Shown here: positions 1 through 64,000 of the stretch, one piece after another | How the letters are laid out: each line of letters begins with the position of its first letter | How positions within the stretch are numbered: the first letter of the stretch is position 1 | DNA from: Planctomycetota bacterium | GTDB lineage: Bacteria; Planctomycetota; OFTM77 | Assembly (NCBI GenBank): GCA_029260795.1 | Contig: JAJDCO010000125.1 | Location: 39,866-103,865 of the forward strand | Direction of reading: 5' to 3' | Length of the DNA: 64,000 bases | Made by a program: the position numbers and the translations under genes | Notes under the pieces: generated by a model | Seen by the model: only the letters and a program-made list of their open reading frames with translations | Databases searched by the model: none | Told to the model about the DNA's origin: nothing

Positions 1-898
1 TCAGGAGGTCCTGGAGGACCTTGTTCGAATCTTCGACGATGAGGCCTTGGTGGATCTCACTGTATTGACGAGCCACGTCAAACAGCAGATTTCGCTCGCT
101 CTCTTGCTTCTCGTACTCCCAAGCTTGCTTGATGGCCACGGACGCCAGATTGGCCAGAAGCTTCAGCCGCTCCTGGTCGAACTCGCTGAATGCACCGACC
201 TCCCGCGACTCGAGCACGAGGACACCGATCAAGCTCTCTTGACGGTCGAGCATCGGAACGGTGATGTTCGATCGTACATCTCGCCACATCTGGAGGTAGT
301 ACTGCTCGTCATCGGAGAGAACATTCGGACACACGTAGGGCGACTTGGTCTCAGCTACATGCTTGGCGATGCTCGCCTCGCCTTCGAACAAGCTCAGCAC
401 ATGGTGCTGCCGATGACGAAACTCGTCGAGAAGATCCACTTCGGTCATGCTCTCGATTCGAAGTACATCGTTCTCGGAATCCCGAATCGCGACCAGACCG
501 TAGTCGGCGCGGACCCACTTTCGACTGACTTTGAGAACGTTGTCGAGAGTTCGTCGTAGCTTGTGCGATGAGTTGATCTCTTTGACGATGCTTCCGAGCT
601 CCGACACGAACTCCGTGTCGACGGGATTCGCTCGGTTCGGTTCCGGGAGCGGGGTGCCGTTGGACTCGGCGGACAGCCCGTTCGCATAGGCGCGTTGGAT
701 CGTGAGCAGCTGCTCGACCTGCCCCGAATCGAGCAACGTCAGCTCTTGTGCGATCTCACCGAAACGCCGCGATGCTCCCGCCCCGTTCTGTGCCTTCAGC
801 ACTCGCTTGATGGCCTCGGGCTTCAGATCGTAGCGGCAGAACGCGAGCTCACCGATTCGTGGAACGGCGGCGTGGGCAGCTTCACTTGCTTTGTGCAT
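1..898 (-). CDS. GAF-domain-like protein, partial (3' end runs off the left window edge). Absent from the ORF track because there is no in-window stop.
   Basis: Hand translation of the minus strand from ATG at 898 reads MHKASEAAHAAVPRIGELAFCRYDLKPEAIKRVLK...GLVAIRDSENDVLRIESM...VLVLESREVGAFSEFDQERLKLLANLASVAIKQA with no stop down to position 1. I checked the frame at 461-478 (SENDVL). The + ORF 47..559 is its shadow. Confidence 0.5.
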   Translation of the reverse strand, partial: MHKASEAAHAAVPRIGELAFCRYDLKPEAIKRVLKAQNGAGASRRFGEIAQELTLLDSGQVEQLLTIQRAYANGLSAESNGTPLPEPNRANPVDTEFVSELGSIVKEINSSHKLRRTLDNVLKVSRKWVRADYGLVAIRDSENDVLRIESMTEVDLLDEFRHRQHHVLSLFEGEASIAKHVAETKSPYVCPNVLSDDEQYYLQMWRDVRSNITVPMLDRQESLIGVLVLESREVGAFSEFDQERLKLLANLASVAIKQAWEYEKQESERNLLFDVARQYSEIHQGLIVEDSNKVLQDLL

Positions 899-2651
899 CG
901 CTCCCGTTCTTCACGAGGATGTCGAAGGAGCGCCGGGCCGTGTTGCCCGAAATGTCCCGGGCCATGACCGCAAGGCGATAACGCCCATCGGGATAACGAG
1001 GCGATCCATCAGGATGAAAACCGTCCGTGTCCCAGTAGGACTCGGCGCCAACGGCCCGGCCGGCCGGAGCATGCGTCAAGACGTACAGAAACCGACGCTT
1101 CGAGTAGTTTCCCTCGGTCTCCAAGACCTCGGATCCAACTTTGAGCCGCCGCTTGAAGACACCGTCGATTCCGGAATGACGATCAAACCCGCCTGGGAGC
1201 GTGTCGAAGCGACAAAACAAGATCGGCTCCGTCATGGGCCTTGGACTCGATCGAGTCAAGTGGAAGATCTGATAACTGATCTCGTAGACGCCCAGCTGAT
1301 AGGGAGCAAAGCCAAACGAATCCTCCGCCTCGAGAACGATGTCGACATCCCCCGACACGACCGGAATCCCGACCGAGCCGACCGGCGGGAAAGCCTCATC
1401 ACCCTCGTTCGCGCAGAGATACGCGCCGAGGATTCGAGGAGCTTCCTCGTCCCGAACCGGCAGCTTCACGAAGTGAAGCGGATTCAGGTAGTTTCCCCAA
1501 GGGTCGAGAACGTTCAAGTGCAAGTGGTCATATCGAGAGCCGTACGCGTGTACACGCCAGTGAATGACCTCTCCGAGCTGACTCCCAGCTGCGATCGGCT
1601 CTCCTTCTTCATGAGCTCGCCGGATCGCCTCCGGAACGGATTGCTCCGCGATGTGGTGGTACTCCCACAGGAAGCCGTCATCATCTTCGATCGCGACCTC
1701 GAAGTAGAGCGGCCGAGCTCCGTAGTAACACAGGGCGACCACGCGCCCTCCAGTGGCGGCATAGACCGGCGTCTCTGCGGGTGCTCGAACATCCACTCCC
1801 GGATGGAAATAAGGCCGCCCACCATAGTGCTGGAAGTTGTGAGCCAAATGCCCGAGCGACTGGTCCTCGACCTCTCCGCCTACAGGCCACAGATGACGGT
1901 TCGCCGGTTCGAAGACCATGAACTCGCGGGAATCCACCGTCATGTTGCCGTGTCGGTCTTGGGCGAGGACGGTGGCGACGTGCTTGCCAGGAGCTAGCTC
2001 TTCCACGGGTTCCCAGCTCAAGCCGACAGCGCCCGGCTCTCTCAGACGAACCGAATGGTCGACCATCAACATCCAATGCGAGGTCGCGCTCCGCTCCTCT
2101 CGTGAAGCCACGACGAGGTGGGGTCGAGAGCTCGGAACGAATCTTCGATCCACGAAGGGCTGAGACTCCAGCTCCCAGTCGAGTTGGGGCGGCGACAGAT
2201 CGACGCCTTCCAATGAATGAACGGGCTCGAAGCGTCTCGGAGATCCGCGCTCGCCCTCGACCAGAATCCGATTCCGGGAAGATTCTCCCGAAGGTCCCCA
2301 GAGATACTCGATCTCATGAACCCCCGCTGAAAGCTCGACCGGGAAGCGGACCTCTACCAAGTCGGTGTCCTGAGCGAACAACCGATCAGGGTGGCGAATC
2401 AGAGACCGCTGAAGCTCCAAGGTCGCGTCGTGGCCGTCGATCAGGCACTGGAGCTCCCTAGGATCGAACCGCCGGTCGAGTCCGGAGAGACGGAAGGTCA
2501 GCACCACCGGGTTCACTACCGGAAAGCCCTCGACGGGAAACATCACCTGAATCGGGGGCTCACCGGGCTCGTGTTCGGCATGGATCCCTTCCACCCCGCT
2601 GCAAAGCGCCAATACCCCGAGAAGACACAGCCAGCAAGATCGACCTGCCAT
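882..2651 (-). CDS. Secreted M23-family (LytM-like) metallopeptidase with extra N- and C-terminal domains
   Basis: Signal peptide MAGRSCWLCLLGVLALCSG from ATG 2651, with SD-like GAGAGG upstream. M23 motifs HPGVD...D and HLHL (HxH). The annotated ORF start at 2711 is probably too far upstream. Confidence 0.7.
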   Translation of the reverse strand: MAGRSCWLCLLGVLALCSGVEGIHAEHEPGEPPIQVMFPVEGFPVVNPVVLTFRLSGLDRRFDPRELQCLIDGHDATLELQRSLIRHPDRLFAQDTDLVEVRFPVELSAGVHEIEYLWGPSGESSRNRILVEGERGSPRRFEPVHSLEGVDLSPPQLDWELESQPFVDRRFVPSSRPHLVVASREERSATSHWMLMVDHSVRLREPGAVGLSWEPVEELAPGKHVATVLAQDRHGNMTVDSREFMVFEPANRHLWPVGGEVEDQSLGHLAHNFQHYGGRPYFHPGVDVRAPAETPVYAATGGRVVALCYYGARPLYFEVAIEDDDGFLWEYHHIAEQSVPEAIRRAHEEGEPIAAGSQLGEVIHWRVHAYGSRYDHLHLNVLDPWGNYLNPLHFVKLPVRDEEAPRILGAYLCANEGDEAFPPVGSVGIPVVSGDVDIVLEAEDSFGFAPYQLGVYEISYQIFHLTRSSPRPMTEPILFCRFDTLPGGFDRHSGIDGVFKRRLKVGSEVLETEGNYSKRRFLYVLTHAPAGRAVGAESYWDTDGFHPDGSPRYPDGRYRLAVMARDISGNTARRSFDILVKNGSDAQSK

Positions 2652-2904
2652 CGCTACCTCTCGAGAATGGGGTGAGTGCCAACGAACGAGGATTCGGCCG
2701 GGACCGGTCATCGCGTGAGAGCGACTCCCTGCGCCAGCAGGAGAACCCTAAAGGGAGACCTACTCGACAATAACATCCATACCACATCACCGGCTCGAAG
2801 CCAAATCCTCGGAAGAACTTCTGAGGCTCGACCTCCATCGAATCCGGCCCGATAGCCTGCCGTGCCCCTCCATCCACAGCCCGATCCTCGCCGATAGAGG
2901 AGTC

Positions 2905-4461
2905 ATGAGTACGCTCAGAACCTTGCGCTATGGCTTCATCTGCACGTCGGTGGCTGTGATCGCTCTCACGACGGCCGAGCTCACACTCCGTGCCTTCGAC
3001 TACGGCAGCCCGCGGGAGGTGTTTCGCCTGGAGCGAGACGCGGCCGGCCAGACATGGGCCAAGGCCAATCGAGAGGTCTTCGATCTCGAGCGGCTGACTG
3101 GTATCAGCTTGAACACCACCGCCTGCCGACTCCCCAAGCCCGACGAGACGTTTCGCGTCATCAGCCTGGGGGCCTCAACGACATATGGACGCCCCTACGA
3201 GCATCGGGGGAGCTTCTCGTTCTTTCTGGAGCGCTTGCTCGAAGAGCTTCCCGAAACCCTCGGAAACCGAGTTCCCGAGGTCTTGAATGCGGGTCTTCCC
3301 GCTGCTTCCAGCCGCGAGGTTCTCCGGATCGGTATCGCAGCCCTTGAGCTCGAACCCGATATATTGATCCTCTACGCGGGACACAACGACTTCGGGCATT
3401 ACAGCCGAACCGACGGCTTCACGACGGGACTTCAGCGCTTTCTTTCGGACCTGGAGCTGACCGAGCTACTTGGCCAGGTGATCCCTCGTGACATCGAGGT
3501 GGCTGGTCCCGACGCGCTCGAACGATTCGGTTCGGTCGACCCGAACGGTTCCGCGGCCCGCAGAGTCATCGAGAACTTCGAGCGGAACATCGAGGAGCTC
3601 GTGAAAACAGCTCGCTCGAAGGGCGTACCGGTCATCGTCATCGCGCCAGCCTCCAATCTCCGCAGCTGGCCGCCCAACCGGTCCGTCGGGGTTCGGGGAC
3701 TTCGTCCCATCCAGGCGACCCGTTTTGAGAATCACCGCACGTCGGCTCGGCTCGCCTTCGGCGAGAGGGACCTGCACCGAGTACTCCGTGAGCTCGACGC
3801 CGCCGCCGCGATTCAGCCCTTGGACGCGACGACCCAGTTCGAAAGAGGTCTGTGCCTCGAGGCCCTTCGACGCTTCGACGACGCCGCTCAGGCTTTCCGC
3901 AGCGCTCGCGATCTGGATGCTCTCCCGCTGCGTGCGACTCAAGCAATTCGCCGCTCCCTGCGCAACATCGCTCAGCGCTCCGATCTTCCGCTCCTCGATG
4001 CCGAGTCCGTCTTGATGGCGCGCACTCAACCACGAGTGCCGGGCGAAGACTTGTTCATCGACAACGTGCACCCCTACCTCGAAGGCCACGCCATCCTCGC
4101 GGAGGCGATTCATCGAGTACTGGTCGAAAACCGGTATTGGCGAGGTCCGCTACCTCCCGGTCGTCCGTTCGACGCCAGCCGCTGGCTCTCCCCGCAGGAA
4201 GAGGTTCAGGCCTTCTTGCTCACGGGCGAATACCTCTACCGGTTCGGCCGAGCCCAGGACGCAGAACGCATGTTCCGGCGAGCCCTCGAGCGCCAGCCGA
4301 CATTGGCTGAGAGTTGGATACGCTGGGCTCGCTTTCTCGCCCGCCTCGATCGCGTCGAGGAAGCGAATGCCGCCTTCGAGCGCGCCGGCCAGCTCGCGCC
4401 CGAGCGGGGCGAGGAGATCCAGACGTACCAGGGCCACCTTCTCGCTCCGAAAGACCGCTGA
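2905..4461 (+). CDS. Membrane-anchored SGNH/GDSL-family hydrolase or acyltransferase with C-terminal TPR region (paralog 1)
   Basis: N-terminal TM helix. Block I ISLGASTTYG, block III YAGHNDF, block V DNVHPYLEGH. TPR-like C-terminus. A clear paralog of 54880..56622. Confidence 0.6.
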   Translation: MSTLRTLRYGFICTSVAVIALTTAELTLRAFDYGSPREVFRLERDAAGQTWAKANREVFDLERLTGISLNTTACRLPKPDETFRVISLGASTTYGRPYEHRGSFSFFLERLLEELPETLGNRVPEVLNAGLPAASSREVLRIGIAALELEPDILILYAGHNDFGHYSRTDGFTTGLQRFLSDLELTELLGQVIPRDIEVAGPDALERFGSVDPNGSAARRVIENFERNIEELVKTARSKGVPVIVIAPASNLRSWPPNRSVGVRGLRPIQATRFENHRTSARLAFGERDLHRVLRELDAAAAIQPLDATTQFERGLCLEALRRFDDAAQAFRSARDLDALPLRATQAIRRSLRNIAQRSDLPLLDAESVLMARTQPRVPGEDLFIDNVHPYLEGHAILAEAIHRVLVENRYWRGPLPPGRPFDASRWLSPQEEVQAFLLTGEYLYRFGRAQDAERMFRRALERQPTLAESWIRWARFLARLDRVEEANAAFERAGQLAPERGEEIQTYQGHLLAPKDR

Positions 4462-4466
4462 CACGA

Positions 4467-5483
4467 TCAGGTCGATGGAGCGGCCTCGACGACACAGCAG
4501 CGGAACCCGACGTTGTCGATCCGGTCATCCGATCGGGTATAGAGGCGGGCGTCGCAGCTGAGAAACTCGTGTGTGTCCGCGTAGCATCCGCCACGAAGGA
4601 CCTTCGCTTCGTAGGGGATTTCGTAGTCCGAGGCCGTCCATTCCCAGACTCCACCGGCCATGTCTTGAACCCCGAATGGCGATGCGTTCTTGGGATGAGC
4701 ACCGACGTCGGCGAGCTCGTCGCTGTTGTAGTTCACGCGAGCGCGGTCGAATCGATGTCCCCACGGGTAGCGACGTCCGTCTTCCCCCCGTGCGGCCTTC
4801 TCCCACTGCTCTTCTGTGGGGATTCCCTTGCCGGCCCACTTCGCATAGGCGACGCAGTCGGTGTAAGAGACGCCCACGACCGGCTGGTGGAGGCGATTGT
4901 ATTGTGGATCTCGCCAGTAGAGTGGCTCCGCGTGCCCCGTCTCCTGAAGGAAGGCGGCATACTGCTCGTTGGTGACGGGATGTTGATCGATTCGAAACGG
5001 ACCGATGTACCGTTCCTTCTTCTTCGGACCAAAGAGAAAGATACCGCCTGGAATGTTAACCATGTCCACCAACCGAGGGTCTGTAGACCTCCCTCCGGCG
5101 GCACTCCCAGTCAGCAAGGTCCGGATCTCGGCCTCGATTGTCTCGAGCTCGCCGCGATCACTGAAGTAGTCGTTGATGTCTTCGAGACGATCGCTGACCT
5201 CTTCCCAATCGCTCTCACCCGTCAAGAACAGGTACCCGTCGAGCACCTGCTTGGCCTTCTTCATGAAGGTGTACTGAGCCTCTTCGTCCTCCTCCTCGAA
5301 GGCATGCTCGAAGAGCAAGATGCCGTAGAAGAATGACTCCTTGTCTTTCTCGAGCGGCCGACTGGAGTAGTACTCTTCGAACGAGACGAGGAGGTCGTCT
5401 GTGGAGTATTCGGGCTCCACCTTTCCACCCTCAATGTACTTCTGCCAGATCTGATTCTTGGCCTTGTCGATACTGACTGTCAT
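4467..5483 (-). CDS. FGE / SUMF1 family protein (formylglycine-generating enzyme-like, DUF323) with an unknown acidic N-terminal domain
   Basis: C-terminal half carries FGE hallmarks: GGIFLFGP, YAAFLQETGH, WEKAARGEDGRRYPWG, RVLRGGCY, GFRCC. The N-terminal ~130 aa (MTVSIDKAKNQIWQKYIEGGKVEPEYS...EEEDEEAQY) has no family I recognise. The gene is visibly less GC-rich than its neighbours. Confidence 0.7.
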   Translation of the reverse strand: MTVSIDKAKNQIWQKYIEGGKVEPEYSTDDLLVSFEEYYSSRPLEKDKESFFYGILLFEHAFEEEDEEAQYTFMKKAKQVLDGYLFLTGESDWEEVSDRLEDINDYFSDRGELETIEAEIRTLLTGSAAGGRSTDPRLVDMVNIPGGIFLFGPKKKERYIGPFRIDQHPVTNEQYAAFLQETGHAEPLYWRDPQYNRLHQPVVGVSYTDCVAYAKWAGKGIPTEEQWEKAARGEDGRRYPWGHRFDRARVNYNSDELADVGAHPKNASPFGVQDMAGGVWEWTASDYEIPYEAKVLRGGCYADTHEFLSCDARLYTRSDDRIDNVGFRCCVVEAAPST

Positions 5484-5588
5484 TCTTTGCCTCGACTCCT
5501 CGAGCCTCTCCAGCCAAGACTCAAACCCTTACATAACTTGCACTTAGGTGCCATTGCGCATCTAAGGCCAAGCCTGGATACTAGCGAA

Positions 5589-5618
5589 CGGGCCGGTCCG
5601 CGTCAACGGACCGGCCCG
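5589..5618 (-). terminator. Perfect 12-bp GC-rich hairpin (CGGGCCGGTCCG-cgtcaa-CGGACCGGCCCG) between the secreted-TPR gene and the FGE gene. Possibly a weak terminator or attenuator.
   Basis: Perfect inverted repeat read directly from the sequence. It lies ~50 nt downstream of the 5666 stop on the minus strand, with only a short T stretch after it. A GGTGCATC direct repeat sits next to it at 5617-5640. Confidence 0.3.
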
Positions 5619-5665
5619 GTGCATCCCCCGGTGCATCAATTGGAGGTCGAGAGTATCCGCCCCTC

Positions 5666-7930
5666 TCAGTCGATCCCGTAGCGCTTGACGAGTTCCTTGA
5701 AGCGAGCCTCACCGCGAATGCTGTCCAGGTCCGAGTCCCCCCGCAAGAGGTCTTCCCGGTCGAAGCCGACCTCAATCGCCCGGGCAAGCCACTCGAGGGC
5801 GACTTCCTTTTCGCCCGAGAGCGCGTATCCGCAGGCAACATTGTAGGTCGCCGCCTCCGGGGCGAAACCGAGCTCCGTCGCCCGAACGAAGTCTCCACGC
5901 GCGGCAGTGTACTCTCCGAGTGCGTGGCGACAGTAGCCACGTTGGAAGTAGATCGAGCCGTTGCTTGGGTCGGCCTCGAGGGCCTTCGAAAAGGCGGTCA
6001 CGGCTGGGGCATACTGCCCGGCGTCCTGCAACGCCTGACCTTGCGCGAACGAGTCCGTGGACCGCGGCCTATCCATGGCTGCGCTATGCTGCTGGCCGCC
6101 CATCGCCTGAGCAAGCAAGGCGTCACCGTAGCCTTGATCGATGGCCCAGTGCACTCCCGCCATTGCGGCCTCGATGACGGCGGCGAGACCGAATGGCCCA
6201 CAAGACTCGAACAGGAGACCGTCCTGATCCACGGTGTAGCTCATGGCCCATCCGGACAGATGCTCGGAGACGGACTCCGTGCTCGGAAGAAGCGCGGCAT
6301 CGAAGGGCGTCCGCTCGGGGTCGATGACGGCCGAGAGTGCCGGAGCTGCCGCGTTGTAGGCAAAGCTGAAGACATCCTTCAGGTTCACATAGAGCAACTC
6401 ACCGGGCTGACCGTGAAGCTGTGCGAGCGTCCGTTGAAAATCCTCGGATTGCGCGAGCGTCTCTGCCTCGGAATTCTGCCACTGGATGGCACGCTTCAAG
6501 ACCAAGACCTGCGAGGCAATCATCAGCCTGTCCCCCGTGAGAGCGAAGGCAGGTTGTAACGTGAAATCGGGTTGGCGGATGGTCGCGTAGTGGATCGTGC
6601 GCTCTTGATAGGTGGTCTGCTTGATCTCGACGCCGTCGATCATCGAGAGACCTTGTTCGATCGTCTTCTTCAGCCGCTCGGAATCACGGACGTCCAAAGA
6701 GAGAACGACATCGGGGATCAAGCCACCTTGCCGGGGCAGAGCTACATAGAGCTCGGCCATGGCACCGAGCGGCCTCAGAACGTCCTCTTGAGGATCGACC
6801 GGGAGCATGCGGAGCGCCGCCTGAAGCTCGCGACGGAACTGCTCGGCGTAACGACGCGGCATGTACTCCTGGCTGGCCCGCTCGGCGAGGCCCATGAGCT
6901 CGTCATAGATACTCGCCATGTCGTAGTGAGCCGTCGCGTAGAGGACCGTATTGGCCGGCACATGCCCGAGACGGTCCGAATCGATGCGGCCGGGCGCGAG
7001 CGCCTTGAGAAGACCCCGCTTTTCGCCAGGTGCATCAAGATAGACCGCCGTCCGACTCCCCGTACCCTGGCGGTTGACTGCCAGCGCCAACCCACGCACG
7101 TGATCGACTCCGAGATCGCTGAGCGCGCTCTGATACGTATCGGGAACGAGGCCACCGAGACGCGCTCGGAACGAGTCGACGTTCAAGAAGAGCCAGGTCA
7201 GCGATCCGTCGCCGAAGGCCTTGGCCTGCGCCTTCTGAAACGCCGGCAAATCCGCCAGTCGATCTCCCTCGGATCGGCCGTGACGAGCATCGAGAAAGTC
7301 GCTCAAGTAGGTTCGCCCCACACCCGCCACAAAGAGCTCACCATCGAAGCCGTAGCAAAGCTCCCCTTGAACCTCTTCATGTCCCAGGGTGGCGAGAGTG
7401 ACGTCATGGTGCGTGAACTCACCGCGCACGAGCTCCTGAGACCCCGGAATCTGATCGACGAGCTGTTGGAGGAGGCCCTGGAAGTTCCCGTGCTGATCGG
7501 AAGGCACTTCGATCGTGAGCAACACCGAAGGCGTCGGCGTGAACTGAACCGTCGTCAGACCGCCGATCGCAAGGTCGATTCGGCCGCCGAGCAGGGCTCG
7601 GAGGGTGGCGAGAGAAACCGGACTGTCGCCGGCCTGCGACTTGATCTCCTCGAGATGCTCGGTGAGCATCTCGACCGAGCCCGCGAAGAAGCTCGAGACC
7701 TCGTCTTCTTTCCAAATCGAGTGCAGCGCTAGCCCGTCGAAATGACGGCCGAGTTGCTCGATGCCGCTCACCGACGCGGCCAAATAGGTATCGGCCGAGA
7801 CCGACCGTTCGAAGCGGGTCTCGACAGGAGCCTCATCATTCGACTCAGCCATCGCCCAAGGGGCGATCAGAAGCCCCGCGCAGGCGAGGGCAAGCGGCCG
7901 GGTGGCTCGCTGCAGAACGGTGGGTCGCAT
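5666..7930 (-). CDS. Secreted protein of unknown function with C-terminal TPR repeats
   Basis: ATG at 7930 is preceded by GGAGGA and gives signal peptide MRPTVLQRATRPLALACAGLLIAPWAMA. The last ~150 aa are TPR-like (AQGQALQDAGQY...YFQRGYCRHALGEY...). The ORF track start at 8035 adds 35 unlikely residues. Confidence 0.5.
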   Translation of the reverse strand: MRPTVLQRATRPLALACAGLLIAPWAMAESNDEAPVETRFERSVSADTYLAASVSGIEQLGRHFDGLALHSIWKEDEVSSFFAGSVEMLTEHLEEIKSQAGDSPVSLATLRALLGGRIDLAIGGLTTVQFTPTPSVLLTIEVPSDQHGNFQGLLQQLVDQIPGSQELVRGEFTHHDVTLATLGHEEVQGELCYGFDGELFVAGVGRTYLSDFLDARHGRSEGDRLADLPAFQKAQAKAFGDGSLTWLFLNVDSFRARLGGLVPDTYQSALSDLGVDHVRGLALAVNRQGTGSRTAVYLDAPGEKRGLLKALAPGRIDSDRLGHVPANTVLYATAHYDMASIYDELMGLAERASQEYMPRRYAEQFRRELQAALRMLPVDPQEDVLRPLGAMAELYVALPRQGGLIPDVVLSLDVRDSERLKKTIEQGLSMIDGVEIKQTTYQERTIHYATIRQPDFTLQPAFALTGDRLMIASQVLVLKRAIQWQNSEAETLAQSEDFQRTLAQLHGQPGELLYVNLKDVFSFAYNAAAPALSAVIDPERTPFDAALLPSTESVSEHLSGWAMSYTVDQDGLLFESCGPFGLAAVIEAAMAGVHWAIDQGYGDALLAQAMGGQQHSAAMDRPRSTDSFAQGQALQDAGQYAPAVTAFSKALEADPSNGSIYFQRGYCRHALGEYTAARGDFVRATELGFAPEAATYNVACGYALSGEKEVALEWLARAIEVGFDREDLLRGDSDLDSIRGEARFKELVKRYGID

Positions 7931-8155
7931 GGTCGATCCTCCAACATGCTCGTGGGTATTTGGGGAGAAGCCTGGAACGTCCGTCCTTGGGAATTCCAGG
8001 CGACGGGTTTCTCGGGGGAACCGCCTTCGGACCAAGATGGGTCGCTCGTTACCGACTCCAGACGGAGTCGGAACGACGTACGAAGGGAATCGGTTCCCGC
8101 ATTCGCTCGGCCGATGAACACACCGCGGTATCCACCGGCTGGGGCGGGGGGCGAG

Positions 8156-9235
8156 CTAGGGCTGCACCGGCGTGCTCTGTCGAGCTGCCTGTCGGCCTTC
8201 GGCGAGGCGTTGCAAGGCCACCTGAAGCGCTGCGCGATCAGTCGAGATCTTTTGTTCGCGCGACATCTTGAAGATTTCGAGGAGCGCCGCGTGGATGTTA
8301 CGGATCCGCTTGAGGGCCACCTCTTCGCGGTAGCCTCCTTCGAGGAGCTCGACCGAAACGTTGATGATCCCGCCCGCGTTGATGACGTAGTCGGGCGCAT
8401 ACAAGACGCCCCCCTGCAGGAGTCGATCACCGTGCTCAGGTGCCAAGAGCTGGTTGTTGGCGGCGCCCGCCACGATGCGGCATTTCAGCCGAGGAATCGT
8501 CTCGTCATTGATCACGGCTCCCAGCGCACAGGGAGCGAAGATGTCGCAGTCGACATCGTAGATGGCGTCCGGCGCAACGGACTCGACTCCATACTGGGAC
8601 ACGACGTCCTCGACACGTTGCGTCCCGATGTCGGCGACGATGACCTCGGCACCGGCCTCCTGCAGGTACTCCAACAACCGGGTCCCGACATGGCCCAAGC
8701 CTTGAAGCGCGACCCGCCTTCCCTTGAGGTCCTCGTGACCTTCCGCATCCTGCATGCAAGCCTGGATGCCGAGGAAGACACCGTATGCCGTGTAGGGCGA
8801 AGGGTTTCCGCTGGAACCCTGCTCGCGATGCAGGCCGGTGACCCATTGCGTTTCTTGACGAACGATCGCGAGGTCGTGCTCGCTGATCCCTACGTCTTCA
8901 GCGGTGATGTACAAGCCGCCGAGGGTCTCGACGAATCGCCCCATGGCTCGCAACAACGGCTCGGTCTTGTCACTGTGCGGATCGCCGATGATGACCGACT
9001 TCCCCCCACCCAGGCCCGTGCGCGCAATCGCCGACTTGTAGGTCATGCCCTGGCTCAAGCGGAGCACGTCCCCCAACGCTTCTTGCTCGGAATCGTACGG
9101 CCACATTCTCATCCCGCCCAAGGCGGGACCGAGCGTCGTGTCATGGATCGCGATGAACGCGCGAAGGCCGCTCTCGTCATCGGTTGCCTGGACGACCTTC
9201 TCGTAGCCGTCGACCCGAACTTGTTCGATCTGCAT
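8156..9235 (-). CDS. ldh: Leucine dehydrogenase (Glu/Leu/Phe/Val dehydrogenase family)
   Basis: MQIEQVRVDGYEKVV start with strong SD GGAAGGAGA. Active-site motif LGGGKSVIIGDP. Rossmann motif GLGHVGTRL. Length 360 aa. Confidence 0.8.
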   Translation of the reverse strand: MQIEQVRVDGYEKVVQATDDESGLRAFIAIHDTTLGPALGGMRMWPYDSEQEALGDVLRLSQGMTYKSAIARTGLGGGKSVIIGDPHSDKTEPLLRAMGRFVETLGGLYITAEDVGISEHDLAIVRQETQWVTGLHREQGSSGNPSPYTAYGVFLGIQACMQDAEGHEDLKGRRVALQGLGHVGTRLLEYLQEAGAEVIVADIGTQRVEDVVSQYGVESVAPDAIYDVDCDIFAPCALGAVINDETIPRLKCRIVAGAANNQLLAPEHGDRLLQGGVLYAPDYVINAGGIINVSVELLEGGYREEVALKRIRNIHAALLEIFKMSREQKISTDRAALQVALQRLAEGRQAARQSTPVQP

Positions 9236-9565
9236 CGATTCTCCTTCCGAAACCGGGAGCGAGCGCTCGGAGAGATGGGTGAAGTCGAGCGGACAGGACG
9301 CCACATCCGGTCGCCGGGGGGAGGTACCCCGGATGTGGACGACACGGTCTCGGACTCGTCGTAGCGGGAAGTTGAAGGAAGCGCGGTCTTGGCTCCGCAG
9401 GCTTCCGAGGCGGACTCGCTCGGCGCCGCCGAGCTCTACTCACCTCGTCGGTCTTCTTTTCAGGGTGAGGGCGCCGATCTTAGCATGGCCCCTGAGAGGG
9501 CTCCACCCGAATTCTGGGCCACGCCGACGCTCGATCGCTTAGCCCTGAGAGGCTACAACTCCTTT

Positions 9566-11683
9566 TCATTCCAACACGATCCGTGCATCGACCGCCACAC
9601 AGGACTTCGCCTGCTCGACTGCGAGGAAGGGGTTGATGTCGATCTCACGAATGCACTCGAAGTCTTGAACCAGCTGAGAGATACGCATCAACGCCTCGAC
9701 GATCGCTTCGATGCTGGCCGGTGCCTCGCCCCGAAAACCCTCGAGCAGCGGGTAGGCACGGATCGAACGCACCATCTCAGAGGCTTCGACATCGGTCACA
9801 GGACTGAGGCGGAGCGCCACGTCCTGGAGCACCTCCACGTAGATACCGCCGAGGCCAAAGGCGAGGATTGGGCCAAACACCGGGTCCTGCTTCATCCCCA
9901 AGATCAGCTCCCGCCCACCGCGTACCATTTCCTGAACCAGGATGCCGCCGAGCTCGAGATCCGGGCCACCATGGGTCTTCGCGTTTCGAACCAGGATGTG
10001 AAAGCCGTCCCGGATTGCATCCTCCCCTTGCACGTCCACCATCACGCCGCCGATGTCGCTCTTGTGTGCGACCGCGCGGGCGATCAGCTTCATCACGACA
10101 GCACCTTCGATCTGCGAGGCAAACTCCACCGCCTCGTCAGCCGACCGCACGAGCCGGTACGAAGCGGTACCGATCCCGTAGGCCTGCAGGACTTCATAGC
10201 CCTCCGGCTCGGAGAGATAGGGGTATCCGGCAGCCATCGCTCGCTCCAACACCGCAGCGGCTCGGGGACGATCGACGTCGAATTGCCGCACCGTTCCTTG
10301 TGGAGCTTCTCGGATCTCCCGATAACGCGTGAGAGCCACCAGCCCACGCACCGCCGACTCAGGAAACAGGAACACCGGCCGCAGGGCATCCTCTCGATCC
10401 CGAAGCGCCTCCAACACCACCTCTCGAGCTACGAAGCAGGCCAGCAAGGGCTTGTCGAACTCGACCGCGACCTCGGCGATGGCTTCGGCGACGGCCTGCG
10501 GCTCCCGAATCACGGGCTCCACGAAGATGGTCAGAGCCGCATCGATGTCGTCGCGCGCGAGAAGCGTCCGGAGGGTCCGTCGGAAATGGTCGGGAGTCGC
10601 ACTCCCTGTCAGGTCGACCGGATTCTTCAGGCTGGCCTCTGGAGGTGCATCCGGTCGCAAGAGCTCACGGACCTCCTCCGTGAGAGTGGGCACTTCCAGG
10701 CCCGAGCCCGCGAGGGCATCGGTCGCGAGAATCGCCGGGCCTCCCGCGTTCGTGACGACGACGACTCGACGACCCCGCGGTAGCGGCTGCGAGGCCAGCG
10801 AGCTGCCGACGTCGAAGAGTGCCTCGACGCTGTCGACACGCAACACGCCGCACTGGCTCAGCAAGGCATCGACGGCCAAGTCGGAACCGACCAGGGCGCC
10901 CGTGTGGCTGGACGCTGCGGCAGCACCGGCATGCGTTCGCCCCGCCTTCACGATCACGATCGGCTTGTGCGGTGTGATCTCTCGGGCGATGCGCACGAAA
11001 GCTCGCGGATCGCCGAAGCTCTCGAGGTAGAGGAGGATCACCCGGGTCAGCGGGTCGTCCCGCAGGTACTCGAGCACGTCGTTGGCGTTGACGTCCGGCT
11101 TGTTCCCGATGCTGATGAACTTCGACAAACCGACTTGGAGAGACTCCGCCTGATTCAGGATCGCGACACCCATCGCTCCGCTTTGCGAGATCAGCGCAAT
11201 CGGGCCCCGACCCGGGGCGACCGGCGCAAAGGTTCCGTTGAGCTGGAAGCTCGGATCGGTGTTGAGCACACCCATGCAGTTCGGACCGACCAAGCGCATC
11301 CCTCGCTCACGGACGAGCTCGACCAGCACTCGCTCTCTTTCGCGGCCGTCGCCACCAATCTCCGCGAAGCCGGCCGTGATGACCACCAGCCCGCCAACGC
11401 TCTTCTCCGCGCAATCGCGAGCAACGTCCAACACTTGCGCAGCCGGGACGACCAGGATCGCGAGATCGACGGCGTCCGGGATGTCGACGACGCTCGGGTA
11501 GCACTTGAGCCCGTGAATCGAGGAGGCATGCGGATTGACCGGGAAGATGATCCCGCTGAAGTCCCCGGCCAGGAGATTGTGCAGGACGACCCGACCGAGG
11601 GAGTCCGGCTGGCGCGAGGCGCCCACGACCGCCACGGAGCGGGGACGGAAGATCGCGTCGAGAGAAGCTGGCGAGCTCGACAT
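9566..11683 (-). CDS. Acetate--CoA ligase (ADP-forming) / NDP-forming acyl-CoA synthetase, fused alpha and beta domains
   Basis: CoA-binding N-terminus SVAVVGASRQPDSLG. Succinyl-CoA-synthetase-like flavodoxin domain. C-terminal ATP-grasp region. 705 aa, which is typical for the family. Confidence 0.85.
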   Translation of the reverse strand: MSSSPASLDAIFRPRSVAVVGASRQPDSLGRVVLHNLLAGDFSGIIFPVNPHASSIHGLKCYPSVVDIPDAVDLAILVVPAAQVLDVARDCAEKSVGGLVVITAGFAEIGGDGRERERVLVELVRERGMRLVGPNCMGVLNTDPSFQLNGTFAPVAPGRGPIALISQSGAMGVAILNQAESLQVGLSKFISIGNKPDVNANDVLEYLRDDPLTRVILLYLESFGDPRAFVRIAREITPHKPIVIVKAGRTHAGAAAASSHTGALVGSDLAVDALLSQCGVLRVDSVEALFDVGSSLASQPLPRGRRVVVVTNAGGPAILATDALAGSGLEVPTLTEEVRELLRPDAPPEASLKNPVDLTGSATPDHFRRTLRTLLARDDIDAALTIFVEPVIREPQAVAEAIAEVAVEFDKPLLACFVAREVVLEALRDREDALRPVFLFPESAVRGLVALTRYREIREAPQGTVRQFDVDRPRAAAVLERAMAAGYPYLSEPEGYEVLQAYGIGTASYRLVRSADEAVEFASQIEGAVVMKLIARAVAHKSDIGGVMVDVQGEDAIRDGFHILVRNAKTHGGPDLELGGILVQEMVRGGRELILGMKQDPVFGPILAFGLGGIYVEVLQDVALRLSPVTDVEASEMVRSIRAYPLLEGFRGEAPASIEAIVEALMRISQLVQDFECIREIDINPFLAVEQAKSCVAVDARIVLE

Positions 11684-11942
11684 GGAAGTCGTTATCCTGC
11701 GGGGTGTTGACGTGCTTGGAAGATACCCGGACGATCATCGCGACGGAGCCTCGGTTCCGCCGCGTCGCAACCCCTCGTCGGTTGGCGAAGTCCCTTCATA
11801 CGCCGAGAGTGGTTGTGCGGCAAGCGCGGTCGCGCGTCCCCGGGGCCCGGATGCCAACCTTTCGCCGTCTCGAACGTTGGAAGGGAGTCACCCTGCGGTC
11901 GTGATCGTGTCTGTGCCCCACGCACCGCTGCTGAGCCCGTGA

Positions 11943-13745
11943 ATGTCGGCTAGATCGTCCATCGCCGGGAGCCACTCTTCGAGGAAGAAGTCAGAGATGA
12001 ATGGGATGAATGCTCGCCGCCTCTTGATCGTGGTCGGCCTTCTGTCGACTCTGCTTCTGTCGACCACGCCAGCCGCCGCGGACGATCTCAAGTCCGCGGT
12101 CGATCGCGCGATCCGATGGTTGAACGCTCGAGAGAACGATGAGGGATCCTTCGGATCCGGCGATCGACGGCTGACTGTCACGGCTGCGGTGCTCGCAGCC
12201 TATGCCCACAGCCCTCGCCAGTATCGGGAAGACGATGGCCCCTTCGTGCGGCGCCCCCTGGGGTACCTGCTCTCTCAGCAATCGACGGACGGATCTTTTG
12301 GCTCCGATGACCAGAAGGTCCAGGCCACTGGGCTTGCCATCGAAGCGCTCGAGGCTCTCGGAGCGGATCGGCACGCTTCGGCTCTCGAGCGAGCTCGTCA
12401 GTTCCTCGGCGTGCGGGCTTCCCGCGACGGAGTTCGCAGCTACTTCAAGGCCGTCGGCCTGCCGGATGATTCCGCAGCCTGGGCTCGAGGACGCGACGAG
12501 GTTCAGGCGCTCGTCAGATCACAGTTGGCGAGCGGGGCCTGGTCGAGAGCGGGCTCCCAATCACCCGATGTCGAGCGCACGGCCGGTGCGGCGTTGCTCT
12601 TGTCTCTGGCCGCTCGGTCCAGCTCCTCCCGGACCGAGACGACTCTCCGACGTTCGGCGGGGCTGGGTGCCGCCGAGCGCGGAGTGACCTTCCTGCTGAG
12701 CCAGCAGAAGGAGGGTCGGTGGATGATCGAGGGCCAGGCGGATCTCGGCCTGACCGGAATGGCGTTGACGGCGGTCCTCATGAGCCCTCAGCGGCCGGAA
12801 GGATCGGACGCCGTCATCGAACAAGCACTCGACTTCATTCGCTCGAGCGTCCAGTCGGACGGCGGCATCCACCAGGGTCGCGTGCAAAACTACGTGACCT
12901 GCGTCTCACTCATGGCCCTCAAGCAAGCCGGTCGCCCGGAAGACCGAGAGCGCATCAGGCGAGCGGCTCGGTACATCGAGAGCCTGCAAGCGAACGGCGA
13001 CCAAGGATACGAGCCGGATGACAAGTTCTACGGCGGCATCGGATACGGCGGAGATCAGCGCCCGGATCTCTCGAACCTTCAGTTCTCGCTCGAAGCACTG
13101 ACATCGGCGGGAGTCTCGCCCGAGGATCAGGCGATTCGAGATGCGCTCGTGTTCCTGCAGCGCTGCCAGAATCGGAGTGAGTCGAACCCGAATCCGGTCA
13201 AGACGTCTGACGGCCGGACGATGCGTGCCGGTAACGACGGCGGCTCCGCGTACTACCCCGGCAACAGCGACGCGGGGTACATCAAGAACCCGGATGGCAC
13301 CTTCACGGCGCGCTCGTATGGCAGCATGACCTACGCCCTACTGCGAGGGTACCTCTTTGCCGGGCTGTCTCCCGACGACCCTCGAGTCCAGGAGGCCGTT
13401 GGCTGGATCTCCCGCAACTACACGGTCGAGTACAACCCTGGCTTCGACACACACAAGAACACCAAGCTGGCCTATCAAGGGCTCTACTACTACTACCTCA
13501 CGATGGCCAAAGCTCTGGCCGGTCTCGAGCTGGACTTCGTCGTGGATGAAAGCGGTGAGAAGCAGGACTGGCGGAGTGACCTCGTCAACAAGTTGACCGA
13601 GCTGCAACGCGCCGACGGTGCTTGGATCAACGACGACGCCGAGCGTTGGTGGGAAGGCAATCCCGTTCTCGCGACCGCCTATGCCGTTCAGACCTTGGCG
13701 GTGTGCCTACCGAATGACGAGGAGACCGACCACGAGAATCGCTGA
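11943..13745 (+). CDS. Secreted prenyltransferase/squalene-oxidase-repeat (terpenoid-cyclase-fold) protein
   Basis: Signal peptide MNARRLLIVVGLLSTLLLSTTPAAA; the true start is probably at 11997 or 12006. Repeated ...DGSFGS... alpha-alpha toroid motifs. Confidence 0.55.
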   Translation: MSARSSIAGSHSSRKKSEMNGMNARRLLIVVGLLSTLLLSTTPAAADDLKSAVDRAIRWLNARENDEGSFGSGDRRLTVTAAVLAAYAHSPRQYREDDGPFVRRPLGYLLSQQSTDGSFGSDDQKVQATGLAIEALEALGADRHASALERARQFLGVRASRDGVRSYFKAVGLPDDSAAWARGRDEVQALVRSQLASGAWSRAGSQSPDVERTAGAALLLSLAARSSSSRTETTLRRSAGLGAAERGVTFLLSQQKEGRWMIEGQADLGLTGMALTAVLMSPQRPEGSDAVIEQALDFIRSSVQSDGGIHQGRVQNYVTCVSLMALKQAGRPEDRERIRRAARYIESLQANGDQGYEPDDKFYGGIGYGGDQRPDLSNLQFSLEALTSAGVSPEDQAIRDALVFLQRCQNRSESNPNPVKTSDGRTMRAGNDGGSAYYPGNSDAGYIKNPDGTFTARSYGSMTYALLRGYLFAGLSPDDPRVQEAVGWISRNYTVEYNPGFDTHKNTKLAYQGLYYYYLTMAKALAGLELDFVVDESGEKQDWRSDLVNKLTELQRADGAWINDDAERWWEGNPVLATAYAVQTLAVCLPNDEETDHENR

Positions 13746-13793
13746 CGTCGAAGCTCTGACACCGTTACCGCGCGAGCCGCTCCTGCCGGGAGC

Positions 13794-14249
13794 TTGGAGC
13801 GGCTCAGGCCGATTCGCTCCGACAGACTCTTGCGAGTGATCTTCCCCCGTGGTCGTGGACACCTTGGTTATGCCGCGAACACGGCGAAGAAGCCGCGCGC
13901 CCATCCTGCTCTGACCAAGCTCCGTCGATTGTCGGCAGCTTTCCCCGAGACCGCCGAGGTCGAGGCCTGGGGACATCCAACCTTTCGGGCCGGAAAGAAG
14001 ATCTTCGCCACCTTTGGTGAGCACCAGGGTGAGGCGACGATCGGTGTGAAGCAGACGCGAGCCGACCAGGGCCACCGGGTGCAGGAGGACGGCTTCTTCG
14101 TACCTCCCTATGTCGGTCAACACGGATGGGTCGGCATCTGCGTCGACCGTATCGATTGGTCGATGGTGACCGCGTTGGTCGAGCAAAGCTATCGACTGGT
14201 TGCCTTGAAGCGGATGATCAAGGCACTCGACTCGGACGAGACGCGGTGA
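13794..14249 (+). CDS. MmcQ/YjbR-family protein
   Basis: AFPETAEVEAWGHPTFRAGKKIFATF matches the YjbR N-terminal signature (compare E. coli YjbR AKPGAEQSV...W...IKV...FAM). The start is uncertain: there is no in-frame ATG near the conserved block, the 5' part overlaps the dispersed repeat, and it may use GTG at 13836 or TTG/CTG near 13900. Confidence 0.5.
   Translation: MERLRPIRSDRLLRVIFPRGRGHLGYAANTAKKPRAHPALTKLRRLSAAFPETAEVEAWGHPTFRAGKKIFATFGEHQGEATIGVKQTRADQGHRVQEDGFFVPPYVGQHGWVGICVDRIDWSMVTALVEQSYRLVALKRMIKALDSDETR
13834..13887. repeat. Copy A of a dispersed 54-bp repeat: GAGTGATCTTCCCCCGTGGTCGTGGACACCTTGGTTATGCCGCGAACACGGCGA
   Basis: 51 of 54 positions identical to 56692..56745. The flanks are unrelated and the boundaries are sharp. 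Confidence 0.6.
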
Positions 14250-14262
14250 CCGAACACCATCT

Positions 14263-15234
14263 CTACCAGAGATCTTCGAAGAATCGCTCGACCAGGCTGG
14301 CGAAGCTCGCCTCATCCAACGAGCCGATCGCGAGCTCTTTCCAGAGCGTGGCCTCGTCGATGTCCTCGTACACGCTTCGGTCGCCGAGGAAGATCTCGCC
14401 GCCCGTCTCGAAGTATCCCGCGCCCGTTGCCGTCAGCTCACCTCGATCACGACTCTTGGGGAAGACGTAGGCTTCGTCTCGATTGAGCAGAAGAGTGTGA
14501 GGAACGTCGTCCTCCTGCAACACGGAGACGAAGCGAGAGGCGGCGGCGAGTCGCTCCTTGGGATCGGGCTCCGAGATCACCAACGCCCTGAGCGGATAAT
14601 TGGTCAGCCGCTCGATCTTCGGATCCGCAGCTCGAAGCTCCTGCCGCGTCGCTCGCTGCACGGGCATTTCGGCGCCCGGGTAGTCGAAGGCATGAAAGTG
14701 GAGGTGGTTGATCGATGCCCAGGAGCCGAGGCTGTTGAAGCCGACCCAGAACGACGGCGAGGACGAGAGCTCGATGACGAGCTGTGCGTCTTTGAGAGCG
14801 GCCGGCGTGAGGTGCTGCGGTCGCCGAGCCGACGGGTCCGGAATCAAGATGCTGTGCCCCGGCAAGATCGGTGCATAGTTCACGTTGATTGTGATGGGAC
14901 GCGGCTCGACCTCGAGCTCGAAAAGCCTTTGCAGGGGGTGCGTCGCCTGGATCGTCAGGAAGTCGTTGTCACTCTCCTCGGAGCGAGCCAACACGGGAGT
15001 CTCGTCTCGCCAGGGGCGCTCGAGATCCTGCTCCTTCCGAGCACGCCCCGGGTTGAACTGCACGGCTAGGCGGCCGACCGAACGGCGCTCGAGGTGCTCG
15101 ATCCCGTATCGGATCACACCACGCTGCTCGCGATCCGCCCACAGCGAGTGGAGCTGCGCGTCGAATGCGAAGTCACCCAGCGGGCATTCCACCACCTCGT
15201 CCGCGTCTTGGAAGATCCGCACCACTCCGACCAC
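14263..15234 (-). CDS. HIT-superfamily GDP-L-galactose / GDP-D-glucose phosphorylase-like protein (VTC2/GDPGP1 homolog, DUF4922-like)
   Basis: HIT-like HLHFHA motif. 323 aa. Overall resemblance to the VTC2/GDPGP1 family. Confidence 0.45.
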   Translation of the reverse strand: MVGVVRIFQDADEVVECPLGDFAFDAQLHSLWADREQRGVIRYGIEHLERRSVGRLAVQFNPGRARKEQDLERPWRDETPVLARSEESDNDFLTIQATHPLQRLFELEVEPRPITINVNYAPILPGHSILIPDPSARRPQHLTPAALKDAQLVIELSSSPSFWVGFNSLGSWASINHLHFHAFDYPGAEMPVQRATRQELRAADPKIERLTNYPLRALVISEPDPKERLAAASRFVSVLQEDDVPHTLLLNRDEAYVFPKSRDRGELTATGAGYFETGGEIFLGDRSVYEDIDEATLWKELAIGSLDEASFASLVERFFEDLW

Positions 15235-15381
15235 GGGACTCTGCCTTCTCTCTCATCCGGTCCTGCTCGAGCCGTCAATCCACTGCCGAGCCACCGGCTC
15301 GGGGCTGCGCAGGCTAGGCGGAAAGGGCCGGCGTGACAATCCAAACTCCAAGGGAACGAGACTCGGAGCCAAAGTTTCTCA

Positions 15382-16599
15382 TCAGGGACGACCGGTCGGA
15401 GCCGGGCCGCGAACGAAATCGGCCAGCTCACGGCTTCGGGCCCGACCGTCGCGCTCACCCAGCTCGATCAGCCGCGCCACGTAGGCCGGATCGAACATCA
15501 ACGTGCTCAGAAAGTCGTGGCTGCGCGCTTGATCGGTTCCGAATCGGCGCAAGAAGAACCGCAGAGTGCGAGGCAATCTCGCCTCGTGCTCCCGCGCCAT
15601 CTCGCCCAGATTCTCTGAGGGGCGCACGACCATGAGATCCACCTCCCGAAGCCCCATGCGCTCCTCGACCGGAACATGGCGGAGCAGACGATTGACTCGC
15701 TCGAGGTGGCGCAGATCTTGATCCAACTCATCGTTGAAGATGTGGTTGTACAACGACGCCAGGATCAAGGCGGGCGAAGGTGCCTCGTCTTGGGTGACCG
15801 AAGCCTCGGCGTCGGATCCCGTGAAGTGCGTCGAGATCGCCAAGATACGCCCCGCGCCCAGGTGCAGAATCGGCCCCAAGGGCGCCACCAAGCGGATGCC
15901 GCCATCCCCGTACCAGCAGGTGTCGATGCGGACGGGCGGAAAGAGCAGCGGCAGGGCGGCCGAAGCCATCACGTGATCGAGTCCGAGCCGGACCGTCCGG
16001 CTCTCTCGCCTCGGCCGCTCCCAAGGTGTGACCTCGGGACCCGCCACGAAGGTCACGGTTCGCCCGCGAGTGAAGCAAAAGGTCGTGATGCCGACGCCCC
16101 GCAGGCGACCCGCCGCGAGATTGGCCTCGACTCCCGGCAGCCGCCCGTCGTCTCCAACCTTCAAGGCATCGCTCAAGAACGCCCGCAGAGGTCGATTGTC
16201 GACCATGCTGCGCGCGCGCCGCGAGCCGGGCGGCGTCCCGATCGAGAGATGCACGGCCGCCCCGAGCATTCTTCCGACGACCCGGAACAGGCCGGTCTCG
16301 ATCACGTGGGTGATGTCCAGCCCAGCCCAGAGAGCGCGCAAGCCGTCGGTCGCGGCTGCCAAGCCCATCTCTTGGTTGGCGAGGAAGGCGACGTTGATCG
16401 AGCCCGCCGACACGCCCCCGAGGAAGGGAGGCGCCATCTCGGGACAGCTCTCGGCCAAGGCCCGCAGCACCCCCACCTGGTAGGCGGCCCGCGCACCGCC
16501 TCCCCCCAAGAGGATCCCGAGCTCGGTCCGCGGAGCCTCGGAGCGACAAGGCGAGCCGGTGGGGGATCGGGCAGCCGACGGACGAGATTCCGGGGACAT
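15382..16599 (-). CDS. Patatin-like phospholipase
   Basis: Oxyanion GGGGARAAYQVG, nucleophile elbow GVSAGS, catalytic DGG. The N-terminal extension probably reflects a non-ATG start. Confidence 0.8.
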   Translation of the reverse strand: MSPESRPSAARSPTGSPCRSEAPRTELGILLGGGGARAAYQVGVLRALAESCPEMAPPFLGGVSAGSINVAFLANQEMGLAAATDGLRALWAGLDITHVIETGLFRVVGRMLGAAVHLSIGTPPGSRRARSMVDNRPLRAFLSDALKVGDDGRLPGVEANLAAGRLRGVGITTFCFTRGRTVTFVAGPEVTPWERPRRESRTVRLGLDHVMASAALPLLFPPVRIDTCWYGDGGIRLVAPLGPILHLGAGRILAISTHFTGSDAEASVTQDEAPSPALILASLYNHIFNDELDQDLRHLERVNRLLRHVPVEERMGLREVDLMVVRPSENLGEMAREHEARLPRTLRFFLRRFGTDQARSHDFLSTLMFDPAYVARLIELGERDGRARSRELADFVRGPAPTGRP

Positions 16600-16873
16600 G
16601 GTTCAGGCTCGACATGCAGAAGGTTTCGAGAGCGACGTCGCTGATTCTGCCTCGACTGAGACCGGCCGTCGAGTCACACGTCGCCGCCCGTATCCCTGGA
16701 AGTCGTCGAAGCGCTCGGCCGGTCGAGGGCAGCACGACGGTTGCCGAGGTCGTGAGCGACACGGCGGGATTTCGTCTAGTATCCGACTGAGGAGCGAGAT
16801 TCCGGCCGCTCGCATCCGAGCCCGACGAGAAGAGGCTGGACCCGGCGCGAACCGACTGCGAAGTGAGACGACC

Positions 16874-17422
16874 ATGCCAAGCGTTCAAGAGCGTCCCGAC
16901 TCTCAACTGGAAGAGTGTCACCTGATCGACGTACGGACCCCCGCCGAGTTCTCGGCGGCCTGGATCCCGGGCTCGACCAACGTTCCGCTCGGAGACTTGT
17001 CCGGCTCACTCGACGCATTGCGTTCCCAGGCGGCCGAGCGTCCCCTGCTTCTCGTGTGCCGCACGGCGAACCGCGCCGAGAAGGCTCGCCAGATCCTCGA
17101 GCAGGCGGGCATCACGAACACGCGGGTCTTGGCCGGCGGGCTCGAAGCATGGACGGCGGCCGGTCAGTCCGTCGCGACCGGCCAAGCATCCGGCATGTCA
17201 CTGGAGCGTCAGGTGCGAATCGTGGCCGGGACCCTGGTCGTCGTCGGCGTGATCTTGAGCTTCGCGGTGCATCCGCTCTTCAGCCTCCTGTCCGGCTTCA
17301 TCGGTGCGGGATTGGTCTTCGCCGGCGTCACCGATACGTGCGGCATGGGCATGGTCCTCTCGAAGATGCCGTGGAATCGCCGATCGACACCGACGGCGTG
17401 CTCGGCACCGCTCAACCACTGA
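16874..17422 (+). CDS. Rhodanese-domain protein with C-terminal DUF2892-like membrane segment (YgaP-like)
   Basis: Active-site loop CRTANR (CX4R). Hydrophobic C-terminus. ATG at 16874; the ORF track start at 16559 adds ~105 aa of low-complexity shadow. Confidence 0.7.
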   Translation: MPSVQERPDSQLEECHLIDVRTPAEFSAAWIPGSTNVPLGDLSGSLDALRSQAAERPLLLVCRTANRAEKARQILEQAGITNTRVLAGGLEAWTAAGQSVATGQASGMSLERQVRIVAGTLVVVGVILSFAVHPLFSLLSGFIGAGLVFAGVTDTCGMGMVLSKMPWNRRSTPTACSAPLNH

Positions 17423-17572
17423 CAGTCAGCGACCTGGCGCCGATGTTGGCGATGTGGGCTCGAATCTGTCAGGATCCGCGGCCCGAATGATCTCTTCCGC
17501 TTCGAGTGAAGCGCGGAGGCGATCGTCTAGGACGCGGTAAGGACTCGGGACAAGGATAGGGCGAGGGAGCGA

Positions 17573-18169
17573 ATGACCCGGCTGAGCTGCTTTGGATCCA
17601 TGGTCGCACTGTCGCTGCTCACCGGTTGCTACTCCCCCATGATGACCCAGCCCGGACGGACTGCGATCGAGCAGCAGGTCACCGCGGCGGCCATCCAGGC
17701 TTGTGTCGACCAACTCGATACGCGAGACATCGATCGAGCAGTCGCCTATCGGCTTTCGGTGAGCACCCTCGAAGACGTCGACCTCGACTGGGTGCGTGCC
17801 TGCGTCCAGGACCGCTTGTTTCGGGATGGCATTCGGGTGACGGAGGATCCCACCGCACTCGGTCACATCGAAGCCGTGGTCGCTTTCGCCGGTGCCGACT
17901 ACGAGAGCACGCTCATCGGTATCCCGCTCTTCGTTCCCGGCACGCCCGTCGCCCTGGGAGACATCTCCCTCTACAAGTCACGAACCCAGATCGGTCGAGC
18001 ACGACTGGCACTGCATGTCTGGCGAGAAGGCCACTTGGCCTTGATCGTCCCAGAGGTGCAAGACAGCCGCTACTTCAAGAACGAGTCGTATCTGACTGTC
18101 ATCGGCAGCTTCGTCAGCACCAACATCGCCGACTTCCGAGCGCCCGGCGACGAGCAAGACGACGAGTAG
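17573..18169 (+). CDS. Lipoprotein of unknown function
   Basis: Signal peptide plus lipobox LLTGC. Confidence 0.45.
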   Translation: MTRLSCFGSMVALSLLTGCYSPMMTQPGRTAIEQQVTAAAIQACVDQLDTRDIDRAVAYRLSVSTLEDVDLDWVRACVQDRLFRDGIRVTEDPTALGHIEAVVAFAGADYESTLIGIPLFVPGTPVALGDISLYKSRTQIGRARLALHVWREGHLALIVPEVQDSRYFKNESYLTVIGSFVSTNIADFRAPGDEQDDE

Positions 18170-18234
18170 CGACGAGTCCCCGACGCTCTCGTCCCGGCAC
18201 CTGGCATTCTTCGATTCCGCAACAGGACCGCATC

Positions 18235-19065
18235 ATGATTTGGGCTCTGCTCGGCGCGCTCGCGATCGGCCTCAGCCTCGGGCTGATGGGGTCGGGCGGC
18301 TCGATCCTCACCGTGCCCGTTCTCACGCTCGTCCTCGGACAAGAAGAGAAAGTCGCCATCGCGGGCTCGCTGGCGATCGTGGGAGGCATCGCGCTCTTGG
18401 CGGGCTTGCCCTACGCTCGCCAGCGCTTGGTCGACTATCGGAGCCTCGTCTTCTTCGGGCTGCCCGGCATGGCGGGCAGCTACCTGGGCGCCACTCTGGC
18501 CGGCTTCGTCTCCGGGTCTCTGCAGCTCGTCGTCTTCGCAGGACTGATGCTGGTCGCGGGCGTCATGATGCTCCGCCCGCCGCGTCTCGTCGAAGGTCTC
18601 ACCCGGCGTCGCGCGATTTGGAAGATCGCGATCGACGGCGTCGTGGTGGGCATGATCACCGGCTTCGTCGGGGTCGGCGGCGGCTTCATGATCGTACCCG
18701 CGCTGGTGCTGCTCGGAGGGCTGCCGATGAGCAAGGCGATCGGGACGAGCCTGTTCATCATCGCCTTGAAGTCGGCGAGCGGCTTCGTCAAGTACCTCGA
18801 CGTGCTCGATGACTTGGGTCTTTCACTCGACTGGCAGGTGATCGGGATCTTCACGGCCCTCGGCATCGTCGGCAGCTTCGTCGGAAACCTCATCAGCACA
18901 CGCGTACCGCAGGCCGCCCTGAGGCGCGGCTTCGCGATCTTCCTCTTCGTGATCGGCACCTTCATCGTCCTCCGAAGCCTGAGCGACCTGACCGGGGAAT
19001 CCGCTGCCGCGAGCTCCGAAGAGCCGGCAGCAGCCACCGAGACTTCCATGACAGACGGTCATTGA
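18235..19065 (+). CDS. TauE/SafE-family sulfite/anion exporter
   Basis: MIWALLGALAIGLSLGLMGSGGSILTVPVL. Two-fold repeated 4-TM architecture. Start at ATG 18235 is in frame with the long track ORF. Confidence 0.75.
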   Translation: MIWALLGALAIGLSLGLMGSGGSILTVPVLTLVLGQEEKVAIAGSLAIVGGIALLAGLPYARQRLVDYRSLVFFGLPGMAGSYLGATLAGFVSGSLQLVVFAGLMLVAGVMMLRPPRLVEGLTRRRAIWKIAIDGVVVGMITGFVGVGGGFMIVPALVLLGGLPMSKAIGTSLFIIALKSASGFVKYLDVLDDLGLSLDWQVIGIFTALGIVGSFVGNLISTRVPQAALRRGFAIFLFVIGTFIVLRSLSDLTGESAAASSEEPAAATETSMTDGH

Positions 19066-19099
19066 GCTCGCCGTCGCCGATCGCTCGATTCGAAAACGA

Positions 19100-20179
19100 T
19101 CAGTCCCCGATGCCCAAAGCGACCTTGAGCGTGTCGGAATCGCGAAAGTAGCGATCGTGCGTGCGACCGAACAGCCGATCCCCAAGCCCAGCGTCGAGCT
19201 CCAGGGTCCGCGATTCGACGGCGGTCGATTCAGGGAGCGGCAAGGACCCGCCCATCCAGTCCTGCTCCGAGTGGACGTCGATCCACTTCACCTGCGCGCC
19301 CTGCTCCGCGCACTTCAAAACCTCGGCCCGTAGCCAACGCGACCGAGCGCTCAGGATCCGCAGCGGCGAGCCCAACGTGACGAGTCGCAGCCGATCGTCC
19401 CGCTCGCGATCCGCCAGCAGGTCGACGGCCACCACCGTGCCGAAGGAGTGCGCGAGCAACGTGACCCGGGAGTACTCCGGATGGGCCAGGACGGCGTCGA
19501 GAGCATCACGCACGCGATTGCGACTCGCATCCCGCAGAGAGACACCCTCATCGCTCGGCCGCTGCGTGAGGAAGCGCTTGGCGAAGAAGGCGAGATCGAC
19601 CAGCGAGTTGATCGGAAACCATGCGAGCACGAGGCTCACTGTGAGCCAGACCTTCCAACCGAGCATTCCATCGCCGACTGCCAGGGCCCACTTCTCGACG
19701 AAGCCGGGCGCGTCCTCGATGGCGCCGCTGCCGATCGCCTGAAGGCCGATTCCGAGCACGCCGTAATACCACGCGCCCAGCAGTAGGGATGATCCGACTA
19801 TCCCGAGGAAGAGATAGGTGGAGCTCCAAGCCGCCTTCCAAACCGGTGAGAAGGCCCAGTAGACGATCAGCCCCAGCCCACCGAGCACCTTGCGCCAGGT
19901 CTTGTCGGTCGTGAGCTGAGTTCGGATGTCGCCGATGTACGCCTCGAACACGTCGATCCGCCTCGGCTCCGTCCCCGTCGGTCCGCGGACCTCGACCGGG
20001 ATCGCGCCGCCGCCACTCTCCTCAGCGGGCAGCCGCGTGACCGACGCTCCCTCGAGCGATGTCTCGAGCCCCGAGAGCAGCATCTCCCGCGCAGCCCCGA
20101 TCTGACGATTGCTCAGCCCCGGCACGAAGACCATCGCTTCGAGCGCTCCCATGGAAACTCCTCCCGCGGACGGTGGCAC
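19100..20179 (-). CDS. Membrane-anchored alpha/beta-hydrolase (lipase-like)
   Basis: Central TM helices, then GxSxG nucleophile elbow AHSFGT. Confidence 0.5.
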   Translation of the reverse strand: MPPSAGGVSMGALEAMVFVPGLSNRQIGAAREMLLSGLETSLEGASVTRLPAEESGGGAIPVEVRGPTGTEPRRIDVFEAYIGDIRTQLTTDKTWRKVLGGLGLIVYWAFSPVWKAAWSSTYLFLGIVGSSLLLGAWYYGVLGIGLQAIGSGAIEDAPGFVEKWALAVGDGMLGWKVWLTVSLVLAWFPINSLVDLAFFAKRFLTQRPSDEGVSLRDASRNRVRDALDAVLAHPEYSRVTLLAHSFGTVVAVDLLADRERDDRLRLVTLGSPLRILSARSRWLRAEVLKCAEQGAQVKWIDVHSEQDWMGGSLPLPESTAVESRTLELDAGLGDRLFGRTHDRYFRDSDTLKVALGIGD

Positions 20180-20522
20180 GGTTCAACGACGCTCATGCTA
20201 CCGGAGCGCCGGGCGCGGTGACAGCCACGGAGACCTCGAGCCGGCGGCACGGCGGACCGACCGGGCCCAGCGGCAATAAAGACGGTGAGGTCATCGCTGA
20301 CGTCGGACCAGCTCATCGTTGGCCTCTCGCCGCAGCCGTAGGAGGAAGCCGGCCGCTGCGCATCGCTCATCCTCTCCGCCAAGGCTGTGGTGCCTACGCC
20401 CCGAAGACTCTTCGAGCAGACGCAGGGTTACACGCGATCGGAAGCTCGTTGAAGGACAAGGCCTCCGACCCGGTGTGGCGGAGACCGGCGGAGGGCGCCG
20501 AGGTGAACGACTCGAGCAACTC

Positions 20523-21884
20523 CTACCTATCCTTCCCGATGTCGGGTCGCAAGTCGGGCGCATTCCCGAACAGGAACTCCAAAGCACCGGGCAGCCGCCG
20601 CGCCCAAGACGTTTCGTGGTGGATGGCGTCCTCCTCGATGACGAGCTGCGCGCGCGACGGCAGGAGTCCTTGCGCCTCGAACGTCGCACGCAGCGCCTCC
20701 ATCCCGCGGAGGTAGCCCGCCTGTGTGCTCGCGTCGGATGACTCCTGCGTTCCGATCGCGACGAAGATCCGCTGCGTCCAGGTCTCGTGCTGAGTACAAC
20801 GCTTCATCAGAGCCGGACCGAAGGCCCAAAACACCGGCGACTCGACGAGTAACGCTCCGAACCGATCCGGGTGGCGCATCGCCGCATAGAGCGTGATGTT
20901 GCCGCCGTAGGACGACCCGCCGAGCGCCGTGTGCTGTGGTCCGAGAGCGACGCGGTACCGCTTCTCGATCTCCGGCATGAGCTTCAGCGTGAGGAAGTCC
21001 AGATAGCGATCGCCGTGATGCGGTACACCCCGCTTGTGGGTGAAGGGCGGATTGTACTCGGCCGTGCGGGCGCTGCCGGCGTGGTCGATGCCGACGATGA
21101 TCAGTGGCGGGATCTTGCCTGCTTCGATCAATCGGGTGGCCGACTCGTCCGCGCCCCACTCGTCACCCTTGAACGACGTGGCCGCGTCGAACACGTTCTG
21201 TCCATCGTGCAAGTAGAGCACGGGGTAGCGACGTGAAGCCTGCTCCTCCGTGGCGTAGCCCGGCGGCAGCCAAACGCGCACCGGACGGGTGTTGCCCAGT
21301 CGCTCGCTGGCGAGCTCGAACACGTTGAGTTGGCCGGTGACGGTGCTCTCTCGCGCAGCGCTCGCCGCTTCGCCCGTCCGATCGTCGGCCCAAGCCTCGA
21401 CGGTGAGCTCGATCACTCCCTCCAGATCCTGGACGCTCAGGACCCGGTTCGGCTGATCGGCTCCACTCCCGAGCAGTTCCACCGTCTTCCAATCACCCCG
21501 AGTCAACTTGAACTCGATCGGCTCGCCGCCAAGCTTCTCGATCGGGACGGCGATCGTCCAGCGCGTCGGGTCGTCCAAGTCTTCGACCGTCAGCCGCCAT
21601 CGCAGGTCGCCGGGTTTCCATCGAGTGAAGGTGCCCGCCAGATAGAGCGGGCCGCGCTCGTCGGGAGCCGTGACCGCGAATCGCACGTCGCGAGCAACCG
21701 GCGGATCCTGAACCGGAGTGCACCAGGCCGACGGCACCACGAGCGCAAATGCCAGCAGACCGAGTATCGTGCCGCCCAAGGCACCGCTGGCTCCCGGGCA
21801 GTGCGCCGAGCTGGCCGCAGGCGACGAGAGCCTCCTGGCGGCGCCGGACCCGTTTCGATCTTCCTCGGTTCTGGGGTCGCCCAT
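20523..21884 (-). CDS. Putative esterase (esterase D / enterochelin-esterase-like) with N-terminal Ig/CBM-like domain
   Basis: RYPVLYLHDGQNVF...GGSSYGG is the esterase-family core. Signal-peptide-like hydrophobic N-terminus. Confidence 0.65.
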   Translation of the reverse strand: MGDPRTEEDRNGSGAARRLSSPAASSAHCPGASGALGGTILGLLAFALVVPSAWCTPVQDPPVARDVRFAVTAPDERGPLYLAGTFTRWKPGDLRWRLTVEDLDDPTRWTIAVPIEKLGGEPIEFKLTRGDWKTVELLGSGADQPNRVLSVQDLEGVIELTVEAWADDRTGEAASAARESTVTGQLNVFELASERLGNTRPVRVWLPPGYATEEQASRRYPVLYLHDGQNVFDAATSFKGDEWGADESATRLIEAGKIPPLIIVGIDHAGSARTAEYNPPFTHKRGVPHHGDRYLDFLTLKLMPEIEKRYRVALGPQHTALGGSSYGGNITLYAAMRHPDRFGALLVESPVFWAFGPALMKRCTQHETWTQRIFVAIGTQESSDASTQAGYLRGMEALRATFEAQGLLPSRAQLVIEEDAIHHETSWARRLPGALEFLFGNAPDLRPDIGKDR

Positions 21885-21913
21885 GCCAGGGACGCTCCGA
21901 TCAGAGGGAAGGA

Positions 21914-21990
21914 TGGTGGGCGATGCTGGACTTGAACCAGCGACCTCTGCCGTGTGAAGGCAGCGCTCTAGCCAACTGAGCTAATCGCCC
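21914..21990 (-). tRNA. tRNA-Val (anticodon CAC), CCA encoded
   Basis: The reverse complement GGGCGATTAGCTCAGTTGGCTAGAGCGCTGCCTTCACACGGCAGAGGTCGCTGGTTCAAGTCCAGCATCGCCCACCA folds as a canonical cloverleaf, with anticodon loop TTCACAC. Confidence 0.85.
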
Positions 21991-22192
21991 TTCGGGTGGC
22001 GTGTCGGACGGCGGGACCGCCTGACAGGGCCGCCCAATCTACGAACGGGGCCAAGGCTTTGCAACGCGTTTTCGGGCTCGCTCGATTTTTGGTTTGTCCC
22101 CTTCGAAACGCGCTCCTTGAATGATGGGCTGGCTGGAGCGGCGCGCGGATCGCCCTCGGCCCCGCCACACCAGGACCTCCCACGGAGCGGAC

Positions 22193-23539
22193 ATGAGTCG
22201 GATCGAGGCACGGACGCTGAAGGGGTTTCGAGACTACCTCCCTGAGGCGATGATCCCCAAGCAATCGATGCTCGACCGCATCGCGCGCACGTTCGAGCGT
22301 CACGGGTTCTCTCCCGTCACCACCCCCGCCCTCGAGTACACCGAGGTGCTCACCGGCAACATCGGCCCTGAGAATCAGAAGCTCCTCTACCGCTTCCGCG
22401 ACCACGGCGACCGCGACGTGGCGCTCCGCTTCGACCTCACCGTGCCCTTCGCTCGCATGATCGCCGAGCATGGTGAGCTCCCGCGCCCCTTCCGTCGCTA
22501 TCAGATGGGCACCGTGTGGCGCGGCGAGTCGCCGGGCAAGGGACGCTACCGCGAGTTCATGCAGTGTGACGTCGATATCGTCGGCAGTGAGTCGATGCTC
22601 GCCGAGGCCGAGATCCTCGGCGTGGGATGCGCTGCACTCGAGGGGCTCGGCGTCGAGCGGTTCCAGCTTCGCCTCGGCCACCGCCTGCTTCTCAACGCGC
22701 TGATGACGAGCCTGGGCGTCGACGAGTCCGAGCGGGTCCAAGTGATCCTGCGCGAGCTCGACAAGCTGCTGAAGGTCGGTGAGAAGTCGGTGCGCCAGAG
22801 CCTCCGACAGCTCGCCGGCCTCGAGGACGACGCCCTCGAGCGCATCTTCCGGTTCATTCGACTGGGTGAGTCCGAGGGCGATCTCCTCGAGGAGCTCGAG
22901 TCGCTGGTCGGGGACCAGCCGGATGGACCCGCCGGCATCGCGCAGCTGGGTGAGATCTTGCGCTACGCCGAAGCGGCCGGCTTTCGAGAGCGCATCGAGG
23001 TCGATCTCTCGATCGCGCGGGGACTCGACTACTACACGGGCGCCGTGTATGAGACCTTCCTTCTCGACCTGCCCGATCTCGGCAGCGTCATGAGCGGCGG
23101 ACGCTACGACGGCCTGATCGGCCTCTTCCTCGGACAGTCGATTCCCGCTGTTGGCATCAGCGTCGGAATCGATCGCCTCGTGGTCGGCTTGCAAGAGCTC
23201 GGCCTCGTCCCGGAGCAGAAGACCTCCGCCCGCGTCCTCGTCACCACCTTCAACATCGACACCGCGTCGGCGAGCGTCGAGGTAGCGCGCGCACTGCGGG
23301 CGGCCGGGATCCCGACCGAGCTCTACCCGGGCACGCCGAAGATCGCCAAGCAGTTCAAGTACGCGAACCGCCTCGGCTTTCCTCTGGTCGTGATCGGAGG
23401 TCCCGACGAGCTCGCCCAAGGGCAAGTCACTCTCAAAGACATGATCGGCGGCGAGCAGATGATCGTCGCGATCGCCGATCTCCCCGGCGAGGTCGAGAAG
23501 CGGCTTCAATCGCTCGATACGGCGAGCGAGCGCGAATGA
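22193..23539 (+). CDS. hisS: Histidine--tRNA ligase
   Basis: MSRIEARTLKGFRDYLPEAMIPK... with class II aaRS motifs and a HisRS anticodon-binding domain. 448 aa. The stop overlaps the next gene start in ATGA. Confidence 0.9.
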   Translation: MSRIEARTLKGFRDYLPEAMIPKQSMLDRIARTFERHGFSPVTTPALEYTEVLTGNIGPENQKLLYRFRDHGDRDVALRFDLTVPFARMIAEHGELPRPFRRYQMGTVWRGESPGKGRYREFMQCDVDIVGSESMLAEAEILGVGCAALEGLGVERFQLRLGHRLLLNALMTSLGVDESERVQVILRELDKLLKVGEKSVRQSLRQLAGLEDDALERIFRFIRLGESEGDLLEELESLVGDQPDGPAGIAQLGEILRYAEAAGFRERIEVDLSIARGLDYYTGAVYETFLLDLPDLGSVMSGGRYDGLIGLFLGQSIPAVGISVGIDRLVVGLQELGLVPEQKTSARVLVTTFNIDTASASVEVARALRAAGIPTELYPGTPKIAKQFKYANRLGFPLVVIGGPDELAQGQVTLKDMIGGEQMIVAIADLPGEVEKRLQSLDTASERE

Positions 23540-24924
23540 TCTTCCTGGCGATCCAGGCTCGGACCACGCCCGGACGCGCTACCGACTGGCTCCGCTCATG
23601 CCACCGATTCCTCGCCGGAGGCCCGGGCGAGCTTCAGCCGGTCGACGAAGACAACGCTCGGATCTTCTTTCATCCACTCGCCGACGGCATCGAGATTCCG
23701 ATCCGGGACGATCAGGCCTTCGAAGTCTTGCTCGTGACCTCGGGCGTCGGGCCAGGGCTTCATGAGGAGGTCGTCGCCTGGCTCGACGACGCTCGACAGT
23801 CCGAGCTCTTGGTCGACGTCTCGGTCGACGACTCGACGGGCTATTGGATCGATCGCGATCGCGCCAACCTCGAGCGAATGCATGTCAAGGTGATGCGCCA
23901 GATCGACGAAGCCCTGCAGCAGGAGTGCGAGGGAATGTCGGTGCAGACGAGCTTGGGGCGGTTGACGCCGAGCGAGCTGTCGCGGCAGATCGAGGACCTC
24001 ATCGCCTACCGCGACCTCGCCTTTCACTTCCCCTGGTGGTCTCGCGAGCGCAACGGTTGGCTCTGGTTTCAGGTCGGTCGAGCCGTGCTGGCCGAGTGGA
24101 TGCCTGCGGACGAGAACGACGAGCCCATGAACGAAGCGGCGCTGCGGCTCGCCGATCGCGCCCTCCGCCGAGCGCGAGCTCACGGCATCCGACCGACCGA
24201 TTGCCTCGAGCTGCTGGCTCGAGTTGCCGAGCGGCGTGCCGATTGGCAGACCGCTCGCGAGGCCCTCGAAGAGATCTTGTCCCGGCGACCCGAGGAGGCG
24301 TCGCTGCATGCTCGATTGGGTCTCGCGCTCTGGAACCTTGACCAGCCGGATCTCGCGTGGCGCTGCTTCGATCGTGCGCTTCACCACGACCCGGAGATGC
24401 ACCGCGTTCGATTCAATCGCGCTCTGGCGGAGGCGCGCCTTGGGAGACCGGGGGACGCATTGCTCACTCTCAAGCGTTTCCTTCGCGAGCAGCCCGACGA
24501 TTGGGACGGCCGAATCGAGCAGGCCGCCCTGCTTCTCGAGCTGGATCGCGGCGAAGCGGCTCTCGACATATTGGAACAGCTCGCGGAGGAGCGTCCGAAC
24601 GAACAGGTTCTCTTCTATCTCCGCGGGCGAGCGCTCCGCTCCCTCGGGCGATGGCACGAGGCGATCGATGCCTTCGAGAGCGCGGGCGATACCAAGGACT
24701 ACGACCTGCTTCTCGAGCGCGGCGAGTGCTACCGATCGCTCGGCCTGCCTGCTGAGGCCCTCGCCGACTTCAGGAGCGCGTTGGCCCGAGACCCTTTGCG
24801 ACCCGAAGCATTTCGAAACGCCGCTCTCGCGTTGGAAGCGCTCGGCGAGGTCGAGGCTGCGGAGAAGTACCGCCGATGTGCTCGTGATCGCGAGAAGCGC
24901 CCAGGCTCCTCGAGCTCGCGGTAG
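23536..24924 (+). CDS. TPR-repeat protein, translationally coupled to hisS
   Basis: The C-terminal two-thirds are canonical TPRs. The N-terminal ~200 aa are unknown. Confidence 0.6.
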   Translation: MIFLAIQARTTPGRATDWLRSCHRFLAGGPGELQPVDEDNARIFFHPLADGIEIPIRDDQAFEVLLVTSGVGPGLHEEVVAWLDDARQSELLVDVSVDDSTGYWIDRDRANLERMHVKVMRQIDEALQQECEGMSVQTSLGRLTPSELSRQIEDLIAYRDLAFHFPWWSRERNGWLWFQVGRAVLAEWMPADENDEPMNEAALRLADRALRRARAHGIRPTDCLELLARVAERRADWQTAREALEEILSRRPEEASLHARLGLALWNLDQPDLAWRCFDRALHHDPEMHRVRFNRALAEARLGRPGDALLTLKRFLREQPDDWDGRIEQAALLLELDRGEAALDILEQLAEERPNEQVLFYLRGRALRSLGRWHEAIDAFESAGDTKDYDLLLERGECYRSLGLPAEALADFRSALARDPLRPEAFRNAALALEALGEVEAAEKYRRCARDREKRPGSSSSR

Positions 24925-24942
24925 CTCTCAACCAAAAAAGAC

Positions 24943-24984
24943 GGAGGAGATTCGAGGGAAGCGCCCATACCTCGAAGCTCCTCC
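24943..24984 (+). terminator. Stem-loop (15-bp stem, 1 mismatch) just downstream of the hisS-TPR operon
   Basis: GGAGGAGATTCGAGG-gaagcgcccata-CCTCGAAGCTCCTCC. No strong U-tract follows. Confidence 0.35.
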
Positions 24985-25402
24985 GAGCTCCCGGGCCGAA
25001 TTTGCCTGTCGGCTCTCCCGAAGGAGTGCGCGCCAGACTCGGCACGGGTGATCGCGTGAACGATCGACGGCTTCCTACGCAAGCGAGTGCCCAGTCGTCG
25101 GAGACACGCAAGAAAAACTCGATCCTCGCTCAGAGGCTCCCACGCTTCGTCGATTTAGGTTCGCCCGGGCCGAGACGGAACACCGCCACCGCTCGAAACG
25201 ATGCTCAGGATTCTCCTGATTCTCATGAGAGCTGGACTCGATCCTCGACGGGGATTCAGCACTTGTTCGTCCAGCCACGGAGCGAGGCGCAAGAGGGTGC
25301 GGAGGCGCAAGCTCGTCCACCAATGGACCGTCGGTTATAACTCACCGATCCAGACGACTCTGTGATCACGAGTGCTCCCGAACTTCGGATCTCGAGACGC
25401 CC

Positions 25403-26575
25403 ATGGTCGGCCTTCAATCCCTCCAGCGACTCGGGGCCAACTCGTGGACTGGCGGCCAGTACTCGCTGTTCCGCGCCGCCTTCGGGCTGTACATCGCGCT
25501 TCACTTCGCCGATCTGCTGCTCTCGAATCCATGGTACCTCTCCAATCACTGGGTGCTCGAGACGGCCGAAGACCCGATCTGGGGCTTCCTCCCCAACGTT
25601 CTCGCCCGCAAGCAGGACCCGATCTGGGTCCAGGGCACGTTGTGGAGTGGGCTCGCCTTGTCGCTGCCGTTGATCCTGGGTGTCTGGCCGCGCGTGGTCG
25701 GCCCGTTGCTCGCCCTGCTTTGGGGTCAGGTCTTTGCCTGCATCCCCGGTCACTTCCACGGAAGTCTGCATGCGATCGCGGCCATCCTCCTCCTTCAGGT
25801 GTTGGTGCCGGGTCGGCCCTACGGCTCCTGGCTGGCCCGCGGCCGCCTCGATCCCGGTGGCGAATGGCAGATGCCTCGACCTGTCCTCGCGCTGGCGTGG
25901 TGCCTGAGCGGATTCGTCGTCGTCGTGTGGGGAACGAGCCAGCTCCGGACGTTCGAGCTGTCGAGCACTCGCGACATCGGGCTCGGCTGCCTGGCGATCC
26001 TTTCGCCGTTGGCGTTCGTCTCATTGCGTTGGCGAAGCTGGGCCTGGCTCGCGTTGACAGTGCTCGGGGTCGCCGACGTCGTCATTCAGCTCTCGAGAGG
26101 CGAGGAGTTCAGCGTCGGCTGGATCGTTGTGCTCGCGTTCCTGTTCGATCCCGGCTGGATCGAGCCGCCCGCGTCACGTGAGCGTTGGGTCTTCTACGAC
26201 GGCAGCTGCGGCCTCTGCCACCGCTTCGTGCGCTTCCTCCTGGCCGAAGACGACCGCGGCGCGTTTCGCTACGCGCCGCTGCAGGGCGAAACCGTTCGGG
26301 AGCGGCTCTCGGCAAAGACGATCGCGGGGCTACCCGATAGTGTCGTGCTGCTGGAGGGCGACCGCGTGCTCAGTCGCTTCGAAGCGGCACGGCGAGTACT
26401 CGTCTGTCTGGGGGGAGGCTGGCGCATCTTGGGGACGCTGCTCGGAGTCGTGCCCCGTTCCCTCGGGAACACTCTCTACGACCTGATCGCCCGGGTACGC
26501 CATCGGCTCTTCAAGACGCCCGAGGCGGCGTGCCCGATCCTGCCCGAAGACCTCCGCAAACGCTTCGGTGCCTAG
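25403..26575 (+). CDS. Fusion of a polytopic HTTM-like membrane domain with a DCC1-like thiol-disulfide oxidoreductase (DUF393)
   Basis: The C-terminus VFYDGSCGLCHRFVRFLLAEDDRGAFRYAPLQGE is the DUF393/DCC signature. The N-terminal ~240 aa are multi-TM. Confidence 0.6.
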   Translation: MVGLQSLQRLGANSWTGGQYSLFRAAFGLYIALHFADLLLSNPWYLSNHWVLETAEDPIWGFLPNVLARKQDPIWVQGTLWSGLALSLPLILGVWPRVVGPLLALLWGQVFACIPGHFHGSLHAIAAILLLQVLVPGRPYGSWLARGRLDPGGEWQMPRPVLALAWCLSGFVVVVWGTSQLRTFELSSTRDIGLGCLAILSPLAFVSLRWRSWAWLALTVLGVADVVIQLSRGEEFSVGWIVVLAFLFDPGWIEPPASRERWVFYDGSCGLCHRFVRFLLAEDDRGAFRYAPLQGETVRERLSAKTIAGLPDSVVLLEGDRVLSRFEAARRVLVCLGGGWRILGTLLGVVPRSLGNTLYDLIARVRHRLFKTPEAACPILPEDLRKRFGA

Positions 26576-26588
26576 AGACCGGTCATCG

Positions 26589-29500
26589 TCATTTGACATC
26601 GAGGATCGTGGACTCGCCGCTGCTCACGATCACGGTCGAGATCTCTCCGTTGAATTGCACGACGCGGTAGACTCCGGCCTCGAGCTCGAAGGACGGTCTC
26701 CGGCCGACCAGGGGCGTCAGGTCGTGGCCGTGATCATCGAGCAAGGCCCTCGGAACCTGACCCGACGTGCGGCCGCGCCCGATCTCGAGCCATCCAGGTG
26801 CCACGACCGGGATCTCGAGGAGCGTGCGCGAGCCCGGCTGGATCTCCACGGCGGGCACTCGCTGGAGAGTAAGATCCCCGCCCCCCATCCAGACTTCGAA
26901 CCGACCCGGCGGTAGGAACGGGCCCGCTCGCCCAACTGTACGACCGGACTCGAAGGCGAGAAACGGCGCTCGCTCGCGAATGCCGTCGAGGCGGACGGCG
27001 ATCACGTCGAGCCTTTCGCCCGGCACGAGCGGGATCTCGATCTCACCGTCTTCACGCAGCTCGACCGAGCCCGGCGCCACACGCTGCGTGTCGACTCCTG
27101 AAAGGAGTAGCGCGTACTCACCAGGCGGCACGCGAATCGGCTGGTTGAGCTCCACCCGAATCGACGCTTCGCCGAGATCTCCGGCAGCGCCTCTCAAGGC
27201 GACGACTCCGTCCAGGTACAGCTCACCGGCCTCCCGTCGCGCTCGAAAGACGACTCTCACCGTTCGAAAGCTCGTCTCGATCGTCTGTCGCTCTCGTTCG
27301 AGCAGCGTCAAGACGCGCTCGTAACTCTGAGTACGATCGGCACCGAGGAGCTCGATCACGAAGCGCTGCTGGCCCGGCTTCAGGTCCCGCATCTCGAATC
27401 GTCCGGCCGGGTCCGTTCTCACGACGGAGGCCAGCTGATCGAGAACCTCGGGTGACCAATACAACCGGATCTCGACATGCTGAAGCGGCAGATCGTCTCG
27501 GAGGACTCGCCCCGATAGAGAAGCCGTCGCAGTGTCGAGGTCGAAGTCGACGATCGCGGATTGGCCGACTGCGAGGTCGATCCGGCGAGTCGCTTCGATC
27601 TCCCCGCCGACGTCACAAAGAAGCGCGTGGCGCCCAGCGGGCAGGCTCTCGAAGCGATAGCGCCCGTCCTCGTCGACGCCGCCGGCGCCCAAGATGGCGG
27701 ACAGAGAATACACTTCGACCTCGCCGCGCAGACGCTCGCCTTCTGGCAGGAGAACCCGCCCCGAGACCGACGCGCGACCCAGGGTCGAAAGCCTCACGCG
27801 CGGCCGCCGTACGACCGGCGAGACGATGACGAACGTTGGCTCGGTCGACGCAACGAATCGATCGACACGAAGCAACCGCCACTCGAGGGCGTATCGGTCC
27901 GCGGTCAGAACCGGTAGTTGAAATCGGCCCTCTTGGTCGGTGATCACGGCGCGACGAGGGCTCTCGATCCACACCTCGGCGCCGGAGATTCCTTGGCCGT
28001 CCGACTCGTCCACGACGACCCCTTCGATCGCGAACCCGGAGGACCGAAGTCGAATGTCGAATGCCGGCGCCTCATTCCGTGCCGGGACGCGAAGCGACAC
28101 TCGCCCGATCAAGCCACGCCGCTGATCCGTTGCGACGAGGGTGTAGGAGCCGATCGGCACCTCGAACGAGAACCGCTCTGTGAAGAGGCTCTTGCGAAAG
28201 GGAGGATCGGAATCGACGGCGAGGAAGCCGGTCGGAATGAGCTCCAGCTGACACTGCTCCGGGTAGGGAGCGCCATCGGGCCCGAGAATCTGGCCTTCGA
28301 TTCTCCGGGTGGCCCGTGAAAGGCGGAACGCCTCATCCAGCGGCACGTCGATCTCCAGCGATCGATAGCCCTCGGCCTCCACGACGTACGCTCCCGCCGC
28401 CACGTGCCGCCACCGACAGCCACCTTCGGCGTCGACCTCCGCTGGAAGCGGCCGAGGAGACAACACCCAAGGTTCCACCGACAGCGGCTTCATCAAGACA
28501 CGAGGTGGCTCGTCGCCGGTGTGGCCGAGCAGCTGGCCCAGGACGACCTGTCCTTCACTGAGAGTGACCGTGGCATCGGAAACGCGCCCTTCGACGGCAA
28601 CGGTCCGAGGCGCCCAACTCTCATGCGTCACCCGAAGCTCCAGGCGGTCAGCCTCGAGAAAGTCGAAGATCACTCGCCCTCTCTCGTCGGCCGAAGCAAT
28701 CTGTCGAAAGGCCATCTCGAACACGGGATGTCGCTCGGGCTCGCTTTCGAGGCACTCGACGCGCGCGCCCTGGATCGAGACTCCCGACTCGCCCACCACC
28801 TGAACGGCCAGCGAGCGCCCCTTCCGCAAGACCAGATCGGGCGCCGCGGTTGTTTGCTCCACTGAGACACCGACGAGGTCCACTCGACCACGTCCTCGAC
28901 CCGTCACTTCGCTGGACAAGGTGAGCCAGCTCGCACCTTCGAGATGGCGAAGCTCGTATCGACCGCTTCTGTCAGTGGTCGCCTCGATCGACTCGAAGCC
29001 GATGGGATCGGAGTAAGGATCGAAGTCGTTGAACAGGATCGAGAGCTCGGCTTTCACGTTGGCTCCCGAAACTCCGGCGCCTTCGACGTCCACGACTCTT
29101 CCCAAGATCTGGCCGGCGGCCTCGAAATGCAGCGTGATTTCACGACTCTCGGTGGCGAGAGAGGCCGAGACACGATCGTCTCGAGCCCGGAGGTAGGGAT
29201 CTCGAGAGCTCGCCTCGTACTCACCCTCCGTCAGAAGGAGCTCGAAGCGACCGCTGGCGTTCGTCGTGACGGAGTTCGGCTCGCGATTCGTTTGGCCCTT
29301 GCCTCGGAAGAGGAGCTCGACGCCGATCAGCGGGTCGATTCCTCGGAGCGCCTGACCGCGAATGCGGACCGGTCTCCCGATCGGCGCTTCGCCGTCAGCA
29401 GATGAAGAGCTCTCGGACCGCAGCAGCGGCTCGTTCCGTTCGCGCTCGAGCGGTAGACGACGCGGACCGACGGCTTCCTGACCTCTCGGCTCCACCGTCT

Positions 29501-29609
29501 CGAGCAGGGTCTCTCGGCGCGGTGCTTCCCGTTCGGTAACGGGGGCGACGACGATTACGAGGAAGAGCACCAGAAAGCCGATGATCAGGGACCAGCGCGA
29601 TGTAGCCAT
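26589..29609 (-). CDS. Membrane-anchored protein built from multiple carboxypeptidase-regulatory-like (CarboxypepD_reg / Ig-like) domains, 1006 aa
   Basis: N-terminal TM helix LIIGFLVLFLVIVVAPV. Recurrent G(R/Q)(V/I)xDxxGxxVxGAxV beta-sandwich motifs. Confidence 0.55.
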   Translation of the reverse strand: MATSRWSLIIGFLVLFLVIVVAPVTEREAPRRETLLETVEPRGQEAVGPRRLPLERERNEPLLRSESSSSADGEAPIGRPVRIRGQALRGIDPLIGVELLFRGKGQTNREPNSVTTNASGRFELLLTEGEYEASSRDPYLRARDDRVSASLATESREITLHFEAAGQILGRVVDVEGAGVSGANVKAELSILFNDFDPYSDPIGFESIEATTDRSGRYELRHLEGASWLTLSSEVTGRGRGRVDLVGVSVEQTTAAPDLVLRKGRSLAVQVVGESGVSIQGARVECLESEPERHPVFEMAFRQIASADERGRVIFDFLEADRLELRVTHESWAPRTVAVEGRVSDATVTLSEGQVVLGQLLGHTGDEPPRVLMKPLSVEPWVLSPRPLPAEVDAEGGCRWRHVAAGAYVVEAEGYRSLEIDVPLDEAFRLSRATRRIEGQILGPDGAPYPEQCQLELIPTGFLAVDSDPPFRKSLFTERFSFEVPIGSYTLVATDQRRGLIGRVSLRVPARNEAPAFDIRLRSSGFAIEGVVVDESDGQGISGAEVWIESPRRAVITDQEGRFQLPVLTADRYALEWRLLRVDRFVASTEPTFVIVSPVVRRPRVRLSTLGRASVSGRVLLPEGERLRGEVEVYSLSAILGAGGVDEDGRYRFESLPAGRHALLCDVGGEIEATRRIDLAVGQSAIVDFDLDTATASLSGRVLRDDLPLQHVEIRLYWSPEVLDQLASVVRTDPAGRFEMRDLKPGQQRFVIELLGADRTQSYERVLTLLERERQTIETSFRTVRVVFRARREAGELYLDGVVALRGAAGDLGEASIRVELNQPIRVPPGEYALLLSGVDTQRVAPGSVELREDGEIEIPLVPGERLDVIAVRLDGIRERAPFLAFESGRTVGRAGPFLPPGRFEVWMGGGDLTLQRVPAVEIQPGSRTLLEIPVVAPGWLEIGRGRTSGQVPRALLDDHGHDLTPLVGRRPSFELEAGVYRVVQFNGEISTVIVSSGESTILDVK

Positions 29610-29675
29610 GTTCAGCTCTTCCTTTGAAGGATGAACTCGAGCCCCCCTCTTGAAGGAACCCGCGACCCGAGGCTC

Positions 29676-31061
29676 TCAGCCTTTGGAGCGCTTCAAGGGC
29701 CAGTGAGGCGAATCGCTTCGAGCGCTCTTCATCAGGGACTCCAACTCGGCGACGAGCTCGGGATGCTCCTTCGCCAAGTCGTCCTGCTCACCGAGGTCGG
29801 TCTCCAGATCATACAGCTCGAGCGGCGCCTCGAGCTTCTTGCGGCGCACGCCCTTCCAACGACCTCTGCGAATCGCTTGATGAAATCCGCCTTCGAAGAA
29901 CTCCCAGTAGAGATACTCGGCCGGCTTCTGATCCTCGCCGAGAAGGGTAGGCAGGACGGAGTGGCCATCGATGCTGTCGGGCACTCCCGCCCCAGCCAGG
30001 GCGGCCGCTGTCGGGAGAAGGTCCTGAAAGCCCCAGTAGAAATCGCTCTCTCGATCGGCTTCGATCTGACCGGGCCAACGCGCAATCATCGAGACGCGAA
30101 TGCCGCCTTCGTAGAGCGCTCGCTTGATGCCGCGCAGCGGGCCATTGCTGTCGAAGAAGTCCGCCTTCGAAGCGCCTTCGCTGTGCGGCCCGTTGTCACT
30201 CGTGAAGAAGATGATCGTGCGCTCTCCGAGGCCGAGCGAATCGATCTTCCGGACCAAGCGCCCGACATCGCGGTCGAGGAGATGGATCATCGCTGCTCGC
30301 CCCTTCTCGGGCGTCGGCCAATCTTCGTCTCGATAGGGTCCGTACTCGGGCACCTCCATGCCATCTTTCAGGTCGCGCCCCGCCTCGTTGTTGGCGTGCG
30401 GCATCGTGAGCGCCCAGTACAGGAAGAACGGCTCGTCTCGGTTGCGCTCGACGAAGGCGAGCGCTTCTTGGGTGAAGAGCTCCTGGACGTGAGTGGTCTT
30501 CTGCGAGCTGACGCCGTCGTGGGCGACGTTTCCGGGGAGCTCGAAGCGCGCCTCGTTGCGCCAGAGATACTCCGGGTAGTAGTTGTGCGCATGGCGCTGA
30601 TTCAGGAAGCCAAAAAAGTAGTCGAAGCCTTGCCGATTCGGAATCCCGGTCGTGTCCGGCTCTCCGAGCCCCCATTTCCCGACCAGGCCGGTCCGATACC
30701 CTCGAGTCTTCAGGACCTCGGCCACCGTGACGTCCTCGGGGCGCAGCGCGATCAGCTTGTTGCCCCGCACCCAGGTATGCCCGGTGTGCTGACCGGTCAT
30801 GAGGACCGAGCGCGACGGTGCACAGACGGTGCTTCCCGCATAGCACTCCGTAAAGCGCAAACCTTGAGCGGCAAGTCGATCGATGTGAGGTGTGCGGATC
30901 GTCTTCTGGCCGTAGCAACCCAGGTCGCCGTAGCCGAGGTCATCTGCCATGATGAAGACGATGTTCGGACGCTTTGGAGCTTCCGTTGGTTGTGCCGGAG
31001 CCGTCCGGGCGGTCCCGCCAAAGATCGTCAGAATCAGCATCCACCAGCCGCGCACGAACAT
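29676..31061 (-). CDS. Arylsulfatase (type I sulfatase, Cys-type)
   Basis: FGly motif CAPSRSVLMTGQ (C-x-P-x-R). GKWGLG and metal-binding DDLGYGD motifs. Signal peptide from ATG 31061 (MFVRGWWMLILTIFGG). Confidence 0.85.
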   Translation of the reverse strand: MFVRGWWMLILTIFGGTARTAPAQPTEAPKRPNIVFIMADDLGYGDLGCYGQKTIRTPHIDRLAAQGLRFTECYAGSTVCAPSRSVLMTGQHTGHTWVRGNKLIALRPEDVTVAEVLKTRGYRTGLVGKWGLGEPDTTGIPNRQGFDYFFGFLNQRHAHNYYPEYLWRNEARFELPGNVAHDGVSSQKTTHVQELFTQEALAFVERNRDEPFFLYWALTMPHANNEAGRDLKDGMEVPEYGPYRDEDWPTPEKGRAAMIHLLDRDVGRLVRKIDSLGLGERTIIFFTSDNGPHSEGASKADFFDSNGPLRGIKRALYEGGIRVSMIARWPGQIEADRESDFYWGFQDLLPTAAALAGAGVPDSIDGHSVLPTLLGEDQKPAEYLYWEFFEGGFHQAIRRGRWKGVRRKKLEAPLELYDLETDLGEQDDLAKEHPELVAELESLMKSARSDSPHWPLKRSKG

Positions 31062-31298
31062 CTTCACCTCCGATCGACCTCGAGTTTCGTTCGCTCCGAG
31101 GCTATCGAGGGTCGCAGGCGGACGCCAGGGCGAGCTCGTGGGTAAGGAACGACGAGAGCGAGGTCGGGACCGCTCTCTCACCCTGGGTCTTCCCTCGTCG
31201 AGCGGCCCGATCACTCCGGATGAAGAACCACCCAACGAGACGGATTCCGTTCGTGGCTCCGCTCCCTCTTCAAGCGGCCCGATCACTCTCGTGCGTCG

Positions 31299-32702
31299 TC
31301 AATTGCCCGGCTCGTCCTGAGGCGGAGTGGGATCGCTCTTGCGAGGACGCTTCGGGCGCGGGCCGCCTTTTTTCCCCGGCGCCGGAGTCCCACCGGCGTC
31401 GTCCTCGCTCCGCTTGCCCAGAGCGCTGAGGATATTGACGCCCGTGGCATTCTCCACCTGCTCGTTGATCTTGATCACGGAGCCGGGCAGCTGAGAGAGG
31501 AAGTTTGGCACACCCGCACCGCTGCCTCCCTGGCCGGAGTCGATGACCGACACCTTGTCGATCTTGACGTTCCGAACGGTGGAGACCAACGACTCCATCA
31601 GCTCGGGAAGCTGCTTGAGGATGAAGATCTTTTCGGCGTCCTGTCCGGCTGCCCGGTAGGTCTCGACATAGCGGCGATAGACCTCGACTTGGGCATTACC
31701 GGCTTCGATCACCTTGGCAGCCTGCCCCTGCGCTTCCAGCTCCATGGCCTGCTTGGCAGCTCGGGCCGGCGTGACGACATTGGCCTCGAGGCGGCGCTGC
31801 TGCAGCTCGATGCGCTCATGCTCCACATCCTGCTCCGCCTTTACCTTGGCCTTCTCGCCCGCCACTACCGCTTCCATCTCCTTGGCGATGGACTCGGCTT
31901 CGAGCTCCGCGCGTCGGACGCGAAGCAGGTTCTCCTCTTCGGCCACCATTCGCTCGGCTCGAGCCCGTGCGATGTCGGCTCGCTGCTTTGCCTCGGCCTC
32001 TTTCTCCTCGGCCTCGGCCCGCCGTTCGGCTTCGGCAACCCGCGCCTGCCGAATGACCTCGGCCGTCTGCTTTCGACCGATCGAGTCGAGGTAGCTCACC
32101 TCGTCGGTGACGTTCTGGATCTTCAGGGTATCCATCTGAAGGCCGAGCTTGCTCAGATCATCCTCGGCTTCCTCGAGGAGCCTTCCCGCGAACTTGAGTC
32201 GATCCTCGTTGACCTCTTCGGGCGTCAACGTCGCAAGAACGCCGCGCAAGTTGCCTTCGAGAGTCTCCTTGGCGATCTGCTGGATTGCCTTCATGGGAAC
32301 GCCGAGGAAACGCTCGAGTGCGTTCGCGAAAAAGGGCTCGCGAGAGCAGATCTTGACGTTGGCGATTCCTTGGACGGTAAGCGGGATGCCACCCAGCGAG
32401 TAGGCATTGGTCACGACGACTTCTATCGGGAGCGTCGTCAGGTCCATCCGTCCGACCTGCTCGATGATCGGGATCCGGAGGGCTCGTCCTCCATGGATCA
32501 CTCGATAGCCAACCCGGTCACCCGAAGCCTTCTTGCGAGAGCGTCCTGACAGGATGACGATCTCGTTGGGCTCGCTGATGACCGTCAGATTCTTGATGAC
32601 GAGCACGATGACGATGACGGCGACCAAGACGATGGCTCCGACCGTCATCGCGATTTCAATGCCGCTGGTCTGGGCGATAATGACGCTCGAGAGGTGTGTC
32701 AT
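31299..32702 (-). CDS. Flotillin / SPFH (band 7) family protein, YqiK-like
   Basis: N-terminal TM plus SPFH domain. Long Ala/Glu-rich coiled coil (EAERRAEAEEKEAEAKQRADIARARAE). Confidence 0.8.
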   Translation of the reverse strand: MTHLSSVIIAQTSGIEIAMTVGAIVLVAVIVIVLVIKNLTVISEPNEIVILSGRSRKKASGDRVGYRVIHGGRALRIPIIEQVGRMDLTTLPIEVVVTNAYSLGGIPLTVQGIANVKICSREPFFANALERFLGVPMKAIQQIAKETLEGNLRGVLATLTPEEVNEDRLKFAGRLLEEAEDDLSKLGLQMDTLKIQNVTDEVSYLDSIGRKQTAEVIRQARVAEAERRAEAEEKEAEAKQRADIARARAERMVAEEENLLRVRRAELEAESIAKEMEAVVAGEKAKVKAEQDVEHERIELQQRRLEANVVTPARAAKQAMELEAQGQAAKVIEAGNAQVEVYRRYVETYRAAGQDAEKIFILKQLPELMESLVSTVRNVKIDKVSVIDSGQGGSGAGVPNFLSQLPGSVIKINEQVENATGVNILSALGKRSEDDAGGTPAPGKKGGPRPKRPRKSDPTPPQDEPGN

Positions 32703-32748
32703 GTTCTTCTCCTGACGTTGCTGCGATACCCTGGCCGAGGCTTCCCGA

Positions 32749-33333
32749 TCAGGCTTCCATTCCGCTCACGTAGGCGACGCCGGCTTCGACGCGGATCACC
32801 AGCACCCGGCGACCGACCTCGAAGCTCGACTCCGTCTCGATGTCAAAGGGCTTGGCCAGAAGCGGCATCATTTGCCCTTGCACACGCACGTTCACCTTGC
32901 CGCGTTGCTCCGAGCTGATCGGCAGCACGACCTGGGCCTCACATCCTTCGGCATCGACCGACGCCAACGCGCTGCTCGACTCCGTACGCCGCAGGTACCG
33001 AAAGGCTTGGAAGTTGACGAAGGCGCAGAACACACCCACGCCCAGCGCCAGGGAGATCGTCAAGGCCGGCGCGACGGTGAGCAGGTCCAGCACCAAGCCC
33101 GTCATCCCGAAGAAGGCGACGAAGAAGATCAGACCGCGGACGCTGAAGAACTCGGCGAATCCCGAGAAGAAGTCGTGCCCACCATCACCCGCCTCGAGCT
33201 CGAAGCCCCCGTCGACATCCAGCTCGACGTCCGCGCCCACTTCGAGGTCCGCTTCCCCGTCTCCGCCGAAGACCAGGCTGAAAAGCAACAGGCCACCGCC
33301 CACCACGGAACAGAAGACATAGACTGCGAACAT
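32749..33333 (-). CDS. NfeD/YqiJ-like membrane protein (flotillin partner)
   Basis: Hydrophobic N-terminal half. C-terminal OB-fold-like segment. Lies immediately upstream of flotillin, as in the yqiJK arrangement. Confidence 0.55.
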   Translation of the reverse strand: MFAVYVFCSVVGGGLLLFSLVFGGDGEADLEVGADVELDVDGGFELEAGDGGHDFFSGFAEFFSVRGLIFFVAFFGMTGLVLDLLTVAPALTISLALGVGVFCAFVNFQAFRYLRRTESSSALASVDAEGCEAQVVLPISSEQRGKVNVRVQGQMMPLLAKPFDIETESSFEVGRRVLVIRVEAGVAYVSGMEA

Positions 33334-33514
33334 TTCAGACCTCTCTCGGCGAATCCAACATCGGGACTCGGATGCAGGCCGGCTCTACGTCCGTCGGAGG
33401 GCCGAAATTCTCGAGGGTGATCTCGAGCCCGGCCAAGCCGCGTGAGCGAACCGCGAGGATCCCCGCCTCTCCACACCTGTCCCGAAGAGAGGATGGAGTA
33501 TACTCGGCCAGGAA

Positions 33515-35386
33515 ATGGCGAGCATGGGTCGGATGACGAATGGGCCGCGAAGCAGTGTCTCACGCTTTGCAATCCTCTGGGTGATCGGCTTCGGGGTGGT
33601 CACCCTGACGCTGGGAGTGATGACCGCCTTCCGCGGCACGGAGTCACCGCTCGAGCGATGGCTCTGGGCGTGGGCGCCCCAGGTCGATTCCTGGGCCATG
33701 ACGGTGCTCGCTCTCGCTCTCGCCGTGCTCGGGGCCGTCCCTTCCATCTCGTCGGGCTGGGTGCGCCTGTTCGAGGCGCTCGATCGAGCACTCGATCGCC
33801 GAGGCTTGGCGGCGGCTCTCACCGTCGCCTGGTTGTTGATGGCCTGGCTCCTTCGGTCGATGAACACCGAGCTCGGCGATGCCGACATGCTCTTTCAGCA
33901 CTTGATTTACGACGCACACGTCTACGGCTTCAACACCTACCCCGACGAGTACCTCTCTCGAATCCTCGGCAGCCGGTTCTACCTCCTCGCCCACGAGTCG
34001 TTCGGTGTCTCTTTCGCCCATGCCTGGGCCGCGCTCAGCATCCTTTGGGGCCTCGCCTTCGTGTCGGCCGTTCGCCGCCTCGCCAGCACCTGGTTTCCAG
34101 GACGCTCGGCCGCTCGAGGCCTCACGCTCGGACTGTTCTTCTGCGCCGGTTTGACACAGCACTTCTTCGGCTACCTCGAGCTCTACGCCGGCGCGACCGT
34201 CTTGATCGTGCTCACGGCGATCGCCTTCTATCGCACCAGTGGAGGCCAGGCCAAGGTCTTGTTTCCCGCCATGCTGGTCGGCTTGACGATCGCCTGCAAC
34301 AGCTTCGCGACCTGCCTCCTACCGGCGCTGACCGTGCTCGCCTGGCTCTCGGCTCGCGCGGAGTGGCGGACACGAGTCGCTCGGGTCGCGCTCGCATTGG
34401 CGGTCGCGGCCTTGCCCCTGCTCCTGACGTGGGCCTGGCTGCAGCTGCAAGGCTACGACGTGCAGGACCACCACCTCACCAAGAGCCACGCCGTCCGCGG
34501 ACGATTCATCTTCTCCGTGACGCCCGACGATCCGCACTACCTCTACGGTCCCCTCGATCCGCGCCACTTTCTCGACATCGTGAACGCCCTCGTGCTCTCC
34601 GGAGTGCCCGGCTTGGGCGCCTTGATCGCCGCGCTCCTCCTCGGACGGCGGCGCCTCCCATGGCGCAGCCACGCGGCAGCCGTCTATGGCTTGGCCTCTG
34701 CGGGCTTGATCGGATTCATCTGCGTCGTCAATCCGGACCTAGGACCGGTCGCCGACTGGGACCTTCTCTCATTCGGTGGCTTGGGTGTGACCCTGGCGGG
34801 CGCGTTTCTCCTGCCATTCGCATTGCCGGACGACAATCAACTGCGGCGAGTCGGGGGTGCCCTCCTCGCGGTTGGACTGGGGATAACGGTTCCCTTCGTC
34901 CTTCAGAACGCGCACACGCTCGGACCCGACTACGAGCGAATCGACGAGGCACCCGAGCCCTGGATGAAGGAGCTGGGAACGCAGCTCGGCGCCCAGAGCG
35001 TCCACGAGGTCGCCCACCTCGGTCGAGCCGAAAGACGGCTCGGGCGCGGCTTTCGCATCCTGATGGACGAGGCGCCTGAGCTCGACATTCGGGACGACGA
35101 GCCGAGCGCCGCGCGGCGAATCGCCGAGCACTATCGAGATCGGCCACTCCCGGCAGCGGCAGGACCCGATCTCGAAGCCGCTCGAAAGAGCTACGAAGAG
35201 GCCTCGAGGCTGAATCCCGACAACGTCCAAACCCATCGCCGTCTGCTCGGCTTGCTCCAGCTGCTGAAGGCCGGACCCGCAGACGTTCGACCGCACCTCG
35301 AAGCCATCCTTCGGATCGAGCCTGACGCATCCGATCGCGCGATACTGGAAGCGACACTCTCGTCGCTTCCGGAGCGGGCTCGATGA
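33515..35386 (+). CDS. Polytopic membrane protein with C-terminal TPR-like domain (paralog A). Possibly a GT-C-type glycosyltransferase (DUF2723/TMEM260-like).
   Basis: More than 10 predicted TM helices. Acidic first-loop motif NTELGDADML. Conserved HVYG, ELYAG, TKSHA and NPDLGPVADWDLLSFG motifs are shared with 35383..37209. Confidence 0.4.
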   Translation: MASMGRMTNGPRSSVSRFAILWVIGFGVVTLTLGVMTAFRGTESPLERWLWAWAPQVDSWAMTVLALALAVLGAVPSISSGWVRLFEALDRALDRRGLAAALTVAWLLMAWLLRSMNTELGDADMLFQHLIYDAHVYGFNTYPDEYLSRILGSRFYLLAHESFGVSFAHAWAALSILWGLAFVSAVRRLASTWFPGRSAARGLTLGLFFCAGLTQHFFGYLELYAGATVLIVLTAIAFYRTSGGQAKVLFPAMLVGLTIACNSFATCLLPALTVLAWLSARAEWRTRVARVALALAVAALPLLLTWAWLQLQGYDVQDHHLTKSHAVRGRFIFSVTPDDPHYLYGPLDPRHFLDIVNALVLSGVPGLGALIAALLLGRRRLPWRSHAAAVYGLASAGLIGFICVVNPDLGPVADWDLLSFGGLGVTLAGAFLLPFALPDDNQLRRVGGALLAVGLGITVPFVLQNAHTLGPDYERIDEAPEPWMKELGTQLGAQSVHEVAHLGRAERRLGRGFRILMDEAPELDIRDDEPSAARRIAEHYRDRPLPAAAGPDLEAARKSYEEASRLNPDNVQTHRRLLGLLQLLKAGPADVRPHLEAILRIEPDASDRAILEATLSSLPERAR

Positions 35387-37209
35387 GCCGGGCCCCGACG
35401 CGGCTCATCCTCGGCTCGGGTCTCGTCGGCCTGCTGGCGCTCTTGGCCACGGCCCTGCTCGGAGAGCCCGCCTGGGTCGAGCGGGTGATGCCGACCTGGA
35501 AGTACCTTCAAGACCTCCCGGCATCCGCTCTGATCGTCATCGGGGGTGCGGCGGTCTTGCTCCTCACACCTCGCGGTCGCTCGAGTCTCTTCGCGATCAT
35601 CGACCGGATTGCCTCCTGTGAGCTTCGCCGACCCGGCGGCTGGTTGCTGGCGAGCCTTCTGCTGATGGCAGTGCTCTTCATCGGCCGCTCGCGCAACCTG
35701 GAGCTGGGCGACGCTTCGGTTCTGATCGAAGACGTCCCCTACGACGTCCACGTCTACGGGCAGAACGTCTGGCCGGACGAAGTGCTGGCTCGCCTCTCGC
35801 GATCGCTGTTCTACCGTCTCGTTCACTCGACGCTCGGTCTGGACGTCCTTCAAGCCTTCGCCCTGTCGAGCGCACTCTGGGGAGTCCTATATGCCGCGGT
35901 CTTGATCGGCATCGGCCGTACGCTGTTCCCGGATCGCCGAATCGCGCGAGTGCTGCCCTTGCTGCTCGGCTTCACCATCGCCAACGTCCAGCTCTTCTTC
36001 GGCTACATCGAGGTCTACAGCGGCGTGACGGTTTGCCTGCTGGCCTTCGCAGGACAAGCCTATCGTTTCCTCGCCGGTCAGACGTCGATCGCTTCGCCGG
36101 CCGCTTGCCTCGCACTCGGGATCGGCTTCTATGCACCCGCCGGTGCCGCTCTCCCCAGCCTCCTCGTTCTGTGCATGCTCGGTCCGATGTCGGCGAACCG
36201 AGGAGCCCTGCGGCGGATCGCGCTCGCACTGGCGATGGGCACGACCGTGCTCGGCATCGTCTTTCTCATCTACTTCGGCTTGCTCGATTACCCGGTCGGT
36301 CACGTCACGCGGAGCCACGCATTCGGCCGCTGGACCTTCTTGGTCGATCGCAACGACCCGGACTTCCGATACCGGACCTTCGACGGGGCTCATCTCCGGG
36401 ACCTGATGCTCTTGATGCTGCGTGTCTCGGGCCCCGTGCTCCTCCTGTGGATCACGAGCTGGTTCCCCCGGGCGGGGCGAGCACTCTGGCGAGAGCCGGC
36501 CAGCCGATTCGAGCTGACATTCGCGGCCGGTCTGCTGTCCTTTTGCTTCTTGGTCCATCCGGATCTGGGTCCGGTCCGGGACTGGGACCTGCTCTCTTTC
36601 GGGAGTCTCGGCTGGCTACTGCTCGGCAGTCGCTGGCTCGGTCGTGCGGTGACCGACGAGCGAGAGCTGGCACGTCTCGTGGCGCCGGCGATCTCGGTCG
36701 GATTGCTCCTGACGGGTAGCTTCGTCTTCTTCAATGCGACCCGCGACCTGGGCGATCCCGAGGCACTCCGAGACAAGGAGCGTTGGTGGATCCAGGAGTG
36801 GGGCGTCCGGGATCACCAAGCGACGACCATGCACGAGTTCTCCCATCTGGCGGCCGCTCAGCGGCAGGTGCAGCTCGCCTTCGAAGCGATGGCACACGCT
36901 CGAGACGACACGCGCCTCGTCGACCTCGCGTCCGCGGACGAGCGAGCTCGTTTGATGACCCTCTATCGAAGCGAGGCACTGCCGAGCGAGGCGGAGGTCC
37001 CTCTCCAAAGAGCTTCGGACGAGTACCGCGAAGCGACCCGACTGGGGCCGGACAACCTGCGCAGCTGGTATCGATGGCTCGATGTGCTGCGATTGATTCG
37101 CGCACCGGCTCCACAGCTCCGCGCAGCCTACGATGCCCTTCTCGCCCGGGAACCGGATCCGGCTCGACGCGACCAGCTGGAGCGCCAGCGAGCGGCACTC
37201 GATCGGTAG
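35383..37209 (+). CDS. Polytopic membrane protein with C-terminal TPR-like domain (paralog B). Tandem duplicate with ATGA overlap.
   Basis: NLELGDASVL, HVYG, EVYSG, TRSHA, HPDLGPVRDWDLLSFG. Same architecture as paralog A. Confidence 0.4.
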   Translation: MSRAPTRLILGSGLVGLLALLATALLGEPAWVERVMPTWKYLQDLPASALIVIGGAAVLLLTPRGRSSLFAIIDRIASCELRRPGGWLLASLLLMAVLFIGRSRNLELGDASVLIEDVPYDVHVYGQNVWPDEVLARLSRSLFYRLVHSTLGLDVLQAFALSSALWGVLYAAVLIGIGRTLFPDRRIARVLPLLLGFTIANVQLFFGYIEVYSGVTVCLLAFAGQAYRFLAGQTSIASPAACLALGIGFYAPAGAALPSLLVLCMLGPMSANRGALRRIALALAMGTTVLGIVFLIYFGLLDYPVGHVTRSHAFGRWTFLVDRNDPDFRYRTFDGAHLRDLMLLMLRVSGPVLLLWITSWFPRAGRALWREPASRFELTFAAGLLSFCFLVHPDLGPVRDWDLLSFGSLGWLLLGSRWLGRAVTDERELARLVAPAISVGLLLTGSFVFFNATRDLGDPEALRDKERWWIQEWGVRDHQATTMHEFSHLAAAQRQVQLAFEAMAHARDDTRLVDLASADERARLMTLYRSEALPSEAEVPLQRASDEYREATRLGPDNLRSWYRWLDVLRLIRAPAPQLRAAYDALLAREPDPARRDQLERQRAALDR

Positions 37210-37235
37210 ATCTGCGAGCGGGCATCCGAGAGTTG

Positions 37236-37264
37236 TTGACGCCCCTGAGAGCGCCCCGTACGAT
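37236..37264 (+). promoter_or_regulatory. Sigma70-like promoter candidate upstream of the ECF sigma gene
   Basis: TTGACG, then 17 nt, then TACGAT. A GGGTACCC palindrome lies downstream, and GAGAAGGG sits before the ATG at 37321. Confidence 0.3.
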
Positions 37265-37320
37265 TTTGTCAAGACTCAACGGGTACCCGACCCATTGGGA
37301 GGGGTACGAGCGCGGGACCT

Positions 37321-37875
37321 GTGAGAAGGGCTATGGCGGACCCCCTTCAGTACCGCGAGCTGTCCAACCCTCGCCTCGAAGAGCTGTGGAAGCGCGAGGG
37401 GGACGAGCGGGCGCGGGACATCTTGTTGACCCGGCGTTGGCGACGCGGCAATTTGGCCGCCGCCCGGGAGCTGCTTCGCCACTACGAACCGCTCTTTGAA
37501 GCAGAGTGTGATCGGGTCGGACTTCATGAAGAGGCCGAGCGGCATTCGTTCCACGAGGAGCTTCAGCTCAACCTGCTGATGGCTCTTCGACGCGGCGACC
37601 TTCCCAACTGGTTCGCCAGCCACTTCCGGTCCCTGCTCTTTCGCCTGCTGTCCGAGCGAGGGGCGTCCGCTCCTGCCGGAACCCGACTCCCCTTCGAAGA
37701 CGCTCTCGCCACCCTCGCTCCTGAGGAGCGCGAGATCCTCCGCGAGCGAGTCCTCGGAGGCCGCACGGCCCGCGAGCTCGCTCGAAACCGCCACGTCACC
37801 GTCGAGGCCGTTGCCGATGCTCTGGAACGCGCAACGACTCAGCTCTTGACCCGGGGTGACTCCGATGAGTGCTGA
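37321..37875 (+). CDS. ECF-type sigma-70 family sigma factor
   Basis: Region 4 helix-turn-helix LAPEEREILRERVLGGRTARELARNRHVTVEAVADALERATTQL. Overlaps the following anti-sigma gene by 20 bp. Confidence 0.65.
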   Translation: MRRAMADPLQYRELSNPRLEELWKREGDERARDILLTRRWRRGNLAAARELLRHYEPLFEAECDRVGLHEEAERHSFHEELQLNLLMALRRGDLPNWFASHFRSLLFRLLSERGASAPAGTRLPFEDALATLAPEEREILRERVLGGRTARELARNRHVTVEAVADALERATTQLLTRGDSDEC

Positions 37876-38755
37876 GCTCACGACCGACGACCATCCCGAT
37901 CTCGGGCTACTCTACCGATTCATCGATGGGGACCTTCTCGACGTCGAGACGGCCGAGCTCGAGGCTCACCTGCAGGAATGCTCGACCTGCCGGGAGAGCT
38001 ATCGACGCCTCCTCACTCGCGAGCACTCCATCACCGACCTCCTCCTCGACGCGGCTCGAGCCGAGCGAAACCAATCTCGCGTCCAGGGCGGATCGCCGTC
38101 TCCCGGTAAGACCGCCTATCCGATGATGCCGGTGACCGTCCCGACCACTGAACCGACAGTCTCGTCAGTGCCCCAGCGCCATCGACATCTCGGCATCATC
38201 GCTGCTGCCATCGTGGTCGTGTCGCTGTGGGGATACTTGCTCTCGCGCTGGCTCGGCGGCCCGCCGCCGGATGCGATCTTCAATGAGCTCCGATTGACGA
38301 CTCGAGTCACGGGGGTTCCCGAGGACCTCTCGGTCCAGAAGAACACCGATGTCGTCTCCGTCGACTACGAGTTCGAATTCTTCGTCCAGCTCTCCCTGAT
38401 CGAGGCAGGACAAGTCGCGGTCTACCACCGCCGCGCCGCCGGGGACGTCGCCCTGATCGTGCCCGCTCCTGACGCCGAAGCACCGACCTTGGAGCCCGGC
38501 GTCTCGTGGCGCCTACCGGCTGCTGACATCGGCCTGCTCGACTCTCAGCTCGGAGGCCGCGGCACGGTCATCGTGATTCCATTTCGACGCGCCCCCGCAC
38601 GGGAGTCTCTCATCGACACGGCGCGATGGCTCGAGACGGCAGCTCGCGAGCAAGGCTCCGGCACCGGACGGCCGGATTGGCGACAGAGCTTGCTTCGGCG
38701 CTTTCCCAGCGCTCGCCTGCTGGGATACCGGGTCGAGGATCTCGATCGCCTGTAA
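37856..38755 (+). CDS. Zinc-binding (ZAS-type) anti-sigma factor with a single TM helix
   Basis: HLQECSTC (HxxxCxxC). TM segment LGIIAAAIVVVSLWGYLL. Periplasmic C-terminal domain. Confidence 0.6.
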   Translation: MTPMSAELTTDDHPDLGLLYRFIDGDLLDVETAELEAHLQECSTCRESYRRLLTREHSITDLLLDAARAERNQSRVQGGSPSPGKTAYPMMPVTVPTTEPTVSSVPQRHRHLGIIAAAIVVVSLWGYLLSRWLGGPPPDAIFNELRLTTRVTGVPEDLSVQKNTDVVSVDYEFEFFVQLSLIEAGQVAVYHRRAAGDVALIVPAPDAEAPTLEPGVSWRLPAADIGLLDSQLGGRGTVIVIPFRRAPARESLIDTARWLETAAREQGSGTGRPDWRQSLLRRFPSARLLGYRVEDLDRL

Positions 38756-38782
38756 TCTTGCCAGCACGCGGTACGCCCGTGC

Positions 38783-41700
38783 TCACGCTCCACCGGTCGA
38801 GATCAGCTCGGTCGATTTGCCGTCCCGCACCAATCGAGGGAGAGCCACTCCCGCTTGCCGTCGCAACGAAAGGTAGAGGTTCGAGAGCACGAATCGGAGC
38901 GCGGCGGTCCCGGCAGCGCTCTCTTGCCACGCGTCCGTTCCACCGTCGGAAGGGAGCTCGAGGACATCGGCGACGGCACCCAGCCCGGCGCTGGGATCTC
39001 CACACAGCCAGAGCGCATAGCGCGTCGCGGCCTCGTCGAGCCGGGCATAGAAAGCACGAACCTGCGCCGCGACTCGAACTTCATCGACCGTGCTCGACAA
39101 GGCGGCGAGGCTGCGGCGAACACCGGTCGGAAGGATTCGGCGAAGACGTTGCGACAAGGCCGTCACCCGATCGCTGCGGCGGCCTCCGACGCTCGCCTTA
39201 CGATCGATGTGCGCCAACGCGCGAAGGGCATCGGCTGCCCGATCGGGACCGATCCGCAGCAACGGACCGAATCCACCGAGCGGCCCCGCCAATGCTCGCG
39301 CCGCGTGGAAGATCGTCTCGGCGCTCGCCGTGCCGAGAACCAGGCGCTCCGAGGCACCGAAGATCCACGGCTCATCACAAAGCAGCCGTACCGATCGAGG
39401 TTCTTCCGAGAGTACGTGAAGCTGCACGCTACCCAGGCGGAAGGCCTGGGCGATCTCGTCGAGGCGTTTCAGCAGCGGCGAGTTGTCGCACTCGCGGACG
39501 ACTCGCTTCGGTATCGCTTCCGGGGGAAAGAGCTCGCCGAGCGTGGGGACGAGCTGAAGCAAGATCGCCGCCGCGCCGATCGCGGCATCCGGCTTGGGGT
39601 GGAGCGAGGCCGGGAATCGTCCCGTGCGAGCGAAGGGCGCTGCACTCCAGGGGCGCAGGCTGGCTCGGTAGCGCGTGCGCTCCCGAGGCGTCAGCAGCCC
39701 GAGCACGTCCCGGCAACCCTGTACCATCAGGACGCCTTCTTGATCGCCCTGACCTTGGAGCAAGGTCTCGAGCGCATTCAGGCATTCGGAGCGGGTCGGA
39801 TCGTCGTGCAGCAAGTTCCGGAACAGGCGCACGGCTTCACGAGATCCCGCATCGGTCCGACTGAGGACCGCGGCAAACTCGAGCGTCACCCGCGCATCCT
39901 CTTCGGAGTCCGCCAGCGCCTGACGGTAGATCTCCGCCGCCTCGTCGGGACGACTCAATCGCTCGGCGTACAGCCTCGCCAGCTCCAAGGAGAGGTCCAG
40001 TCGAAGTCGGCGCTTGGCGGGAGACAGATGGTCGAGATAGCTTCGCCACAGGTTGGCGAGACCTTCTTCGTCGCCCATCCCGCGGAGCGTCTTCGTGGCT
40101 TCCTCGAGGAGTGCCTCCGAGCTCGGATTCTCACCCGCGGCCTCCAACAACACCTCATAGGCTTGTTTGGGTCGGTGGCATCGGTCCCGGAGCAGGCGCG
40201 CTCGACGCAGCCGAACGGTCGTCCGCTGGCGGGGCGTGGTCGAGGACTCGACGAGCTCGGCCAGGACCTCGAGTGCCTCGTCCCATCGCTCTCGCGCTTC
40301 GAGTGCCGTGGCGAGACCGAGCCGAGCCGAGGTGCCCAGGCGCGGGTCGTCACGGACCTCACGGAAGTAGACTTCGGCATCCTCGGGACGATCGAGCCCC
40401 TTGAGGAGAACCTGGCCGAGAAGAAAGCGCGTCGTCCGAAGCTGCTCGTCACCTTGCGCGACGCTCAGCAAGCGACTCAGGTGATGCTCTGCATCTATCC
40501 AGCGGCCGTTTCGAACATAGAGGGATGCCAGGCTCTCGAGAAGATCGGCCGCATCGGGCTCCTTCTCGAGCGCCTCCCGATAGGCGCGCGCCGCCGCTTG
40601 CCAGTCGCCCTCCTGCTCGAAGAGCTCCGCACGACAGCGCTGGGCGGACAAGAGCCGCTCGACCTCCGATGGCCGACGCGCCAGCTGGCCGACCAAGCGA
40701 TCGAGATAAGGCAGGGCATCGGCCGAGTGAGCCCCTCGGCGATACAGACCTGCCACGGTCTCGAGCCCATCGATGTGCTCTGGGTGGTGCTCGAGAAGCT
40801 CGAGCCAGGTGAGCAGAGCCGTCTCCGGATGTCCTGTCTCTTCCTCGAGCTTGGCTCGGCGCGCCAAGAGGCGGACGAGATCCGAAGCGACGAGCTCGGA
40901 GCGCCGCTCGCAGAGCTCATGTCGCACGTCCTCGAGCTCACGCGCCCGATCCCGTGGGGTGCTCTTCGAGTCACTTCCCTCGGAGGGCTGCTCCGACGAC
41001 TCGGGACGAGCCGCGACCTGGGTCTCCTCGACCGCCCCGTTCTTGGGTCCCACCGCCAGCCGGTCGGTCTCGTCGGTCAGCCTTTGCAGAAGCGTCCGGG
41101 CCTCTGCACAGGCGGGGTCGTGCTTCCAGGCTTCGCGCAGTGCCTTCAATGCTTCGTCGCGCCGGTCGAGCTCGTCCGCGAGCAGGCGAGCACGGCGCGC
41201 GATCCAACGAGCCCGATCCGGACCCGCGGAGGTCTTCGCGATCCTCAATCGGAGCATCTCGGCGACCGGCTCCCACTCCTCACGGTCGGTTGCCAGCGCG
41301 ATCGAAGCGTCGAGCACGTCGACTGTCTGCGCACCGTCCGCCACCGCCTGCTGCAAGAGCTCCCACGCCTCGTCGCGCCGACTCAAGGGACCGAACAGCA
41401 CCAATCCCAGCTCGGCGCGCACGCCGGCGGCCTCCTTTGGATCATCGATCTGCTCGATCCGCCGCTCCAGTGTCGCGGCCAGCTCTTCCCAACGACGAGC
41501 GCGCCTCAGCAAATCAATCAAGGCGTCGAGCGCCGCCGTCCGGCCGGGCTCGAGCTCGAGCACACGATTCAGACAATGAGCCGCGCGATCGACGTCGTTC
41601 AGGCTAGACGACAGCTCTTCCGCCGAACGAAGAAGTCTCTCGACATCCACGGTCTCAGCGTCCGATTGCAACCGCTGCAAATCGGCGAGCTCCTCGCTGC

Positions 41701-44700
41701 ATCCGACTTGTGCGTACAGCCGCTCGAGATCTCCGACGAGCTCTTGGCGTTGGTCGGCCGGCAGGTCCTCATCGAGCACTCGGCGCAATACGCGCGCGGC
41801 CTCGATCGGCGACGAGAGATAGCGCTCGTGCACCGAGGCGATCTCACGTCCCAACGCGACTCGCTCCTCGGGCTCCAAGTCACTGAGGCGAGCCTCTTGT
41901 CGCTGGGTGAGCTCGGGCCAGTATCCCCAACGGCGATAGGCCAGCTCGAGTGAAGATGTCGCGCGACGAGATCCGAGGTCGGCAGCCCGCTCGAGCCAGG
42001 GAATGGCGTCGTGGGGCCGATGCAGGCGGTCTTGAAGCAGGCGAGCCAGGAGGAGCGCGTGGCCGGCCCGACGAGACTCGCCGTCATCATCGCGCACCAG
42101 ACCTTCGAGCACGGTCTCGGCTCGGTCGTCCAGCTCGTCTCGCAGACACGAGGCCGCCAGCTTGCGGCGGCCGACGAGGCAGTCGGGCCACTGGGCCAAC
42201 AGCCGCTCCAACATGTCGCGCGCGCGCTCACCACCCGGGCGGAGCGGGTTGAGCAGCAGCTCCTCGATCCGCTGGCGAATCTCTCCGCGCTCGGACTCGG
42301 GAAACCGCTCGAGCGCGGCCAGCAGCACTCCGAGCTGCTCCGTGCTTCGGCCCGCTCGCCCCAAGAGATCGGCAAGATCTTGGAGCGTCTCCCGTGAGTC
42401 GGGGTTCAGATCCCGGGCACAGCGCAGGCACTCGATCGCGTGACTGGGACGATCGAGATCCTCGCTCCAGAGCCGGGCCAGCTCTCGGTAGACCGTGAAC
42501 CGATCGCAAGCGGGATCGTCGGATTGGAGCCAATGCTCGAGCACGCGCACGAGATCGATTCGACGCGCGTGCTCGCGGTACAGCCGTGCTAGCGCGGTGA
42601 GGATGAGGTTCGAGCTCGGGTCGAGGTCGAGGGCGCGCTCATACGCCGAGATGGCCGCGGCCGCGTCTCCGAGGCGTTCCTCGAGAAGCCGCGCCCGCGA
42701 GACGATCACGTCGACCTCTTCGGCCCGACTGTGGGAAAGTGCTGTTCGCCTCTGGTCCAGAGTGGCGAGCTCGGTCCAACGCTCACAGCGCTCGTAGAGA
42801 TGTGCCAAGAGGTCGAGCCCATGACGATCGACAGGATCGAGGGCGCGCGCTTCCTCGAAGCATCGCAAGGCCTCTTCCGGTAGATCGAGGCGATCCGAGT
42901 AGATCTCGCCGAGGCTCAGCAGAATGGAATGCCGCTCCGCCGGGCGGAACGCTCGCGCGAGCTGAAGCTCGCGGACCTCGGCAGCAGCCGCCCAACGCGA
43001 CGCCTCGATCTGTGCGAACGCGTGGCGCTCGAGCAGGTCGGCGGCGAGGACCGTGCCGGCGGCAGCCTCGCGAAGCAGTCCGTTGGCGAGCTCCAGATCC
43101 CCGGACTCGAGGAGCAAGACCGAGAGTCGAGCTTTCCAGCGGGCACCGACCGACTCCGCTGGTTCACCTGCCAATCCCTCCTCGAGCAGTCGCCGTGCGT
43201 CGACGATCCGGTCGTGACGGTTGGCCAGCTCGATCGCTCGGTCTCGAATGTTCGCCCGATCAGGCTCCGACTCGAGGATCGACTCATAGACGCGGCCAGC
43301 CTCATTCCCACGCTTCAGACGCTCGAGCGCGCGCGCCCGAGCGAGGCGCCAGGTCGTTCGAAGCGGCGACGCTTCCTTCGGTTCATTCTCCGCCAGAAGC
43401 GTGACGAGCTCCTCCCATCGTTGTCCTTCTCGCAGGATCGCCGACAGGGATGTCATCGCGATCGGATCCGCGGGTTCCGTCTGCAGGCACTTGCGGAACC
43501 AGTGCTCCGCCAGCTCGCGCTGATCGCGGTTGCGTGAGAAGAGCTCGCCGAGCTCTCGCGCGTATCGCGCACTCCGCTCGGGATCCTCCTCGAGCTGGGC
43601 CAGGTGCGTGAGCCCCGCCGAGAGCCGCTTCCAATCTTCGATCCGTCGAGCGACTCGGACCAGCCCTCGGAGTGCGAACCGATCCTGGGGCAGGTCGGCG
43701 AGGATGTTCTGATAGGTGGAGGCGGCCGCGGCAGGATCGCGCAGCGGACCTTCGAAGAGCTGGGCTCGCTCCCCGAGGAGCTCGCGACGCGCGACCGGGT
43801 CCCGGGTCGCCTCGAGCTCGCGCTCCAAGGTCTGAGCACATTCCTTCCAGCGGACGGCTTGGCGATAGCCGCGGCGAAGCTCCCGAAGAATCGTGAGCTG
43901 GTCAGGCCATCGGTTGCGCGCCGCTTCGAGAAGCTGGAGTGCCGCCTCGGGGTCCCCGAGATGATCTCGGTGGATCTGGGCGAGCTCGAGCGCTGCGGCC
44001 GGGGAGCGCCTCGGGTCCTCTTCTCTTTCGAGGCGACGGCTGACGACGTCTGCCGCTCGCTCCCAGTCTCCGCTCGCTCGGTAGAGACGCTCCAAACCCT
44101 CGAGAATCTCGATGTCGCCTTCCCGCTCGGACCAGGCCTTCTCGAGATGCTCGATCGCGCGCTGGTTGTCGAGGAGCTCGCTCTCCCAGAGAATCGCCAT
44201 CTTCTGGTGAATCGCGGCGCGCGTGATCTCGTCGTCCGCTCGTGCGAGCTCGACCTCATAGAGCTCGAGGACACGAGGCCAATCGCGACGTTCGGCTTGC
44301 AGTCGGGCGAGCTGCTTGAGCGCTCGGGAGTCGTGAGGGGCCGCGTCCGTCAGGCAAGCGATTCCGTCTTCGGCCCGATTCAAGGGACCGAGAAGGAGCT
44401 CGCCCTTGCGACGCAGAAGCTCTGCTCGCGTCGAATCCTCCTCGACCTCGGAGAGGCGAGCTTCGAGAACGAGGAGGCTCGCGCTCGGGTCGCCCAGCTG
44501 CTCGGCCAGCTCTCCGATCTTCTCGAGCGCTTCCGAGTCCGACGGATCGCTCTTCAAGGCGAGCTGCCACATCGCCAGCGCCTCATCGGCTCGCTGCAGC
44601 GTCGTGAGAGCCTGCGCCAGACGCCGAACAGTCTTCGTACGGTGCTCCCCATTCGCCAGGCACTGGACGCCGTGCTCGAGGTGAGCGACGAGGTCTTCGA

Positions 44701-46723
44701 AACGCTCATCGTGCTCGAGGAGCTCGGCCAGGCCCTCGTGAGCCTCGGTATCGGTGGGCGCATGCTCGAGGATGCGTCGGAGACATTGCTCAGCACCCGC
44801 CCGGTCTTCATGGCGCACGAAGGCCTCAGCCGCTGCGCGCCATTCGTCGAGTGCCGCGGGATCGGACGGGTCGGGTTGACGCTCGGCAAGACCGACGAAG
44901 GCTTCGGCGACATGGTCCCACCGCTCCGCGCGCTCGGCGGATCGGCGCCAGCGATCCCATGTGCTGCGATCGCCGGGTCGCAGCTCGGTCAATCGCATCC
45001 AAGCCTCTTCTGCGATGATCGGGTCCCCGATCTCCTGCTCCGCGACCCGTGCCAGCTCCTCATAGAGAGGCTCGGGATCGGACGGCCCGGCCGCGAGCTG
45101 GATCCGAAGTGTGGTGAGGACGCCCGACCAATCGCCACCCTGCGCATCATGGCGACGCAGCCAGCTTCCGGTGGCGGAGTCGGTCGGATCGTTCTCGAGG
45201 GCCACGCGGTAGTCGCTGGCGGCAGCTTCCTCGTCCCCTTGCTCGGTCAGGATCTCGGCACGCTCGCGGAGCAACGCCGCCGCCTGTCGGGGCGCCGCTT
45301 CGGAGGCCGCTCTCTGCAGCATCTCCAGCCAGGGACTCCAATCGTCCCGGCTCTGGCAGAGACCTCGAAGGCGCTCTCGCGCAGACTCATCCGTCGGCTC
45401 GGCTGCCAGCCGGGCCATCAGGATGTCATCCTCGATCGAGGTGGCCGATTCGGTGCCTTCACCCCATTCACTCAGCGCTTCGAGAAGATCCAAAGCGGCT
45501 CTCTGATCGCCCTGCGCCGCCGCCTTCCGAGCGACCTCCTCCAGTGAGCTCCTGCGGGCGTGAGGAATCCACTCCTGAGCCAACCCGGCGATCGCGAGTG
45601 TGGCGAGGCTCGACCAGAGACCACGCTCCTGCATGCCGGCGGACACCCGCAACCAGGCCGTGTTCTGATCGTCGGAGGACTCGATCGCGTTTCGCAATCG
45701 CTCGAGGCCGACCTCCGCTTGATCGAGTCGGTCGATGAGCAGAAGGCCCAGCTTTCGGCTCAGATCGAATTGTCGCTCCGGAGAGCGCGCATAGACTTCG
45801 AGAAGCTCGCGGTAGCTCCGCTGCAGAGTGGAGTAGTCCTCTCGCGAAGCACCGCACGTCTCCAAGAGCTCGAGGGCGTCGGGAACCTGGGGATCGAGCT
45901 GCAGCGCTTGTCGAACGTCCGAGCGCGCACCGTCTGCGTTCTCGCCCTGCTCTCGCCGGCAGCGTGCTCGTCGAACGAGAAGCTCCGCTCGTCGGGCCGG
46001 AATATCTTCGGTCCGAATGCGCTCCGTGAGAAACGCCTCGAGGTCGGGCCATCGCTCTTCGGCGACCAGATCCGACTCGACCTTGCTTCGAACACCCGAC
46101 TCCAAAGGCGAGCCACTGGGGGTCGTGCGCGTGTTGCCGGCCGGCCCTCGCGACATGAGATCACGCAGCCGAGCAACGGCGGTCGCATCCGAAGACTTCA
46201 GGCACAACTTTTCGAGGAGCTCCGCATCCGAGGCCTCGGTCCCTCCCACTGCCAAGAGGTCGAACCCGATGGCGATCGCGCGATCCAGCTCGTTCAGGTG
46301 ATCACCATACAGCGAGACCAGCTCGCGTGCGGCCGGGACGGCCCGTCGAACACCCGCCTCTTCGACCTCGGTGGCGAGAAGATCCGCCAGGTCCGTCCAA
46401 CGCTCGTCCTCTCGGAAGAGATCCTTGAGCCCGGCGCGAGCCTCTTCGCAGGTCGATGGCTCCTCCAGGAGCGCGCGATACTGATCCTGGGCTCGATCGA
46501 GGCGGTGGAGCTTTGAGTGGAAGAGCTGGGCGAGCCGAAGTCGAATCGAGGCACGCTCCTTCGCGTCGCTCTCGAACAACAGACGCTTCTCGTACAGCTT
46601 GGCGAGCTGCGTCCAGTCCTTGCGGTGATGGAGCTCGTTCTCTCGATGGCGAAACGCGTTCGAGGCATCGCCGCGAGCCTCGGAGCGGCCATCTCGACCG
46701 GATCTCGTCATGTGTTGTTCCAC
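38783..46723 (-). CDS. Giant TPR-repeat protein (2646 aa) with a non-TPR C-terminal domain of ~330 aa
   Basis: One continuous ORF. TPR/Sel1-like heptad patterns (W..LA.LY......A...Y..AL) run throughout. There are two TPR super-blocks separated by an acidic linker near aa 1700. The C-terminal 330 aa (…LHPKPDAAIGAAAILLQLVPTLGELFPPEAIPKRVVRECDNSPLL…) are unrecognised. Confidence 0.7.
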   Translation of the reverse strand: MEQHMTRSGRDGRSEARGDASNAFRHRENELHHRKDWTQLAKLYEKRLLFESDAKERASIRLRLAQLFHSKLHRLDRAQDQYRALLEEPSTCEEARAGLKDLFREDERWTDLADLLATEVEEAGVRRAVPAARELVSLYGDHLNELDRAIAIGFDLLAVGGTEASDAELLEKLCLKSSDATAVARLRDLMSRGPAGNTRTTPSGSPLESGVRSKVESDLVAEERWPDLEAFLTERIRTEDIPARRAELLVRRARCRREQGENADGARSDVRQALQLDPQVPDALELLETCGASREDYSTLQRSYRELLEVYARSPERQFDLSRKLGLLLIDRLDQAEVGLERLRNAIESSDDQNTAWLRVSAGMQERGLWSSLATLAIAGLAQEWIPHARRSSLEEVARKAAAQGDQRAALDLLEALSEWGEGTESATSIEDDILMARLAAEPTDESARERLRGLCQSRDDWSPWLEMLQRAASEAAPRQAAALLRERAEILTEQGDEEAAASDYRVALENDPTDSATGSWLRRHDAQGGDWSGVLTTLRIQLAAGPSDPEPLYEELARVAEQEIGDPIIAEEAWMRLTELRPGDRSTWDRWRRSAERAERWDHVAEAFVGLAERQPDPSDPAALDEWRAAAEAFVRHEDRAGAEQCLRRILEHAPTDTEAHEGLAELLEHDERFEDLVAHLEHGVQCLANGEHRTKTVRRLAQALTTLQRADEALAMWQLALKSDPSDSEALEKIGELAEQLGDPSASLLVLEARLSEVEEDSTRAELLRRKGELLLGPLNRAEDGIACLTDAAPHDSRALKQLARLQAERRDWPRVLELYEVELARADDEITRAAIHQKMAILWESELLDNQRAIEHLEKAWSEREGDIEILEGLERLYRASGDWERAADVVSRRLEREEDPRRSPAAALELAQIHRDHLGDPEAALQLLEAARNRWPDQLTILRELRRGYRQAVRWKECAQTLERELEATRDPVARRELLGERAQLFEGPLRDPAAAASTYQNILADLPQDRFALRGLVRVARRIEDWKRLSAGLTHLAQLEEDPERSARYARELGELFSRNRDQRELAEHWFRKCLQTEPADPIAMTSLSAILREGQRWEELVTLLAENEPKEASPLRTTWRLARARALERLKRGNEAGRVYESILESEPDRANIRDRAIELANRHDRIVDARRLLEEGLAGEPAESVGARWKARLSVLLLESGDLELANGLLREAAAGTVLAADLLERHAFAQIEASRWAAAAEVRELQLARAFRPAERHSILLSLGEIYSDRLDLPEEALRCFEEARALDPVDRHGLDLLAHLYERCERWTELATLDQRRTALSHSRAEEVDVIVSRARLLEERLGDAAAAISAYERALDLDPSSNLILTALARLYREHARRIDLVRVLEHWLQSDDPACDRFTVYRELARLWSEDLDRPSHAIECLRCARDLNPDSRETLQDLADLLGRAGRSTEQLGVLLAALERFPESERGEIRQRIEELLLNPLRPGGERARDMLERLLAQWPDCLVGRRKLAASCLRDELDDRAETVLEGLVRDDDGESRRAGHALLLARLLQDRLHRPHDAIPWLERAADLGSRRATSSLELAYRRWGYWPELTQRQEARLSDLEPEERVALGREIASVHERYLSSPIEAARVLRRVLDEDLPADQRQELVGDLERLYAQVGCSEELADLQRLQSDAETVDVERLLRSAEELSSSLNDVDRAAHCLNRVLELEPGRTAALDALIDLLRRARRWEELAATLERRIEQIDDPKEAAGVRAELGLVLFGPLSRRDEAWELLQQAVADGAQTVDVLDASIALATDREEWEPVAEMLRLRIAKTSAGPDRARWIARRARLLADELDRRDEALKALREAWKHDPACAEARTLLQRLTDETDRLAVGPKNGAVEETQVAARPESSEQPSEGSDSKSTPRDRARELEDVRHELCERRSELVASDLVRLLARRAKLEEETGHPETALLTWLELLEHHPEHIDGLETVAGLYRRGAHSADALPYLDRLVGQLARRPSEVERLLSAQRCRAELFEQEGDWQAAARAYREALEKEPDAADLLESLASLYVRNGRWIDAEHHLSRLLSVAQGDEQLRTTRFLLGQVLLKGLDRPEDAEVYFREVRDDPRLGTSARLGLATALEARERWDEALEVLAELVESSTTPRQRTTVRLRRARLLRDRCHRPKQAYEVLLEAAGENPSSEALLEEATKTLRGMGDEEGLANLWRSYLDHLSPAKRRLRLDLSLELARLYAERLSRPDEAAEIYRQALADSEEDARVTLEFAAVLSRTDAGSREAVRLFRNLLHDDPTRSECLNALETLLQGQGDQEGVLMVQGCRDVLGLLTPRERTRYRASLRPWSAAPFARTGRFPASLHPKPDAAIGAAAILLQLVPTLGELFPPEAIPKRVVRECDNSPLLKRLDEIAQAFRLGSVQLHVLSEEPRSVRLLCDEPWIFGASERLVLGTASAETIFHAARALAGPLGGFGPLLRIGPDRAADALRALAHIDRKASVGGRRSDRVTALSQRLRRILPTGVRRSLAALSSTVDEVRVAAQVRAFYARLDEAATRYALWLCGDPSAGLGAVADVLELPSDGGTDAWQESAAGTAALRFVLSNLYLSLRRQAGVALPRLVRDGKSTELISTGGA

Positions 46724-46876
46724 TCGGAATCAGAGCCAGAACGGGGAGCCAGCGGAGGAGGCTGGTCGAGTCTCCCGAAGGAGTTATCGGAACGCGAATC
46801 GTTCGAACCGAAGGAGTTTCGCGGCGAGTGGTTGCCCGGAGCTTCCCAGAAAGCCTTGACTCCCCGAGCGTTACGG

Positions 46877-46906
46877 TTTGACAGCCGGTCCTCGGGTCTG
46901 CTAGCG
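46877..46906 (+). promoter_or_regulatory. Sigma70-like promoter candidate for tgt (TTGACA, 18 nt, TAGCGT)
   Basis: Read from the sequence in the 246-bp divergent intergenic region. Confidence 0.25.
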
Positions 46907-46969
46907 TCCTGCCCCGGCCGCCCCCGGTGCGGCCGGACTCGCGGATCTCCACCGACGGGCCGACCACCG

Positions 46970-48097
46970 ATGACGACCCAGACTCCATCCCTGAGCTTCT
47001 CTCTGGAAGCCACCAATACCGGCTGCAGCGCCCGAGCGGGTCGCCTCCGAACGCCCCACGGTGAGACGCTGACGCCGGTGTTCATGCCGGTCGGCACCCA
47101 CGGGGCCTTGAAAGCGCTCACGCCCCGCCAGGTCGACGAGTCGGGCGCGACCATCGTCCTCGCCAACACCTACCATCTCGCCATCCGGCCGGGTGAAGCT
47201 CTGGTCGAGAAGAGCGGTGGCCTTCATGGCTTCATGCGCTGGCCGCACACGATCCTGACCGACAGCGGCGGCTTTCAGGTCTTCAGCCTCCCGGGAACGA
47301 AGATCGACGACGACGGCGTCAAGTTCCGGTACGAGAAAGGAGGGGAGGCCGTCACGCTGACACCCGAGCGCTCCATGGAGATCCAGATGACGCTCGGAGC
47401 GGACATCATCATGGCGTTCGACGAGTGCGTTCCCTTCCCCTGCGAGCGCTCCCGGGCCGAGCGCGCGATGCATCGGACGCTCGCCTGGGCCAAGCGTTGC
47501 CAGGCCCGACACGACAAGGCGGACCAAGCGCTCTTCGGCATCGTACAGGGCAGCACCTACGAGGACCTTCGACGACAGAGCGCTCGCGACCTGGTTCGCC
47601 TCGACTTTCCCGGCTATGCGATCGGTGGCGTGAGCGTCGGTGAGGGCCTCGAGCTGCTCAAGCAAGTCGTCTCGTGGGCGGCGCCCGAGCTGCCGGAGGA
47701 TCGTCCTCGCTATCTCATGGGAGTCGGCCTTCCCGAGGACATCCTCGAATCGATCGAGCGTGGGATCGACATGTTCGACTGCGTGATCCCCACTCGCTAT
47801 GCTCGCAGCGCGACACTCTTCACCTTCCGCGGCCGCATCCGCGTCACCAATCGCCGTTATCGTCGCGACCTCTTTCCGGTCGAGCCGAACTGCAGCTGTT
47901 ACACCTGCCGCGAGTTCACCCGCGCCTACCTCCACCATCTGTTCCAGTCGGGCGAGATCCTCGGCCAGATCCTCGCCTCGATCCACAACGTATCTTTTTA
48001 TCAGATGATAATGCAGCAGGCGCGAGAGGCGATCCTCGAGAACCGCTTCCCGGAGCACAAGGCCCGCTTCCTGGAGGAGCAGGCTCGCGGTCGTTGA
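46970..48097 (+). CDS. tgt: Queuine tRNA-ribosyltransferase
   Basis: DSGGFQ catalytic motif. Zn site CSCYTC...H. 375 aa from ATG 46970; the track ORF start at 46517 is an artefactual extension. Confidence 0.9.
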   Translation: MTTQTPSLSFSLEATNTGCSARAGRLRTPHGETLTPVFMPVGTHGALKALTPRQVDESGATIVLANTYHLAIRPGEALVEKSGGLHGFMRWPHTILTDSGGFQVFSLPGTKIDDDGVKFRYEKGGEAVTLTPERSMEIQMTLGADIIMAFDECVPFPCERSRAERAMHRTLAWAKRCQARHDKADQALFGIVQGSTYEDLRRQSARDLVRLDFPGYAIGGVSVGEGLELLKQVVSWAAPELPEDRPRYLMGVGLPEDILESIERGIDMFDCVIPTRYARSATLFTFRGRIRVTNRRYRRDLFPVEPNCSCYTCREFTRAYLHHLFQSGEILGQILASIHNVSFYQMIMQQAREAILENRFPEHKARFLEEQARGR

Positions 48098-48212
48098 CGA
48101 GCTTCGCGGTGTGCTCTCGCCCCTTCCCGGGATTGACGCAGGAGCGATCGGCTCCCGACCCGACAGACCACCTGGATGGCTCTCGAACAGTCGGGTGCCT
48201 GTCGGTCACCGA

Positions 48213-49904
48213 TCACCGGTAGAAGTCGGTTCCCGTGATTCGGTTGTAGGCCCGTTGGGCGGCGGTTCGGAACGCCTCCTCGACTTCGGGATCGTCGGCC
48301 AGACGTTGAACCATCTCGAGCGAAGCTTGGTCGCGCACGTCTCCGAGGAATGAGATGGCCGCCGTCCTCAGCTCGACCGACTCGTCGGCATCGATGACGA
48401 GCTCCCGGAACAGCGGCGCGGCTTCCGGACGATTGGCGAACAGCAGCGCCTCGAGCGCGCCTTCGCGTATGGACTCCGGATGTCCATCGTCCCGATAGAG
48501 CTTCGTGAGGAAGTCGATCGCCGGACCGTCGCCGATGCGGGCGAGGCCGACTGCGGAGTTGATGCGCACTCCGATGTCCTCGTTCTCTGCCTCGAAGCGG
48601 CCGCGAAGGACAGAGCTCACGCTCTCGGCATCCAATGCCGAGAGACCCGCCGCTGCAATTCGTCGCACCATGTCACCCGCCTCGTCCGGGATCATGAGCG
48701 CCGCCTGGAGTGGCGGAATCACGGCCGGCGTCTCGAGGCGCCGGAGGATCAGCACCGCCAGCAGACGCTCCTCGGAGGGTGAGCCCGAAGAGATCACGTC
48801 CGCCAAGAGATCGATACCGCGCGGCCCGAGCTCACGAAAACGCGAGGACAGCTTCACGGCCTCCGCGATCAACGGATAGAGGAAGCCGGCTTCGGCGCTG
48901 GTCGTGAAGTCGTCCATCAAGGCGACCACAGTCGATTCGGGCACTGCCTGCCGTTCCACTTGAACGAGCAGTGCTCCGTTCTCCGCCAGCGCGTCGCGCA
49001 GCTGCTTTCGCGTCGAGAAGAGCTCTTGCTGCAACGTCGCTTCGAATCGGCGAAGCTGTCGGAGCTCGAGCTCGAGAGCCGCGATCCGTTCTTCGGCGTC
49101 GGACGGCTGGGCAGCCGGCCCACTCACTCGTCGCGGGCCGGCAGTCCCGACCAGACCTTCTTGACCGGACTCGATCACGACCTCTCGGCCGCCATGCATG
49201 AGGCGCGCCCGACCTTCGTGCACGGCCAGCTTCAAGCCGGCGTTTCCATGGCGCTCGAGTCTCGCCAACGTGCCCGGCTCCAGCTCAGCTTGGCCGAGAG
49301 GCGAATCCACTCTCAGAGCGGTCGGTGACAAGGAGGTCACAGTCAAAGTCCCCGACTCGAGTCGAAGGCGATCGATCGCCGTGGGCTCGACCCGAGCGCT
49401 CTCGTCGTTCGCGGCGAGCTCGAAAGCGATACCGTTCGACATCGAGGCCGCCAGTCGACCTCCGGGTGTGACTTCCAGCAGCTCTCCGGTACGAAGCTCA
49501 CTGCCGATTTGAATCACTTGACCGGCAGACCGGGCCTCTCCGCTCAGTGAGCGGATGACGCCCTCCATCGACTCGGGACCCCGGCTCGGCCAGAGGACGA
49601 CGGCGAGGAGCGTGGCGGCAGCGGCGGTGGCGAGATGCGTCCAAACTCCGGCACCGATGCGCGACGACTTGCGGCCGGCGGCTCGTTCCCGGCGGATGCG
49701 CCGGAGGACCTCGACCGAGAAGCTCGGATCGTCAATCGACGCCCCGGACTCCTGCAGGCGTCGCCCGATCGCTCGGGCGGCCTCGATCTCCTGGCGACAG
49801 AGCGCGCACACTCCGAGGTGAGCCTCGACGGCCAACCTCTGAGTCGCTTCGAGCTCGCGATCGAGGTAGAGCTCATGGAGCTCGAGCACGTCACGACATT
49901 CCAC
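48213..49904 (-). CDS. ZAS-type anti-sigma factor with TM helix and C-terminal HEAT/PBS-lyase-like repeats
   Basis: HLGVCALC (HxxxCxxC). TM segment THLATAAAATLLAVVLW. C-terminal repeats ...GDGPAIDFLTKLYRDDGHPESIREGALEAL.... Confidence 0.6.
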   Translation of the reverse strand: MECRDVLELHELYLDRELEATQRLAVEAHLGVCALCRQEIEAARAIGRRLQESGASIDDPSFSVEVLRRIRRERAAGRKSSRIGAGVWTHLATAAAATLLAVVLWPSRGPESMEGVIRSLSGEARSAGQVIQIGSELRTGELLEVTPGGRLAASMSNGIAFELAANDESARVEPTAIDRLRLESGTLTVTSLSPTALRVDSPLGQAELEPGTLARLERHGNAGLKLAVHEGRARLMHGGREVVIESGQEGLVGTAGPRRVSGPAAQPSDAEERIAALELELRQLRRFEATLQQELFSTRKQLRDALAENGALLVQVERQAVPESTVVALMDDFTTSAEAGFLYPLIAEAVKLSSRFRELGPRGIDLLADVISSGSPSEERLLAVLILRRLETPAVIPPLQAALMIPDEAGDMVRRIAAAGLSALDAESVSSVLRGRFEAENEDIGVRINSAVGLARIGDGPAIDFLTKLYRDDGHPESIREGALEALLFANRPEAAPLFRELVIDADESVELRTAAISFLGDVRDQASLEMVQRLADDPEVEEAFRTAAQRAYNRITGTDFYR

Positions 49905-49909
49905 CGCGG

Positions 49910-50500
49910 TTACCTCTTGATTGCGTAGTCTTTCAGATGGCGTTGCAGCAGCTTCTTTCCACGGTGGATGTTGATGCTCACGACGTTGGGCGTGACCCCG
50001 AGGATATCCGCGATGTCCTTACAGGCCAAGCCGTCGAAGTACCGCATCGCCAGGGCAGTGCGGTAGTTCTCCGGGAGCTTCGCCATCGCTTCCCACACGA
50101 CTCGTTTCGTCTCTTGGGTCTGGAGCGTCGGAGGAACTCCGGATTCTCCCCCACCGATTCGAGTCACCTCGACCGAACGATCGGTGACCCGACGCTCGAG
50201 CTTGAGGCGCTTGACCTTGTTGAAGGAGAGGTTCACCCCGATGCGGAACAGCCAGGAGGAGAACTTGTAGGTGGGATCGTAGAGGTGGATGGCCTTGAAC
50301 GCCCTGAGGAAGGTGTCCTGACAGATCTCCAACGTCAGATCATGGTTACGCAAGATCGAGTAGAGGATCGAGTAGAGGCGATCCTGGTACTTTACGACCA
50401 AGCGTCCGTAGGCCTCCGGGTCCCCGGTTCGGACTTCGGAAACGATCTGGACGTCTTCGGCTGCCGTCTCGCTGGGCTTTTGCTGGGCTGGCACGATCAT
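49910..50500 (-). CDS. ECF sigma factor
   Basis: Region 2 YSILRNHDLTLEICQDTFLRAFKAIHLYDP. Region 4 ALAMRYFDGLACKDIADILGVTPNVVSINIHRGKKLL. ATG at 50500. Confidence 0.75.
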   Translation of the reverse strand: MIVPAQQKPSETAAEDVQIVSEVRTGDPEAYGRLVVKYQDRLYSILYSILRNHDLTLEICQDTFLRAFKAIHLYDPTYKFSSWLFRIGVNLSFNKVKRLKLERRVTDRSVEVTRIGGGESGVPPTLQTQETKRVVWEAMAKLPENYRTALAMRYFDGLACKDIADILGVTPNVVSINIHRGKKLLQRHLKDYAIKR

Positions 50501-50737
50501 GGTCCTCGCGTTACAGGCGAGCGGACCCAGACTTTCAAGTCTCACCGGAATCAGCGACCGACTCGAGAGGGCCGAGCCTGCCGAAGCACCTGACGCCTGG
50601 TCACGGTCGCGAGAGAACCCCGCGGTTCCGGAAGCCAATAGTATAAGATGGCGGGCTTCCTCGGGGCCTTCGGGCTCTTGTAATAGGCGACGGCCTACAG
50701 CCCGACCCCGGCCTTATTCTCCAGGAAGACTCGTATC

Positions 50738-53320
50738 TTGAAGATCAAGCAGACCCCCGAAGACTTTCGGGTCATCGAGCGATCCGAGCCCCCGGTCTCC
50801 AAGACCGGATCCGGACCATACTACCTCTACGTGCTGCGGAAGAAGAAGCTCACCACGCCCGAAGCGATCCGTGAGCTGGCCCGCGCAAGTGACCTCCGGA
50901 CCGATGCCTTCGCCCACGCCGGCCTCAAGGATCGGCAAGGGGTCACAGAGCAGCTCATCTCGGTCACGGGCAAGCCGATCCGGTACGAGTCCCACCAGAT
51001 TCGCCTCAAATACCTCGGCCGATCCCGCCGGGCGGTCGAGAAAACGGACAGTCAGGGCAATCGCTTCGAGATCACACTGCGGCATCTGCGCAGGAGCGAA
51101 GCCGTGGATCTGGTCGAGGCCGCTGAGGAGGTCCGGAGCATCGGAGTCCCCAACTACTTCGACAGCCAGCGCTTCGGATGCATCCGGCACGGCCAGGGCT
51201 TCATCGCCCGACACGTCATCCAAGGCGACTTCGAAGAGGCCTTGCGGCGAATGATCGCCTCGAAGTCGCGCTTCGAGACCAAGGACGCCCAATTCAAGGG
51301 CTACCTGCGAAAGCACTGGGGAAAGTGGCGAGATCTCGCCGGACGACATCGACGCTCACTCTACAGCCGGCTCTTCAGCTACCTCGGAGACCATCCGAGC
51401 GACTTTCGCGGGGCGCTCAAGCTCGTGCCACTCGGCACCAAGCTCATTCATCTGTGTGCTTATCAGAGCTTCCTGTGGAACGAGATGCTTCGCCGTTACC
51501 TCGAGGCCGAGGGCGAATCCGGACCCGAAGTCCCCAAGGCAGCCCCCGTCGAAGCACCGAAGCCCGTGCAGGACGAAGGTCCGAAGGAGACGCTCCTCGC
51601 CGGTCCCCCTCTCGAGGACGACACACCCGACGAGAGTCCGGCCGGTTCGGAGCAGGCAGCCACGAAGCCGCCAGAGATCGAAGCCACGAAGCCCGAGCCG
51701 GCTCCTGAAAGGTGGTTGGGCACGCAGTACGAATGCGGTTGGCTGGTCTTTCCGAACAACCTGACTCGGAAGCGAGCTCTCGAGCTGCGAGAGCTCAAGC
51801 TGCCCCTGCCCGACGCACACACGCGACCGAGTGATCCGCGCATCGCGCGTGCCCTGGGGCATGCCTTGAATCACGAGGGCCTCGACCTTCGGGACCTCGA
51901 CATCCAGGACATCCCGGGATTCCTCTTCAAGGAAGAGCCGCGGCCCGCGATGCTCGTTCCCGAAGAGCTCACCGTCCGCGAGCCGGAGCCAGATGATCTG
52001 AATCGGGGGTTCTTCAAGGTCCGCTTGTCCTTCTCGCTCCCGCGTGGCGCCTACGGCTCCCTGATCCTCAAGCGTCTCCTCGCCGAGCCGGCCCCGGCCA
52101 ATCCTAAAGCGCGCGAACCCCGCGGTGCTCCCAGGGCTCAAGCCTTGCCCCCGAAGCGATGGCAGTCCGAGAGAACCCACAGCTCCAGCCGCGAGGGGCG
52201 GTCCGATGCTCGGGGAGAGCGAAGAGAGGGATACCTGGGCCCGCGCCAACGAGAGGCTTCACAAGGAATGTCGGCAGGCAGCGATCGCCGCCGAGGTCCC
52301 AGAAAACCCCACGAAGCAGCGGCGGTACACGGTGGGCGGTGGCCTGCAAACAAAGACACATTCGATCGGAACCGCCCTTCCAACAGCGACCGATCCGGGG
52401 ACGAGGACAACTTCGAAGGCTTCGAGGCTGAGGTGCGGCGCCGACCCGAGCCTGGTTGGAAGCAGCGGCGAGAAAGCAGCACTCCGAGCGGAGGCCCTGA
52501 TCGCAAACCCTCAGGGGGACACTCGGGACGCGACCGAGACCGTCGGGCAGGCGGAGATGACCACCGGAAGCCTCTGGGAGCGAGAGGAGGCCGACGCAGC
52601 GCGAGCACCGGTTGGAAGCCGCGCGATCCGACGGCGAGCAGAGATCGCAAGCCGGGCCAGGGCTACGCACGAAACACCAGCGGCGGAGGACAATCAACCG
52701 GTCGCCCGGGCGGAAGCTACGCCGGCAGTGGTCGGTCCGCCGGCAGTGGACACGCATCTGGCGGTAGGTCTGGCGGAAGCTACTCCGGCGGTGGTCGACC
52801 TGGCGGCGGTGGACATTCAGCAGGTCGACCGGGCGGAAGCTACTCCGGCGGCGGTCGACCCAGCGGCGGTGGACATTCGGCTGGTCGACCGGGCGGGAGC
52901 TACTCCGGCGGTGGTCGACCGGGCGGCGGTGGACATTCGGCTGGTCGACCGGGCGGAAGCTACTCCGGCGGTGGTCGACCGGGCGGCGGTGGACATTCGG
53001 CTGGTCGACCGGGCGGAAGCTACTCCGACGGTGGTGGAACCGGAGGTGGCAAGCCTTGGGGATCCGGCCGACCGCGCGGCGCAAATCACCCAGAGCGGGG
53101 CCGCCCCAGCGGGGGTGGTCGACCGGGAAATGCTTACTCGGCCGGCGGACGTCCCGGCGGCGGATACTCCGGCGGTGGCAAGCCGGGTGGTGCTGGCCGG
53201 CCGGCTGGAGGTCGACCCGGCGGGAACCGAGGATCTCGCCCGGCAGCCGGTCCGAATCGACGCTCGTCCCGTCCTGAGGGAGAGCGCTCCCGCGAGGCGG
53301 AGCGTGGTGGCGACTCCTGA
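50738..53320 (+). CDS. truD: tRNA pseudouridine(13) synthase TruD fused to a ~420-aa Gly/Arg/Ser-rich (GAR/RGG-like) C-terminal tail. Also carries a ~70-aa Pro/Glu-rich insertion.
   Basis: TruD signatures LKDRQGVTEQ and GVPNYFDSQRFG. The catalytic domain runs to about aa 440. The tail is low-complexity with tandem 20-aa units GGGRPGGGGHSAGRPGGSYS. Confidence 0.8.
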   Translation: MKIKQTPEDFRVIERSEPPVSKTGSGPYYLYVLRKKKLTTPEAIRELARASDLRTDAFAHAGLKDRQGVTEQLISVTGKPIRYESHQIRLKYLGRSRRAVEKTDSQGNRFEITLRHLRRSEAVDLVEAAEEVRSIGVPNYFDSQRFGCIRHGQGFIARHVIQGDFEEALRRMIASKSRFETKDAQFKGYLRKHWGKWRDLAGRHRRSLYSRLFSYLGDHPSDFRGALKLVPLGTKLIHLCAYQSFLWNEMLRRYLEAEGESGPEVPKAAPVEAPKPVQDEGPKETLLAGPPLEDDTPDESPAGSEQAATKPPEIEATKPEPAPERWLGTQYECGWLVFPNNLTRKRALELRELKLPLPDAHTRPSDPRIARALGHALNHEGLDLRDLDIQDIPGFLFKEEPRPAMLVPEELTVREPEPDDLNRGFFKVRLSFSLPRGAYGSLILKRLLAEPAPANPKAREPRGAPRAQALPPKRWQSERTHSSSREGRSDARGERREGYLGPRQREASQGMSAGSDRRRGPRKPHEAAAVHGGRWPANKDTFDRNRPSNSDRSGDEDNFEGFEAEVRRRPEPGWKQRRESSTPSGGPDRKPSGGHSGRDRDRRAGGDDHRKPLGARGGRRSASTGWKPRDPTASRDRKPGQGYARNTSGGGQSTGRPGGSYAGSGRSAGSGHASGGRSGGSYSGGGRPGGGGHSAGRPGGSYSGGGRPSGGGHSAGRPGGSYSGGGRPGGGGHSAGRPGGSYSGGGRPGGGGHSAGRPGGSYSDGGGTGGGKPWGSGRPRGANHPERGRPSGGGRPGNAYSAGGRPGGGYSGGGKPGGAGRPAGGRPGGNRGSRPAAGPNRRSSRPEGERSREAERGGDS
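52741..53040 (+). repeat. Five copies of a 60-bp in-frame tandem repeat inside the truD 3' region (degenerate copies extend upstream to ~52700)
   Basis: The unit gggcggcggtggacattcggctggtcgaccgggcggaagctactccggcggtggtcgacc lines up exactly with the 60-nt sequence lines; copies 4 and 5 are near-identical. Confidence 0.85.
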
Positions 53321-53366
53321 CGGCATTGTTCTCTCGGTGCCCTTCGGAGCACTTGCTGAAAGTCGA

Positions 53367-53395
53367 TTGACCCTCTCGCCCCCTCCGCGTATAAG
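53367..53395 (+). promoter_or_regulatory. Strong sigma70-like promoter candidate for rplC (TTGACC, 17 nt, TATAAG), giving a ~140-nt leader
   Basis: Near-consensus hexamers with optimal spacing. The leader contains the hairpin ACCGCTC-gag-GAGCGGT. Confidence 0.45.
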
Positions 53396-53539
53396 GGCGG
53401 GTCTTATCGTTCCGCATGGAGGCGGTCTTGCCCGTCTCCCGCTGCGCCTACCCGATGAATTCCCTTCACCGGCGCAAGCACGGATTGCCTTCCGACCGCT
53501 CGAGGAGCGGTGTCCTGATTCCGTCACGAAGGAACTCCC

Positions 53540-54196
53540 ATGTCCCTAGGACTGCTCGGCCGCAAACAGGGTATGACCCAGATCTTCGATGAGACTGGCG
53601 TGATCATCCCGGTCACGATCATCCAAGCCGGCCCCTGCCCCATCGTTCAGATCAAGAAGCACGAGACCGACGGCTACACGGCGCTCCAAGTCGCCTTCGA
53701 GCCGCGGCGCGCGAACATCACCAAGAAGCCCTTGGTCGGCCACTACAAGAAGGCGGGCGTGGACACCCACCGCGTTCTGCGCGAGATGCGCTTGGACGAC
53801 GATGAAGCACTCAAGGCCCACGAGAACGGCGAGCCGCTGACCGTCGACATCTTTCAAGTCGGCCAGTACGTCGACGTGACCGGCACGTCCAAGGGCCACG
53901 GCTTCACGGGTGTCATCGTGCGCCATGGCTTCCACGGAATGCGCGCGACGCACGGTACGCACGAGTTCTTCCGGCACGGTGGTTCGATCGGTATGCACTC
54001 GTGGCCGTCCCGCGTCTTCAAGGGCACCAAGATGCCCGGGCAGCACGGCAACGCTCGCGTGACGACGCAGAACCTCAAGGTCGTCAAGATCGACGCGGAG
54101 AAGAATCTGATCCTCATCAAGGGTGCCGTACCGGGCACGCGCAACGGCCTGCTGGAAATACATCCGGCCCTCAAGAAGCCGGCACTGAAGGCCTGA
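53540..54196 (+). CDS. rplC: 50S ribosomal protein L3
   Basis: Aligns along its length with E. coli L3: GMTQIF, VDVTGTSKGHGFTGV, SIGMHSWPSRVFKGTKMPGQHGN, LIKGAVPG. Confidence 0.9.
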   Translation: MSLGLLGRKQGMTQIFDETGVIIPVTIIQAGPCPIVQIKKHETDGYTALQVAFEPRRANITKKPLVGHYKKAGVDTHRVLREMRLDDDEALKAHENGEPLTVDIFQVGQYVDVTGTSKGHGFTGVIVRHGFHGMRATHGTHEFFRHGGSIGMHSWPSRVFKGTKMPGQHGNARVTTQNLKVVKIDAEKNLILIKGAVPGTRNGLLEIHPALKKPALKA

Positions 54197-54226
54197 TCAG
54201 ACTCGACGACACTCGACAAGCACGCG

Positions 54227-54264
54227 GAGGGAGCCTGGCGACGGGCTCCCTCGTTTCGTTTCGG
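54227..54264 (+). terminator. Rho-independent terminator candidate after rplC
   Basis: GAGGGAGCC-tggcgacg-GGCTCCCTC followed by GTTTCGTTTCGG. It ends 13 nt before the rlmE ATG. Confidence 0.45.
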
Positions 54265-54276
54265 AACCCCCACGCC

Positions 54277-54870
54277 ATGGCCTACGAGCTCGACGATGGA
54301 TACCGCCGGCAGGCTCGCCGCGAAGGCTACGCCGCGCGGGCGGTGTACAAGCTCGCCGAGATCCATCAGCGTTACCGCATTCTGACGCGGGGAGGCTCCG
54401 TGCTCGACCTCGGTTGTGCGCCGGGCTCCTGGCTTCAAAAGGCTCGTGAGATCGTCGGTCCGAGCGGCCAGGTCGTCGGCATCGACCTCGTGGCCGTCGA
54501 CGCCGACGCCTGCCCGGGCGCGCGACTCCATCAGGGCGACTTCTTCTCGGATGACGGGCGCACGTTCTTGGCAACGCACGGGCCCTACGAGGCCGTGTTG
54601 AGCGACATGGCCCCGAAGACGTCGGGAATCAAGTCGGCCGACCAGGCACGCTCCCTCGAGCTGTGTGAAGGTGCGTGGCTCGTCGCACAGCAGCATCTGA
54701 AACCGGGCGGTAGCTTCGTGTGCAAGATCTTCCAAGGGGCCGGATTCCCCGAGCTCCTCAAGGACGTTCGGCGGCGCTTTCGCAAGACCCACGGCTTCAA
54801 GCCGAAGAGCTCGCGCTCAGCCAGCATGGAAACCTACATCGTCGGCTTGGGGTATCAGCCCGAGAGCTGA
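54277..54870 (+). CDS. rlmE: 23S rRNA (uridine2552-2'-O)-methyltransferase RlmE (FtsJ)
   Basis: SAM motif VLDLGCAPGSW. K-D-K-E catalytic residues including SDMAPK. 197 aa. Confidence 0.85.
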   Translation: MAYELDDGYRRQARREGYAARAVYKLAEIHQRYRILTRGGSVLDLGCAPGSWLQKAREIVGPSGQVVGIDLVAVDADACPGARLHQGDFFSDDGRTFLATHGPYEAVLSDMAPKTSGIKSADQARSLELCEGAWLVAQQHLKPGGSFVCKIFQGAGFPELLKDVRRRFRKTHGFKPKSSRSASMETYIVGLGYQPES

Positions 54871-54879
54871 GCTCGGAAC

Positions 54880-56622
54880 GTGAGGTTCCCGTTGTCGGTG
54901 GCCGGCCGTCCGAATACGATCGCGAAACGGGACGAGGATTCGAATCGGTCCAGGAGCGAAGTGGTGCGGCTCTTCAAGAAGATCCTGTTGTCGGTCCTCT
55001 TTACGGTCGGCTTCTTCGCGGCGGTCGAAACCGCCTTGTTCTTCGTCGGCGTCGGCGAGAGCTGGAGCCCGTTCGAGCAAGAGCGCGACTCGGAAGGCTC
55101 GTGGGTCGCCAAGCTCGCCCCTCGAGGCGCCTTTCACTTCCACTCCGAACGCTTCCCCGTCGACAAGCCGAGCGATACCTTTCGCGTATTCACCTTCGGC
55201 GGGTCGTCGACATACGGTTACCCGTTCAGCCGCGCACATTCCCGCAGCTCGTTCTCCGGCATGCTCCGCGTCCTGCTGACCGAGCGCTATCCCCAGCGAC
55301 GCATCGAGGTCATCAACTGCGGCTCGCCGGGCATGGACAGCCGCGCCAGCCTCGAGATCTTGCACGCGGCGTTGGACTACTCGCCCGACGCGCTCGTCGT
55401 GTACTCGGGTCACAACGAGTTCCTCCCCCAGAACGTCACGCTCACTCGCCGGGCACTCGAGCAGCCCCTCTGGAATGGCGTGCTCGAGTTTGCGGGCTCG
55501 CTGCGCTTGTTCGGGTTGCTCCGCTCCGCCATCACGCCGAAGCTGCCCCAGCGCGAAGAGGTCACGTTCAACGACCTCGTCCAATACGATCAAATGATCG
55601 GTCCGCCACTTTGCGGTCCCGACGAGACGAAGGCCGTCCTCACCGGATACCGACAGAACCTTACCGCCATGGCCGAAGCGGCGACCGTGCCGCTCTTCTT
55701 CTGCCTGCCCGCCTCCAACCTCGCCGACATGGAGCCGAACGTCTCCACGCACAGCACCGATCTCGATCCTCGCCTCATGATCCGCTTCGACGAGGCCTTC
55801 AGCGAAGGGCGTGCGAAGGCGGCTCAGGAAGACTGGAGCAGCGCGATCGAGGCCTTCAAGAAGGCCAATCGGGCCGACCCGAATGTCGCCGAGTCGCACT
55901 ACCAGCTCGGTCGCGCTCTCGAGGCGGCGGGCGAGTTCTCTCGTGCCCGGGCCGAGTACTTGCGCGCGCGCGACCTCGATGGCCGCCCGCTGCGAGCCAC
56001 GGCGGCCATCCTCGAGATCGTCGAGACCGTCGCGCGCGAGCAATCCCGCGTCACCCGGATCGACACGATGTCCGGCCTGACCGCCGCGGCGCCGAACGGC
56101 TTGATCGGCAACGGACAGATCATCGACAACGTCCACCCGACTCTCGAAGGCGACTACGTGCTCGCGCGGCAGATCGCCGACGCGCTCGGAGCCGCCGGTC
56201 TACCGGCTGGCGCTCGTTCGGAGCGTCCCGATCCCGACTTCGCCGAGTGCCTGCGCAAGACGGGGTCGCGGCCCGAGCTCGTGACGGAAGGGCTCGCCGA
56301 GGCTGGCCTCTACCTGCTGCGATTCGTACCGATGCGCTACGACCGGGCGCGTCGAGCCGCCCGCACCGAGGAGGTCTTCCAGCAGGTGCTGGCCGAGAAG
56401 CCCGACAACTTTCGTGCGCTGCACGGCCTCGCCACGCTCTACCTGATGGTCGGTCGCACGGACGAGGCCAAGACGATCCTCGACAGCACCCTCGAGAAGC
56501 AGCCCGCCTCAGCGGCGCTGCTCGTGCACTTCGCCAAGCTCTCGCCCTACTTGACTCGCCTCTACCAAGAAGCGGGGCTCGACCTCGAAGCGCTGAAGGC
56601 GAAGATCCCCAAGACTCAGTGA
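54880..56622 (+). CDS. Membrane-anchored SGNH/GDSL-family hydrolase or acyltransferase with C-terminal TPR region (paralog 2)
   Basis: FRVFTFGGSSTYGYPF, VYSGHNEF, IDNVHPTLEGDY. C-terminal TPR. Paralog of 2905..4461. Confidence 0.6.
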   Translation: MRFPLSVAGRPNTIAKRDEDSNRSRSEVVRLFKKILLSVLFTVGFFAAVETALFFVGVGESWSPFEQERDSEGSWVAKLAPRGAFHFHSERFPVDKPSDTFRVFTFGGSSTYGYPFSRAHSRSSFSGMLRVLLTERYPQRRIEVINCGSPGMDSRASLEILHAALDYSPDALVVYSGHNEFLPQNVTLTRRALEQPLWNGVLEFAGSLRLFGLLRSAITPKLPQREEVTFNDLVQYDQMIGPPLCGPDETKAVLTGYRQNLTAMAEAATVPLFFCLPASNLADMEPNVSTHSTDLDPRLMIRFDEAFSEGRAKAAQEDWSSAIEAFKKANRADPNVAESHYQLGRALEAAGEFSRARAEYLRARDLDGRPLRATAAILEIVETVAREQSRVTRIDTMSGLTAAAPNGLIGNGQIIDNVHPTLEGDYVLARQIADALGAAGLPAGARSERPDPDFAECLRKTGSRPELVTEGLAEAGLYLLRFVPMRYDRARRAARTEEVFQQVLAEKPDNFRALHGLATLYLMVGRTDEAKTILDSTLEKQPASAALLVHFAKLSPYLTRLYQEAGLDLEALKAKIPKTQ

Positions 56623-56691
56623 AGCCCGAGGCGCCGACGCTCCCGGACGTCGACGCCCTCCAAAGCGTCCTCAGTGATCGTCGGAGGCGAT

Positions 56692-56745
56692 GAGTGATCT
56701 TCCCCCGTTCTCGTGGACACCTTGGTCATGCCGCGAACACGGCGA
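56692..56745. repeat. Copy B of the dispersed 54-bp repeat (GAGTGATCTTCCCCCGTTCTCGTGGACACCTTGGTCATGCCGCGAACACGGCGA)
   Basis: Three mismatches to copy A. It contains the stop codon of the truncated beta-lactamase-family ORF. Confidence 0.6.
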
Positions 56746-57022
56746 TCGTCATCGGCTTCGTCACCGAGGCGATGCTGAAGCGGGTGCTCGGTGCATTCGG
56801 CACACCGAGCTCGTAGCTCGCCATGCCGTAGGACCTCTCGAAGAGCACCTCGTTGCCTTTTGCGAGAAGCACGGTGCCGGAGAGATGGCCCGCGTCAGCG
56901 TATGGCTTCAGGTAGGCATGGATTCTCTCGGCAACATCCGGCGACGCGTCTTCGGCCTCTTGAGCGAGGATCGGTAGGGACGGGAGCAGAAGCGCAACCA
57001 GAGCGATCAGGCATCGAGTCAT
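56726..57022 (-). pseudogene. Truncated beta-lactamase / PBP4-family serine hydrolase N-terminal fragment (98 aa of an expected ~350-400)
   Basis: Signal peptide MTRCLIALVALLLPSLPILA, then GTVLLAKGNEVLFERSYGMASYELGVPNAPSTRFSIASVTKPMT (the S-x-x-K active-site helix). The frame terminates inside the repeat, and no continuation exists downstream in any frame. Confidence 0.5.
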
Positions 57023-57146
57023 GAGAGCCTCCCGAGGAGGGGGAAGTCGGACCGTGCGCGTGGGTACTGCGATACGGTACGCGGTTCCGACTCGGTGTGT
57101 GAGAAGGACACCGGTGCGGGGAGCCCGAACGACGGCACGAGCTCGA

Positions 57147-58331
57147 TCAGGATTTCCGGTCCGCCGAAGCCGCGCGATTCTTGGTGGCTCGACGCGGGGG
57201 CGGCTCGACACTCGACAGCTCGGCCCGACGGATCTTGAGCTTGAGCGACTGCTCGATCCGCTCGAGGCGCCAGGTGTCCTTGGGCTCGACCAGTGTCGTG
57301 GCAGTGCCTTTCTTGCCGGCGCGCCCCGTCCGGCCGATGCGATGCGTGTACTCGCGACCGCCCTGGGGCAGGTCGAAATTGATGACGTGGTCGAGCCCTT
57401 CGACATCCAGACCGCGGGCTGCGACATCGGTCGCGATGACCACGCGAACGGATCCGCTCCGTAGCTGTCTCAGCGTGTGGTTGCGTGCACCTTGAGTCTT
57501 GTCACCATGCAGCACGCCGCAGTGCAAGTTGTGATGCGAGAGCTCACGAGCCAAGTAGTCGGCCGTCCTCTTGGTCGCGACGAAGACCAGCGTTCGACTT
57601 CGCTTGCCCTTCTCGAGGAGCGCGGCCAGCAACGCGATCTTGTGGTCTCGAGTCTGGGCGAGGTAGGCCACCAGCGAGATGTCCTGATGTCGCTCGCGCG
57701 GGCCGCCGGTTTCGATGCTGTCGGGATCGCGCAAGATGTCGTCAGCGATCCTCTTCACTCGGCCCCCGAGGGTCGCCGAGAAGAGCAAGGTCTGTCGCTC
57801 TTCGGGTAGAAACGAGGCGATCTTCTTCACGTCGTCGATGAAGCCGAGGTCCAGCATGCGATCCGCTTCGTCGAGGATGAACACCTCGAGGCGCTGAAAC
57901 CTCACGCGGCCTTTCTCGAGATGATCCAGCAGGCGACCGGGCGTCGCGACGACGAGGTCGTGCTTCTCTTCGAGGCGTCGCACTTGATCCTCGATCGAAG
58001 CTCCACCGACGAGCGTCACGGCTCGCAGCTTCATGAACTTGCCCATGTCCAAGAAGACGCCCGCGACCTGCTGTGCAAGCTCCCGTGTCGGCGTCAGCAC
58101 GAGCAGGCGAGGGCCCCGCACGGCGACGCGGGCCGGCTGCAGCAAGCGCTGCAAGGAGGGCACCGCGAAGGCGACGGTCTTGCCCGATCCCGTCTGTGCC
58201 GCGGCCATCAAGTCACGCCCCTTGAGAATCACCGGAATCGCTTGCGCCTGAATCGGTGTGGGCTTCTCGAACCCTTGCCGCCGAATGCCGCCAATGAGCC
58301 GAGGGTCGAGCGAGAAGTCTTTGAACGACAA
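57147..58331 (-). CDS. DEAD-box ATP-dependent RNA helicase (RhlE-like)
   Basis: Q-motif, AQTGSGKT, DEAD, SAT, HRIGRTGRAG. Basic C-terminal tail. The likely start is TTG at 58331 (M-SFKDFSLDP); the in-frame ATG at 58526 adds 65 unlikely residues. Confidence 0.85.
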   Translation of the reverse strand: MSFKDFSLDPRLIGGIRRQGFEKPTPIQAQAIPVILKGRDLMAAAQTGSGKTVAFAVPSLQRLLQPARVAVRGPRLLVLTPTRELAQQVAGVFLDMGKFMKLRAVTLVGGASIEDQVRRLEEKHDLVVATPGRLLDHLEKGRVRFQRLEVFILDEADRMLDLGFIDDVKKIASFLPEERQTLLFSATLGGRVKRIADDILRDPDSIETGGPRERHQDISLVAYLAQTRDHKIALLAALLEKGKRSRTLVFVATKRTADYLARELSHHNLHCGVLHGDKTQGARNHTLRQLRSGSVRVVIATDVAARGLDVEGLDHVINFDLPQGGREYTHRIGRTGRAGKKGTATTLVEPKDTWRLERIEQSLKLKIRRAELSSVEPPPRRATKNRAASADRKS

Positions 58332-58762
58332 GCGAAGCTCCGAAGCGGGAAGACGGAGGACGATCGGCCACACGAATCGAATCAAGCAGATTAGCGAGAT
58401 CGCCAACGGAACGCCAGAATCGGCACCGCAAAGCCAGCGGCACTCAAGACCACCCAAAGGAACCACGCCTGAAGCTGGCGGCACGAGGGCCACCAGGGGA
58501 GAACCTTCCGCCGCGCCGCGACCCAAGCGACTCCCTCAAACCACCCGCCCCGCCGCACGTACCCAAGACAATCACTCTATCCGCAGCGCCATGCGGCCCG
58601 CTACCGGAGGTTTGGCTCGAGGCACGATCACGTTGCCGATGCGCTCGGTCCGCTGGCTCCGCCGAGCCACTCTCCGAACTTGGTACGCTCCCCTCCGCTT
58701 GATAGCTTGGTGGCCTCACGGGAAAGAGGTTGAAGTGCCACACCGAGTAGGAGAGCGCACCG

Positions 58763-59671
58763 ATGTCCGCAACGTATGAGGAGAGGGCACCCCAACCGTC
58801 TCGGCAGCCCCGCCGGGGCTTCGAGATCGGCTCCGTGCTGTCACGCGGCTTCTCGATCTGGGGACGCAATCTGATTCCGTTCCTTCTGCTGACGGCTCTG
58901 CTCCAGATTCCCACCTACGCGTGGAACTGGACGCAGACAGGCTCCGTGCTCGTCGCGCCGAACTTCCGCGAACAGTTCATGGAGCAGCAGCGGGTCGATG
59001 ACGCCACCACGGACTCGGGGGCGAGACTCTCTGATCAGCGCAGCCCCTGGGACCTGATGATGAGGGCCTTGGTGGGAGGATTGATCAGCTTGGTCACCAC
59101 TCAGCTCCTGACGGCGACGCTCGTGTATGGTGTCTTCGGGGAGCTTCGCAACAGGCGAGCCTCCATCGGCGAGTGCTTGAGCCAGGGCTTTGCTCGCCTC
59201 TTTCCGGCGCTCGGAGTCGCGATGCTGACGGGCCTGGTTCTCATCGCCCTCGCGCTTCCATTTGGCGCCCTCATGGTGATGATCCCCCTCTTCAGCATCG
59301 TTCTCCTTCCGGTGCTCTTGGTCTTCCTCGCCCTCGTGTACTGCGGCCTCTTCGTCGCCGTGCCGGCAGCGGTCGTCGAGCGACCGGGAGTCTTTGCAGC
59401 CCTAAGTCGCAGCTGGAACCTCACACGAGGCAATCGAGCCCGCATCTTCGGCCTGCTGTTCCTCCTCTACATCCTGATGTTCCTCGCCGGCGCCGTCGTG
59501 GGATTTGCGACCGGAGCGCTCGGGAATCTCGACAGGCTTTCGTGGATCGCATCGTTGTTCAGCCTCTTCACCTTCTCACTGTTCGCGGTGATCACGGCCG
59601 TCACCTACCACGACTTGCGCGTTGCCAAGGACGGCATCGACTCGGAGGAGCTCGCCTCGATCTTCGATTGA
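58763..59671 (+). CDS. Polytopic membrane protein of unknown function (DUF975/GPDPase-membrane-domain-like)
   Basis: Six or seven hydrophobic helices and no catalytic motifs. Confidence 0.4.
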   Translation: MSATYEERAPQPSRQPRRGFEIGSVLSRGFSIWGRNLIPFLLLTALLQIPTYAWNWTQTGSVLVAPNFREQFMEQQRVDDATTDSGARLSDQRSPWDLMMRALVGGLISLVTTQLLTATLVYGVFGELRNRRASIGECLSQGFARLFPALGVAMLTGLVLIALALPFGALMVMIPLFSIVLLPVLLVFLALVYCGLFVAVPAAVVERPGVFAALSRSWNLTRGNRARIFGLLFLLYILMFLAGAVVGFATGALGNLDRLSWIASLFSLFTFSLFAVITAVTYHDLRVAKDGIDSEELASIFD

Positions 59672-59677
59672 GGTGGG

Positions 59678-60562
59678 TCACCGGCGCGGGTGCAGTCGAC
59701 CTGTCTTCTTGTGCTCGCGCCGCTCCCCCATCAGCATCTGCGCCTCGAGCTGGGCGCGCTGCGCCTCGTAGAAGTCGGTCAGGAAGTCGAGAGGATCGAC
59801 GTCGAGGTGCGTTGGATCCCACCCGATCTTGCTCTGGATCTTCGCGCAGACGGTTTCCAGCGCTTTTCGATCTTGTCGTCGATTGCGGAGCACGTCCTCG
59901 AGGATCTGCAGCTCGTAGACTCCGTACACGCCGAGCTGAGCTGCGCTGAATCGATACCGTGGATCCGCGACTGGCGACCGCCTCCGACTTGCCGCGCCCT
60001 GCGCCAGCGCCACAGGAAGAGGCGACTTCACCACGAGCGTTCCGGCCACGAGATCTCCCACCCGCATGCGGTCCCGATTCAGCCAAGGCATGACCGCGAA
60101 GACGACGAGCCAAGCCACTCCGCACACGCGCAGCCATCCAGCCGCTCCCGGCCAAAGCGCGTCCGGAGCGGACACGACGACCAGCGGGCCGAGGATCTCG
60201 ACCTGCCGCAGGAAGTTCCGAGCGAAGATCGCTTCTCCCGACAGGGCTCCGCCTCGCCGATCGATGACGCGGAGTCCCAAGGCCCGCTTGCCGAGTGTCC
60301 GGCCCTGACCGCGAATCTCGAAGACGATGAAGTAGAAGTTCGTTATCAGGAACAGCGCCAAGATCGCGAAGGCCGTCCCGAGGGACTCCGAGCCCGCGAG
60401 ACCGCCCAGAAGGGCGGCGACGAGGCAGACGACGCCCACGACGACAACGTCGATCAGGAACGCCAGCAAGCGTTCACCCGTCGCCGAGATCTCGAAAGTC
60501 AGCGGCACTCCTTCGGGAGGCACGATCCGCCGAACTCGCCGCGAGACCGTGAAGGTGCTCAT
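59678..60562 (-). CDS. RDD-family membrane protein
   Basis: RDD-type architecture: ...GQGRTLGKRALGLRVIDRRG... between TM helices. ATG at 60562 overlaps the upstream stop in ATGA. Confidence 0.65.
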   Translation of the reverse strand: MSTFTVSRRVRRIVPPEGVPLTFEISATGERLLAFLIDVVVVGVVCLVAALLGGLAGSESLGTAFAILALFLITNFYFIVFEIRGQGRTLGKRALGLRVIDRRGGALSGEAIFARNFLRQVEILGPLVVVSAPDALWPGAAGWLRVCGVAWLVVFAVMPWLNRDRMRVGDLVAGTLVVKSPLPVALAQGAASRRRSPVADPRYRFSAAQLGVYGVYELQILEDVLRNRRQDRKALETVCAKIQSKIGWDPTHLDVDPLDFLTDFYEAQRAQLEAQMLMGERREHKKTGRLHPRR

Positions 60563-61581
60563 GGTGCCGGCTCCTCGGAACTGCCGCCGTCCCGATCCAC
60601 GAGCACGAAATAGGCGGTCCACAAGAGAGCCGTCCCGATGGCCAACGCGTACCGCATGGTCAGGCTGGTCACCAGCTGACGAAAGAAGCCCTCGATCAGA
60701 CCGGCCATCAGAAACAACAGGACCGTGCCGCCGACCACGCCTCCCGCCCGGCGACCGTGAATCGCCAAGCTCTCGAGCCGCGTCTCACGACCTGGGAAGA
60801 CGACGGCTCGGCCGATCGACAGGCCGGCCGCGCCGCAGAGCACGACCGCCAGCAGCTCCGTGATGCCGTGCGGTAGCAGCCACCCCCACAGATCCAGGCT
60901 CAGCCCGCGAAGATGGAACACCGCTGCCAGTGCACCGATGATCAGGCCGTTGTAGAGAAGCAGAAAGAACACGGGCAGCCCCGCAACGAAGCCGAGGGCG
61001 AAGCAGAGGATGCCCACCTTGGCGTTGTTCGCGAATAGCATCGAGGAAAAGGCGCTCAGCTGCTCCGTCTTCGGGTTCGATTCATACAGAGTCGACTCGA
61101 GGAGCTCCCGCGAAGCGGCCGGGTCGCGACCTGCGGCCATGTCATCGGACACGAACCCGTAGAAGCGCTCCGGATCCGAGACCGTCACGAAGAAACCGAC
61201 CGCCAGACCGATGCACAAGAAGGCCGCCGACCAGAGAACGGGCTGTGCCAACGCGCGCACCGCCCGTGGGTATCCTCCCCGCAAGTACCTCCAACACGCC
61301 TGCATCGGCGAACGCTTGTTCGAGTACACGCACACGAACGCCCTCGCCGAAAGGCTCTCGAGGTAGTCGAGCACGTTGCGATCGAGCGAGATCGACCGCG
61401 CCACACTGAGTGACGAGAGCGTCGCACGGTAGAGGCGTGGCAATCGAGCCAGCGCCTGCCGCGACAGCCTTGCCGGTCCCATCTGCTCGATCCGGTTGAC
61501 GGCACCCTCCAGCTCTCGCCAGGTCTTTTCCCGGTCCGCTCGAAACTTCTCACTGCGCAGCTCGATCGGAGGACGCGCCAT
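60559..61581 (-). CDS. SpoIIM-like / DUF95-family polytopic membrane protein
   Basis: Starts [27 protein letters not shown], then six TM helices. The start codon overlaps the DUF58 stop in ATGA at 61579-61583. The ORF track start at 62484 is a shadow extension over DUF58. Confidence 0.6.
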   Translation of the reverse strand: MARPPIELRSEKFRADREKTWRELEGAVNRIEQMGPARLSRQALARLPRLYRATLSSLSVARSISLDRNVLDYLESLSARAFVCVYSNKRSPMQACWRYLRGGYPRAVRALAQPVLWSAAFLCIGLAVGFFVTVSDPERFYGFVSDDMAAGRDPAASRELLESTLYESNPKTEQLSAFSSMLFANNAKVGILCFALGFVAGLPVFFLLLYNGLIIGALAAVFHLRGLSLDLWGWLLPHGITELLAVVLCGAAGLSIGRAVVFPGRETRLESLAIHGRRAGGVVGGTVLLFLMAGLIEGFFRQLVTSLTMRYALAIGTALLWTAYFVLVDRDGGSSEEPAP

Positions 61582-62897
61582 CAGAGGAGCTCCCGCCGCT
61601 TGATATCCAGATACCGCTGCACCAAACGCGGGCTCGCCTGATGAGGCAGAGCATCGAGGCAATGGACACCGCTCCGCCGTAGCCTCAGCAAGACGGCCTC
61701 CCGATCCCGCACCAGGTCCGCCGCCAGCACGGCGCGGTCGAGAGCCAACAACGAGTCCGGTCGTCGTGACGCCATCTCGGCCGGACGCGGATCCTGAATC
61801 GCGACGAAGAGTACGAGATGGCGGCGAGCGAGCTGCTCCAGCCGATCGACCAGAATCTCGGCGGTGATGGAATCGACGAAGTCCGTGAAGACGACGACGA
61901 GGGTGCGCCGCGGAAGCTTGGTCGCCAGCTGGGTCATCGAGTGCAAGTAGTTCGTCTCCGTCGTCCCATAGTCCAAGTGAGCGCTGCGCTTGCGCAGGCG
62001 AGCGAAGGCGCTGATTCCGCGACGCGGCTCGAGGTACGAATGCAGTCGCTCGTCGAAGCCACCCAGCCCGACACGATCCCCCGTCTTCAGGCAGACGTAC
62101 GCCAATGACAAGGCCGCTCGAATGGCGTGGTCCAGACGCGGCTGCCCCGAAAGGTGCTCCGCCATTTGCAAACCGGTGTCGATGGCGATCAAGACCGAGT
62201 GATCTCGCTCGGCCCGATGCTGTCGCACGAGCAAGCTTCGGTGTCGAGCCGAAGCCTTCCAATCGATCGTCCGCGCATCGAGCCCGGGAACGAACTCGCG
62301 CAAGGCTTCGAACTCGGAGCCTTCCCCGGTGAAGCGCTCGACCTTGAGGCCCGAGACGTCTCGTCGATCGCCTTGAAAGAGCGGGCCCAGCTCTCGAACG
62401 CCCGTCGTATCCGGCACGACCGTGATCTGCCGCGCCAGAAGAGAGCGCACCTGCCGGCGGAGGAGCCCGAGCGGCCCCGGCCATCGTAGCCAGACCGCCC
62501 GCACCTCGAGCTCGCCTCTCCGAATCGGAACGATGGAGACTTCAAAGCGCGTCTCGGCCAGGGCCTCGAGCAGTACACCGCGCGGCTCATCGGACCTGAG
62601 ATCGTCGTCCAGCTCCAGGAGTGCCTCTGCCGAGCGATGCCGACGCAGTCCGTTGACACGAACCGAGATCTCCGCCTCTGCTCGAGAACCCATGAACATC
62701 TCGCGAGGCAGCCGAGCATCGACGACAACCGGGCCTTCGGACACGAGCCACAAGAGATCCCAAACGATGAGCGCGACGCAGAGACCGAAGAAGATCGGCC
62801 AGGCGAGCCACAGGCGGGTGTCCCACAGAGTGGGAATCAGCGCGACAAGCAGTCCGGCGAGGAAGAGCCCAATCGCCCGGGGCGTCGGCGAAATCAC
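61581..62897 (-). CDS. DUF58-domain (vWA-like) protein, MoxR partner
   Basis: N-terminal two TM helices. ...[25 protein letters not shown]... is vWA/DUF58-like. Its ATG overlaps the MoxR stop in ATGA. Confidence 0.7.
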
Positions 62898-63850
62898 CGC
62901 GGGGCCGGCACGCGCTCGACGACGTCTTCGAGCACGCCCTCGAGCGACACACCTTCGATCTCGGCACTGGGTGCCAAGACCAGCCGATGGAGCAGCGTCG
63001 GCTCGACGAGCGACTGCACGTCGTCCGGGATCACGTACTCTCGCCCGGCGAGCGCCGCCAGCGCCCGGGCCGCAGTGGCGATCATGTTGGCCGCCCGTGG
63101 TGACGCGCCGTGAGCGACGGAAGGATGCTCGCGCGTGGCTCGCATCAGGTCGACGATGTAGGCGACGATCTCGTCCGACAGATGGAGTCGAGAAATGACG
63201 CTTCGGGCGGCCTCGAGCTCGGAGCCATCCACGACCGGAGCAAGATCGAAGTCGTCGAGCATCGGCGAACCGGAACGATGTCCGTGGCGCCGCACGATCT
63301 CGATCTCGGTGTCCCGATCGGGGATGGTGATGCGCACCTTGAAGAGGAATCGGTCGAGCTGGGCCTCCGGGAGGGGATACGTCCCTTCGTGCTCGATCGG
63401 GTTCTGCGTCGCGACGACGAAGAAGCCCGGACCGAGTAGGTGGGTCTCGCCGTCGATCGTCACGGAGCGTTCCTGCATCGCTTCGAGCAGCGCCGCCTGG
63501 GTCTTGGGAGGCGTGCGGTTGATCTCGTCGGCGAGCAGCACGTCTGTGAAGATCGGTCCCCGGATGAGATGGAACTCGTTGGTTCGAAAGTCGAAGAGGT
63601 TGGTTCCCGTGACATCGCCCGGCATCAAGTCCGGTGTGAATTGAATCCGCTTGTACGACAGATCCAGACAGCGGGCAAAAACGCGCACGGTCAACGTCTT
63701 CGCCGTTCCCGGTAGCCCCTCGAAGAGGACGTGCCCCCCAGACAAGAGCGCCGTGAGCAGAAGCTCCAACGCCCGCTCCTGGCCGACCACGACTCGGTGT
63801 ACCTGCTCGCGCATGCGATCCGCGAGCTGCCGCACTTCATCGAGCTGCAT
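62894..63850 (-). CDS. MoxR-family AAA+ ATPase
   Basis: Walker A GLPGTAKT, Walker B LLADEINR, sensor motifs. 318 aa. Confidence 0.9.
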
Positions 63851-64000
63851 CGTCGATCTCCGGACCCGAGACAGGGCTGCACGCTTCTTCTCTGAGAGGC
63901 TGTTCGAATCGAGACCGCGATCCTAACCGACCCCGAAACGGATGGCACCCGATCGATCCCCTCGCCTCGACGACGTTCAGACGTGAGGTCATGGGCGCTC

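Follow-up and report, generated by a model that had tools for sequence, protein, structure and literature searches.

The locus described here raises the question of what a giant protein made almost entirely of TPR-like repeats could do in a planctomycete, and whether it belongs together with the two pairs of sigma and anti-sigma factor genes found on either side of its gene. The window, meaning the whole stretch of 64,000 nucleotides (64 kb) that was analysed, comes from a contig of a Planctomycetota bacterium. In the initial annotation, which was made from the letters and an ORF list, the giant protein was described as a TPR scaffold ending in a domain of no recognisable family, possibly joined to dedicated ECF modules in one signalling or assembly system.

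As regards the gene itself, the open frame on the minus strand runs without interruption over 38783..46723 and counts 2,646 codons from its first GTG. The uninterrupted frame first reported therefore stands, but the length of 2646 aa given to its product does not, since the ortholog P0001 begins with MTRS and a gene call in a public collection, made independently, gives exactly a 2,642-aa product, which sets the true start at the ATG at 46711. The giant gene is accordingly placed at 38783..46711 (-) from the ORF list, the translation, the ortholog, the public-collection product and the Pfam TPR matches, and it encodes 2,642 aa followed by a stop codon, with a computed mass of 297 kDa and a computed pI of 5.2. 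The coding strand is the minus strand: eleven Pfam TPR-type families score above their gathering scores on its product, and identity to the ortholog locus, L002, is 57% for the sense frame against 30–41% for the long antisense ORFs. In both planctomycete genomes the gene is monocistronic, with the divergent tgt gene on one side and a convergent gene downstream. A sequence scan of the protein found neither a signal peptide nor a membrane segment; the highest KD19 value was 1.69, in a segment which is not hydrophobic in the second clade described below, and the N-terminus (MTRSGRDGRSEARGD...) is charged and has no hydrophobic stretch. The protein is apparently cytoplasmic.

The giant protein belongs to the TPR superfamily, with Pfam scores of 97 bits for TPR_14, 95 for TPR_19, 79 for TPR_2 and 63 for TPR_1, all above the cut-off. 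A self-trained repeat HMM delineated ~50 TPR-like units across aa 4–2306, split by a linker, so that the mostly-TPR, two-block make-up proposed at the outset was borne out. Super-block 1 (aa 1–1886; 41054..46711 (-)), delimited with the same HMM, contains ~40 of these units and is the fastest-evolving part of the protein, its identity to P0001 ranging from 33 to 65% per 100-aa bin. The linker does exist, although not near aa 1700 as had been suggested; the translation, the P0001 sequence, the invariant columns and a gap in repeat-HMM coverage (which breaks at aa 1868–1919) place it at aa ~1887–1922 (40946..41053 (-)), where a low-complexity, Ser/Glu/Pro-rich stretch is found whose sequence is not kept in the ortholog. 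Super-block 2 (aa ~1923–2330; 39722..40945 (-)), recognised from the Pfam TPR matches and from its identity to P0001, holds the strongest canonical TPRs, the best Pfam stretches lying at aa 2027–2124. It is also highly conserved, and the conservation gradient along the protein peaks at aa 2001–2400, with 73–83% identity to P0001. The suggestion that units of the array might be tandem duplicates was followed at the nucleotide level, and no duplicated TPR units, and hence no recent duplication, were found in the giant gene.

An exhaustive search of 1.84 billion representative proteins gave one full-length ortholog, from a Planctomycetota MAG, and one distant fragment. The ortholog, P0001, has 2,639 aa and is 57% identical overall to the giant protein; its locus, L002, is the one genomic relative with which synteny was compared. 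Starting from the fragment, a second clade was reached (clade 2), metagenomic and high in GC, whose giant TPR proteins extend to ~3,150 aa; in it the ORF at L004 reaches up to 3,158 aa and the genes at L001 and L003, both frameshifted, would encode roughly 3,300–3,600 aa. In this clade, which has a GC content of about 70%, a conserved lipoprotein gene overlaps the stop codon of the giant gene. A search of genome contigs with the full-length alignment gave a single locus, and a scan of metagenomes brought only three further loci of clade 2, which came from a single sample. Clade 2 probably carries the same C-terminal module as the giant protein: the phmmer match between the clades (36 bits, E 3.8e-4 against 1.84 billion proteins) is reciprocal, and a clade-2 profile matches the giant protein at 28–29 bits, over about aa 2500–2625 only. 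The clade-1 profile fails to recover clade 2, and the case for homology between the clades is built on modest scores of 28–36 bits, on collinear matches and on the constant position of the module at the end of giant TPR proteins.

Turning to the surroundings of the gene, the intergenic region at 46712..46970 (no strand assigned) separates it from the divergent tgt, and alignment of its sequence with L002 revealed three short conserved motifs, GGCTGTCAA[AT]CCGTAA, CGCGAAAC[TC]CCTTCGGT and TTCCGATA. The tgt gene (tRNA-guanine transglycosylase; 46971..48097 (+)), recognised by Pfam TGT at 508 bits and TIGR00430 at 499 bits, shares 83% identity with its counterpart in L002, likewise adjacent and divergent to the giant gene there; no other neighbour keeps its divergent adjacency in the ortholog locus. 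It lies inside the 1.5 kb gap that had been described between the giant gene and the second sigma/anti-sigma pair; the distance was right, but tgt had been missed. That pair (pair 2), identified with Pfam and NCBIfam, consists of a bona fide ECF sigma factor at 49910-50500 (-), with Sigma70_r2 at 50 bits, r4_2 at 51 bits and TIGR02937 at 79.7 against a cut-off of 42.9, and of an adjacent zf-HC2/HEAT anti-sigma factor at 48213-49904 (-); the ECF start at about 50500 was set by alignment with L002. On the other side, pair 1 converges on the giant gene, with stop codons 27 nt apart. It comprises a zf-HC2 transmembrane anti-sigma factor at 37856-38755 (+), also identified with Pfam and NCBIfam, and a sigma-like gene at 37321-37875 (+) which overlaps it by 20 nt and has region 4 only, below threshold (24.6 bits against 25.7, and 27.3 against 42.9 for TIGR02937). 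The two flanking pairs were thus correctly located, and both anti-sigma factors and the ECF factor of pair 2 hold, whereas for the putative sigma factor of pair 1 the match is a sub-threshold one to region 4. The two pairs are not mutual paralogs, and PADLOC models matched neither the giant protein nor any of the four genes located 3' of it. Like truD and L3, tgt is a translation-related housekeeping gene and offers no functional hint for the giant gene.

In the proposal of a single signalling or assembly system made up of the giant protein and both flanking pairs, the protein might act, for example, as an ECF target or as a modulator of the anti-sigma factors. The physical adjacency of both pairs in the window speaks for such a link, as does the fact that in L002, too, no more than about 5 kb separate pair 2 from the giant gene; moreover, the upstream region of the giant gene has, with its short conserved motifs, a GAAAC element which could be read as an ECF-type -35. 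Nevertheless, the comparison of neighbourhoods showed that the co-location is largely not conserved in L002 and the clade-2 loci. L002 lacks pair 1 together with the two genes upstream of it, and has genes for Sortilin/BNR, MBL-rhodanese and DUF1565 proteins downstream of the giant gene; tblastn for pair 1 returned zero matches in L002 and in the clade-2 loci. L002 does have pair 2, within a block (anti-sigma, ECF, truD-like, L3-like) whose position relative to the tgt-giant unit differs between the two genomes; in L002 it is found on the opposite side of that unit, and tgt, L3 and truD stand between the pair and the giant gene, where the window has tgt. No sigma or anti-sigma homologs occur around the clade-2 giant genes, within up to 10 kb per side in L001 and L003 and within smaller flanks in the short contigs L004–L006. 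Furthermore, conserved blocks lie upstream of both the giant gene and the ECF gene of pair 2, but none is convincingly common to the two. In comparison with ECF/class I (zf-HC2, ZAS-type) modules, the giant protein has no sigma-related domain. Planctomycetes are a particularly ECF-rich phylum (PMC7826278), and therefore adjacency of ECF pairs is to be expected by chance. Altogether, a joint system is decidedly improbable, and the ECF/anti-sigma pairs look like unrelated, ordinary neighbours of the giant gene.

The part of the protein which then calls for explanation is its C-terminal domain (aa 2331–2642; 38786..39721 (-)), delimited through database searches, the alignment of P0001 and P0003 and a profile. 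It had been described as impossible to place in any family, and so it has remained: these ~310 aa gave no meaningful match in Pfam, NCBIfam, PADLOC or PDB sequences, as single sequences or as a profile, nor any match to Pfam at E<=10, the best PDB rows being designed repeat or knot proteins at E>=0.004. A word-indexed homolog search with the domain alone as query returned zero matches, and fewer than 12 sequences of it were found in collections of about 15 billion proteins. Its proximal part shows conserved beta-strand-like segments (VQLHVL / SVRLLC / WIFGA, with the clade-2 counterparts LEVYLA / AVIEAT / TLVVGA), and its distal part is helical, with the conserved motifs R-x-A-L...G-D, W-x-E and L-x-L-R-R. 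The domain shares 70% of its residues with P0001 and about 30% with P0003, and it is among the best-conserved parts of the giant protein against the ortholog, aa 2301–2600 showing 62–83% identity per 100-aa bin compared with 33–65% for the N-terminal 1,900 aa. AlphaFold2 gave a pLDDT of 35.9 for the window domain (6 sequences) and of 45.8, with a pTM of 0.40, for clade-2 P0005 (7 sequences); both models are of low confidence and too poor for a fold assignment.

It may be asked whether this region is a domain at all, or the degenerate, capping continuation of the TPR/helical solenoid, as the initial annotation itself had considered. Past aa 2306 the repeat HMM gives one unit-like match (aa 2545–2574), next to a negligible 0.8 bits at 2489–2500, and the distal helical half may be of degenerate-TPR origin. 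For the proximal half the evidence speaks against it: aa 2307–2488 contain zero repeat-HMM or Pfam TPR matches, with none significant over aa 2307–2544, and the three strand-like segments resemble beta strands, two of them being modelled as such in the best-scoring part of the clade-2 P0005 prediction (pLDDT 57–65). In addition, the C-terminal region is the only part of the protein which aligns collinearly with the second clade; the TPR arrays do not. A mere continuation of the array is accordingly judged unlikely, and the sequence comparisons support a discrete conserved module. A different identity would be that of a catalytically dead zincin-like fold of the M48/HtpX/BepA type. In the C-terminal domain a helix is followed by three short beta-like segments and a long helix, a layout similar to that around the HExxH helix of M48 peptidases. 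BepA-type TPR-peptidases (M48 + TPR) also join a globular domain of about 250–300 aa to TPR repeats; however, their domain order is reversed and BepA is periplasmic, whereas the giant protein appears cytoplasmic and has no HExxH, and would be an inverted relative. The candidate helix reads FHAARA in the giant protein and SQRVA in clade 2, with no His invariant across the clades, and hhalign against E. coli HtpX, BepA, LoiP and YcaL gave a probability of 0.09, so that the M48/zincin identity was rejected and the dead-enzyme version of it can be considered hardly credible. In fact, the columns invariant across the two clades include neither His nor Cys, the invariant polar residues being Asp, Glu, Arg and Ser, and for this reason the C-terminal domain is probably non-catalytic.

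Among known TPR proteins, the best NCBIfam match of the array was PrsT (TIGR02917), a TPR lipoprotein of PEP-CTERM/XrtA systems which likewise has a long array of TPR hairpins. The match reached 141 bits against a cut-off of 312.2, covered aa 701–1017 only and came with no lipoprotein signal, and PrsT identity was rejected; neither XrtA nor a PEP-CTERM protein was present among the window genes scanned with Pfam (most ORFs). LapB scored 73 against a cut-off of 363. The closest parallel in architecture is GltI (AgmK, MXAN_4863) of Myxococcus xanthus, a cytoplasmic scaffold of the Agl-Glt gliding/focal-adhesion machinery (PMC11761067, PMC3169522). Likewise giant (3,822 aa) and cytoplasmic, it has neither signal peptide nor membrane segment, and its TPR array comes with a large, helical C-terminal domain (PMC11761067, PMC3169522). 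It could be argued from this, and from the lipoprotein gene attached to the high-GC giant genes of clade 2, that the giant protein is a true, very distant GltI homolog scaffolding an envelope-spanning machine in planctomycetes. Nevertheless, GltI has been reported as confined to Myxococcales (PMC3169522), while the giant protein belongs to Planctomycetota, and among the matches at E<=1e-3 of the exhaustive phmmer search with the C-terminal domain none was myxobacterial. Moreover, the domains of glt/agl partners (FHA/TonB-C for GltG, GYF for GltJ, MotA/TolQ-type for AglRQS) were not found by Pfam in most ORFs of the 64-kb window. Common descent with GltI is thus a doubtful proposition at best, and resemblance in architecture is what the comparison offers.

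The reading preferred here, with a probability of roughly 0.55, is that of a cytoplasmic TPR solenoid scaffold with a family-specific, non-catalytic C-terminal cap, to which the ECF pairs would be unrelated. The protein would fold as a cytoplasmic alpha-solenoid of ~50 TPR-like hairpins, in two blocks connected by a flexible linker and capped by the family-specific C-terminal domain of ~310 aa, and it would serve as a long multivalent scaffold for protein-protein interactions. The fast-evolving N-terminal array may provide length and multiple peptide-binding grooves, while the functional core would lie in the strongly conserved C-terminal ~650 aa (TPR block 2 and the orphan domain), either docking the scaffold to a specific partner or driving its self-assembly. 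The docking role is suggested by the conservation and the position of the C-terminal domain. In short, the protein is best read as a multivalent scaffold of the cytoplasm whose terminal domain would be dedicated to docking, GltI-like in architecture.

With this, an annotation as an ECF plus giant TPR system, tempting as it was, is removed as unsupported, the only conserved neighbour of the giant gene being the housekeeping gene tgt. The C-terminal domain, rare as it is, lends itself well to being proposed as a new domain family. A broader and much more speculative reading, to which only a small likelihood is given, is that this module defines an undescribed scaffold family of Planctomycetota and an uncultured high-GC lineage, functionally equivalent to GltI, whose terminal domain in these lineages would anchor a TPR ruler on the ~100-nm scale to an unrecognised envelope or cytoskeletal machine; in the high-GC lineage, as part of that reading, the giant gene would be translationally coupled to the small lipoprotein gene. 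Planctomycetes have an unusual cell plan, whose organising proteins are largely unknown, and a large assembly in such cells could plausibly be organised by a cytoplasmic TPR ruler of 297 kDa that carries a dedicated, conserved domain at its end.

The giant gene lies in a stop-free frame at 38783..46723 on the minus strand (ORF list and translation of the window). The true start is ATG 46711: the full-length ortholog, P0001, begins at MTRS, internal to the longest ORF, and a public collection holds an identical product, 2,642 aa long, whose gene has these boundaries. The giant uninterrupted TPR ORF of the initial annotation therefore stands, with small coordinate corrections. The gene has 66% GC and, because GC1 ~ GC3 on both strands, long shadow ORFs run antisense within it, on the plus strand, at 38855-41953 (1,032 aa), 43604-45547 (647 aa) and 45560-46516 (318 aa). 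These were ruled out as genes, as they are 30-41% conserved with L002, the related locus, compared with 57% identity for the sense frame; the latter, where eleven TPR-type families pass the Pfam gathering thresholds, is therefore the coding one.

Leu, Ala, Arg and Glu abound in the product (297 kDa, pI 5.2). Its charged N-terminus and the lack of any convincing hydrophobic segment (KD19 maximum of 1.69, in a stretch which is not hydrophobic in the distant clade 2) suggest a cytoplasmic protein. A self-trained repeat HMM located ~50 TPR-like units between aa 4 and 2306, and a nucleotide-level repeat search found no tandem repeats in the gene, so that the array is old and diverged. A low-complexity, Ser/Glu/Pro-rich linker at aa ~1887-1922, whose sequence is not kept in P0001, divides the solenoid into two super-blocks; such an architecture had been proposed, with the linker near aa 1700, a position ~200 residues off. 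Identity to P0001, in 100-aa bins, is 33-65% over the first 1,900 aa, 73-83% at aa 2001-2400 and still 62-68% beyond, up to aa 2600. This rise from aa 2001 on points to TPR block 2 plus the C-terminal region as the functional core.

The C-terminal domain (aa 2331-2642; 38786-39721, minus strand) had no Pfam match even at E<=10, none in NCBIfam or PADLOC, none in a word-indexed search of 5.8 billion clusters, and only chance-level rows (E of at least 0.004) against PDB sequences, searched with single sequences and with a profile. When 1.84 billion representatives were searched exhaustively with phmmer, three proteins came back: P0001 (MEQ8766316.1, 2,639 aa, from a Planctomycetota MAG and annotated as hypothetical), with 70% identity in the domain; P0002, set aside as a junk repeat translation; and P0003, a 236-aa fragment (36 bits, E 3.8e-4) with 29% identity over 186 aa. 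With this fragment as seed, profile searches yielded, together with one metagenome scan, a small second clade (proteins P0003-P0009, loci L001 and L003-L006, 68-72% GC). An unbroken ORF of L004, up to 3,158 aa long, ends in the domain, as do the frameshifted TPR genes of nanopore contigs L001 and L003, which would encode roughly 3,300-3,600 aa. Between the clades, the TPR arrays show just a generic, non-collinear alignment, whereas MAFFT aligned the whole C-terminal domain, the only collinear part, with few gaps. In both the window protein and P0001, matches to the clade-2 profile (28-29 bits) are confined to aa ~2500-2625 and, in the reciprocal test, the clade-1 profile fails to retrieve clade 2, so that the cross-clade statistics are modest. 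We put at about 80% the probability that giant TPR proteins of two distant lineages share a homologous terminal module. The initial annotation, which could place this region in no known family, was right in that the domain is real and distinct.

As regards the fold, AlphaFold2 was run twice with shallow alignments, giving pLDDT values of 35.9 and 45.8 for the domain. In the second model (overall pLDDT 45.8), LEVYLA and AVIEAT, in the best-scoring part, form two short strands between a helix and a helical bundle, a layout resembling the strand-strand-strand-helix core of M48 peptidases. This resemblance was rejected: there is no HExxH motif and no Pfam match, and hhalign against E. coli HtpX, BepA, LoiP and YcaL, combined in a profile, gave a probability of 0.09. 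No His or Cys occurs in the columns invariant across clades, where the polar residues are Asp, Glu, Arg and Ser and the motifs include R-x-A-L...G-D, W-x-E and L-x-L-R-R. This composition speaks against a metallo- or cysteine-enzyme. The distal half may be a partly TPR-like helical cap, as the self-trained HMM finds one TPR-like unit there, at aa 2545-2574; the proximal half is TPR-like by no measure.

Pair 1 lies 3' of the giant gene and convergent to it: a sigma-like gene (37321-37875, +, 184 aa, with a sub-threshold region-4 match only) and a zf-HC2 transmembrane anti-sigma gene (37856-38755, +, Pfam/NCBIfam) overlap by 20 nt. Only 27 nt (38756-38782), without a terminator-like hairpin, separate the convergent stop codons at 38755 and 38783, implying that the two transcripts would overlap. 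Two consecutive ~600-aa ORFs upstream of pair 1 and in the same direction (33515-35386 and 35383-37209, +; 4-nt overlap), with no Pfam, NCBIfam or PADLOC match, may belong to the same transcript as pair 1. Upstream, the giant gene is separated from the divergent tgt (46971-48097, +, Pfam/NCBIfam) by 259 bp of intergenic DNA (46712-46970). This region holds three short blocks identical or nearly so in L002, GGCTGTCAA[AT]CCGTAA (TTGACA on the tgt strand), CGCGAAAC[TC]CCTTCGGT and TTCCGATA, candidate promoter or operator elements. Beyond tgt lies pair 2, not paralogous to pair 1, with a zf-HC2/HEAT anti-sigma gene (48213-49904, -) and a genuine ECF sigma gene (49910-50500, -). Divergent from it is a truD-like gene (50738-53320, +, 860 aa), with a TruD match in the first ~260 aa, ~484 aa kept with L002 and a long tail which is not; the minus-strand ORFs overlying it (50714-51349, 51356-52249 and 52104-53417, the last with a weak 'extensin-like' match) are probably its shadows. 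The adjacent ribosomal-protein-L3-like gene (53540-54196, +, 218 aa, partial Pfam profile match) stands alone, not in an S10-type operon, ~5.4 kb from tgt.

The initial annotation envisaged both ECF pairs and the giant gene as one system, which found no support. L002 (JAVJTD010000349, a Planctomycetota MAG), the only genomic relative, keeps the divergent tgt-giant unit and the block of anti-sigma-HEAT, ECF, truD-like and L3-like genes, the L3-like gene lying directly between the truD-like gene and tgt. Nevertheless, compared with the window, the tgt-giant unit is on the other side of the ECF block and reversed, so that L3, truD and tgt all stand between giant gene and ECF pair. Neither pair 1 nor the two ~600-aa genes preceding it occur there, the genes 3' of the giant gene being Sortilin/BNR, MBL-rhodanese and DUF1565; of the giant gene's adjacencies, only that with tgt is kept. 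No clade-2 locus carries a sigma or anti-sigma homolog, over up to 10 kb on either side of the giant gene in L001 and L003 and less in the short contigs L004-L006. Short kept motifs occur upstream of the giant gene, and likewise of the ECF gene, with no convincing shared ECF-type promoter between these regions. Given this distribution, and since Planctomycetes are cited as particularly ECF-rich (PMC7826278), the association is best explained by chance proximity, together with synteny that persists between two related genomes.

In clade 2, a small Cys-rich gene overlaps the giant-gene stop codon in all five loci covering the 3' end (L001:10954-11583, L003:12980-13525, L004:9440-10129, L005:~1253-1903 and L006:~843-1469). 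Its product (~180-230 aa, lipobox-like N-terminus with …LAGC…, copies 35-91% identical), without homolog in the window or L002, may be a conserved partner in that clade. The remaining window is ordinary planctomycete chromosome, with sulfatase, FGE-sulfatase, hisS, tRNA-Val, DEAD-box helicase, MoxR and DUF58 genes; no FHA, GYF, TonB-C or MotA/TolQ gene was found among the ORFs scanned with Pfam, which are most of those in the window, and PADLOC gave no defence match for the giant protein or the four genes on its 3' side. Five TPR genes occur in these 64 kb, the other four being two GDSL-lipase + TPR fusions ~50 kb apart (2905-4461 and 54880-56622, both +), a DUF3352-TPR protein (5666-8035) and a 462-aa TPR protein (23536-24924).

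The gene thus encodes a two-block TPR solenoid with a unique conserved terminal domain, and is transcribed on its own amid housekeeping genes. The protein could act as a multivalent scaffold: its fast-evolving N-terminal array would provide length and binding grooves, while docking to a partner, or assembly, would fall to the conserved ~650 aa at the C-terminus. Its closest characterised analogue is Myxococcus GltI, although no sequence similarity was detected, as judged indirectly by the exhaustive phmmer search with the C-terminal domain, and no glt/agl partner genes lie nearby; we do not claim that it belongs to the GltI family. In these phyla, giant hypothetical TPR proteins with orphan domains are unsurprising, and no context in the neighbourhood points to a mechanism. 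The finding is a giant TPR scaffold whose terminal domain represents an undescribed family, so far known from a very narrow range; it would become more noteworthy if a link to a GltI-like machine in planctomycetes were established.

What the first reader, a model, noticed from the sequence alone, without database searches (positions are those of the whole stretch)
50738..53320. TruD tRNA pseudouridine synthase fused to a ~420-aa eukaryote-like Gly/Arg-rich (GAR/RGG) tail
Bacterial TruD is normally ~350 aa and ends after the catalytic domain. Here the ORF continues for ~1260 nt of G/R/S/P-rich low-complexity sequence. That tail includes GGGRPGGGGHSAGRPGGSYS tandem units and runs of RGG-like motifs, resembling the RNA-binding GAR domains of fibrillarin, nucleolin and FUS. 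A disordered RNA-binding appendage on a tRNA modification enzyme is not something I know from characterised bacterial TruD proteins. It could alter substrate range or localisation, or it could be a genuine domain acquisition.
Basis: partly seen in the sequence, partly recalled or inferred. Interest (0 to 1): 0.7.

Follow-up and report, generated by a model that had tools for sequence, protein, structure and literature searches.

The report
TruD enzyme with disordered Gly/Arg tail
This is a real, intact tRNA pseudouridine synthase (TruD) gene that continues in frame into a ~395-residue disordered glycine/arginine-rich tail; such tails are the rule in a whole branch of TruD enzymes from Planctomycetota and Myxococcota, not a one-off or a eukaryotic import, and nobody has studied what they do.

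Summary
The 860-codon ORF (50738-53320, +) is real. Residues 1-465 are a complete TruD-family pseudouridine synthase, shown by the Pfam match, the conserved catalytic Asp65 and NYFDxQRFG motifs, and a confident AlphaFold core that matches solved TruD/PUS7 structures. Residues 466-860 are a low-complexity tail (G 28%, R 16%, S 13%, P 9%, net +40) that is predicted disordered and has no Pfam, PDB or sequence homologue. It contains six 60-nt tandem repeats encoding GGGRPGGGGHSAGRPGGSYS.

The "RGG/GAR" label does not hold. The tail has only 2 RGG triplets and no di- or tri-RGG/RG arrays; GRP and GGR dominate.

The tail is not unusual for its lineage. In a core-only exhaustive search, 67 of the 78 sequences in one TruD clade carry extensions of 60-608 aa (mean core identity 40%). 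None of the 64 outside that clade does. The extensions share composition but not sequence, and a few sit at the N-terminus. Cultured Myxococcota have shorter A/R/P/E/K versions.

Best reading: a clade-wide disordered polycationic appendage, remodelled by repeat expansion and probably acting as a non-specific RNA tether. That function is inferred, not shown. Interest is moderate. The architecture is common in databases, but my literature searches found no description of it.

The parts
50723..50728 (+). Shine-Dalgarno-like AGGAAG, 9 nt upstream of the TTG start
   Evidence: Read directly from the sequence.
50738..51508 (+). TruD part 1 (aa 1-257). It holds the N-terminal catalytic segment with GLKD (catalytic Asp65, nt 50930-50932) and the TruD insertion domain with NYFDSQRFG (aa 139-147).
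   Evidence: Pfam PF01142 covers aa 2-257. D65, K35, N139, Y140, Q144, R145 and F146 are invariant in alignment A1. pLDDT is 81-97.
51509..51712 (+). Internal acidic Pro/Glu/Ala-rich insertion (aa 258-325, net charge -11), predicted disordered
   Evidence: It is absent from 24 aligned relatives. The N248-G334 linker is 85 aa here, against a median of 23 in 141 relatives, and none of those reaches 60. pLDDT is 40-46.
51713..52132 (+). TruD part 2 (aa 326-465), the C-terminal half of the catalytic domain, ending in the conserved LPRGAYxxxxxKRL motif
   Evidence: It is the second Pfam/phmmer stretch. R402, D419, P435, G437 and Y439 are conserved. pLDDT is 75-96.
52133..52657 (+). Tail segment A (aa 466-640): non-repetitive, R 20%, G 14%, S 11%, D+E 15%, a mixed-charge net-basic disordered region
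   Evidence: Composition is. pLDDT is 30-48 with no secondary structure. No Pfam family.
52658..53320 (+). Tail segment B (aa 641-860 plus the stop codon): G 40%, S 15%, R 13%, P 10%, Y 4%. It contains the GGGRPGGGGHSAGRPGGSYS repeats, with Tyr every 20 residues.
52680..53043 (+). Tandem DNA repeat, 60-nt period, 6 copies, the last four near-identical
   Evidence: TRF score 489, 85% matches. Differences between copies concentrate at codon position 3 of the TruD frame, and the synonymous fraction is highest in that frame.
53384..53401 (+). Terminator-like hairpin 64 nt after the stop codon. No such site lies inside the tail on the + strand.
   Evidence: This is weak evidence: the number of sites found equals the number expected by chance.

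Best explanation
The gene encodes one 860-aa protein. It is a catalytically intact TruD-family pseudouridine synthase of the archaeal/Pus7-like bacterial subfamily. Its C-terminus continues into a ~395-aa intrinsically disordered tail that is Gly/Arg/Ser/Pro-rich and net positive.

The tail was not acquired as a domain. It is the local version of an extension that characterises a whole TruD clade in Planctomycetota, Myxococcota and allies. In each lineage the extension is rebuilt by in-frame expansion and decay of short repeats. Length and sequence therefore change fast, while composition stays the same: high G/R plus D/E/S/P, spaced aromatics, and almost no aliphatic residues or Cys.

The most likely mechanism is inferred, not shown. 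The tail would act as a flexible polycationic RNA tether that raises local affinity or avidity of the enzyme for tRNA and possibly other RNAs. Its multivalency could also help place the enzyme in RNA-rich assemblies. This is what basic disordered tails do in bacterial RhlE helicases, atypical Rho and RNase E.

My confidence differs by claim: about 0.9 that it is a single translated TruD-plus-disordered-tail protein and a clade-wide trait, and about 0.5 that the tail's role is RNA binding or tethering.
For: Identity of the core:
- Pfam TruD scores 196.8 bits.
- Catalytic Asp65 and the NYFDxQRFG motif are invariant.
- The AlphaFold core has pLDDT mostly above 88, and Foldseek matches M. mazei TruD (E=5e-23, target TM 0.71), PUS7 and E. 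coli TruD.

Single ORF in the correct frame:
- There is no stop for 860 codons.
- The closest relative P0001 (65% core identity) sits in a syntenic locus: anti-sigma, ECF sigma, TruD, L3. It has a 339-aa in-frame G/R/P/D tail.
- Differences between repeat copies favour codon position 3 and synonymous changes in the TruD frame.
- The alternative-frame and antisense ORFs have no family.

Clade-wide trait:
- In the core-only exhaustive search, 64 of 141 complete representatives have C-terminal extensions of 60 aa or more, 42 of 200 or more, and 13 of 400 or more.
- On an NJ tree, all 67 extended sequences (C- or N-terminal extension of 60 aa or more, window included) fall in one clade of 78. The 64 outside that clade have at most 38 aa. 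Mean core identity within the clade is 40%.
- Species genomes show the same pattern. Corallococcus, Myxococcus, Archangium and Cystobacter carry tails of 60-170 aa. Planctomycetota range from 0 to 330 aa.

Composition conserved, sequence not:
- The tail alone finds no homologue.
- Only 3 of 1711 tail pairs are significantly similar.
- Pooled over 58 tails against a random GC-65% expectation: G 21 vs 11%, R 20 vs 14%, D 9 vs 3%, L 1.3 vs 7.5%, C 0 vs 2.9%.
- Three relatives carry the G/R-rich extension at the N-terminus instead. This argues for a position-independent, composition-based role.

Disorder: pLDDT is 30-48 with no secondary structure across residues 465-860.

[quoted passage not shown] Arg-rich disordered insertions raise the RNA affinity of Rho (PMC11347177).
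Against: - There is no direct evidence of expression, RNA binding or any phenotype.
- Arg-rich, net-positive composition is partly what GC-rich coding sequence gives by default.
- The repeats are recent (near-identical copies) and length varies 10-fold among relatives. That fits weak constraint.
- 11 of the 78 clade members lack an extension of 60 aa or more.
- GC3 drops from 0.79 in the core to 0.60 in the tail, and likewise in five other tailed TruD genes. This could indicate relaxed codon selection.
- The NJ tree is rough and the taxonomy of most representatives is unknown.
- I could not test whether other RNA enzymes of these genomes carry similar tails.
Confidence: 0.6

Rival explanations
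1. Tolerated junk. The tail is a functionally neutral low-complexity extension, created by replication slippage in a GC-rich genome. It persists only because a disordered soluble C-terminal appendix does no harm.
For: Repeat copies are near-identical, so the expansion is recent. Tail length ranges from 60 to 608 aa and sequence is not conserved. Some clade members have lost the tail. GC3 is lower in tails. High R and net positive charge are expected from GC bias alone.
Against: The extension is retained in 86% of a clade whose cores have diverged to 40% identity, and is absent from all 64 members outside that clade. Composition departs from the GC-bias expectation: D and E are 2-3 times enriched, and L, V, I, T and C are purged. 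Substitutions between repeats favour synonymous sites in frame. None of 41 other candidate genes in the window has a comparable stretch; the only two ORFs that reached 40% G+R over 60 residues, against about 55% in the TruD tail, do not look like tails. N-terminal versions exist.
Confidence: 0.25
2. The tail is functional but not as an RNA tether. It could bind a protein partner, the ribosome or the nucleoid. It could act as an entropic spacer or solubility tag. It could also autoregulate the catalytic cleft.
For: Tail segment A is a mixed-charge region (FCR 0.39), and the same protein carries an acidic internal insertion that could pair with the basic tail. The gene neighbours rplC, rlmE and a DEAD-box helicase gene. 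TruD-family proteins occur as mitoribosome assembly factors in trypanosomatids (Foldseek hits 6yxx, 7aoi).
Against: The truD-rplC adjacency is shared only with the closest relative. No conserved short linear motif is shared between tails. The acidic insertion is confined to this lineage, whereas the tail is clade-wide.
Confidence: 0.1
3. Artefact. A sequencing or assembly frameshift, or a chimeric join, fuses TruD to unrelated sequence; or the real gene in 52100-53450 lies on another frame or strand.
For: Long alternative ORFs overlap the tail: 52125-53549 (+) of 474 aa and 52104-53417 (-) of 437 aa. The antisense ORF has GC3 of 0.77, above the 0.60 of the tail frame.
Against: Independent assemblies of many relatives show the same in-frame architecture. 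The alternative ORFs have no Pfam family. Their high GC3 is a geometric by-product of GGN/CGN codons in the TruD frame. The substitution pattern supports the TruD frame.
Confidence: 0.03
4. Eukaryote-derived GAR/RGG domain acquired by horizontal transfer, methylated and used like the GAR domains of fibrillarin, nucleolin or Gar1.
For: The composition broadly resembles a GAR domain (G+R = 44%). Some relatives do have true RGG arrays, for example P0102 with 38 RGG and 9 tri-RGG.
Against: The window's tail has no di- or tri-RGG/RG motifs and no detectable homologue of any kind. Tails differ between close relatives and arise from local 60-nt repeats. No arginine methyltransferase appears among the window ORFs scanned.
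Confidence: 0.02

Closest known systems
TruD / Pus7 family pseudouridine synthases (E. coli TruD 1SZW, M. mazei TruD 1Z2Z, human PUS7 5KKP)
   Same: The core has the same fold and catalytic motifs. Its sequence is closest to the archaeal and eukaryotic members: 1z2z E=7.6e-28 and PUS7 8.5e-16, against E. coli TruD 8.8e-07. The internal insertion sits where the alignment to PUS7 breaks off (residue ~398), inside the span of PUS7's 'insertion C' (residues 381-578, PMC12710931).
   Different: No solved or characterised member has a long disordered G/R-rich terminal tail. PUS7's extra parts are folded domains (R3H-like domain and insertion C).
Basic intrinsically disordered extensions of bacterial RNA enzymes: RhlE1/RhlE2 C-terminal disordered regions, atypical Rho insertion regions, RNase E C-terminal region
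   Same: These are disordered, Arg-rich, fast-evolving and lineage-variable appendages on a conserved RNA-handling core. Experiments show they raise RNA binding and drive condensates (PMC11260450, PMC11347177). Atypical Rho is common in the PVC group, which includes Planctomycetota (PMC11347177).
   Different: The host enzyme here is a tRNA modification enzyme, not a helicase, terminator or nuclease. The composition is much richer in Gly, Ser and Pro, with regular Tyr spacing. No experiment exists for TruD tails.
Eukaryotic GAR/RGG domains (fibrillarin, nucleolin, Gar1 of the H/ACA pseudouridylation RNP, FUS)
   Same: They are Gly/Arg-rich, disordered and attached to RNA-modification machinery. 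Disordered regions of snoRNPs foster concentration on RNA and RNA modification (PMC12951762, PMC11528048).
   Different: The window's tail fails the RGG/RG array definition, with GRP and GGR motifs instead. It shows no homology. Arg methylation is unknown. The tail is fused directly to a stand-alone synthase rather than carried on an accessory subunit.
Gly-rich disordered linkers/tails of bacterial nucleic-acid-binding proteins, such as the E. coli SSB linker and the Gly-rich Hfq tail of Acinetobacter (recalled from memory, not tested here)
   Same: They are G/P/Q/S-rich repeats with scattered aromatic residues on a nucleic-acid-binding core.
   Different: They are much shorter and are not Arg-rich.

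Membership tests
TruD family (Pfam PF01142) | Profile match above the curated cut-off | tested here: met
   196.8 bits against a cut-off of 27, E=7e-58, in two stretches that flank an insertion.
TruD family (Pfam PF01142) | Catalytic Asp in the GxKD loop, plus the conserved Lys and the NYFDxQRFG motif of the TruD domain | tested here: met
   G62, K64, D65, K35, N139, Y140, Q144, R145 and F146 are invariant in 25- and 38-sequence alignments.
TruD family (Pfam PF01142) | V-shaped two-domain TruD fold | tested here: met
   The AF2 core has pLDDT mostly above 88. Foldseek gives 1z2z E=5e-23 with target TM 0.71, 5kkp 3.7e-19, and 1szw about 3e-15.
TruD equivalog (tRNA U13-specific enzyme, NCBIfam) | Score above the equivalog cut-off, and actual specificity for position 13 | tested here: inconclusive
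   The best model NF002160 scores 225.7 bits against a cut-off of 428. TIGR00094 scores 120 against 172.2. Both scores are lowered by the insertion and by divergence. Substrate specificity cannot be tested in silico.
Eukaryotic RGG/GAR domain | Clustered RGG or RG repeats: tri/di-RGG or tri/di-RG with spacers of 0-4 residues (definition recalled from the RGG-motif literature) | tested here: not met
   The 395-aa tail has 2 RGG triplets and no di- or tri-RGG or RG arrays. The fibrillarin GAR used as a yardstick has 9 RGG in 80 aa.
Eukaryotic RGG/GAR domain | Sequence relationship to known GAR-bearing proteins | tested here: not met
   The tail-only search gave no hit at E<=1e-3. There is no Pfam family and no PDB hit outside the core.
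Eukaryotic RGG/GAR domain | Arginine methylation by a PRMT | not testable with these tools
   No PRMT-like family appears among the roughly 36 window ORFs scanned. The rest of the genome is not available.
Basic disordered RNA-binding extensions of bacterial RNA enzymes (RhlE, Rho, RNase E type) | Intrinsic disorder, low complexity and net positive charge on a conserved RNA-enzyme core | tested here: met
   pLDDT is 30-48 with no secondary structure. NCPR is +0.10, and only 3.5% of residues are I, L, V, M, F, W or C.
Basic disordered RNA-binding extensions of bacterial RNA enzymes (RhlE, Rho, RNase E type) | Demonstrated RNA binding, condensate formation or partner recruitment by the extension | not testable with these tools
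   This needs biochemistry or microscopy.
Collagen-like / structural Gly-X-Y repeat | Gly at every third residue | tested here: not met
   The Gly fraction is 0.40-0.41 in all three phases. There is no Collagen Pfam hit.

The most novel reading that the evidence does not exclude
The tailed TruD clade could be a bacterial counterpart of the GAR/Lys-rich disordered regions of eukaryotic snoRNPs. On this reading, the G/R/aromatic tail drives the synthase into RNA-rich condensates or onto nascent RNA. It would thereby widen the enzyme's targets from tRNA U13 to rRNA or mRNA sites, as with Pus7, or give it an RNA-chaperone or ribosome-assembly role independent of catalysis.
Probability: 0.12. Interest if true: 0.7.

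Novelty: new variant of a known kind. Interest (0 to 1): 0.35.

Why it matters
Disordered, charged tails are now recognised as functional parts of bacterial RNA helicases, Rho and RNase E, where they act in RNA binding, condensates and partner choice. None has been described for a tRNA modification enzyme.

Here the tail is not an oddity of one gene. It is a trait kept across a deep TruD clade while its sequence is constantly replaced. That makes it a clean natural experiment on selection for composition rather than sequence. It also offers a testable case for whether disordered regions tune the substrate range or location of a stand-alone pseudouridine synthase.

There is a practical point too. 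Such genes are annotated simply as 'TruD', so the architecture is invisible in annotation.

Tried and rejected
1. A tail-only homology search found nothing. It therefore could not show which other protein families carry similar tails.
2. I scanned the flanks of 81 related loci for other G/R-rich ORFs. The scan was swamped by off-frame GC-rich ORFs (290 hits). Four candidates with high GC3 checked by Pfam were uninformative. I abandoned this line.
3. I tested the alternative-frame and antisense ORFs over the tail. They have no family, and their high GC3 is a by-product of Gly/Arg codons. Rejected.
4. Rfam and the promoter/terminator scan of the gene and its flanks found no RNA family and no internal terminator.
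5. DNA and protein comparison of the window's tail with that of the closest relative gave no real alignment. The best in-frame score was 31% identity with composition correction switched off.
6. Conserved synteny as a functional clue: the truD-rplC adjacency is shared only with the nearest relative, so I did not use it.
7. Folding the conserved truD-rplC intergenic block gave z = -1.45, which is not significant.
8. Literature searches for TruD or pseudouridine synthase tails in Planctomycetes or bacteria found no description of this architecture. The library is incomplete, so this is weak evidence of absence.
Full report
**The observation.** An uninterrupted ORF runs from a TTG at 50738 to a stop at 53318-53320 on the + strand, 860 codons. 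An AGGAAG motif lies 9 nt upstream of the start. The predicted N-terminus MKIKQTPEDF is identical to that of the closest database homologue. Pfam TruD (PF01142) matches at E=7e-58, in two stretches. The last ~380 residues match no Pfam family. Tandem Repeats Finder reports a 60-nt unit repeated six times at 52680-53043, with 85% matches and score 489. In the ORF's frame this reads GGGQSTGRPGGSYAGSGRSA / GSGHASGGRSGGSYSGGGRP / four copies of GGGGHSAGRPGGSYSGGGRP-like units.

**Three details need correcting.**
- The folded enzyme extends to about residue 465, so the tail is about 395 aa.
- The tail is not made of RGG motifs. It has 2 RGG triplets and no di- or tri-RGG or RG arrays, but 15 GRP and 10 GGR.
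- The ~350-aa reference length applies to E. coli-type TruD. Tail-less members of this subfamily are 385-420 aa.

**The enzyme part.**
- In alignments of 25 and 38 homologues, the catalytic Asp (D65 in GLKD), K35 and the NYFDxQRFG motif (aa 139-147) are invariant.
- AlphaFold2 with a 38-sequence alignment gives pLDDT mostly 88-97 for residues 1-262 and 322-464.
- Foldseek against the PDB returns M. mazei TruD (E=5e-23, target TM 0.71), human and yeast PUS7, and E. coli TruD.
- By sequence, the core is closer to archaeal TruD and PUS7 than to E. coli TruD.
- NCBIfam equivalog models match but stay below their cut-offs. The family assignment is secure, but position-13 specificity is only assumed.

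**The tail.**
- Residues 466-860 are G 28%, R 16%, S 13% and P 9%, with net charge +40 (73 basic, 33 acidic). Only 3.5% are I, L, V, M, F, W or C. There are 18 aromatic residues.
- The first 175 residues are a non-repetitive mixed-charge R/G/S/D/E region.
- The last 220 are 40% Gly, with Tyr at a regular 20-residue spacing set by the repeat.
- The whole tail has pLDDT 30-48 and no predicted secondary structure.
- Gly shows no three-residue periodicity, so the tail is not collagen-like.

**Is the tail really coding, and in this frame?**
- GC3 falls from 0.79 in the core to 0.60 in the tail. Long ORFs exist in another + frame and on the antisense strand, so I took the artefact hypothesis seriously.
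- Against it, the closest relative P0001 (65% core identity) lies in a syntenic locus from an independent Planctomycetota assembly: anti-sigma, ECF sigma, TruD, L3. It has a 339-aa in-frame G/R/P/D tail.
- Dozens of other homologues are open in frame through similar tails.
- Differences between the six repeat copies concentrate at codon position 3 of the TruD frame (118, against 99 and 59 at positions 1 and 2). Codon differences are synonymous more often in that frame than in any other frame carrying a long ORF across the repeats.
- The rival ORFs have no family. Their high GC3 follows mechanically from GGN/CGN codons on the TruD frame.
- The GC3 drop recurs in five other tailed TruD genes. 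It reflects a shift towards GGT, GGA and CGA codons and is a property of these tails, not a sign of non-coding DNA.
- No terminator-like site lies inside the tail on the + strand. One lies 64 nt after the stop, which is weak evidence.

**How common is the tail?**
- My first search used the full protein and could have been biased towards tails.
- I therefore repeated it with the core alone against 1.84 billion cluster representatives.
- Of the 141 best hits with a complete core, 64 have C-terminal extensions of 60 aa or more, 42 of 200 or more, 25 of 300 or more and 13 of 400 or more, up to 608 aa. Almost all are G/R-rich with D, S or P, and net positive.
- On a neighbour-joining tree of the cores, all 67 extended sequences (counting two N-terminal ones and the window) fall within one clade of 78 terminals. 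The remaining 64 terminals have extensions of at most 38 aa. Mean pairwise core identity within the tailed clade is 40%, with a minimum of 28%.
- Species genomes give the taxonomy. Every Myxococcaceae or Archangiaceae TruD recovered carries a 60-170-aa A/R/P/E/K-rich tail, including cultured Corallococcus, Myxococcus, Archangium and Cystobacter. Planctomycetota range from no tail to ~330 aa of R/G/D.
- Three relatives have the G/R-rich region at the N-terminus instead (P0020, P0033, P0035).
- The window's tail is at the long end of a very common architecture.

**Composition is conserved; sequence is not.**
- The tail alone retrieves nothing at E<=1e-3 from 5.8 billion proteins.
- Among 59 tails of 100 aa or more, 3 of 1711 pairs are significantly similar, and none of those involves the window.
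- Even against P0001, the tails cannot be aligned. The neighbouring proteins are 53-83% identical, and an intergenic block just downstream is about 84% identical at the DNA level.
- Repeat units differ from lineage to lineage. Examples are GGYRGRSEGEG, DDRGPRDQRSGGPSGQWRGPGGPR and GGGQRSYGGGQSQGGWKGRDDNS.
- Pooled composition departs from what random GC-65% codons would give. G is 21 vs 11%, R 20 vs 14%, D 9 vs 3% and E 7 vs 3%. L, V, I, T and C are nearly eliminated.
- Retention over deep divergence, position independence and a composition not explained by mutation bias all argue for selection on bulk properties.
- The recency of the repeats, the ten-fold length range and occasional losses leave room for the neutral view.

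**Mechanism.**
- Shown: an intact TruD core, a single ORF, a disordered net-basic low-complexity tail, origin by local tandem duplication, and clade-wide retention.
- Inferred: the tail acts as a flexible polycationic RNA tether, and possibly as a multivalent 'sticker-spacer' element (Arg plus evenly spaced Tyr/Trp/Phe). It would raise RNA affinity or place the enzyme in RNA-rich assemblies.
- The precedents are bacterial. RhlE1/RhlE2 disordered regions facilitate RNA binding, unwinding and phase separation (PMC11260450). Arg-rich disordered insertions of atypical Rho, common in the PVC group, increase RNA affinity and can drive condensates (PMC11347177).
- The eukaryotic analogy (GAR and Lys-rich disordered regions of snoRNPs fostering RNA modification, PMC12951762 and PMC11528048) is functional only. 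The defining RGG arrays are absent here and there is no homology.

**Comparison and novelty.**
- The protein is a member of the TruD family by every test I could run.
- It is not a member of the RGG/GAR class.
- It works most like the basic disordered extensions of other bacterial RNA enzymes.
- I found no paper describing such tails on TruD. A 2025 review of pseudouridine synthase mechanisms lists only apo TruD/PUS7 cores and never mentions disorder.
- Hundreds of such sequences already sit in public databases labelled simply 'TruD'.
- I therefore rate it a new variant of a known kind, of moderate interest.

**A rarer feature of this gene.** The 68-aa acidic Pro/Glu/Ala-rich insertion (aa 258-325) is less common than the tail. 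The linker that contains it is 85 aa here, against a median of 23 in 141 relatives. None of those reaches 60, and only P0001 (55 aa) and one other come close.

**Limits.** No expression or biochemical data exist. The taxonomy of most representatives is unknown. The tree is a quick NJ tree. I could not survey other proteins of the same genomes for similar tails. The window is only 64 kb, so the absence of an arginine methyltransferase says little.

Noticed in passing
window 51509-51712 (TruD aa 258-325): A second disordered segment lies inside the enzyme. It is an acidic Pro/Glu/Ala-rich insertion (net -11) between the TruD domain and the return to the catalytic domain. The linker is 85 aa, against a median of 23 in 141 relatives, and none of those reaches 60; only P0001 (55 aa) is comparable. 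It lies where the alignment to human PUS7 breaks off, within the span of PUS7's large insertion C. This is rarer than the tail itself. An acidic insert plus a basic tail could interact.
   Followed up: partly
window ~53388-53450 (truD-rplC intergenic); L001 5877-5969: A ~95-nt intergenic stretch upstream of rplC is about 84% identical between the window and the nearest relative, with a near-identical core block at ~53388-53450. The adjacent tail-coding DNA cannot be aligned. There is no Rfam match. The predicted hairpins are not better than shuffled sequence (z = -1.45). It may be an rplC promoter or leader.
   Followed up: partly
window 46517-58535: RNA and translation genes cluster around truD: tgt (46517-48094 +), truD, a stand-alone rplC (53540-54196 +) followed by an FtsJ/RlmE-type methyltransferase (within 54001-54870 +) rather than rplD, and a DEAD-box helicase (57150-58535 -). 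The truD-rplC adjacency is shared only with the closest relative L001, so it may be coincidental. L3 separated from the S10 operon is unusual.
   Followed up: partly
window 52133-53317; L001, L030, L034, L061, L079, L024 TruD tails: GC3 drops sharply in the tail relative to the core of the same gene, in all six tailed TruD genes checked (for example 0.79 to 0.60 here and 0.88 to 0.57 in L001). Codon use shifts towards GGT, GGA and CGA. This may reflect avoidance of long G/C runs or relaxed codon selection. It is unexplained.
   Followed up: partly
proteins P0020, P0033, P0035: Some relatives carry the G/R-rich low-complexity region at the N-terminus of TruD (156-495 aa) rather than the C-terminus. 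P0033 has nearly 500 aa of G/R/A/P before the core.
   Followed up: no
proteins P0066-P0071: A separate group of distant homologues has a ~205-225-aa N-terminal PF02542 (YgbB/IspF) domain fused to TruD. This is an IspF-TruD fusion that mirrors the ispF-truD gene adjacency known in E. coli (from memory).
   Followed up: no
window 52104-53417 (-) and 52125-53549 (+): Two long ORFs (437 and 474 aa) overlap the tail on the antisense strand and in another + frame. The antisense one has higher GC3 than the true frame and would mislead GC3-based gene finders. They have no family and are by-products of the repeat and its composition.
   Followed up: yes
model m2d495cfb47b0 vs PDB: Besides TruD and PUS7, the core matches TruD-family proteins bound in trypanosomatid mitoribosomal large-subunit assembly intermediates (6yxx, 6yxy, 7aoi, 7am2). 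This is a reminder that TruD-fold proteins can act as ribosome assembly factors.
   Followed up: no
L010, L012, L021, L037, L039, L040, L045, L046, L054, L068, L076 (about 5400-6300): In many Myxococcota loci an ECF-type sigma factor gene lies just downstream of truD. It is 25-29% identical to the window's ECF sigma, which lies divergently upstream of truD. This is probably chance, given how numerous ECF sigmas are.
   Followed up: no

Follow-up and report, generated by a model that had tools for sequence, protein, structure and literature searches.

Our analysis points to an rplC gene, coding for ribosomal protein L3, that has left the S10 operon as a single copy and is now carried with its own promoter, a conserved mRNA leader, a leaky terminator and, probably, post-transcriptional control. 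We give this whole picture a probability of roughly 0.6. Few gene orders in bacteria are as strongly conserved as the S10-spc cluster, and L3 belongs to the pair of proteins with which 50S assembly begins in vitro. The argument is built on the following features, all lying in the window, by which we mean the whole 64-kb stretch of DNA that was analysed:

50738-53320, forward strand: truD (tRNA pseudouridine-13 synthase), the 5' neighbour of rplC (Pfam TruD, 196.8 bits)
53367-53395, forward strand: promoter-like site, with -35 TTGACC at 53367-53372, a 17-nt spacer and -10 TATAAG at 53390-53395, 173 nt before the ATG
53396-53450, forward strand: conserved 5' block of the leader, with the P1 hairpin, the 5' strand of P2 (53441-53448) and, near 53402, the putative transcription start
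53451-53525, forward strand: divergent middle and 3' stretch of the leader, holding the 3' strand of P2 and P3
53526-53539, forward strand: Shine-Dalgarno (SD) region, ACGAAGGAACTCCC
53540-54196, forward strand: rplC (ribosomal protein uL3), 218 aa (TIGR03625 L3_bact, PF00297)
54227-54252, forward strand: terminator-like hairpin of 11 bp, followed by a T-tract, GTTTCGTTTC, to 54262
54277-54870, forward strand: rlmE (23S rRNA U2552 2'-O-methyltransferase), the 3' neighbour of rplC (Pfam FtsJ, 169.3 bits)

The first-pass annotation of this DNA described a genuine L3 gene standing alone between truD and rlmE, and the profile searches and the places of the neighbouring genes bear this out; every feature that it described lies where it said. 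The rplC product scores 270.8 bits against TIGR03625 L3_bact (cutoff 142.9), with residues 4-207 of 218 covered, and 64.8 bits against PF00297. When scored with an HMM built from the L3s of canonical S10 operons it reaches 302 bits, as against 303 bits for a canonical PVC-group L3. The GC3 of rplC is 0.86, the joint highest together with the ORF at 54880-56622 among the plausible window genes compared, which fits high expression. The rlmE product falls below the cutoff of both NCBIfam RlmE equivalog models (170.4 against 300.15 and 156 against 269). The truD product carries a C-terminal extension of about 500 aa that is rich in Gly, Arg and Ser, and six copies of a 60-nt tandem repeat lie in this tail at 52680-53043.

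The placement of the gene outside any S10-operon context also held. A tblastn search of the 64-kb window with E. coli queries found none of S10, L4, L23, L2, S19, EF-Tu, L24, S14, L14 and L5, so that the window rplC has neither rpsJ upstream nor rplD downstream.

For a comparison at close range we have one relative. Among 5.8 billion proteins searched, the nearest L3 (P0002) shares 78% identity with the window protein and comes from the metagenome-assembled genome (MAG) GCA_040219065.1 (Planctomycetota by its NCBI label); no other match exceeds 60%. Its gene order at this locus (L002, the sister locus below) is ECF sigma, anti-sigma, truD, rplC and a convergent tgt. What is kept between the two genomes is a block made of the truD-rplC adjacency, the -35 hexamer, the promoter spacing, an alignable leader and the position of the hairpin after the stop codon. 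A block formed by tgt and a giant-TPR gene lies 3' of rplC in the sister locus, and in the window it is inverted and found beyond the anti-sigma gene. This places a rearrangement breakpoint directly past the rplC terminator, and the truD-rplC unit consequently behaves as one module.

The promoter-like site is unusual for this DNA. Counting both strands of the 64-kb window, TTGACC-17-TATAAG is the sole site with at least 10 of 12 matches to the sigma-70 consensus, where 0.6 per window are expected under a first-order Markov model; the chance of finding one on the right strand of the 220-nt intergenic region is about 0.001. A near-consensus promoter about 170 nt upstream of the gene had been claimed from the first reading, and this uniqueness supports it. 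A strict promoter scan does not call the site because position 6 of the -10 hexamer is G and not T; the usually invariant T is absent in the sister locus too, which also has G. The conservation of the hexamers had been named as a point on which the claim could fail. The sister locus has TTGACC-17-TAAAAG in equal register to the conserved leader, with an identical -35 that there overlaps the truD stop codon, and with the 17-nt spacing kept. Directly 3' of TATAAG lies a G+C-rich discriminator, GGCGGG.

One of the clearer results of the pairwise comparison is the uneven conservation of the leader, which we could measure against this one relative only. The first 60 nt are identical at 52 positions (87%) and the region from the SD to the ATG at 16 of 17 (94%), as against 62% in the middle of the leader and 36% in the P3 region. 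For comparison, codon positions 1, 2 and 3 of rplC are 84%, 88% and 68% identical between the two genomes, and the remaining intergenic stretches 24-54%. The identity of about the first 55 nt and of the SD region is above that of neutral sites (24-68%), which argues for purifying selection on both. No Rfam 15 family reaches its gathering score in the window, and at E-values up to 10 there is no match in the leader; the sole two weak matches sit on the terminator hairpin. The suggestion that the leader lies outside the described RNA families is thus sustained, with conservation beyond neutral and no Rfam match. The P1 hairpin pattern CCGCATGGAGGCGGTNTNGCCCGTCTCC had no match in a metagenome scan and no second copy in the window at up to three mismatches. 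We also considered a leader peptide starting at the ATG at 53416, and rejected it: it has no SD, and its 13 codons matching the sister locus are followed by complete divergence, with an indel that breaks the frame.

The predicted structure of the leader is less telling. The P1 hairpin (GGAGGCGG, 53418-53425, with CCGTCTCC, 53432-53439; 8 bp) is predicted in both genomes as GGAGGCGG/CCGUCUCC, and both substitutions are confined to its loop. P2 (GCUGCGCC/GGCGCAAGC, with the 3' strand GGCGCAAGC at 53471-53479) is also predicted in both, with a different bulged base. The P3 stem, ACCGCTC-GAG-GAGCGGT at 53495-53511, is replaced in the sister locus by an unlike hairpin, GGGACGCT/AGCGTTCC, so that both genomes have a hairpin 15-25 nt 5' of the SD with unrelated sequences. 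RNAalifold additionally pairs the extreme 5' end of the leader, UCUUAUCGU (TCTTATCGT, 53402-53410), with ACGAAGGA at the SD. As for sequestration of the SD, shuffled controls leave it just as accessible in the ensemble, and the main partner predicted for it is not the same in the two genomes. The folding energy of the leader is ordinary (z about -1.1), and in local alignments with E. coli 23S rRNA neither leader shows mimicry beyond that of shuffled sequences.

Covariation adds little here, since this type of leader is known from two sequences in the databases searched, those of the window and of the sister locus. The P1 and P2 stems are invariant between them, and P3 differs in a way that depends on the alignment. 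In the RNAalifold consensus 3 of 33 pairs are changed on both sides, all of them in P3, where the alignment is poor, and with G-U pairs included. A real covariation test is impossible because the one relative at 78-82% is followed by a drop to 67% or less, as seen with the L3 and TGT homologs. The structured leader of the first-pass annotation can accordingly be kept in part: its stem ACCGCTC/GAGCGGT is present, but the energy is unremarkable and the two-sequence covariation has no statistical support, so that the solid feature of this leader is its sequence conservation alone.

Downstream of the gene, the hairpin has a folding z of -2.2, and its 11 pairs are the most among the seven terminator-like sites in 50000-57000. 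The T-tract after it is interrupted and poor, and rlmE begins 25 nt past the hairpin. At the same place the sister locus has a hairpin of other sequence with a better T-tract and a z of -4.15. We read the hairpin as a leaky terminator or attenuator and not as a hard transcript end. The rplC unit is probably not strictly monocistronic, given this short distance past a hairpin whose T-tract is weak, and the spacing of the two genes in Myxococcota, mostly 21-82 nt where rlmE follows rplC. Of the terminator first described right after the stop codon, the hairpin exists and its position is kept in the sister locus, but the isolation that it provides is probably leaky.

To see how far the detachment of rplC extends, we can turn to the comparison sample of 80 genome loci retrieved with the window L3, which come mostly from distant phyla and are separate from the source genome and the sister MAG. 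The canonical S10-L3-L4-L23-L2 context is found in 49 of the 80 loci, and around the others, for about 6 kb, S10-operon genes are absent. Among these detached loci Myxococcota or Myxococcales labels are in the majority, and every locus with such a label in the sample is detached, none canonical. The three best inspected L3 matches other than the sister are detached as well; they belong to an Eisenbacteria-labelled MAG and two further lineages, one of them with a convergent rlmE. Our detached set comprises 36 non-redundant loci in which neither S10 nor L4 lies closer to rplC than about 6 kb. In 16 of these 36 rlmE follows on the same strand at 174 nt or less, in one more it is adjacent and convergent (17 of 36 adjacent), and it is present within 6 kb in 6 further loci, as against none of the 49 canonical loci with rlmE near rplC. 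A promoter with at least 10 of 12 matches lies within 260 nt upstream in 12 of the 36 detached loci and in none of the 49 canonical ones.

An S10 operon without its L3 gene can be recognised by its S10-L4 junction. In metagenomes we looked for stretches in which the L4 peptide PWRQKGTGR comes 358-388 nt after the S10 peptide IPLPT, a spacing that is possible only with no L3 gene in between and that thus marks this junction. It was matched by 85 metagenome stretches, and all 80 loci retrieved from them read EF-Tu-S10-L4-L23-L2-S19, with no L3. Their L4 proteins fall into two clades, one of which is Myxococcota/Myxococcales if judged by how NCBI names its nearest L4 relatives. Contigs of two MAGs with Myxococcota or Myxococcales labels carry the longer order S12-S7-EF-G-EF-Tu-S10-L4-L23-L2-S19-L22-S3-L16-L29-S17-L14-L5-S8-L6. 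As the lineages with a detached rplC have S10 operons lacking it, a single gene was relocated there and not duplicated. By analogy, the window rplC would most likely be the single copy of its genome, moved out of the S10 operon, and the relocation is most likely an old rearrangement common to Myxococcota and other lineages. From the sequence of this one locus either a dispersed organisation of ribosomal protein genes or a paralog had been suggested; the detachment has stood up, but it is common to Myxococcota-type lineages and several others.

The leaders of these other lineages are informative in their own right. At Myxococcaceae-type loci they are about 30 nt long. Six loci (group A) have in common GCAUCGACCGCGAYGA-[hairpin]-UCCAAUCCGGACGAGGAG, with an invariant outer helix that runs up to the SD with its 3' strand. 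Covariation is seen in the inner stem of group A: 9 cells are changed on both sides, a number equalled in 1 of 500 shuffles, and 89% of cells are paired, compared with 24-50% in slid controls. Groups B and C contain the same internal loop (C opposite CAA, with closing pairs GA/UC and UA/UG), which independent MFE folds place in two circularly permuted topologies. No Rfam family matches any leader of the 11 related loci searched. A GUACGA/UCCAAUG motif of other lineages resembles 23S rRNA near 2570 and 2655; the resemblance was seen by eye only and we do not rely on it. The covariance model R1, built on the leader of group A, finds group A only, neither the window nor the sister locus, and the window leader is consequently not that motif and is a separate, lineage-specific candidate. 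The existence of structured leaders in other detached lineages makes it plausible in general that a stand-alone rplC gains RNA control, and that such control is recurrent; for the window it is unproven. Common detachment among relatives with no conserved leader had been put forward as evidence against the initial reading. Detachment is indeed common (36 loci), yet the leader block is conserved in the sister locus and the leaders of several other lineages are structured.

Taken together, these observations suggest how the window locus may work. Transcription of the gene would start near 53402, at a sigma-70-type promoter of its own, and the G+C-rich discriminator may tie this promoter to growth-rate control. 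The resulting mRNA leader would be about 138 nt long, with roughly its first 55 nt and the SD region held by purifying selection. The hairpin after the stop codon would end most transcripts, and a fraction probably reads through into rlmE. The conserved leader may provide post-transcriptional control that replaces the dosage control lost when the gene left the operon, and its likeliest ligand would be free L3, acting on the initiation of translation near the SD. Taken alone, this L3-binding step is rather unlikely. A candidate L3-responsive leader is a reasonable but hypothetical idea. A wider version of it is speculative and rather unlikely: the leader would be an L3-binding autoregulatory RNA, one of a number of L3 leaders with separate origins, among them the circularly permuted Myxococcota-type motif, that arose as L3, an initiator of 50S assembly, left the S10-spc cluster and came to need dosage control of its own, possibly coordinated with RlmE. 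L24 is also out of the cluster in Myxococcota.

The alternative that survives best accepts the relocation and the promoter and removes the sensor. The conserved block could be a promoter-proximal DNA operator, a 5' stem-loop with a stabilising effect on the mRNA, or an element of the initially transcribed region through which growth-rate control or the stringent response acts. The start of the conservation right at the -10 hexamer and the G+C-rich discriminator fits this, as do the freedom of the leader middle to diverge and the lack of a signal in the leader from energy, covariation or rRNA mimicry. Nevertheless, the conserved block continues over about 50 nt of the transcript, the 8-bp hairpin that it forms is shared by the two genomes and altered in the loop only, and other detached-rplC lineages have RNA-level motifs in this position, with covarying stems and circular permutation. 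We regard a leader with no sensing role as possible, though on the unlikely side.

A further question is raised by the taxonomy. In a rough neighbour-joining tree of this short protein, the window L3 clusters with the Myxococcota-type detached L3s and away from a canonical PVC-group L3, and the nearest named relatives of the window TGT are Geobacterales/Desulfuromonadales (64-67%) and not Planctomycetota. One explanation would be xenologous displacement, in which an rplC from a Myxococcota-like donor entered the genome at a new locus by horizontal transfer and the operon's native copy disappeared afterwards. It would account for a sister MAG labelled Planctomycetota whose L3 groups with the Myxococcota type, and for the rplC-rlmE pair that the window has in common with Myxococcota. 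Since TGT too is nearest to 'delta' lineages, the organism or its label may instead belong near these lineages. The tree is rough, and we consider such a transfer improbable. The assignment of the host lineage, with a Planctomycetota label set against 'delta' or Myxococcota-type affinities, appears uncertain.

The remaining alternative, that a canonical rplC is kept in the S10 operon and the window copy is an extra, separately regulated L3, was the second option of the first-pass annotation and is very improbable: it can draw on a search for L3 and S10 genes in this genome that covers 64 kb of a 118-kb contig and on the somewhat lower scores of detached L3s relative to the training-set members of the HMM from canonical-context L3s, but the window L3 is full length and codon-optimised, scores nearly twice the equivalog cutoff and equals a canonical PVC-group L3, Myxococcales phylogenomics routinely takes rplC as a conserved housekeeping marker, and detachment is both widespread, including all Myxococcota/Myxococcales-labelled loci of the sample, and accompanied in those lineages by many S10-L4 operons with no L3, some on contigs of MAGs with these labels.

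With relocation of a single rplC as the preferred reading, the locus can be set beside known systems. Like the E. coli S10 leader, which adjusts ribosomal protein synthesis and has rplC among its targets, it would be an mRNA leader of a ribosomal protein gene. The regulator in E. coli is L4 and not L3, however, and the window gene has no rpsJ or rplD nearby and no Rfam match. According to PMC3616713, the E. coli-type, L4-mediated S10 leader is largely confined to Gammaproteobacteria. It would on that account offer no general baseline for the control of rplC, and the assumption that rplC is normally under L4-mediated leader control appears too broad. The leaders of rpsO/S15, rpmE/L31 and rplQ/L17 resemble it in layout, each with a stand-alone ribosomal protein gene, its own promoter, a conserved 5' UTR reaching the SD and a terminator; those of rpmE/L31 and rplQ/L17 were described by Eckert & Weinberg 2020 (PMC7247131), and every one of these leaders has a phylogenetically narrow range. 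No leader with L3 as ligand is included in that catalogue, and unlike its members the window leader is a sequence-level candidate.

The Myxococcota-type arrangement is a further likeness, with rplC outside the S10 operon, a TTGAC-N17-TATAnT promoter and then rlmE. It differs in the leader, about 138 nt in the window compared with about 30 nt in the Myxococcaceae type, and in its upstream gene, as truD is the neighbour of rplC in the window lineage only and not at Myxococcota-type loci. The rplC-rlmE spacer of the window (80 nt, with the terminator hairpin) can be compared with the 21-82 nt given above. Taken alone, the window yields a modest result: the gene arrangement is ordinary for the wider group, and what is new here is the leader, a candidate known from two sequences. 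Our literature searches turned up no account of an rplC outside its operon, of linkage between rplC and rlmE or of any L3 leader, and no paper describing the Myxococcota-type detached rplC(-rlmE) together with the S10-L4 operon.

The wider meaning lies in the number of lineages involved. In many of them rplC is out of the S10-spc cluster with a private promoter, in several with a conserved structured leader, and often beside rlmE, the gene of a late-assembly 23S methyltransferase. A detached rplC is thus a natural experiment in how the stoichiometry of ribosomal proteins is kept with no operon coupling. Should these leaders prove to bind L3, they would fill a gap among the catalogued ribosomal protein feedback RNAs, and would be the first such leaders with uL3 as ligand.

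Operons in which rplC (ribosomal protein L3) is absent from the S10 operon are abundant, with the gene order EF-Tu-S10-L4-L23-L2-S19. We found 85 matches, from which 80 loci were retrieved, to a pattern of the S10 peptide IPLPT followed by the L4 peptide PWRQKGTGR, at a spacing that leaves no room for an L3 gene. The rplC-less operons are:

L089-L168: metagenome loci
L174-L177: MAGs labelled Myxococcota or Myxococcales

The Myxococcota clade of these operons has L5 directly after L14, so its spc cluster also lacks rplX (L24) and rpsN (S14). A second clade retains both L24 and S14. L3 and L24 are the two assembly-initiator proteins of the 50S subunit.

The gene for the 23S U2552 methyltransferase, rlmE, adjoins rplC in 17 of the 36 non-redundant loci where rplC lies outside the S10 operon and is found within 6 kb in 6 more; it is near none of the 49 canonical rplC genes. 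We found no description of this linkage in the literature. The surroundings of rplC in the window include:

51800-53320, + strand: 3' half of truD
52680-53043: tandem repeat within it
54197-54276: rplC-rlmE intergenic stretch

The window TruD carries a low-complexity tail of about 500 aa, rich in Gly/Arg/Ser/Pro, with six tandem repeats of 60 nt (20 aa) each, GGRPGGGGHSAGRPGGSYSG. TruD of the sister MAG is likewise extended (774 aa), but DNA identity between the two tails is only 42%. The block of tgt and a 2646-aa TPR gene is inverted and transposed between the window (38783-48097) and the sister locus L002 (6807-16134), with one breakpoint directly 3' of the rplC terminator. The longest tgt ORF (46517-48097) has 526 aa, but its TGT domain begins only at residue 170, and the protein in the database has 375 aa; translation probably starts near 46970.

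A segment of the window leader, 53415-53434 (UCCGCAUGGAGGCGGUCUUG), shares 16 of 20 positions with nt 2148-2168 of the E. coli 23S rRNA. We take this likeness as chance, since it scores no better than shuffled controls.

Other lineages with detached rplC have leaders of their own. In group A the motif GCAUCGACCGCGAYGA-[covarying hairpin, loop AYGGA]-UCCAAUCCGGACGAGGAG is conserved at six loci, and its outer helix adjoins the SD:

L011:5932-5996
L021:3063-3127
L022:5936-6000
L033:5923-5996
L043:5933-5997
L074:5936-6000

It has no match in Rfam. The group A covariance model, R1, scores these loci at 68-94 bits and everything else at 20 or below. Groups B and C share one internal-loop motif upstream of rplC, a C opposite CAA flanked by the closing pairs GA/UC and UA/UG, in two circularly permuted topologies:

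Group B (L018, L026, L052, L065): GCUUC-CAAUGC-[hairpin]-GUAC-GAAGC
Group C (L014, L040, L058, L064, L070): CGUAC-[GA..UC hairpin]-CAAUGCGAGG

Circular permutation of this kind is typical of RNAs that bind proteins.

What the first reader, a model, noticed from the sequence alone, without database searches (positions are those of the whole stretch)
56692..57022. Dispersed 54-bp repeat sits exactly at the truncation point of a beta-lactamase-family gene
A 98-aa ORF encodes only the signal peptide and the first ~80 aa of a class-C beta-lactamase/PBP-like serine hydrolase, including the SxxK helix (FSIASVTKPMT). It then runs into a 54-bp element and stops inside it. The rest of the gene is absent. 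A 94%-identical copy of the same element lies 43 kb away at 13834-13887, at the 5' end of the YjbR-like gene. This looks like the footprint of a recombination, deletion or small mobile-element event, for example a MITE or REP-like unit or an integron-like site. The adjacent SGNH-TPR paralog 2 (54880-56622) may have been brought in by the same event.
Basis: seen in the sequence. Interest (0 to 1): 0.55.

Follow-up and report, generated by a model that had tools for sequence, protein, structure and literature searches.

The report
Truncated beta-lactamase gene ending in a repeat
A beta-lactamase-family gene in an uncultured bacterium was cut down to its first fifth, and the break lies inside a 54-base sequence that also forms the start of an unrelated gene 43 kb away; it is a real but fairly ordinary scar of a deletion next to a short, low-copy hairpin-type repeat.

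Summary
Window 56692-56745 and 13834-13887 are 51/54 identical, in direct orientation, with sharp borders, and are the only two copies in the window. The minus-strand ORF 57022-56726 (98 aa) is only the signal peptide plus the SxxK region of a 420-450-aa serine hydrolase. Its last 20 nt, including the stop, lie in the repeat. The rest of the gene is absent from the window and from 5.5 kb further left.

Copy A lies in frame at the 5' end of yjbR. It supplies the annotated GTG start and 17 codons that about 120 relatives lack. With 5 more bases it forms a 51-nt imperfect palindrome. Copy B lacks the outer stem. An independent k=31 assembly breaks on both sides inside copy A, in the way expected if a third, 40-nt-identical sequence exists.

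bla homology runs about 8 nt into copy B, which suggests a microhomology junction.

Best reading (about 0.45): a low-copy, REP-like palindromic repeat, with a microhomology deletion from its 3' arm into bla. Main rival (about 0.27): a one-off templated copy of the yjbR leader.

MITE, integron attC, island att sites and co-import of the SGNH-TPR gene are not supported. Interest is low to moderate.

The parts
56692..56745 (+). Copy B of the 54-nt repeat. It lies 69 nt downstream of the SGNH-TPR2 stop and abuts the truncated bla. It lacks the last 3-5 nt of the palindrome seen in copy A, and one stem pair is broken (positions 18-19 are TC).
   Evidence: DNA fold -7.3 kcal/mol, z -0.4
13834..13892 (+). 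Copy A (13834-13887) plus 5 flanking bases (AGAAG). Repeat positions 7-57 form a 51-nt imperfect palindrome (TCTTC...GAAGA outer stem). It lies in frame in the 5' end of yjbR, 88 nt downstream of the stop of the preceding + strand gene.
   Evidence: DNA fold -14.4 kcal/mol, 0/200 shuffles as stable, but only the 4.5th percentile of all 59-nt windows of this DNA
56726..57022 (-). The bla-family remnant (98 aa): signal peptide, then the N-terminal ~70 aa of the mature domain with the S-x-x-K motif (SVTK). The stop TGA at 56726-56728 is inside the repeat.
56738..56746 (.). Probable junction microhomology. The repeat's last 8 nt (CACGGCGA) plus T encode I-A-V on the minus strand, matching the ...TKPMT-I-A-L/V of the best full-length homologs.
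   Evidence: tblastn alignments run to 56738 or 56732; the chance estimate of ~1% is my inference
56673..56692 (.). A 20-nt patchwork directly left of copy B (AGTGATCGTCGGAGGCGATG). It is made of three short blocks (AGTGATC, GATCGTC, GAGGCGATG) that recur in the same order within the next 82 nt, i.e. the repeat start, the repeat-end/bla junction, and the bla interior.
   Evidence: 19/20 nt covered; only 6 loci in the window reach >=18/20
13836..14249 (+). The yjbR/mmcQ-family gene as annotated at NCBI (137 aa, GTG start inside copy A). The first 17 codons are encoded by the repeat. Relatives are ~120 aa and start about where the repeat ends.
13853..13892 (+). A 40-nt segment inferred to be shared exactly with a third sequence in run SRR15505515. 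The left Logan contig ends at 13882 and the right one at 13863.
   Evidence: inference from k=31 graph behaviour
54964..56622 (+). The SGNH/GDSL hydrolase-TPR gene (paralog 2), convergent with the bla remnant. This is context only, not part of the event.

Best explanation
The 54-mer is most likely a member of a low-copy family of short (~57-59 nt) imperfect-palindrome repeats, REP-like in form.

Copy A is the complete version. It sits in frame in the 5' end of yjbR, where it now supplies the GTG start and 17-19 extra codons.

Copy B lay in the usual REP position, in the spacer between two convergent genes (SGNH-TPR2 and a full-length bla). A single RecA-independent, microhomology-mediated deletion then joined the 3' arm of the hairpin (at CACGGCGA) to the identical 8 nt in bla codons 93-95. 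The mechanism would be replication slippage or break repair, which hairpins are known to stimulate. This removed the last few bases of the repeat and the 3' ~80% of bla (about 1 kb or more).

The remnant ORF then reads into the repeat and meets a TGA after 6 codons. It is a dead gene fragment.

Shown: the repeat, the truncation, the in-frame position in yjbR and the palindrome. Inferred: family membership beyond two copies, the microhomology, and the order of events.
For: - The repeat and the truncation are real.
- Copy A plus AGAAG folds as a 19-bp interrupted stem. No shuffle out of 200 folds as well. The outer stem needs 3-5 nt beyond the A/B homology, which copy B lacks.
- In an independent k=31 assembly, both contigs flanking copy A end inside it, at 13882 and 13863, with a 20-nt overlap. 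That is what a 40-nt node (repeat positions 20-59) shared with another locus produces. Copy B cannot be that locus, because the longest exact A/B stretch is 18 nt.
- The other contig ends examined in that run fall in a tRNA, a tandem repeat and the DEAD motif, so ends mark shared sequence.
- Both the graph break and the palindrome put the true right end at position ~57-59. Copy B is therefore truncated at the bla junction.
- bla homology (TKPMT-IAL in the best homologs) continues through the repeat's last 8 nt.
- Both copies lie 69-88 nt downstream of the stop of a + strand gene, in the same orientation.
- yjbR here lacks the ATG/GTG start and the adjacent TAnnnT box that relatives have. It carries a 17-aa extension that is exactly the repeat.
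Against: - Only two copies are visible in ~69.5 kb. The third is an inference from contig ends in one run.
- Against the real genomic background the hairpin is unremarkable: 4.5% of 59-nt windows are at least as stable. RNA folds of the 54-mer alone are not significant.
- The three A/B differences are not compensatory.
- No transposase or RAYT is in view.
- There is no inverted partner (REPIN).
- No related sequence was found in GTDB genomes, JGI metagenomes, IMG/VR, plasmids or phages, nor in 1.3 Mb of relatives' loci.
- The 20-nt patchwork left of copy B is not explained by a single simple deletion.
Confidence: 0.45

Rival explanations
1. A one-off segmental copy. The 54 nt are the native 5' leader and start region of yjbR. 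During one complex repair or replication event (serial template switching, of the MMBIR or alt-end-joining type) that deleted most of bla, the polymerase copied ~54 nt from the yjbR leader 43 kb away. It left this as filler at the junction and switched back at the CACGGCGA microhomology. No mobile or repeated family is involved.
For: - Copy A covers exactly the place where relatives have their promoter-proximal box and start codon.
- The B junction is complex. A 20-nt patchwork of three locally templated blocks sits directly left of copy B, and there is probable microhomology at the right junction.
- The three mismatches could come from error-prone synthesis.
- Only two copies are seen.
Against: - The similarity of the 54-mer to the upstream DNA of 81 relatives' yjbR genes is not significant, so nativeness is unproven.
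- It does not explain why a k=31 graph breaks on both sides of copy A with a 40-nt shared node.
- It does not explain why the segment is an extended palindrome.
- A 54-nt templated insertion from a site 43 kb away has, to my knowledge, little precedent in bacteria. The literature found is eukaryotic.
Confidence: 0.27
2. A remnant of a duplicated yjbR paralog. A second yjbR copy once lay downstream of SGNH-TPR2, convergent with bla. A later deletion fused its codon ~18 to bla codon ~93.
For: The repeat begins 2 nt before the annotated GTG of yjbR and continues in its reading frame. A deletion between convergent genes would leave exactly this geometry.
Against: - It needs two events.
- The duplication boundary would have to coincide with the gene start.
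- No other trace of a second yjbR was seen.
- It does not explain the graph break at copy A or the palindrome.
Confidence: 0.1
3. A shared functional cis-element (an operator, small RNA or hairpin terminator) kept similar by selection at two loci. Its coincidence with the bla break would then be chance.
For: Both copies lie 69-88 nt downstream of a + strand gene in the same orientation, and copy A can form a stable hairpin.
Against: - There is no Rfam match.
- There is no promoter- or terminator-like site and no T-tract.
- The hairpin is degraded in copy B.
- 94% identity over 54 nt with sharp borders points to recent common descent rather than convergence.
- The bla frame runs straight into it.
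Confidence: 0.07
4. attL/attR of a 43-kb integrated island, or an assembly artefact.
For: These are direct repeats 42.9 kb apart. 54 nt equals k-1 for k=55 assemblers.
Against: - The interval carries hisS, tgt, rplC, rlmE, a tRNA, ECF sigma and anti-sigma factors, a sulfatase and a 2646-aa TPR protein, with no integrase or mobility gene among the ORFs scanned.
- The copies differ at 3 positions, so they share no k-mer longer than 18 nt.
- Independent k=31 contigs from two runs cross copy B at 100% identity.
Confidence: 0.03

Closest known systems
REP / REPIN elements (repetitive extragenic palindromes mobilised by RAYT transposases; PMC3116915, PMC3337134)
   Same: It is a short unit with a non-palindromic 5' tail followed by an imperfect palindrome. 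It lies in spacers downstream of genes, including between convergent genes. Copies are near-identical and dispersed. There are no terminal inverted repeats or target duplications.
   Different: REPs occur in hundreds of copies (618, 241 and 208 in P. fluorescens SBW25), mostly as inverted doublets, with a RAYT gene. Here 2 copies are seen (a third inferred), there are no doublets, and no RAYT is in view. One copy lies inside a coding region.
Rickettsia palindromic elements (RPEs), which insert in frame into protein-coding genes (Ogata et al. 2000, Science; cited from my own knowledge, not checked here)
   Same: Copy A is a palindromic repeat whose length is a multiple of three. It sits inside an ORF that stays open and adds residues to an otherwise conserved protein.
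   Different: RPEs are 100-150 bp and numerous. This unit is 54-59 nt, lies at the extreme N-terminus and provides the start codon.
Microhomology-mediated deletion or template switching (replication slippage, MMEJ, MMBIR; review PMC12426944)
   Same: The gene is truncated at a junction with a probable 8-nt microhomology. A hairpin-forming sequence lies at the breakpoint, and a patchwork of short locally templated blocks sits beside it.
   Different: The events were not observed. The microhomology is inferred from protein homology. Long templated filler is documented mainly in eukaryotes.
MITEs (e.g. Correia, ERIC, RUP)
   Same: It is a small, non-coding dispersed repeat that can alter gene ends.
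   Different: There are no terminal inverted repeats and no target-site duplication, and it is half the usual size or less.

Membership tests
REP/REPIN | Imperfect palindromic core with flanking tails | tested here: inconclusive
   Copy A plus 5 nt folds at -14.4 kcal/mol, z -3.95 vs shuffles, but is only the 4.5th percentile of genomic 59-nt windows. Copy B is not significant.
REP/REPIN | Tens to hundreds of copies, mostly extragenic | tested here: inconclusive
   There are 2 copies in 69.5 kb, and a third is inferred from contig ends. The rest of the genome could not be searched.
REP/REPIN | Inverted doublets (REPIN) forming a long hairpin | tested here: not met
   nhmmer on both strands finds no inverted partner near either copy.
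REP/REPIN | Cognate RAYT (IS200/IS605-like Y1 transposase) in the genome | not testable with these tools
   Only ~70 kb of the genome is accessible. No transposase domain was found among the ~35 ORFs scanned.
MITE | Terminal inverted repeats | tested here: not met
   The ends are GAGTGAT... and ...ACGGCGA, which are not complementary. The palindrome is internal.
MITE | Target-site duplication flanking each copy | tested here: not met
   The flanks are ..CTTGC / AGAAG.. at copy A and ..GCGAT / TCGTC.. at copy B. Neither copy is bounded by a clean target-site duplication and the two share no flank motif; the GGCGAT at copy B overlaps the repeat's own end.
Integron attC | R''(RYYYAAC)...R'(GTTRRRY) core sites and a nearby integron integrase | tested here: not met
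   Neither core site is present at the ends, by inspection. No integrase was found among the scanned ORFs.
Integrative element att sites | Direct repeats bounding a segment with integrase or mobility genes, or atypical composition | tested here: not met
   The interval holds housekeeping genes (hisS, tgt, rplC, rlmE, tRNA) and no integrase. Where profiled, around copy B (52000-60000), composition shows no anomaly.
Serine beta-lactamase/PBP-like hydrolase (PF00144) | S-x-x-K active-site motif | tested here: met
   SVTK is at residues 85-88, aligned to the homologs' motif.
Serine beta-lactamase/PBP-like hydrolase (PF00144) | Complete domain (~330 profile positions) including the Y-x-N and K-T/S-G motifs | tested here: not met
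   Only profile positions 5-64 of 329 are present. The remainder is absent from the window and from L172. It is a gene remnant, not a functional member.
YjbR/MmcQ (PF04237) | Full YjbR domain | tested here: met
   Profile positions 2-88 of 88, E=3.7e-15, and 52-69% identity over the full alignment to the 15 relatives aligned; up to 73% over the best local segment.

The most novel reading that the evidence does not exclude
The repeat is the first glimpse of a new family of ~57-59-nt palindromic, non-autonomous mobile elements in a sparsely sampled PVC/Planctomycetota-like lineage. They would insert in frame at gene 5' ends, donating a GTG start and an N-terminal peptide, as in yjbR. Their hairpins would seed microhomology deletions that erode neighbouring genes, as in bla.
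Probability: 0.2. Interest if true: 0.45.

Novelty: new member of a known kind. Interest (0 to 1): 0.25.

Why it matters
As it stands, this is a clear example of how a gene dies. A serine-hydrolase gene was reduced to a 98-codon stub at a junction with a short hairpin-forming repeat. The same repeat has been absorbed into the start of another gene.

If the repeat proves to be a multi-copy family, it would extend REP- or RPE-like elements to an uncultured PVC-type lineage. It would also give a concrete case of such an element donating a start codon.

For annotation there are two practical points. The 98-aa 'beta-lactamase' should be flagged as a pseudogene fragment. The yjbR start (GTG inside the repeat) is uncertain.

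Tried and rejected
**Searches for more copies of the repeat**
1. Exact-pattern scans for the core of the repeat gave 0 hits in GTDB genomes, JGI metagenomes and IMG/VR. blastn of the 59-mer against plasmids and phages gave no match. The source organism is simply not in these collections.
2. A six-frame peptide query built from both copies was meant to catch other copies inside called ORFs. It returned nothing. The positive control (P0003, which carries the peptide) was also missed, so the result is uninformative.

**Orthologous loci and relatives**
3. For the orthologous locus, the neighbouring DEAD-box helicase has no relative above 50% identity in GTDB and shows no synteny. The best bla homolog among 1.8 billion representatives is 60% identical. 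The ancestral state of the SGNH-TPR2 / bla interval could therefore not be recovered.
4. To test whether the repeat is native to yjbR, I collected 81 relatives' upstream regions. By eye there are resemblances (TATCCTGCCCCG, GGTTATGC.CGCG), but local-alignment scores are not above background. nhmmer finds nothing in 1.3 Mb of relatives' loci.

**Known RNA and regulatory signals**
5. Rfam gave no relevant match at gathering or E-value thresholds (the only gathering-level hit is a tRNA at 21917-21990). Sigma-70 promoter and intrinsic-terminator scans gave nothing.

**Hypotheses rejected**
6. The island att-site, integron attC, MITE and assembly-artefact readings are rejected, as set out in the membership tests.
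7. A weak bla-like tblastn hit at window 1221-1448 lies inside a Peptidase_M23 gene, so it is chance.

**Other**
8. A look-up of the partial yjbR product found the same contig break only in run SRR15505515.
9. A literature search for the run accessions found nothing.

Full report
**Observation**

The 54-mer GAGTGATCTTCCCCCGT(TC/GG)TCGTGGACACCTTGGT(C/T)ATGCCGCGAACACGGCGA occurs at 56692-56745 (copy B) and 13834-13887 (copy A). Both copies are on the + strand and are 51/54 identical. No match was expected in shuffles. Identity stops abruptly at both borders. It is the only high-identity dispersed repeat in the window. A profile search with filters off finds no further or degenerate copy in the window, nor in 5.5 kb beyond its left end.

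The minus-strand ORF 57022..56726 encodes 98 aa. These comprise a signal peptide and the first ~70 residues of a PF00144 serine hydrolase, including SVTK. The match covers Pfam profile positions 5-64 of 329 and residues 19-82 of the 392-aa EstB structure. An exhaustive HMMER search gives full-length homologs of 420-450 aa at 50-60% identity. tblastn with ten of them finds no trace of residues ~95-430 in the window or in L172. The last 20 nt of the ORF, stop included, lie in copy B. Logan k=31 contigs from two sequencing runs cross the junction at 100% identity, so it is not an artefact of the assembly the window came from.

**Copy A**

The NCBI gene call for yjbR (P0003, 137 aa) starts at GTG 13836, the third base of the repeat. 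The listed relatives are mostly 110-140 aa (typically about 120). They begin M-x-R/K... about 5-11 codons before the invariant HP-x-LTKLRR helix. In the window, the nearest canonical in-frame start upstream of that helix is the GTG inside the repeat. An ACG sits where relatives have ATG.

In 81 relatives' loci, the start codon is typically preceded at 6-8 nt by a TAnnnT box, which is a leaderless-type arrangement. The window lacks this arrangement. The repeat therefore adds 17 codons in frame that no relative has.

I saw by-eye resemblances between the 54-mer and relatives' upstream DNA. They are not above background, so I cannot show that the 54 nt are native to yjbR.

**Anatomy of the repeat**

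The 54-mer alone does not fold better than shuffles. With the next 5 bases of copy A (AGAAG), positions 7-57 form a 19-bp interrupted stem at -14.4 kcal/mol with DNA parameters. None of 200 shuffles is as stable. Against all 59-nt windows of this GC-rich DNA it is only at the 4.5th percentile, so this is suggestive rather than compelling. Copy B cannot form the outer stem, because its flank is TCGTC. It also loses a pair at positions 18-19.

**A third copy, by inference**

In run SRR15505515, a 38.7-kb contig coming from the left ends at window 13882. An 8.1-kb contig coming from the right ends at 13863. Both are 100% identical to the window. In a compacted k=31 graph, a 20-nt overlap of two contig ends is what a 40-nt node (13853-13892, repeat positions 20-59) with extra neighbours produces.

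Copy B cannot supply those neighbours, because the longest exact stretch shared by A and B is 18 nt. The other contig ends examined in that run lie in a tRNA gene, a 60-nt tandem repeat and the DEAD motif of the helicase. Ends therefore mark shared sequence rather than random coverage gaps.

The inferred shared node ends at position 59. This is the same place where the palindrome says the unit ends, and 5 nt beyond the A/B homology. Copy B is therefore best seen as truncated on its right side.

**The junction**

The best full-length homologs read ...ASVTKPMT-I-A-L..., and the window reads ...TKPMT-I-A-V-F-A-A*. The I-A-V is encoded by the repeat's last 8 nt plus one flanking base, and several tblastn alignments run to 56738 or 56732. 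My rough estimate is that an unrelated 8-mer would do this about 1% of the time. I therefore read CACGGCGA as microhomology shared by the repeat and bla at the joint.

Directly left of copy B lies a 20-nt patchwork (56673-56692). It consists of AGTGATC, GATCGTC and GAGGCGATG, which recur in order within the next 82 nt. Coverage is 19/20 nt, a level (>=18/20) reached at only 6 loci in the window. This points to local slippage or template switching at the same site.

**Surroundings**

The 43 kb between the copies encode, among others:
- hisS, tgt, rplC, rlmE and a tRNA;
- a sulfatase, a patatin-like protein and a Band-7 protein;
- ECF sigma and anti-sigma factors;
- a 2646-aa TPR protein.

None of the ORFs scanned is an integrase or transposase. 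The two SGNH-TPR paralogs are 30% identical, and composition around copy B is flat. The repeats are therefore not island boundaries. Nothing suggests that SGNH-TPR2 arrived with the event.

**Mechanism**

The most economical account, at about 0.45, has three steps:
1. A short palindromic repeat sat in the spacer between the convergent SGNH-TPR2 and bla genes. This is a typical REP position.
2. One microhomology-mediated deletion ran from the 3' arm of the hairpin to bla codons 93-95. It removed the end of the repeat and the 3' four-fifths of bla.
3. The stub now terminates at a TGA inside the repeat.

Elsewhere, another copy sits in frame in yjbR and provides its start codon.

The main rival, at about 0.27, is that the 54 nt are the native yjbR leader. 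On that view they were copied once, as templated filler, during a complex template-switching repair that deleted bla. This fits the patchwork and the two visible copies. It does not explain the graph break at copy A or the palindrome.

Lesser rivals are a decayed yjbR paralog plus a deletion (0.10), a shared cis-regulatory element (0.07), and att sites or an assembly artefact (0.03).

**Comparison with known kinds**

In form and placement the unit resembles REP sequences (PMC3116915, PMC3337134). Copy A resembles in-frame Rickettsia palindromic elements (cited from my own knowledge). Membership in REP/REPIN is not established:
- copy number is inconclusive;
- inverted doublets are not present;
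- a RAYT gene is not testable with ~70 kb of the genome.

The defining features of MITEs, integron attC sites and island att sites were tested and not met. The bla ORF has the SxxK motif but fails the full-domain test, so it is a pseudogene fragment.

**Limits**

The source genome is absent from the DNA collections that can be scanned. The nearest relatives are distant: yjbR at most 73%, bla at most 60%, helicase at most 50% identity. Genome-wide copy number and the ancestral locus could therefore not be determined. Names on the nearest yjbR hits suggest a Planctomycetota-like or PVC lineage.

**Verdict**

This is a real, well-defined scar of gene decay at a short hairpin repeat. It is of low to moderate interest unless the repeat proves to be a multi-copy family.

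Noticed in passing
window 56673-56692: A 20-nt patchwork (AGTGATCGTCGGAGGCGATG) lies directly left of copy B. It is built from three blocks that recur in the same order in the next 82 nt. This looks like local template switching or slippage. Only 6 loci in the window score as high by the same test.
   Followed up: yes
window 13853-13892; L170, L171, L172: Both Logan k=31 contigs of run SRR15505515 that flank copy A end inside it (at 13882 and 13863). This implies that a 40-nt stretch is shared exactly with another sequence in the sample. As a caveat, the window's own path through copy A rests on the original assembler having resolved that 40-nt repeat.
   Followed up: partly
L004, L008, L089-L168 (yjbR relatives), upstream of the start codon: Many yjbR/mmcQ genes of relatives have a TAnnnT box (TATCCT, TACAAT, TAGCGT, TACCGT...) 6-8 nt upstream of their ATG/GTG. 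This suggests leaderless transcripts. The window's gene lacks this arrangement.
   Followed up: partly
window 38783-46723 (-): A 2646-aa TPR-repeat protein. The opposite strand carries several long ORFs (up to 1032 aa) with no Pfam match, so these are probably shadow ORFs of the GC-rich giant gene.
   Followed up: partly
window 52640-53210, inside ORF 52104-53417 (-): An array of 60-63-nt tandem repeats (up to 98% identical), GC up to 73%, inside a 437-aa ORF with no Pfam match. A Logan contig ends in it.
   Followed up: no
window 53540-54870: The ribosomal protein L3 gene (rplC) is followed by rlmE (FtsJ methyltransferase) and then the SGNH-TPR gene, not by rplD and the rest of an S10 operon.
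   Followed up: no
L003 1159-1551 (P0002): A second bla-family ORF from another metagenome (42% identical) also stops early, at 130 aa and 7 nt before the contig end. This is probably a sequencing error or contig-end effect rather than a conserved short form.
   Followed up: partly
window 14263-15234 (-): The gene next to yjbR had no hit in my Pfam scan. It carries GDPGP1_N/GDPGP1_C (GDP-hexose phosphorylase-like) hits in the precomputed table, so the two Pfam resources disagree.
   Followed up: no
window 54468-54510, inside rlmE: The most stable 59-nt hairpin of the whole window (-25 kcal/mol, DNA parameters, minus strand) lies inside the rlmE coding region, in GTCGAC-rich sequence. It is probably a by-product of codon repeats.
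   Followed up: no
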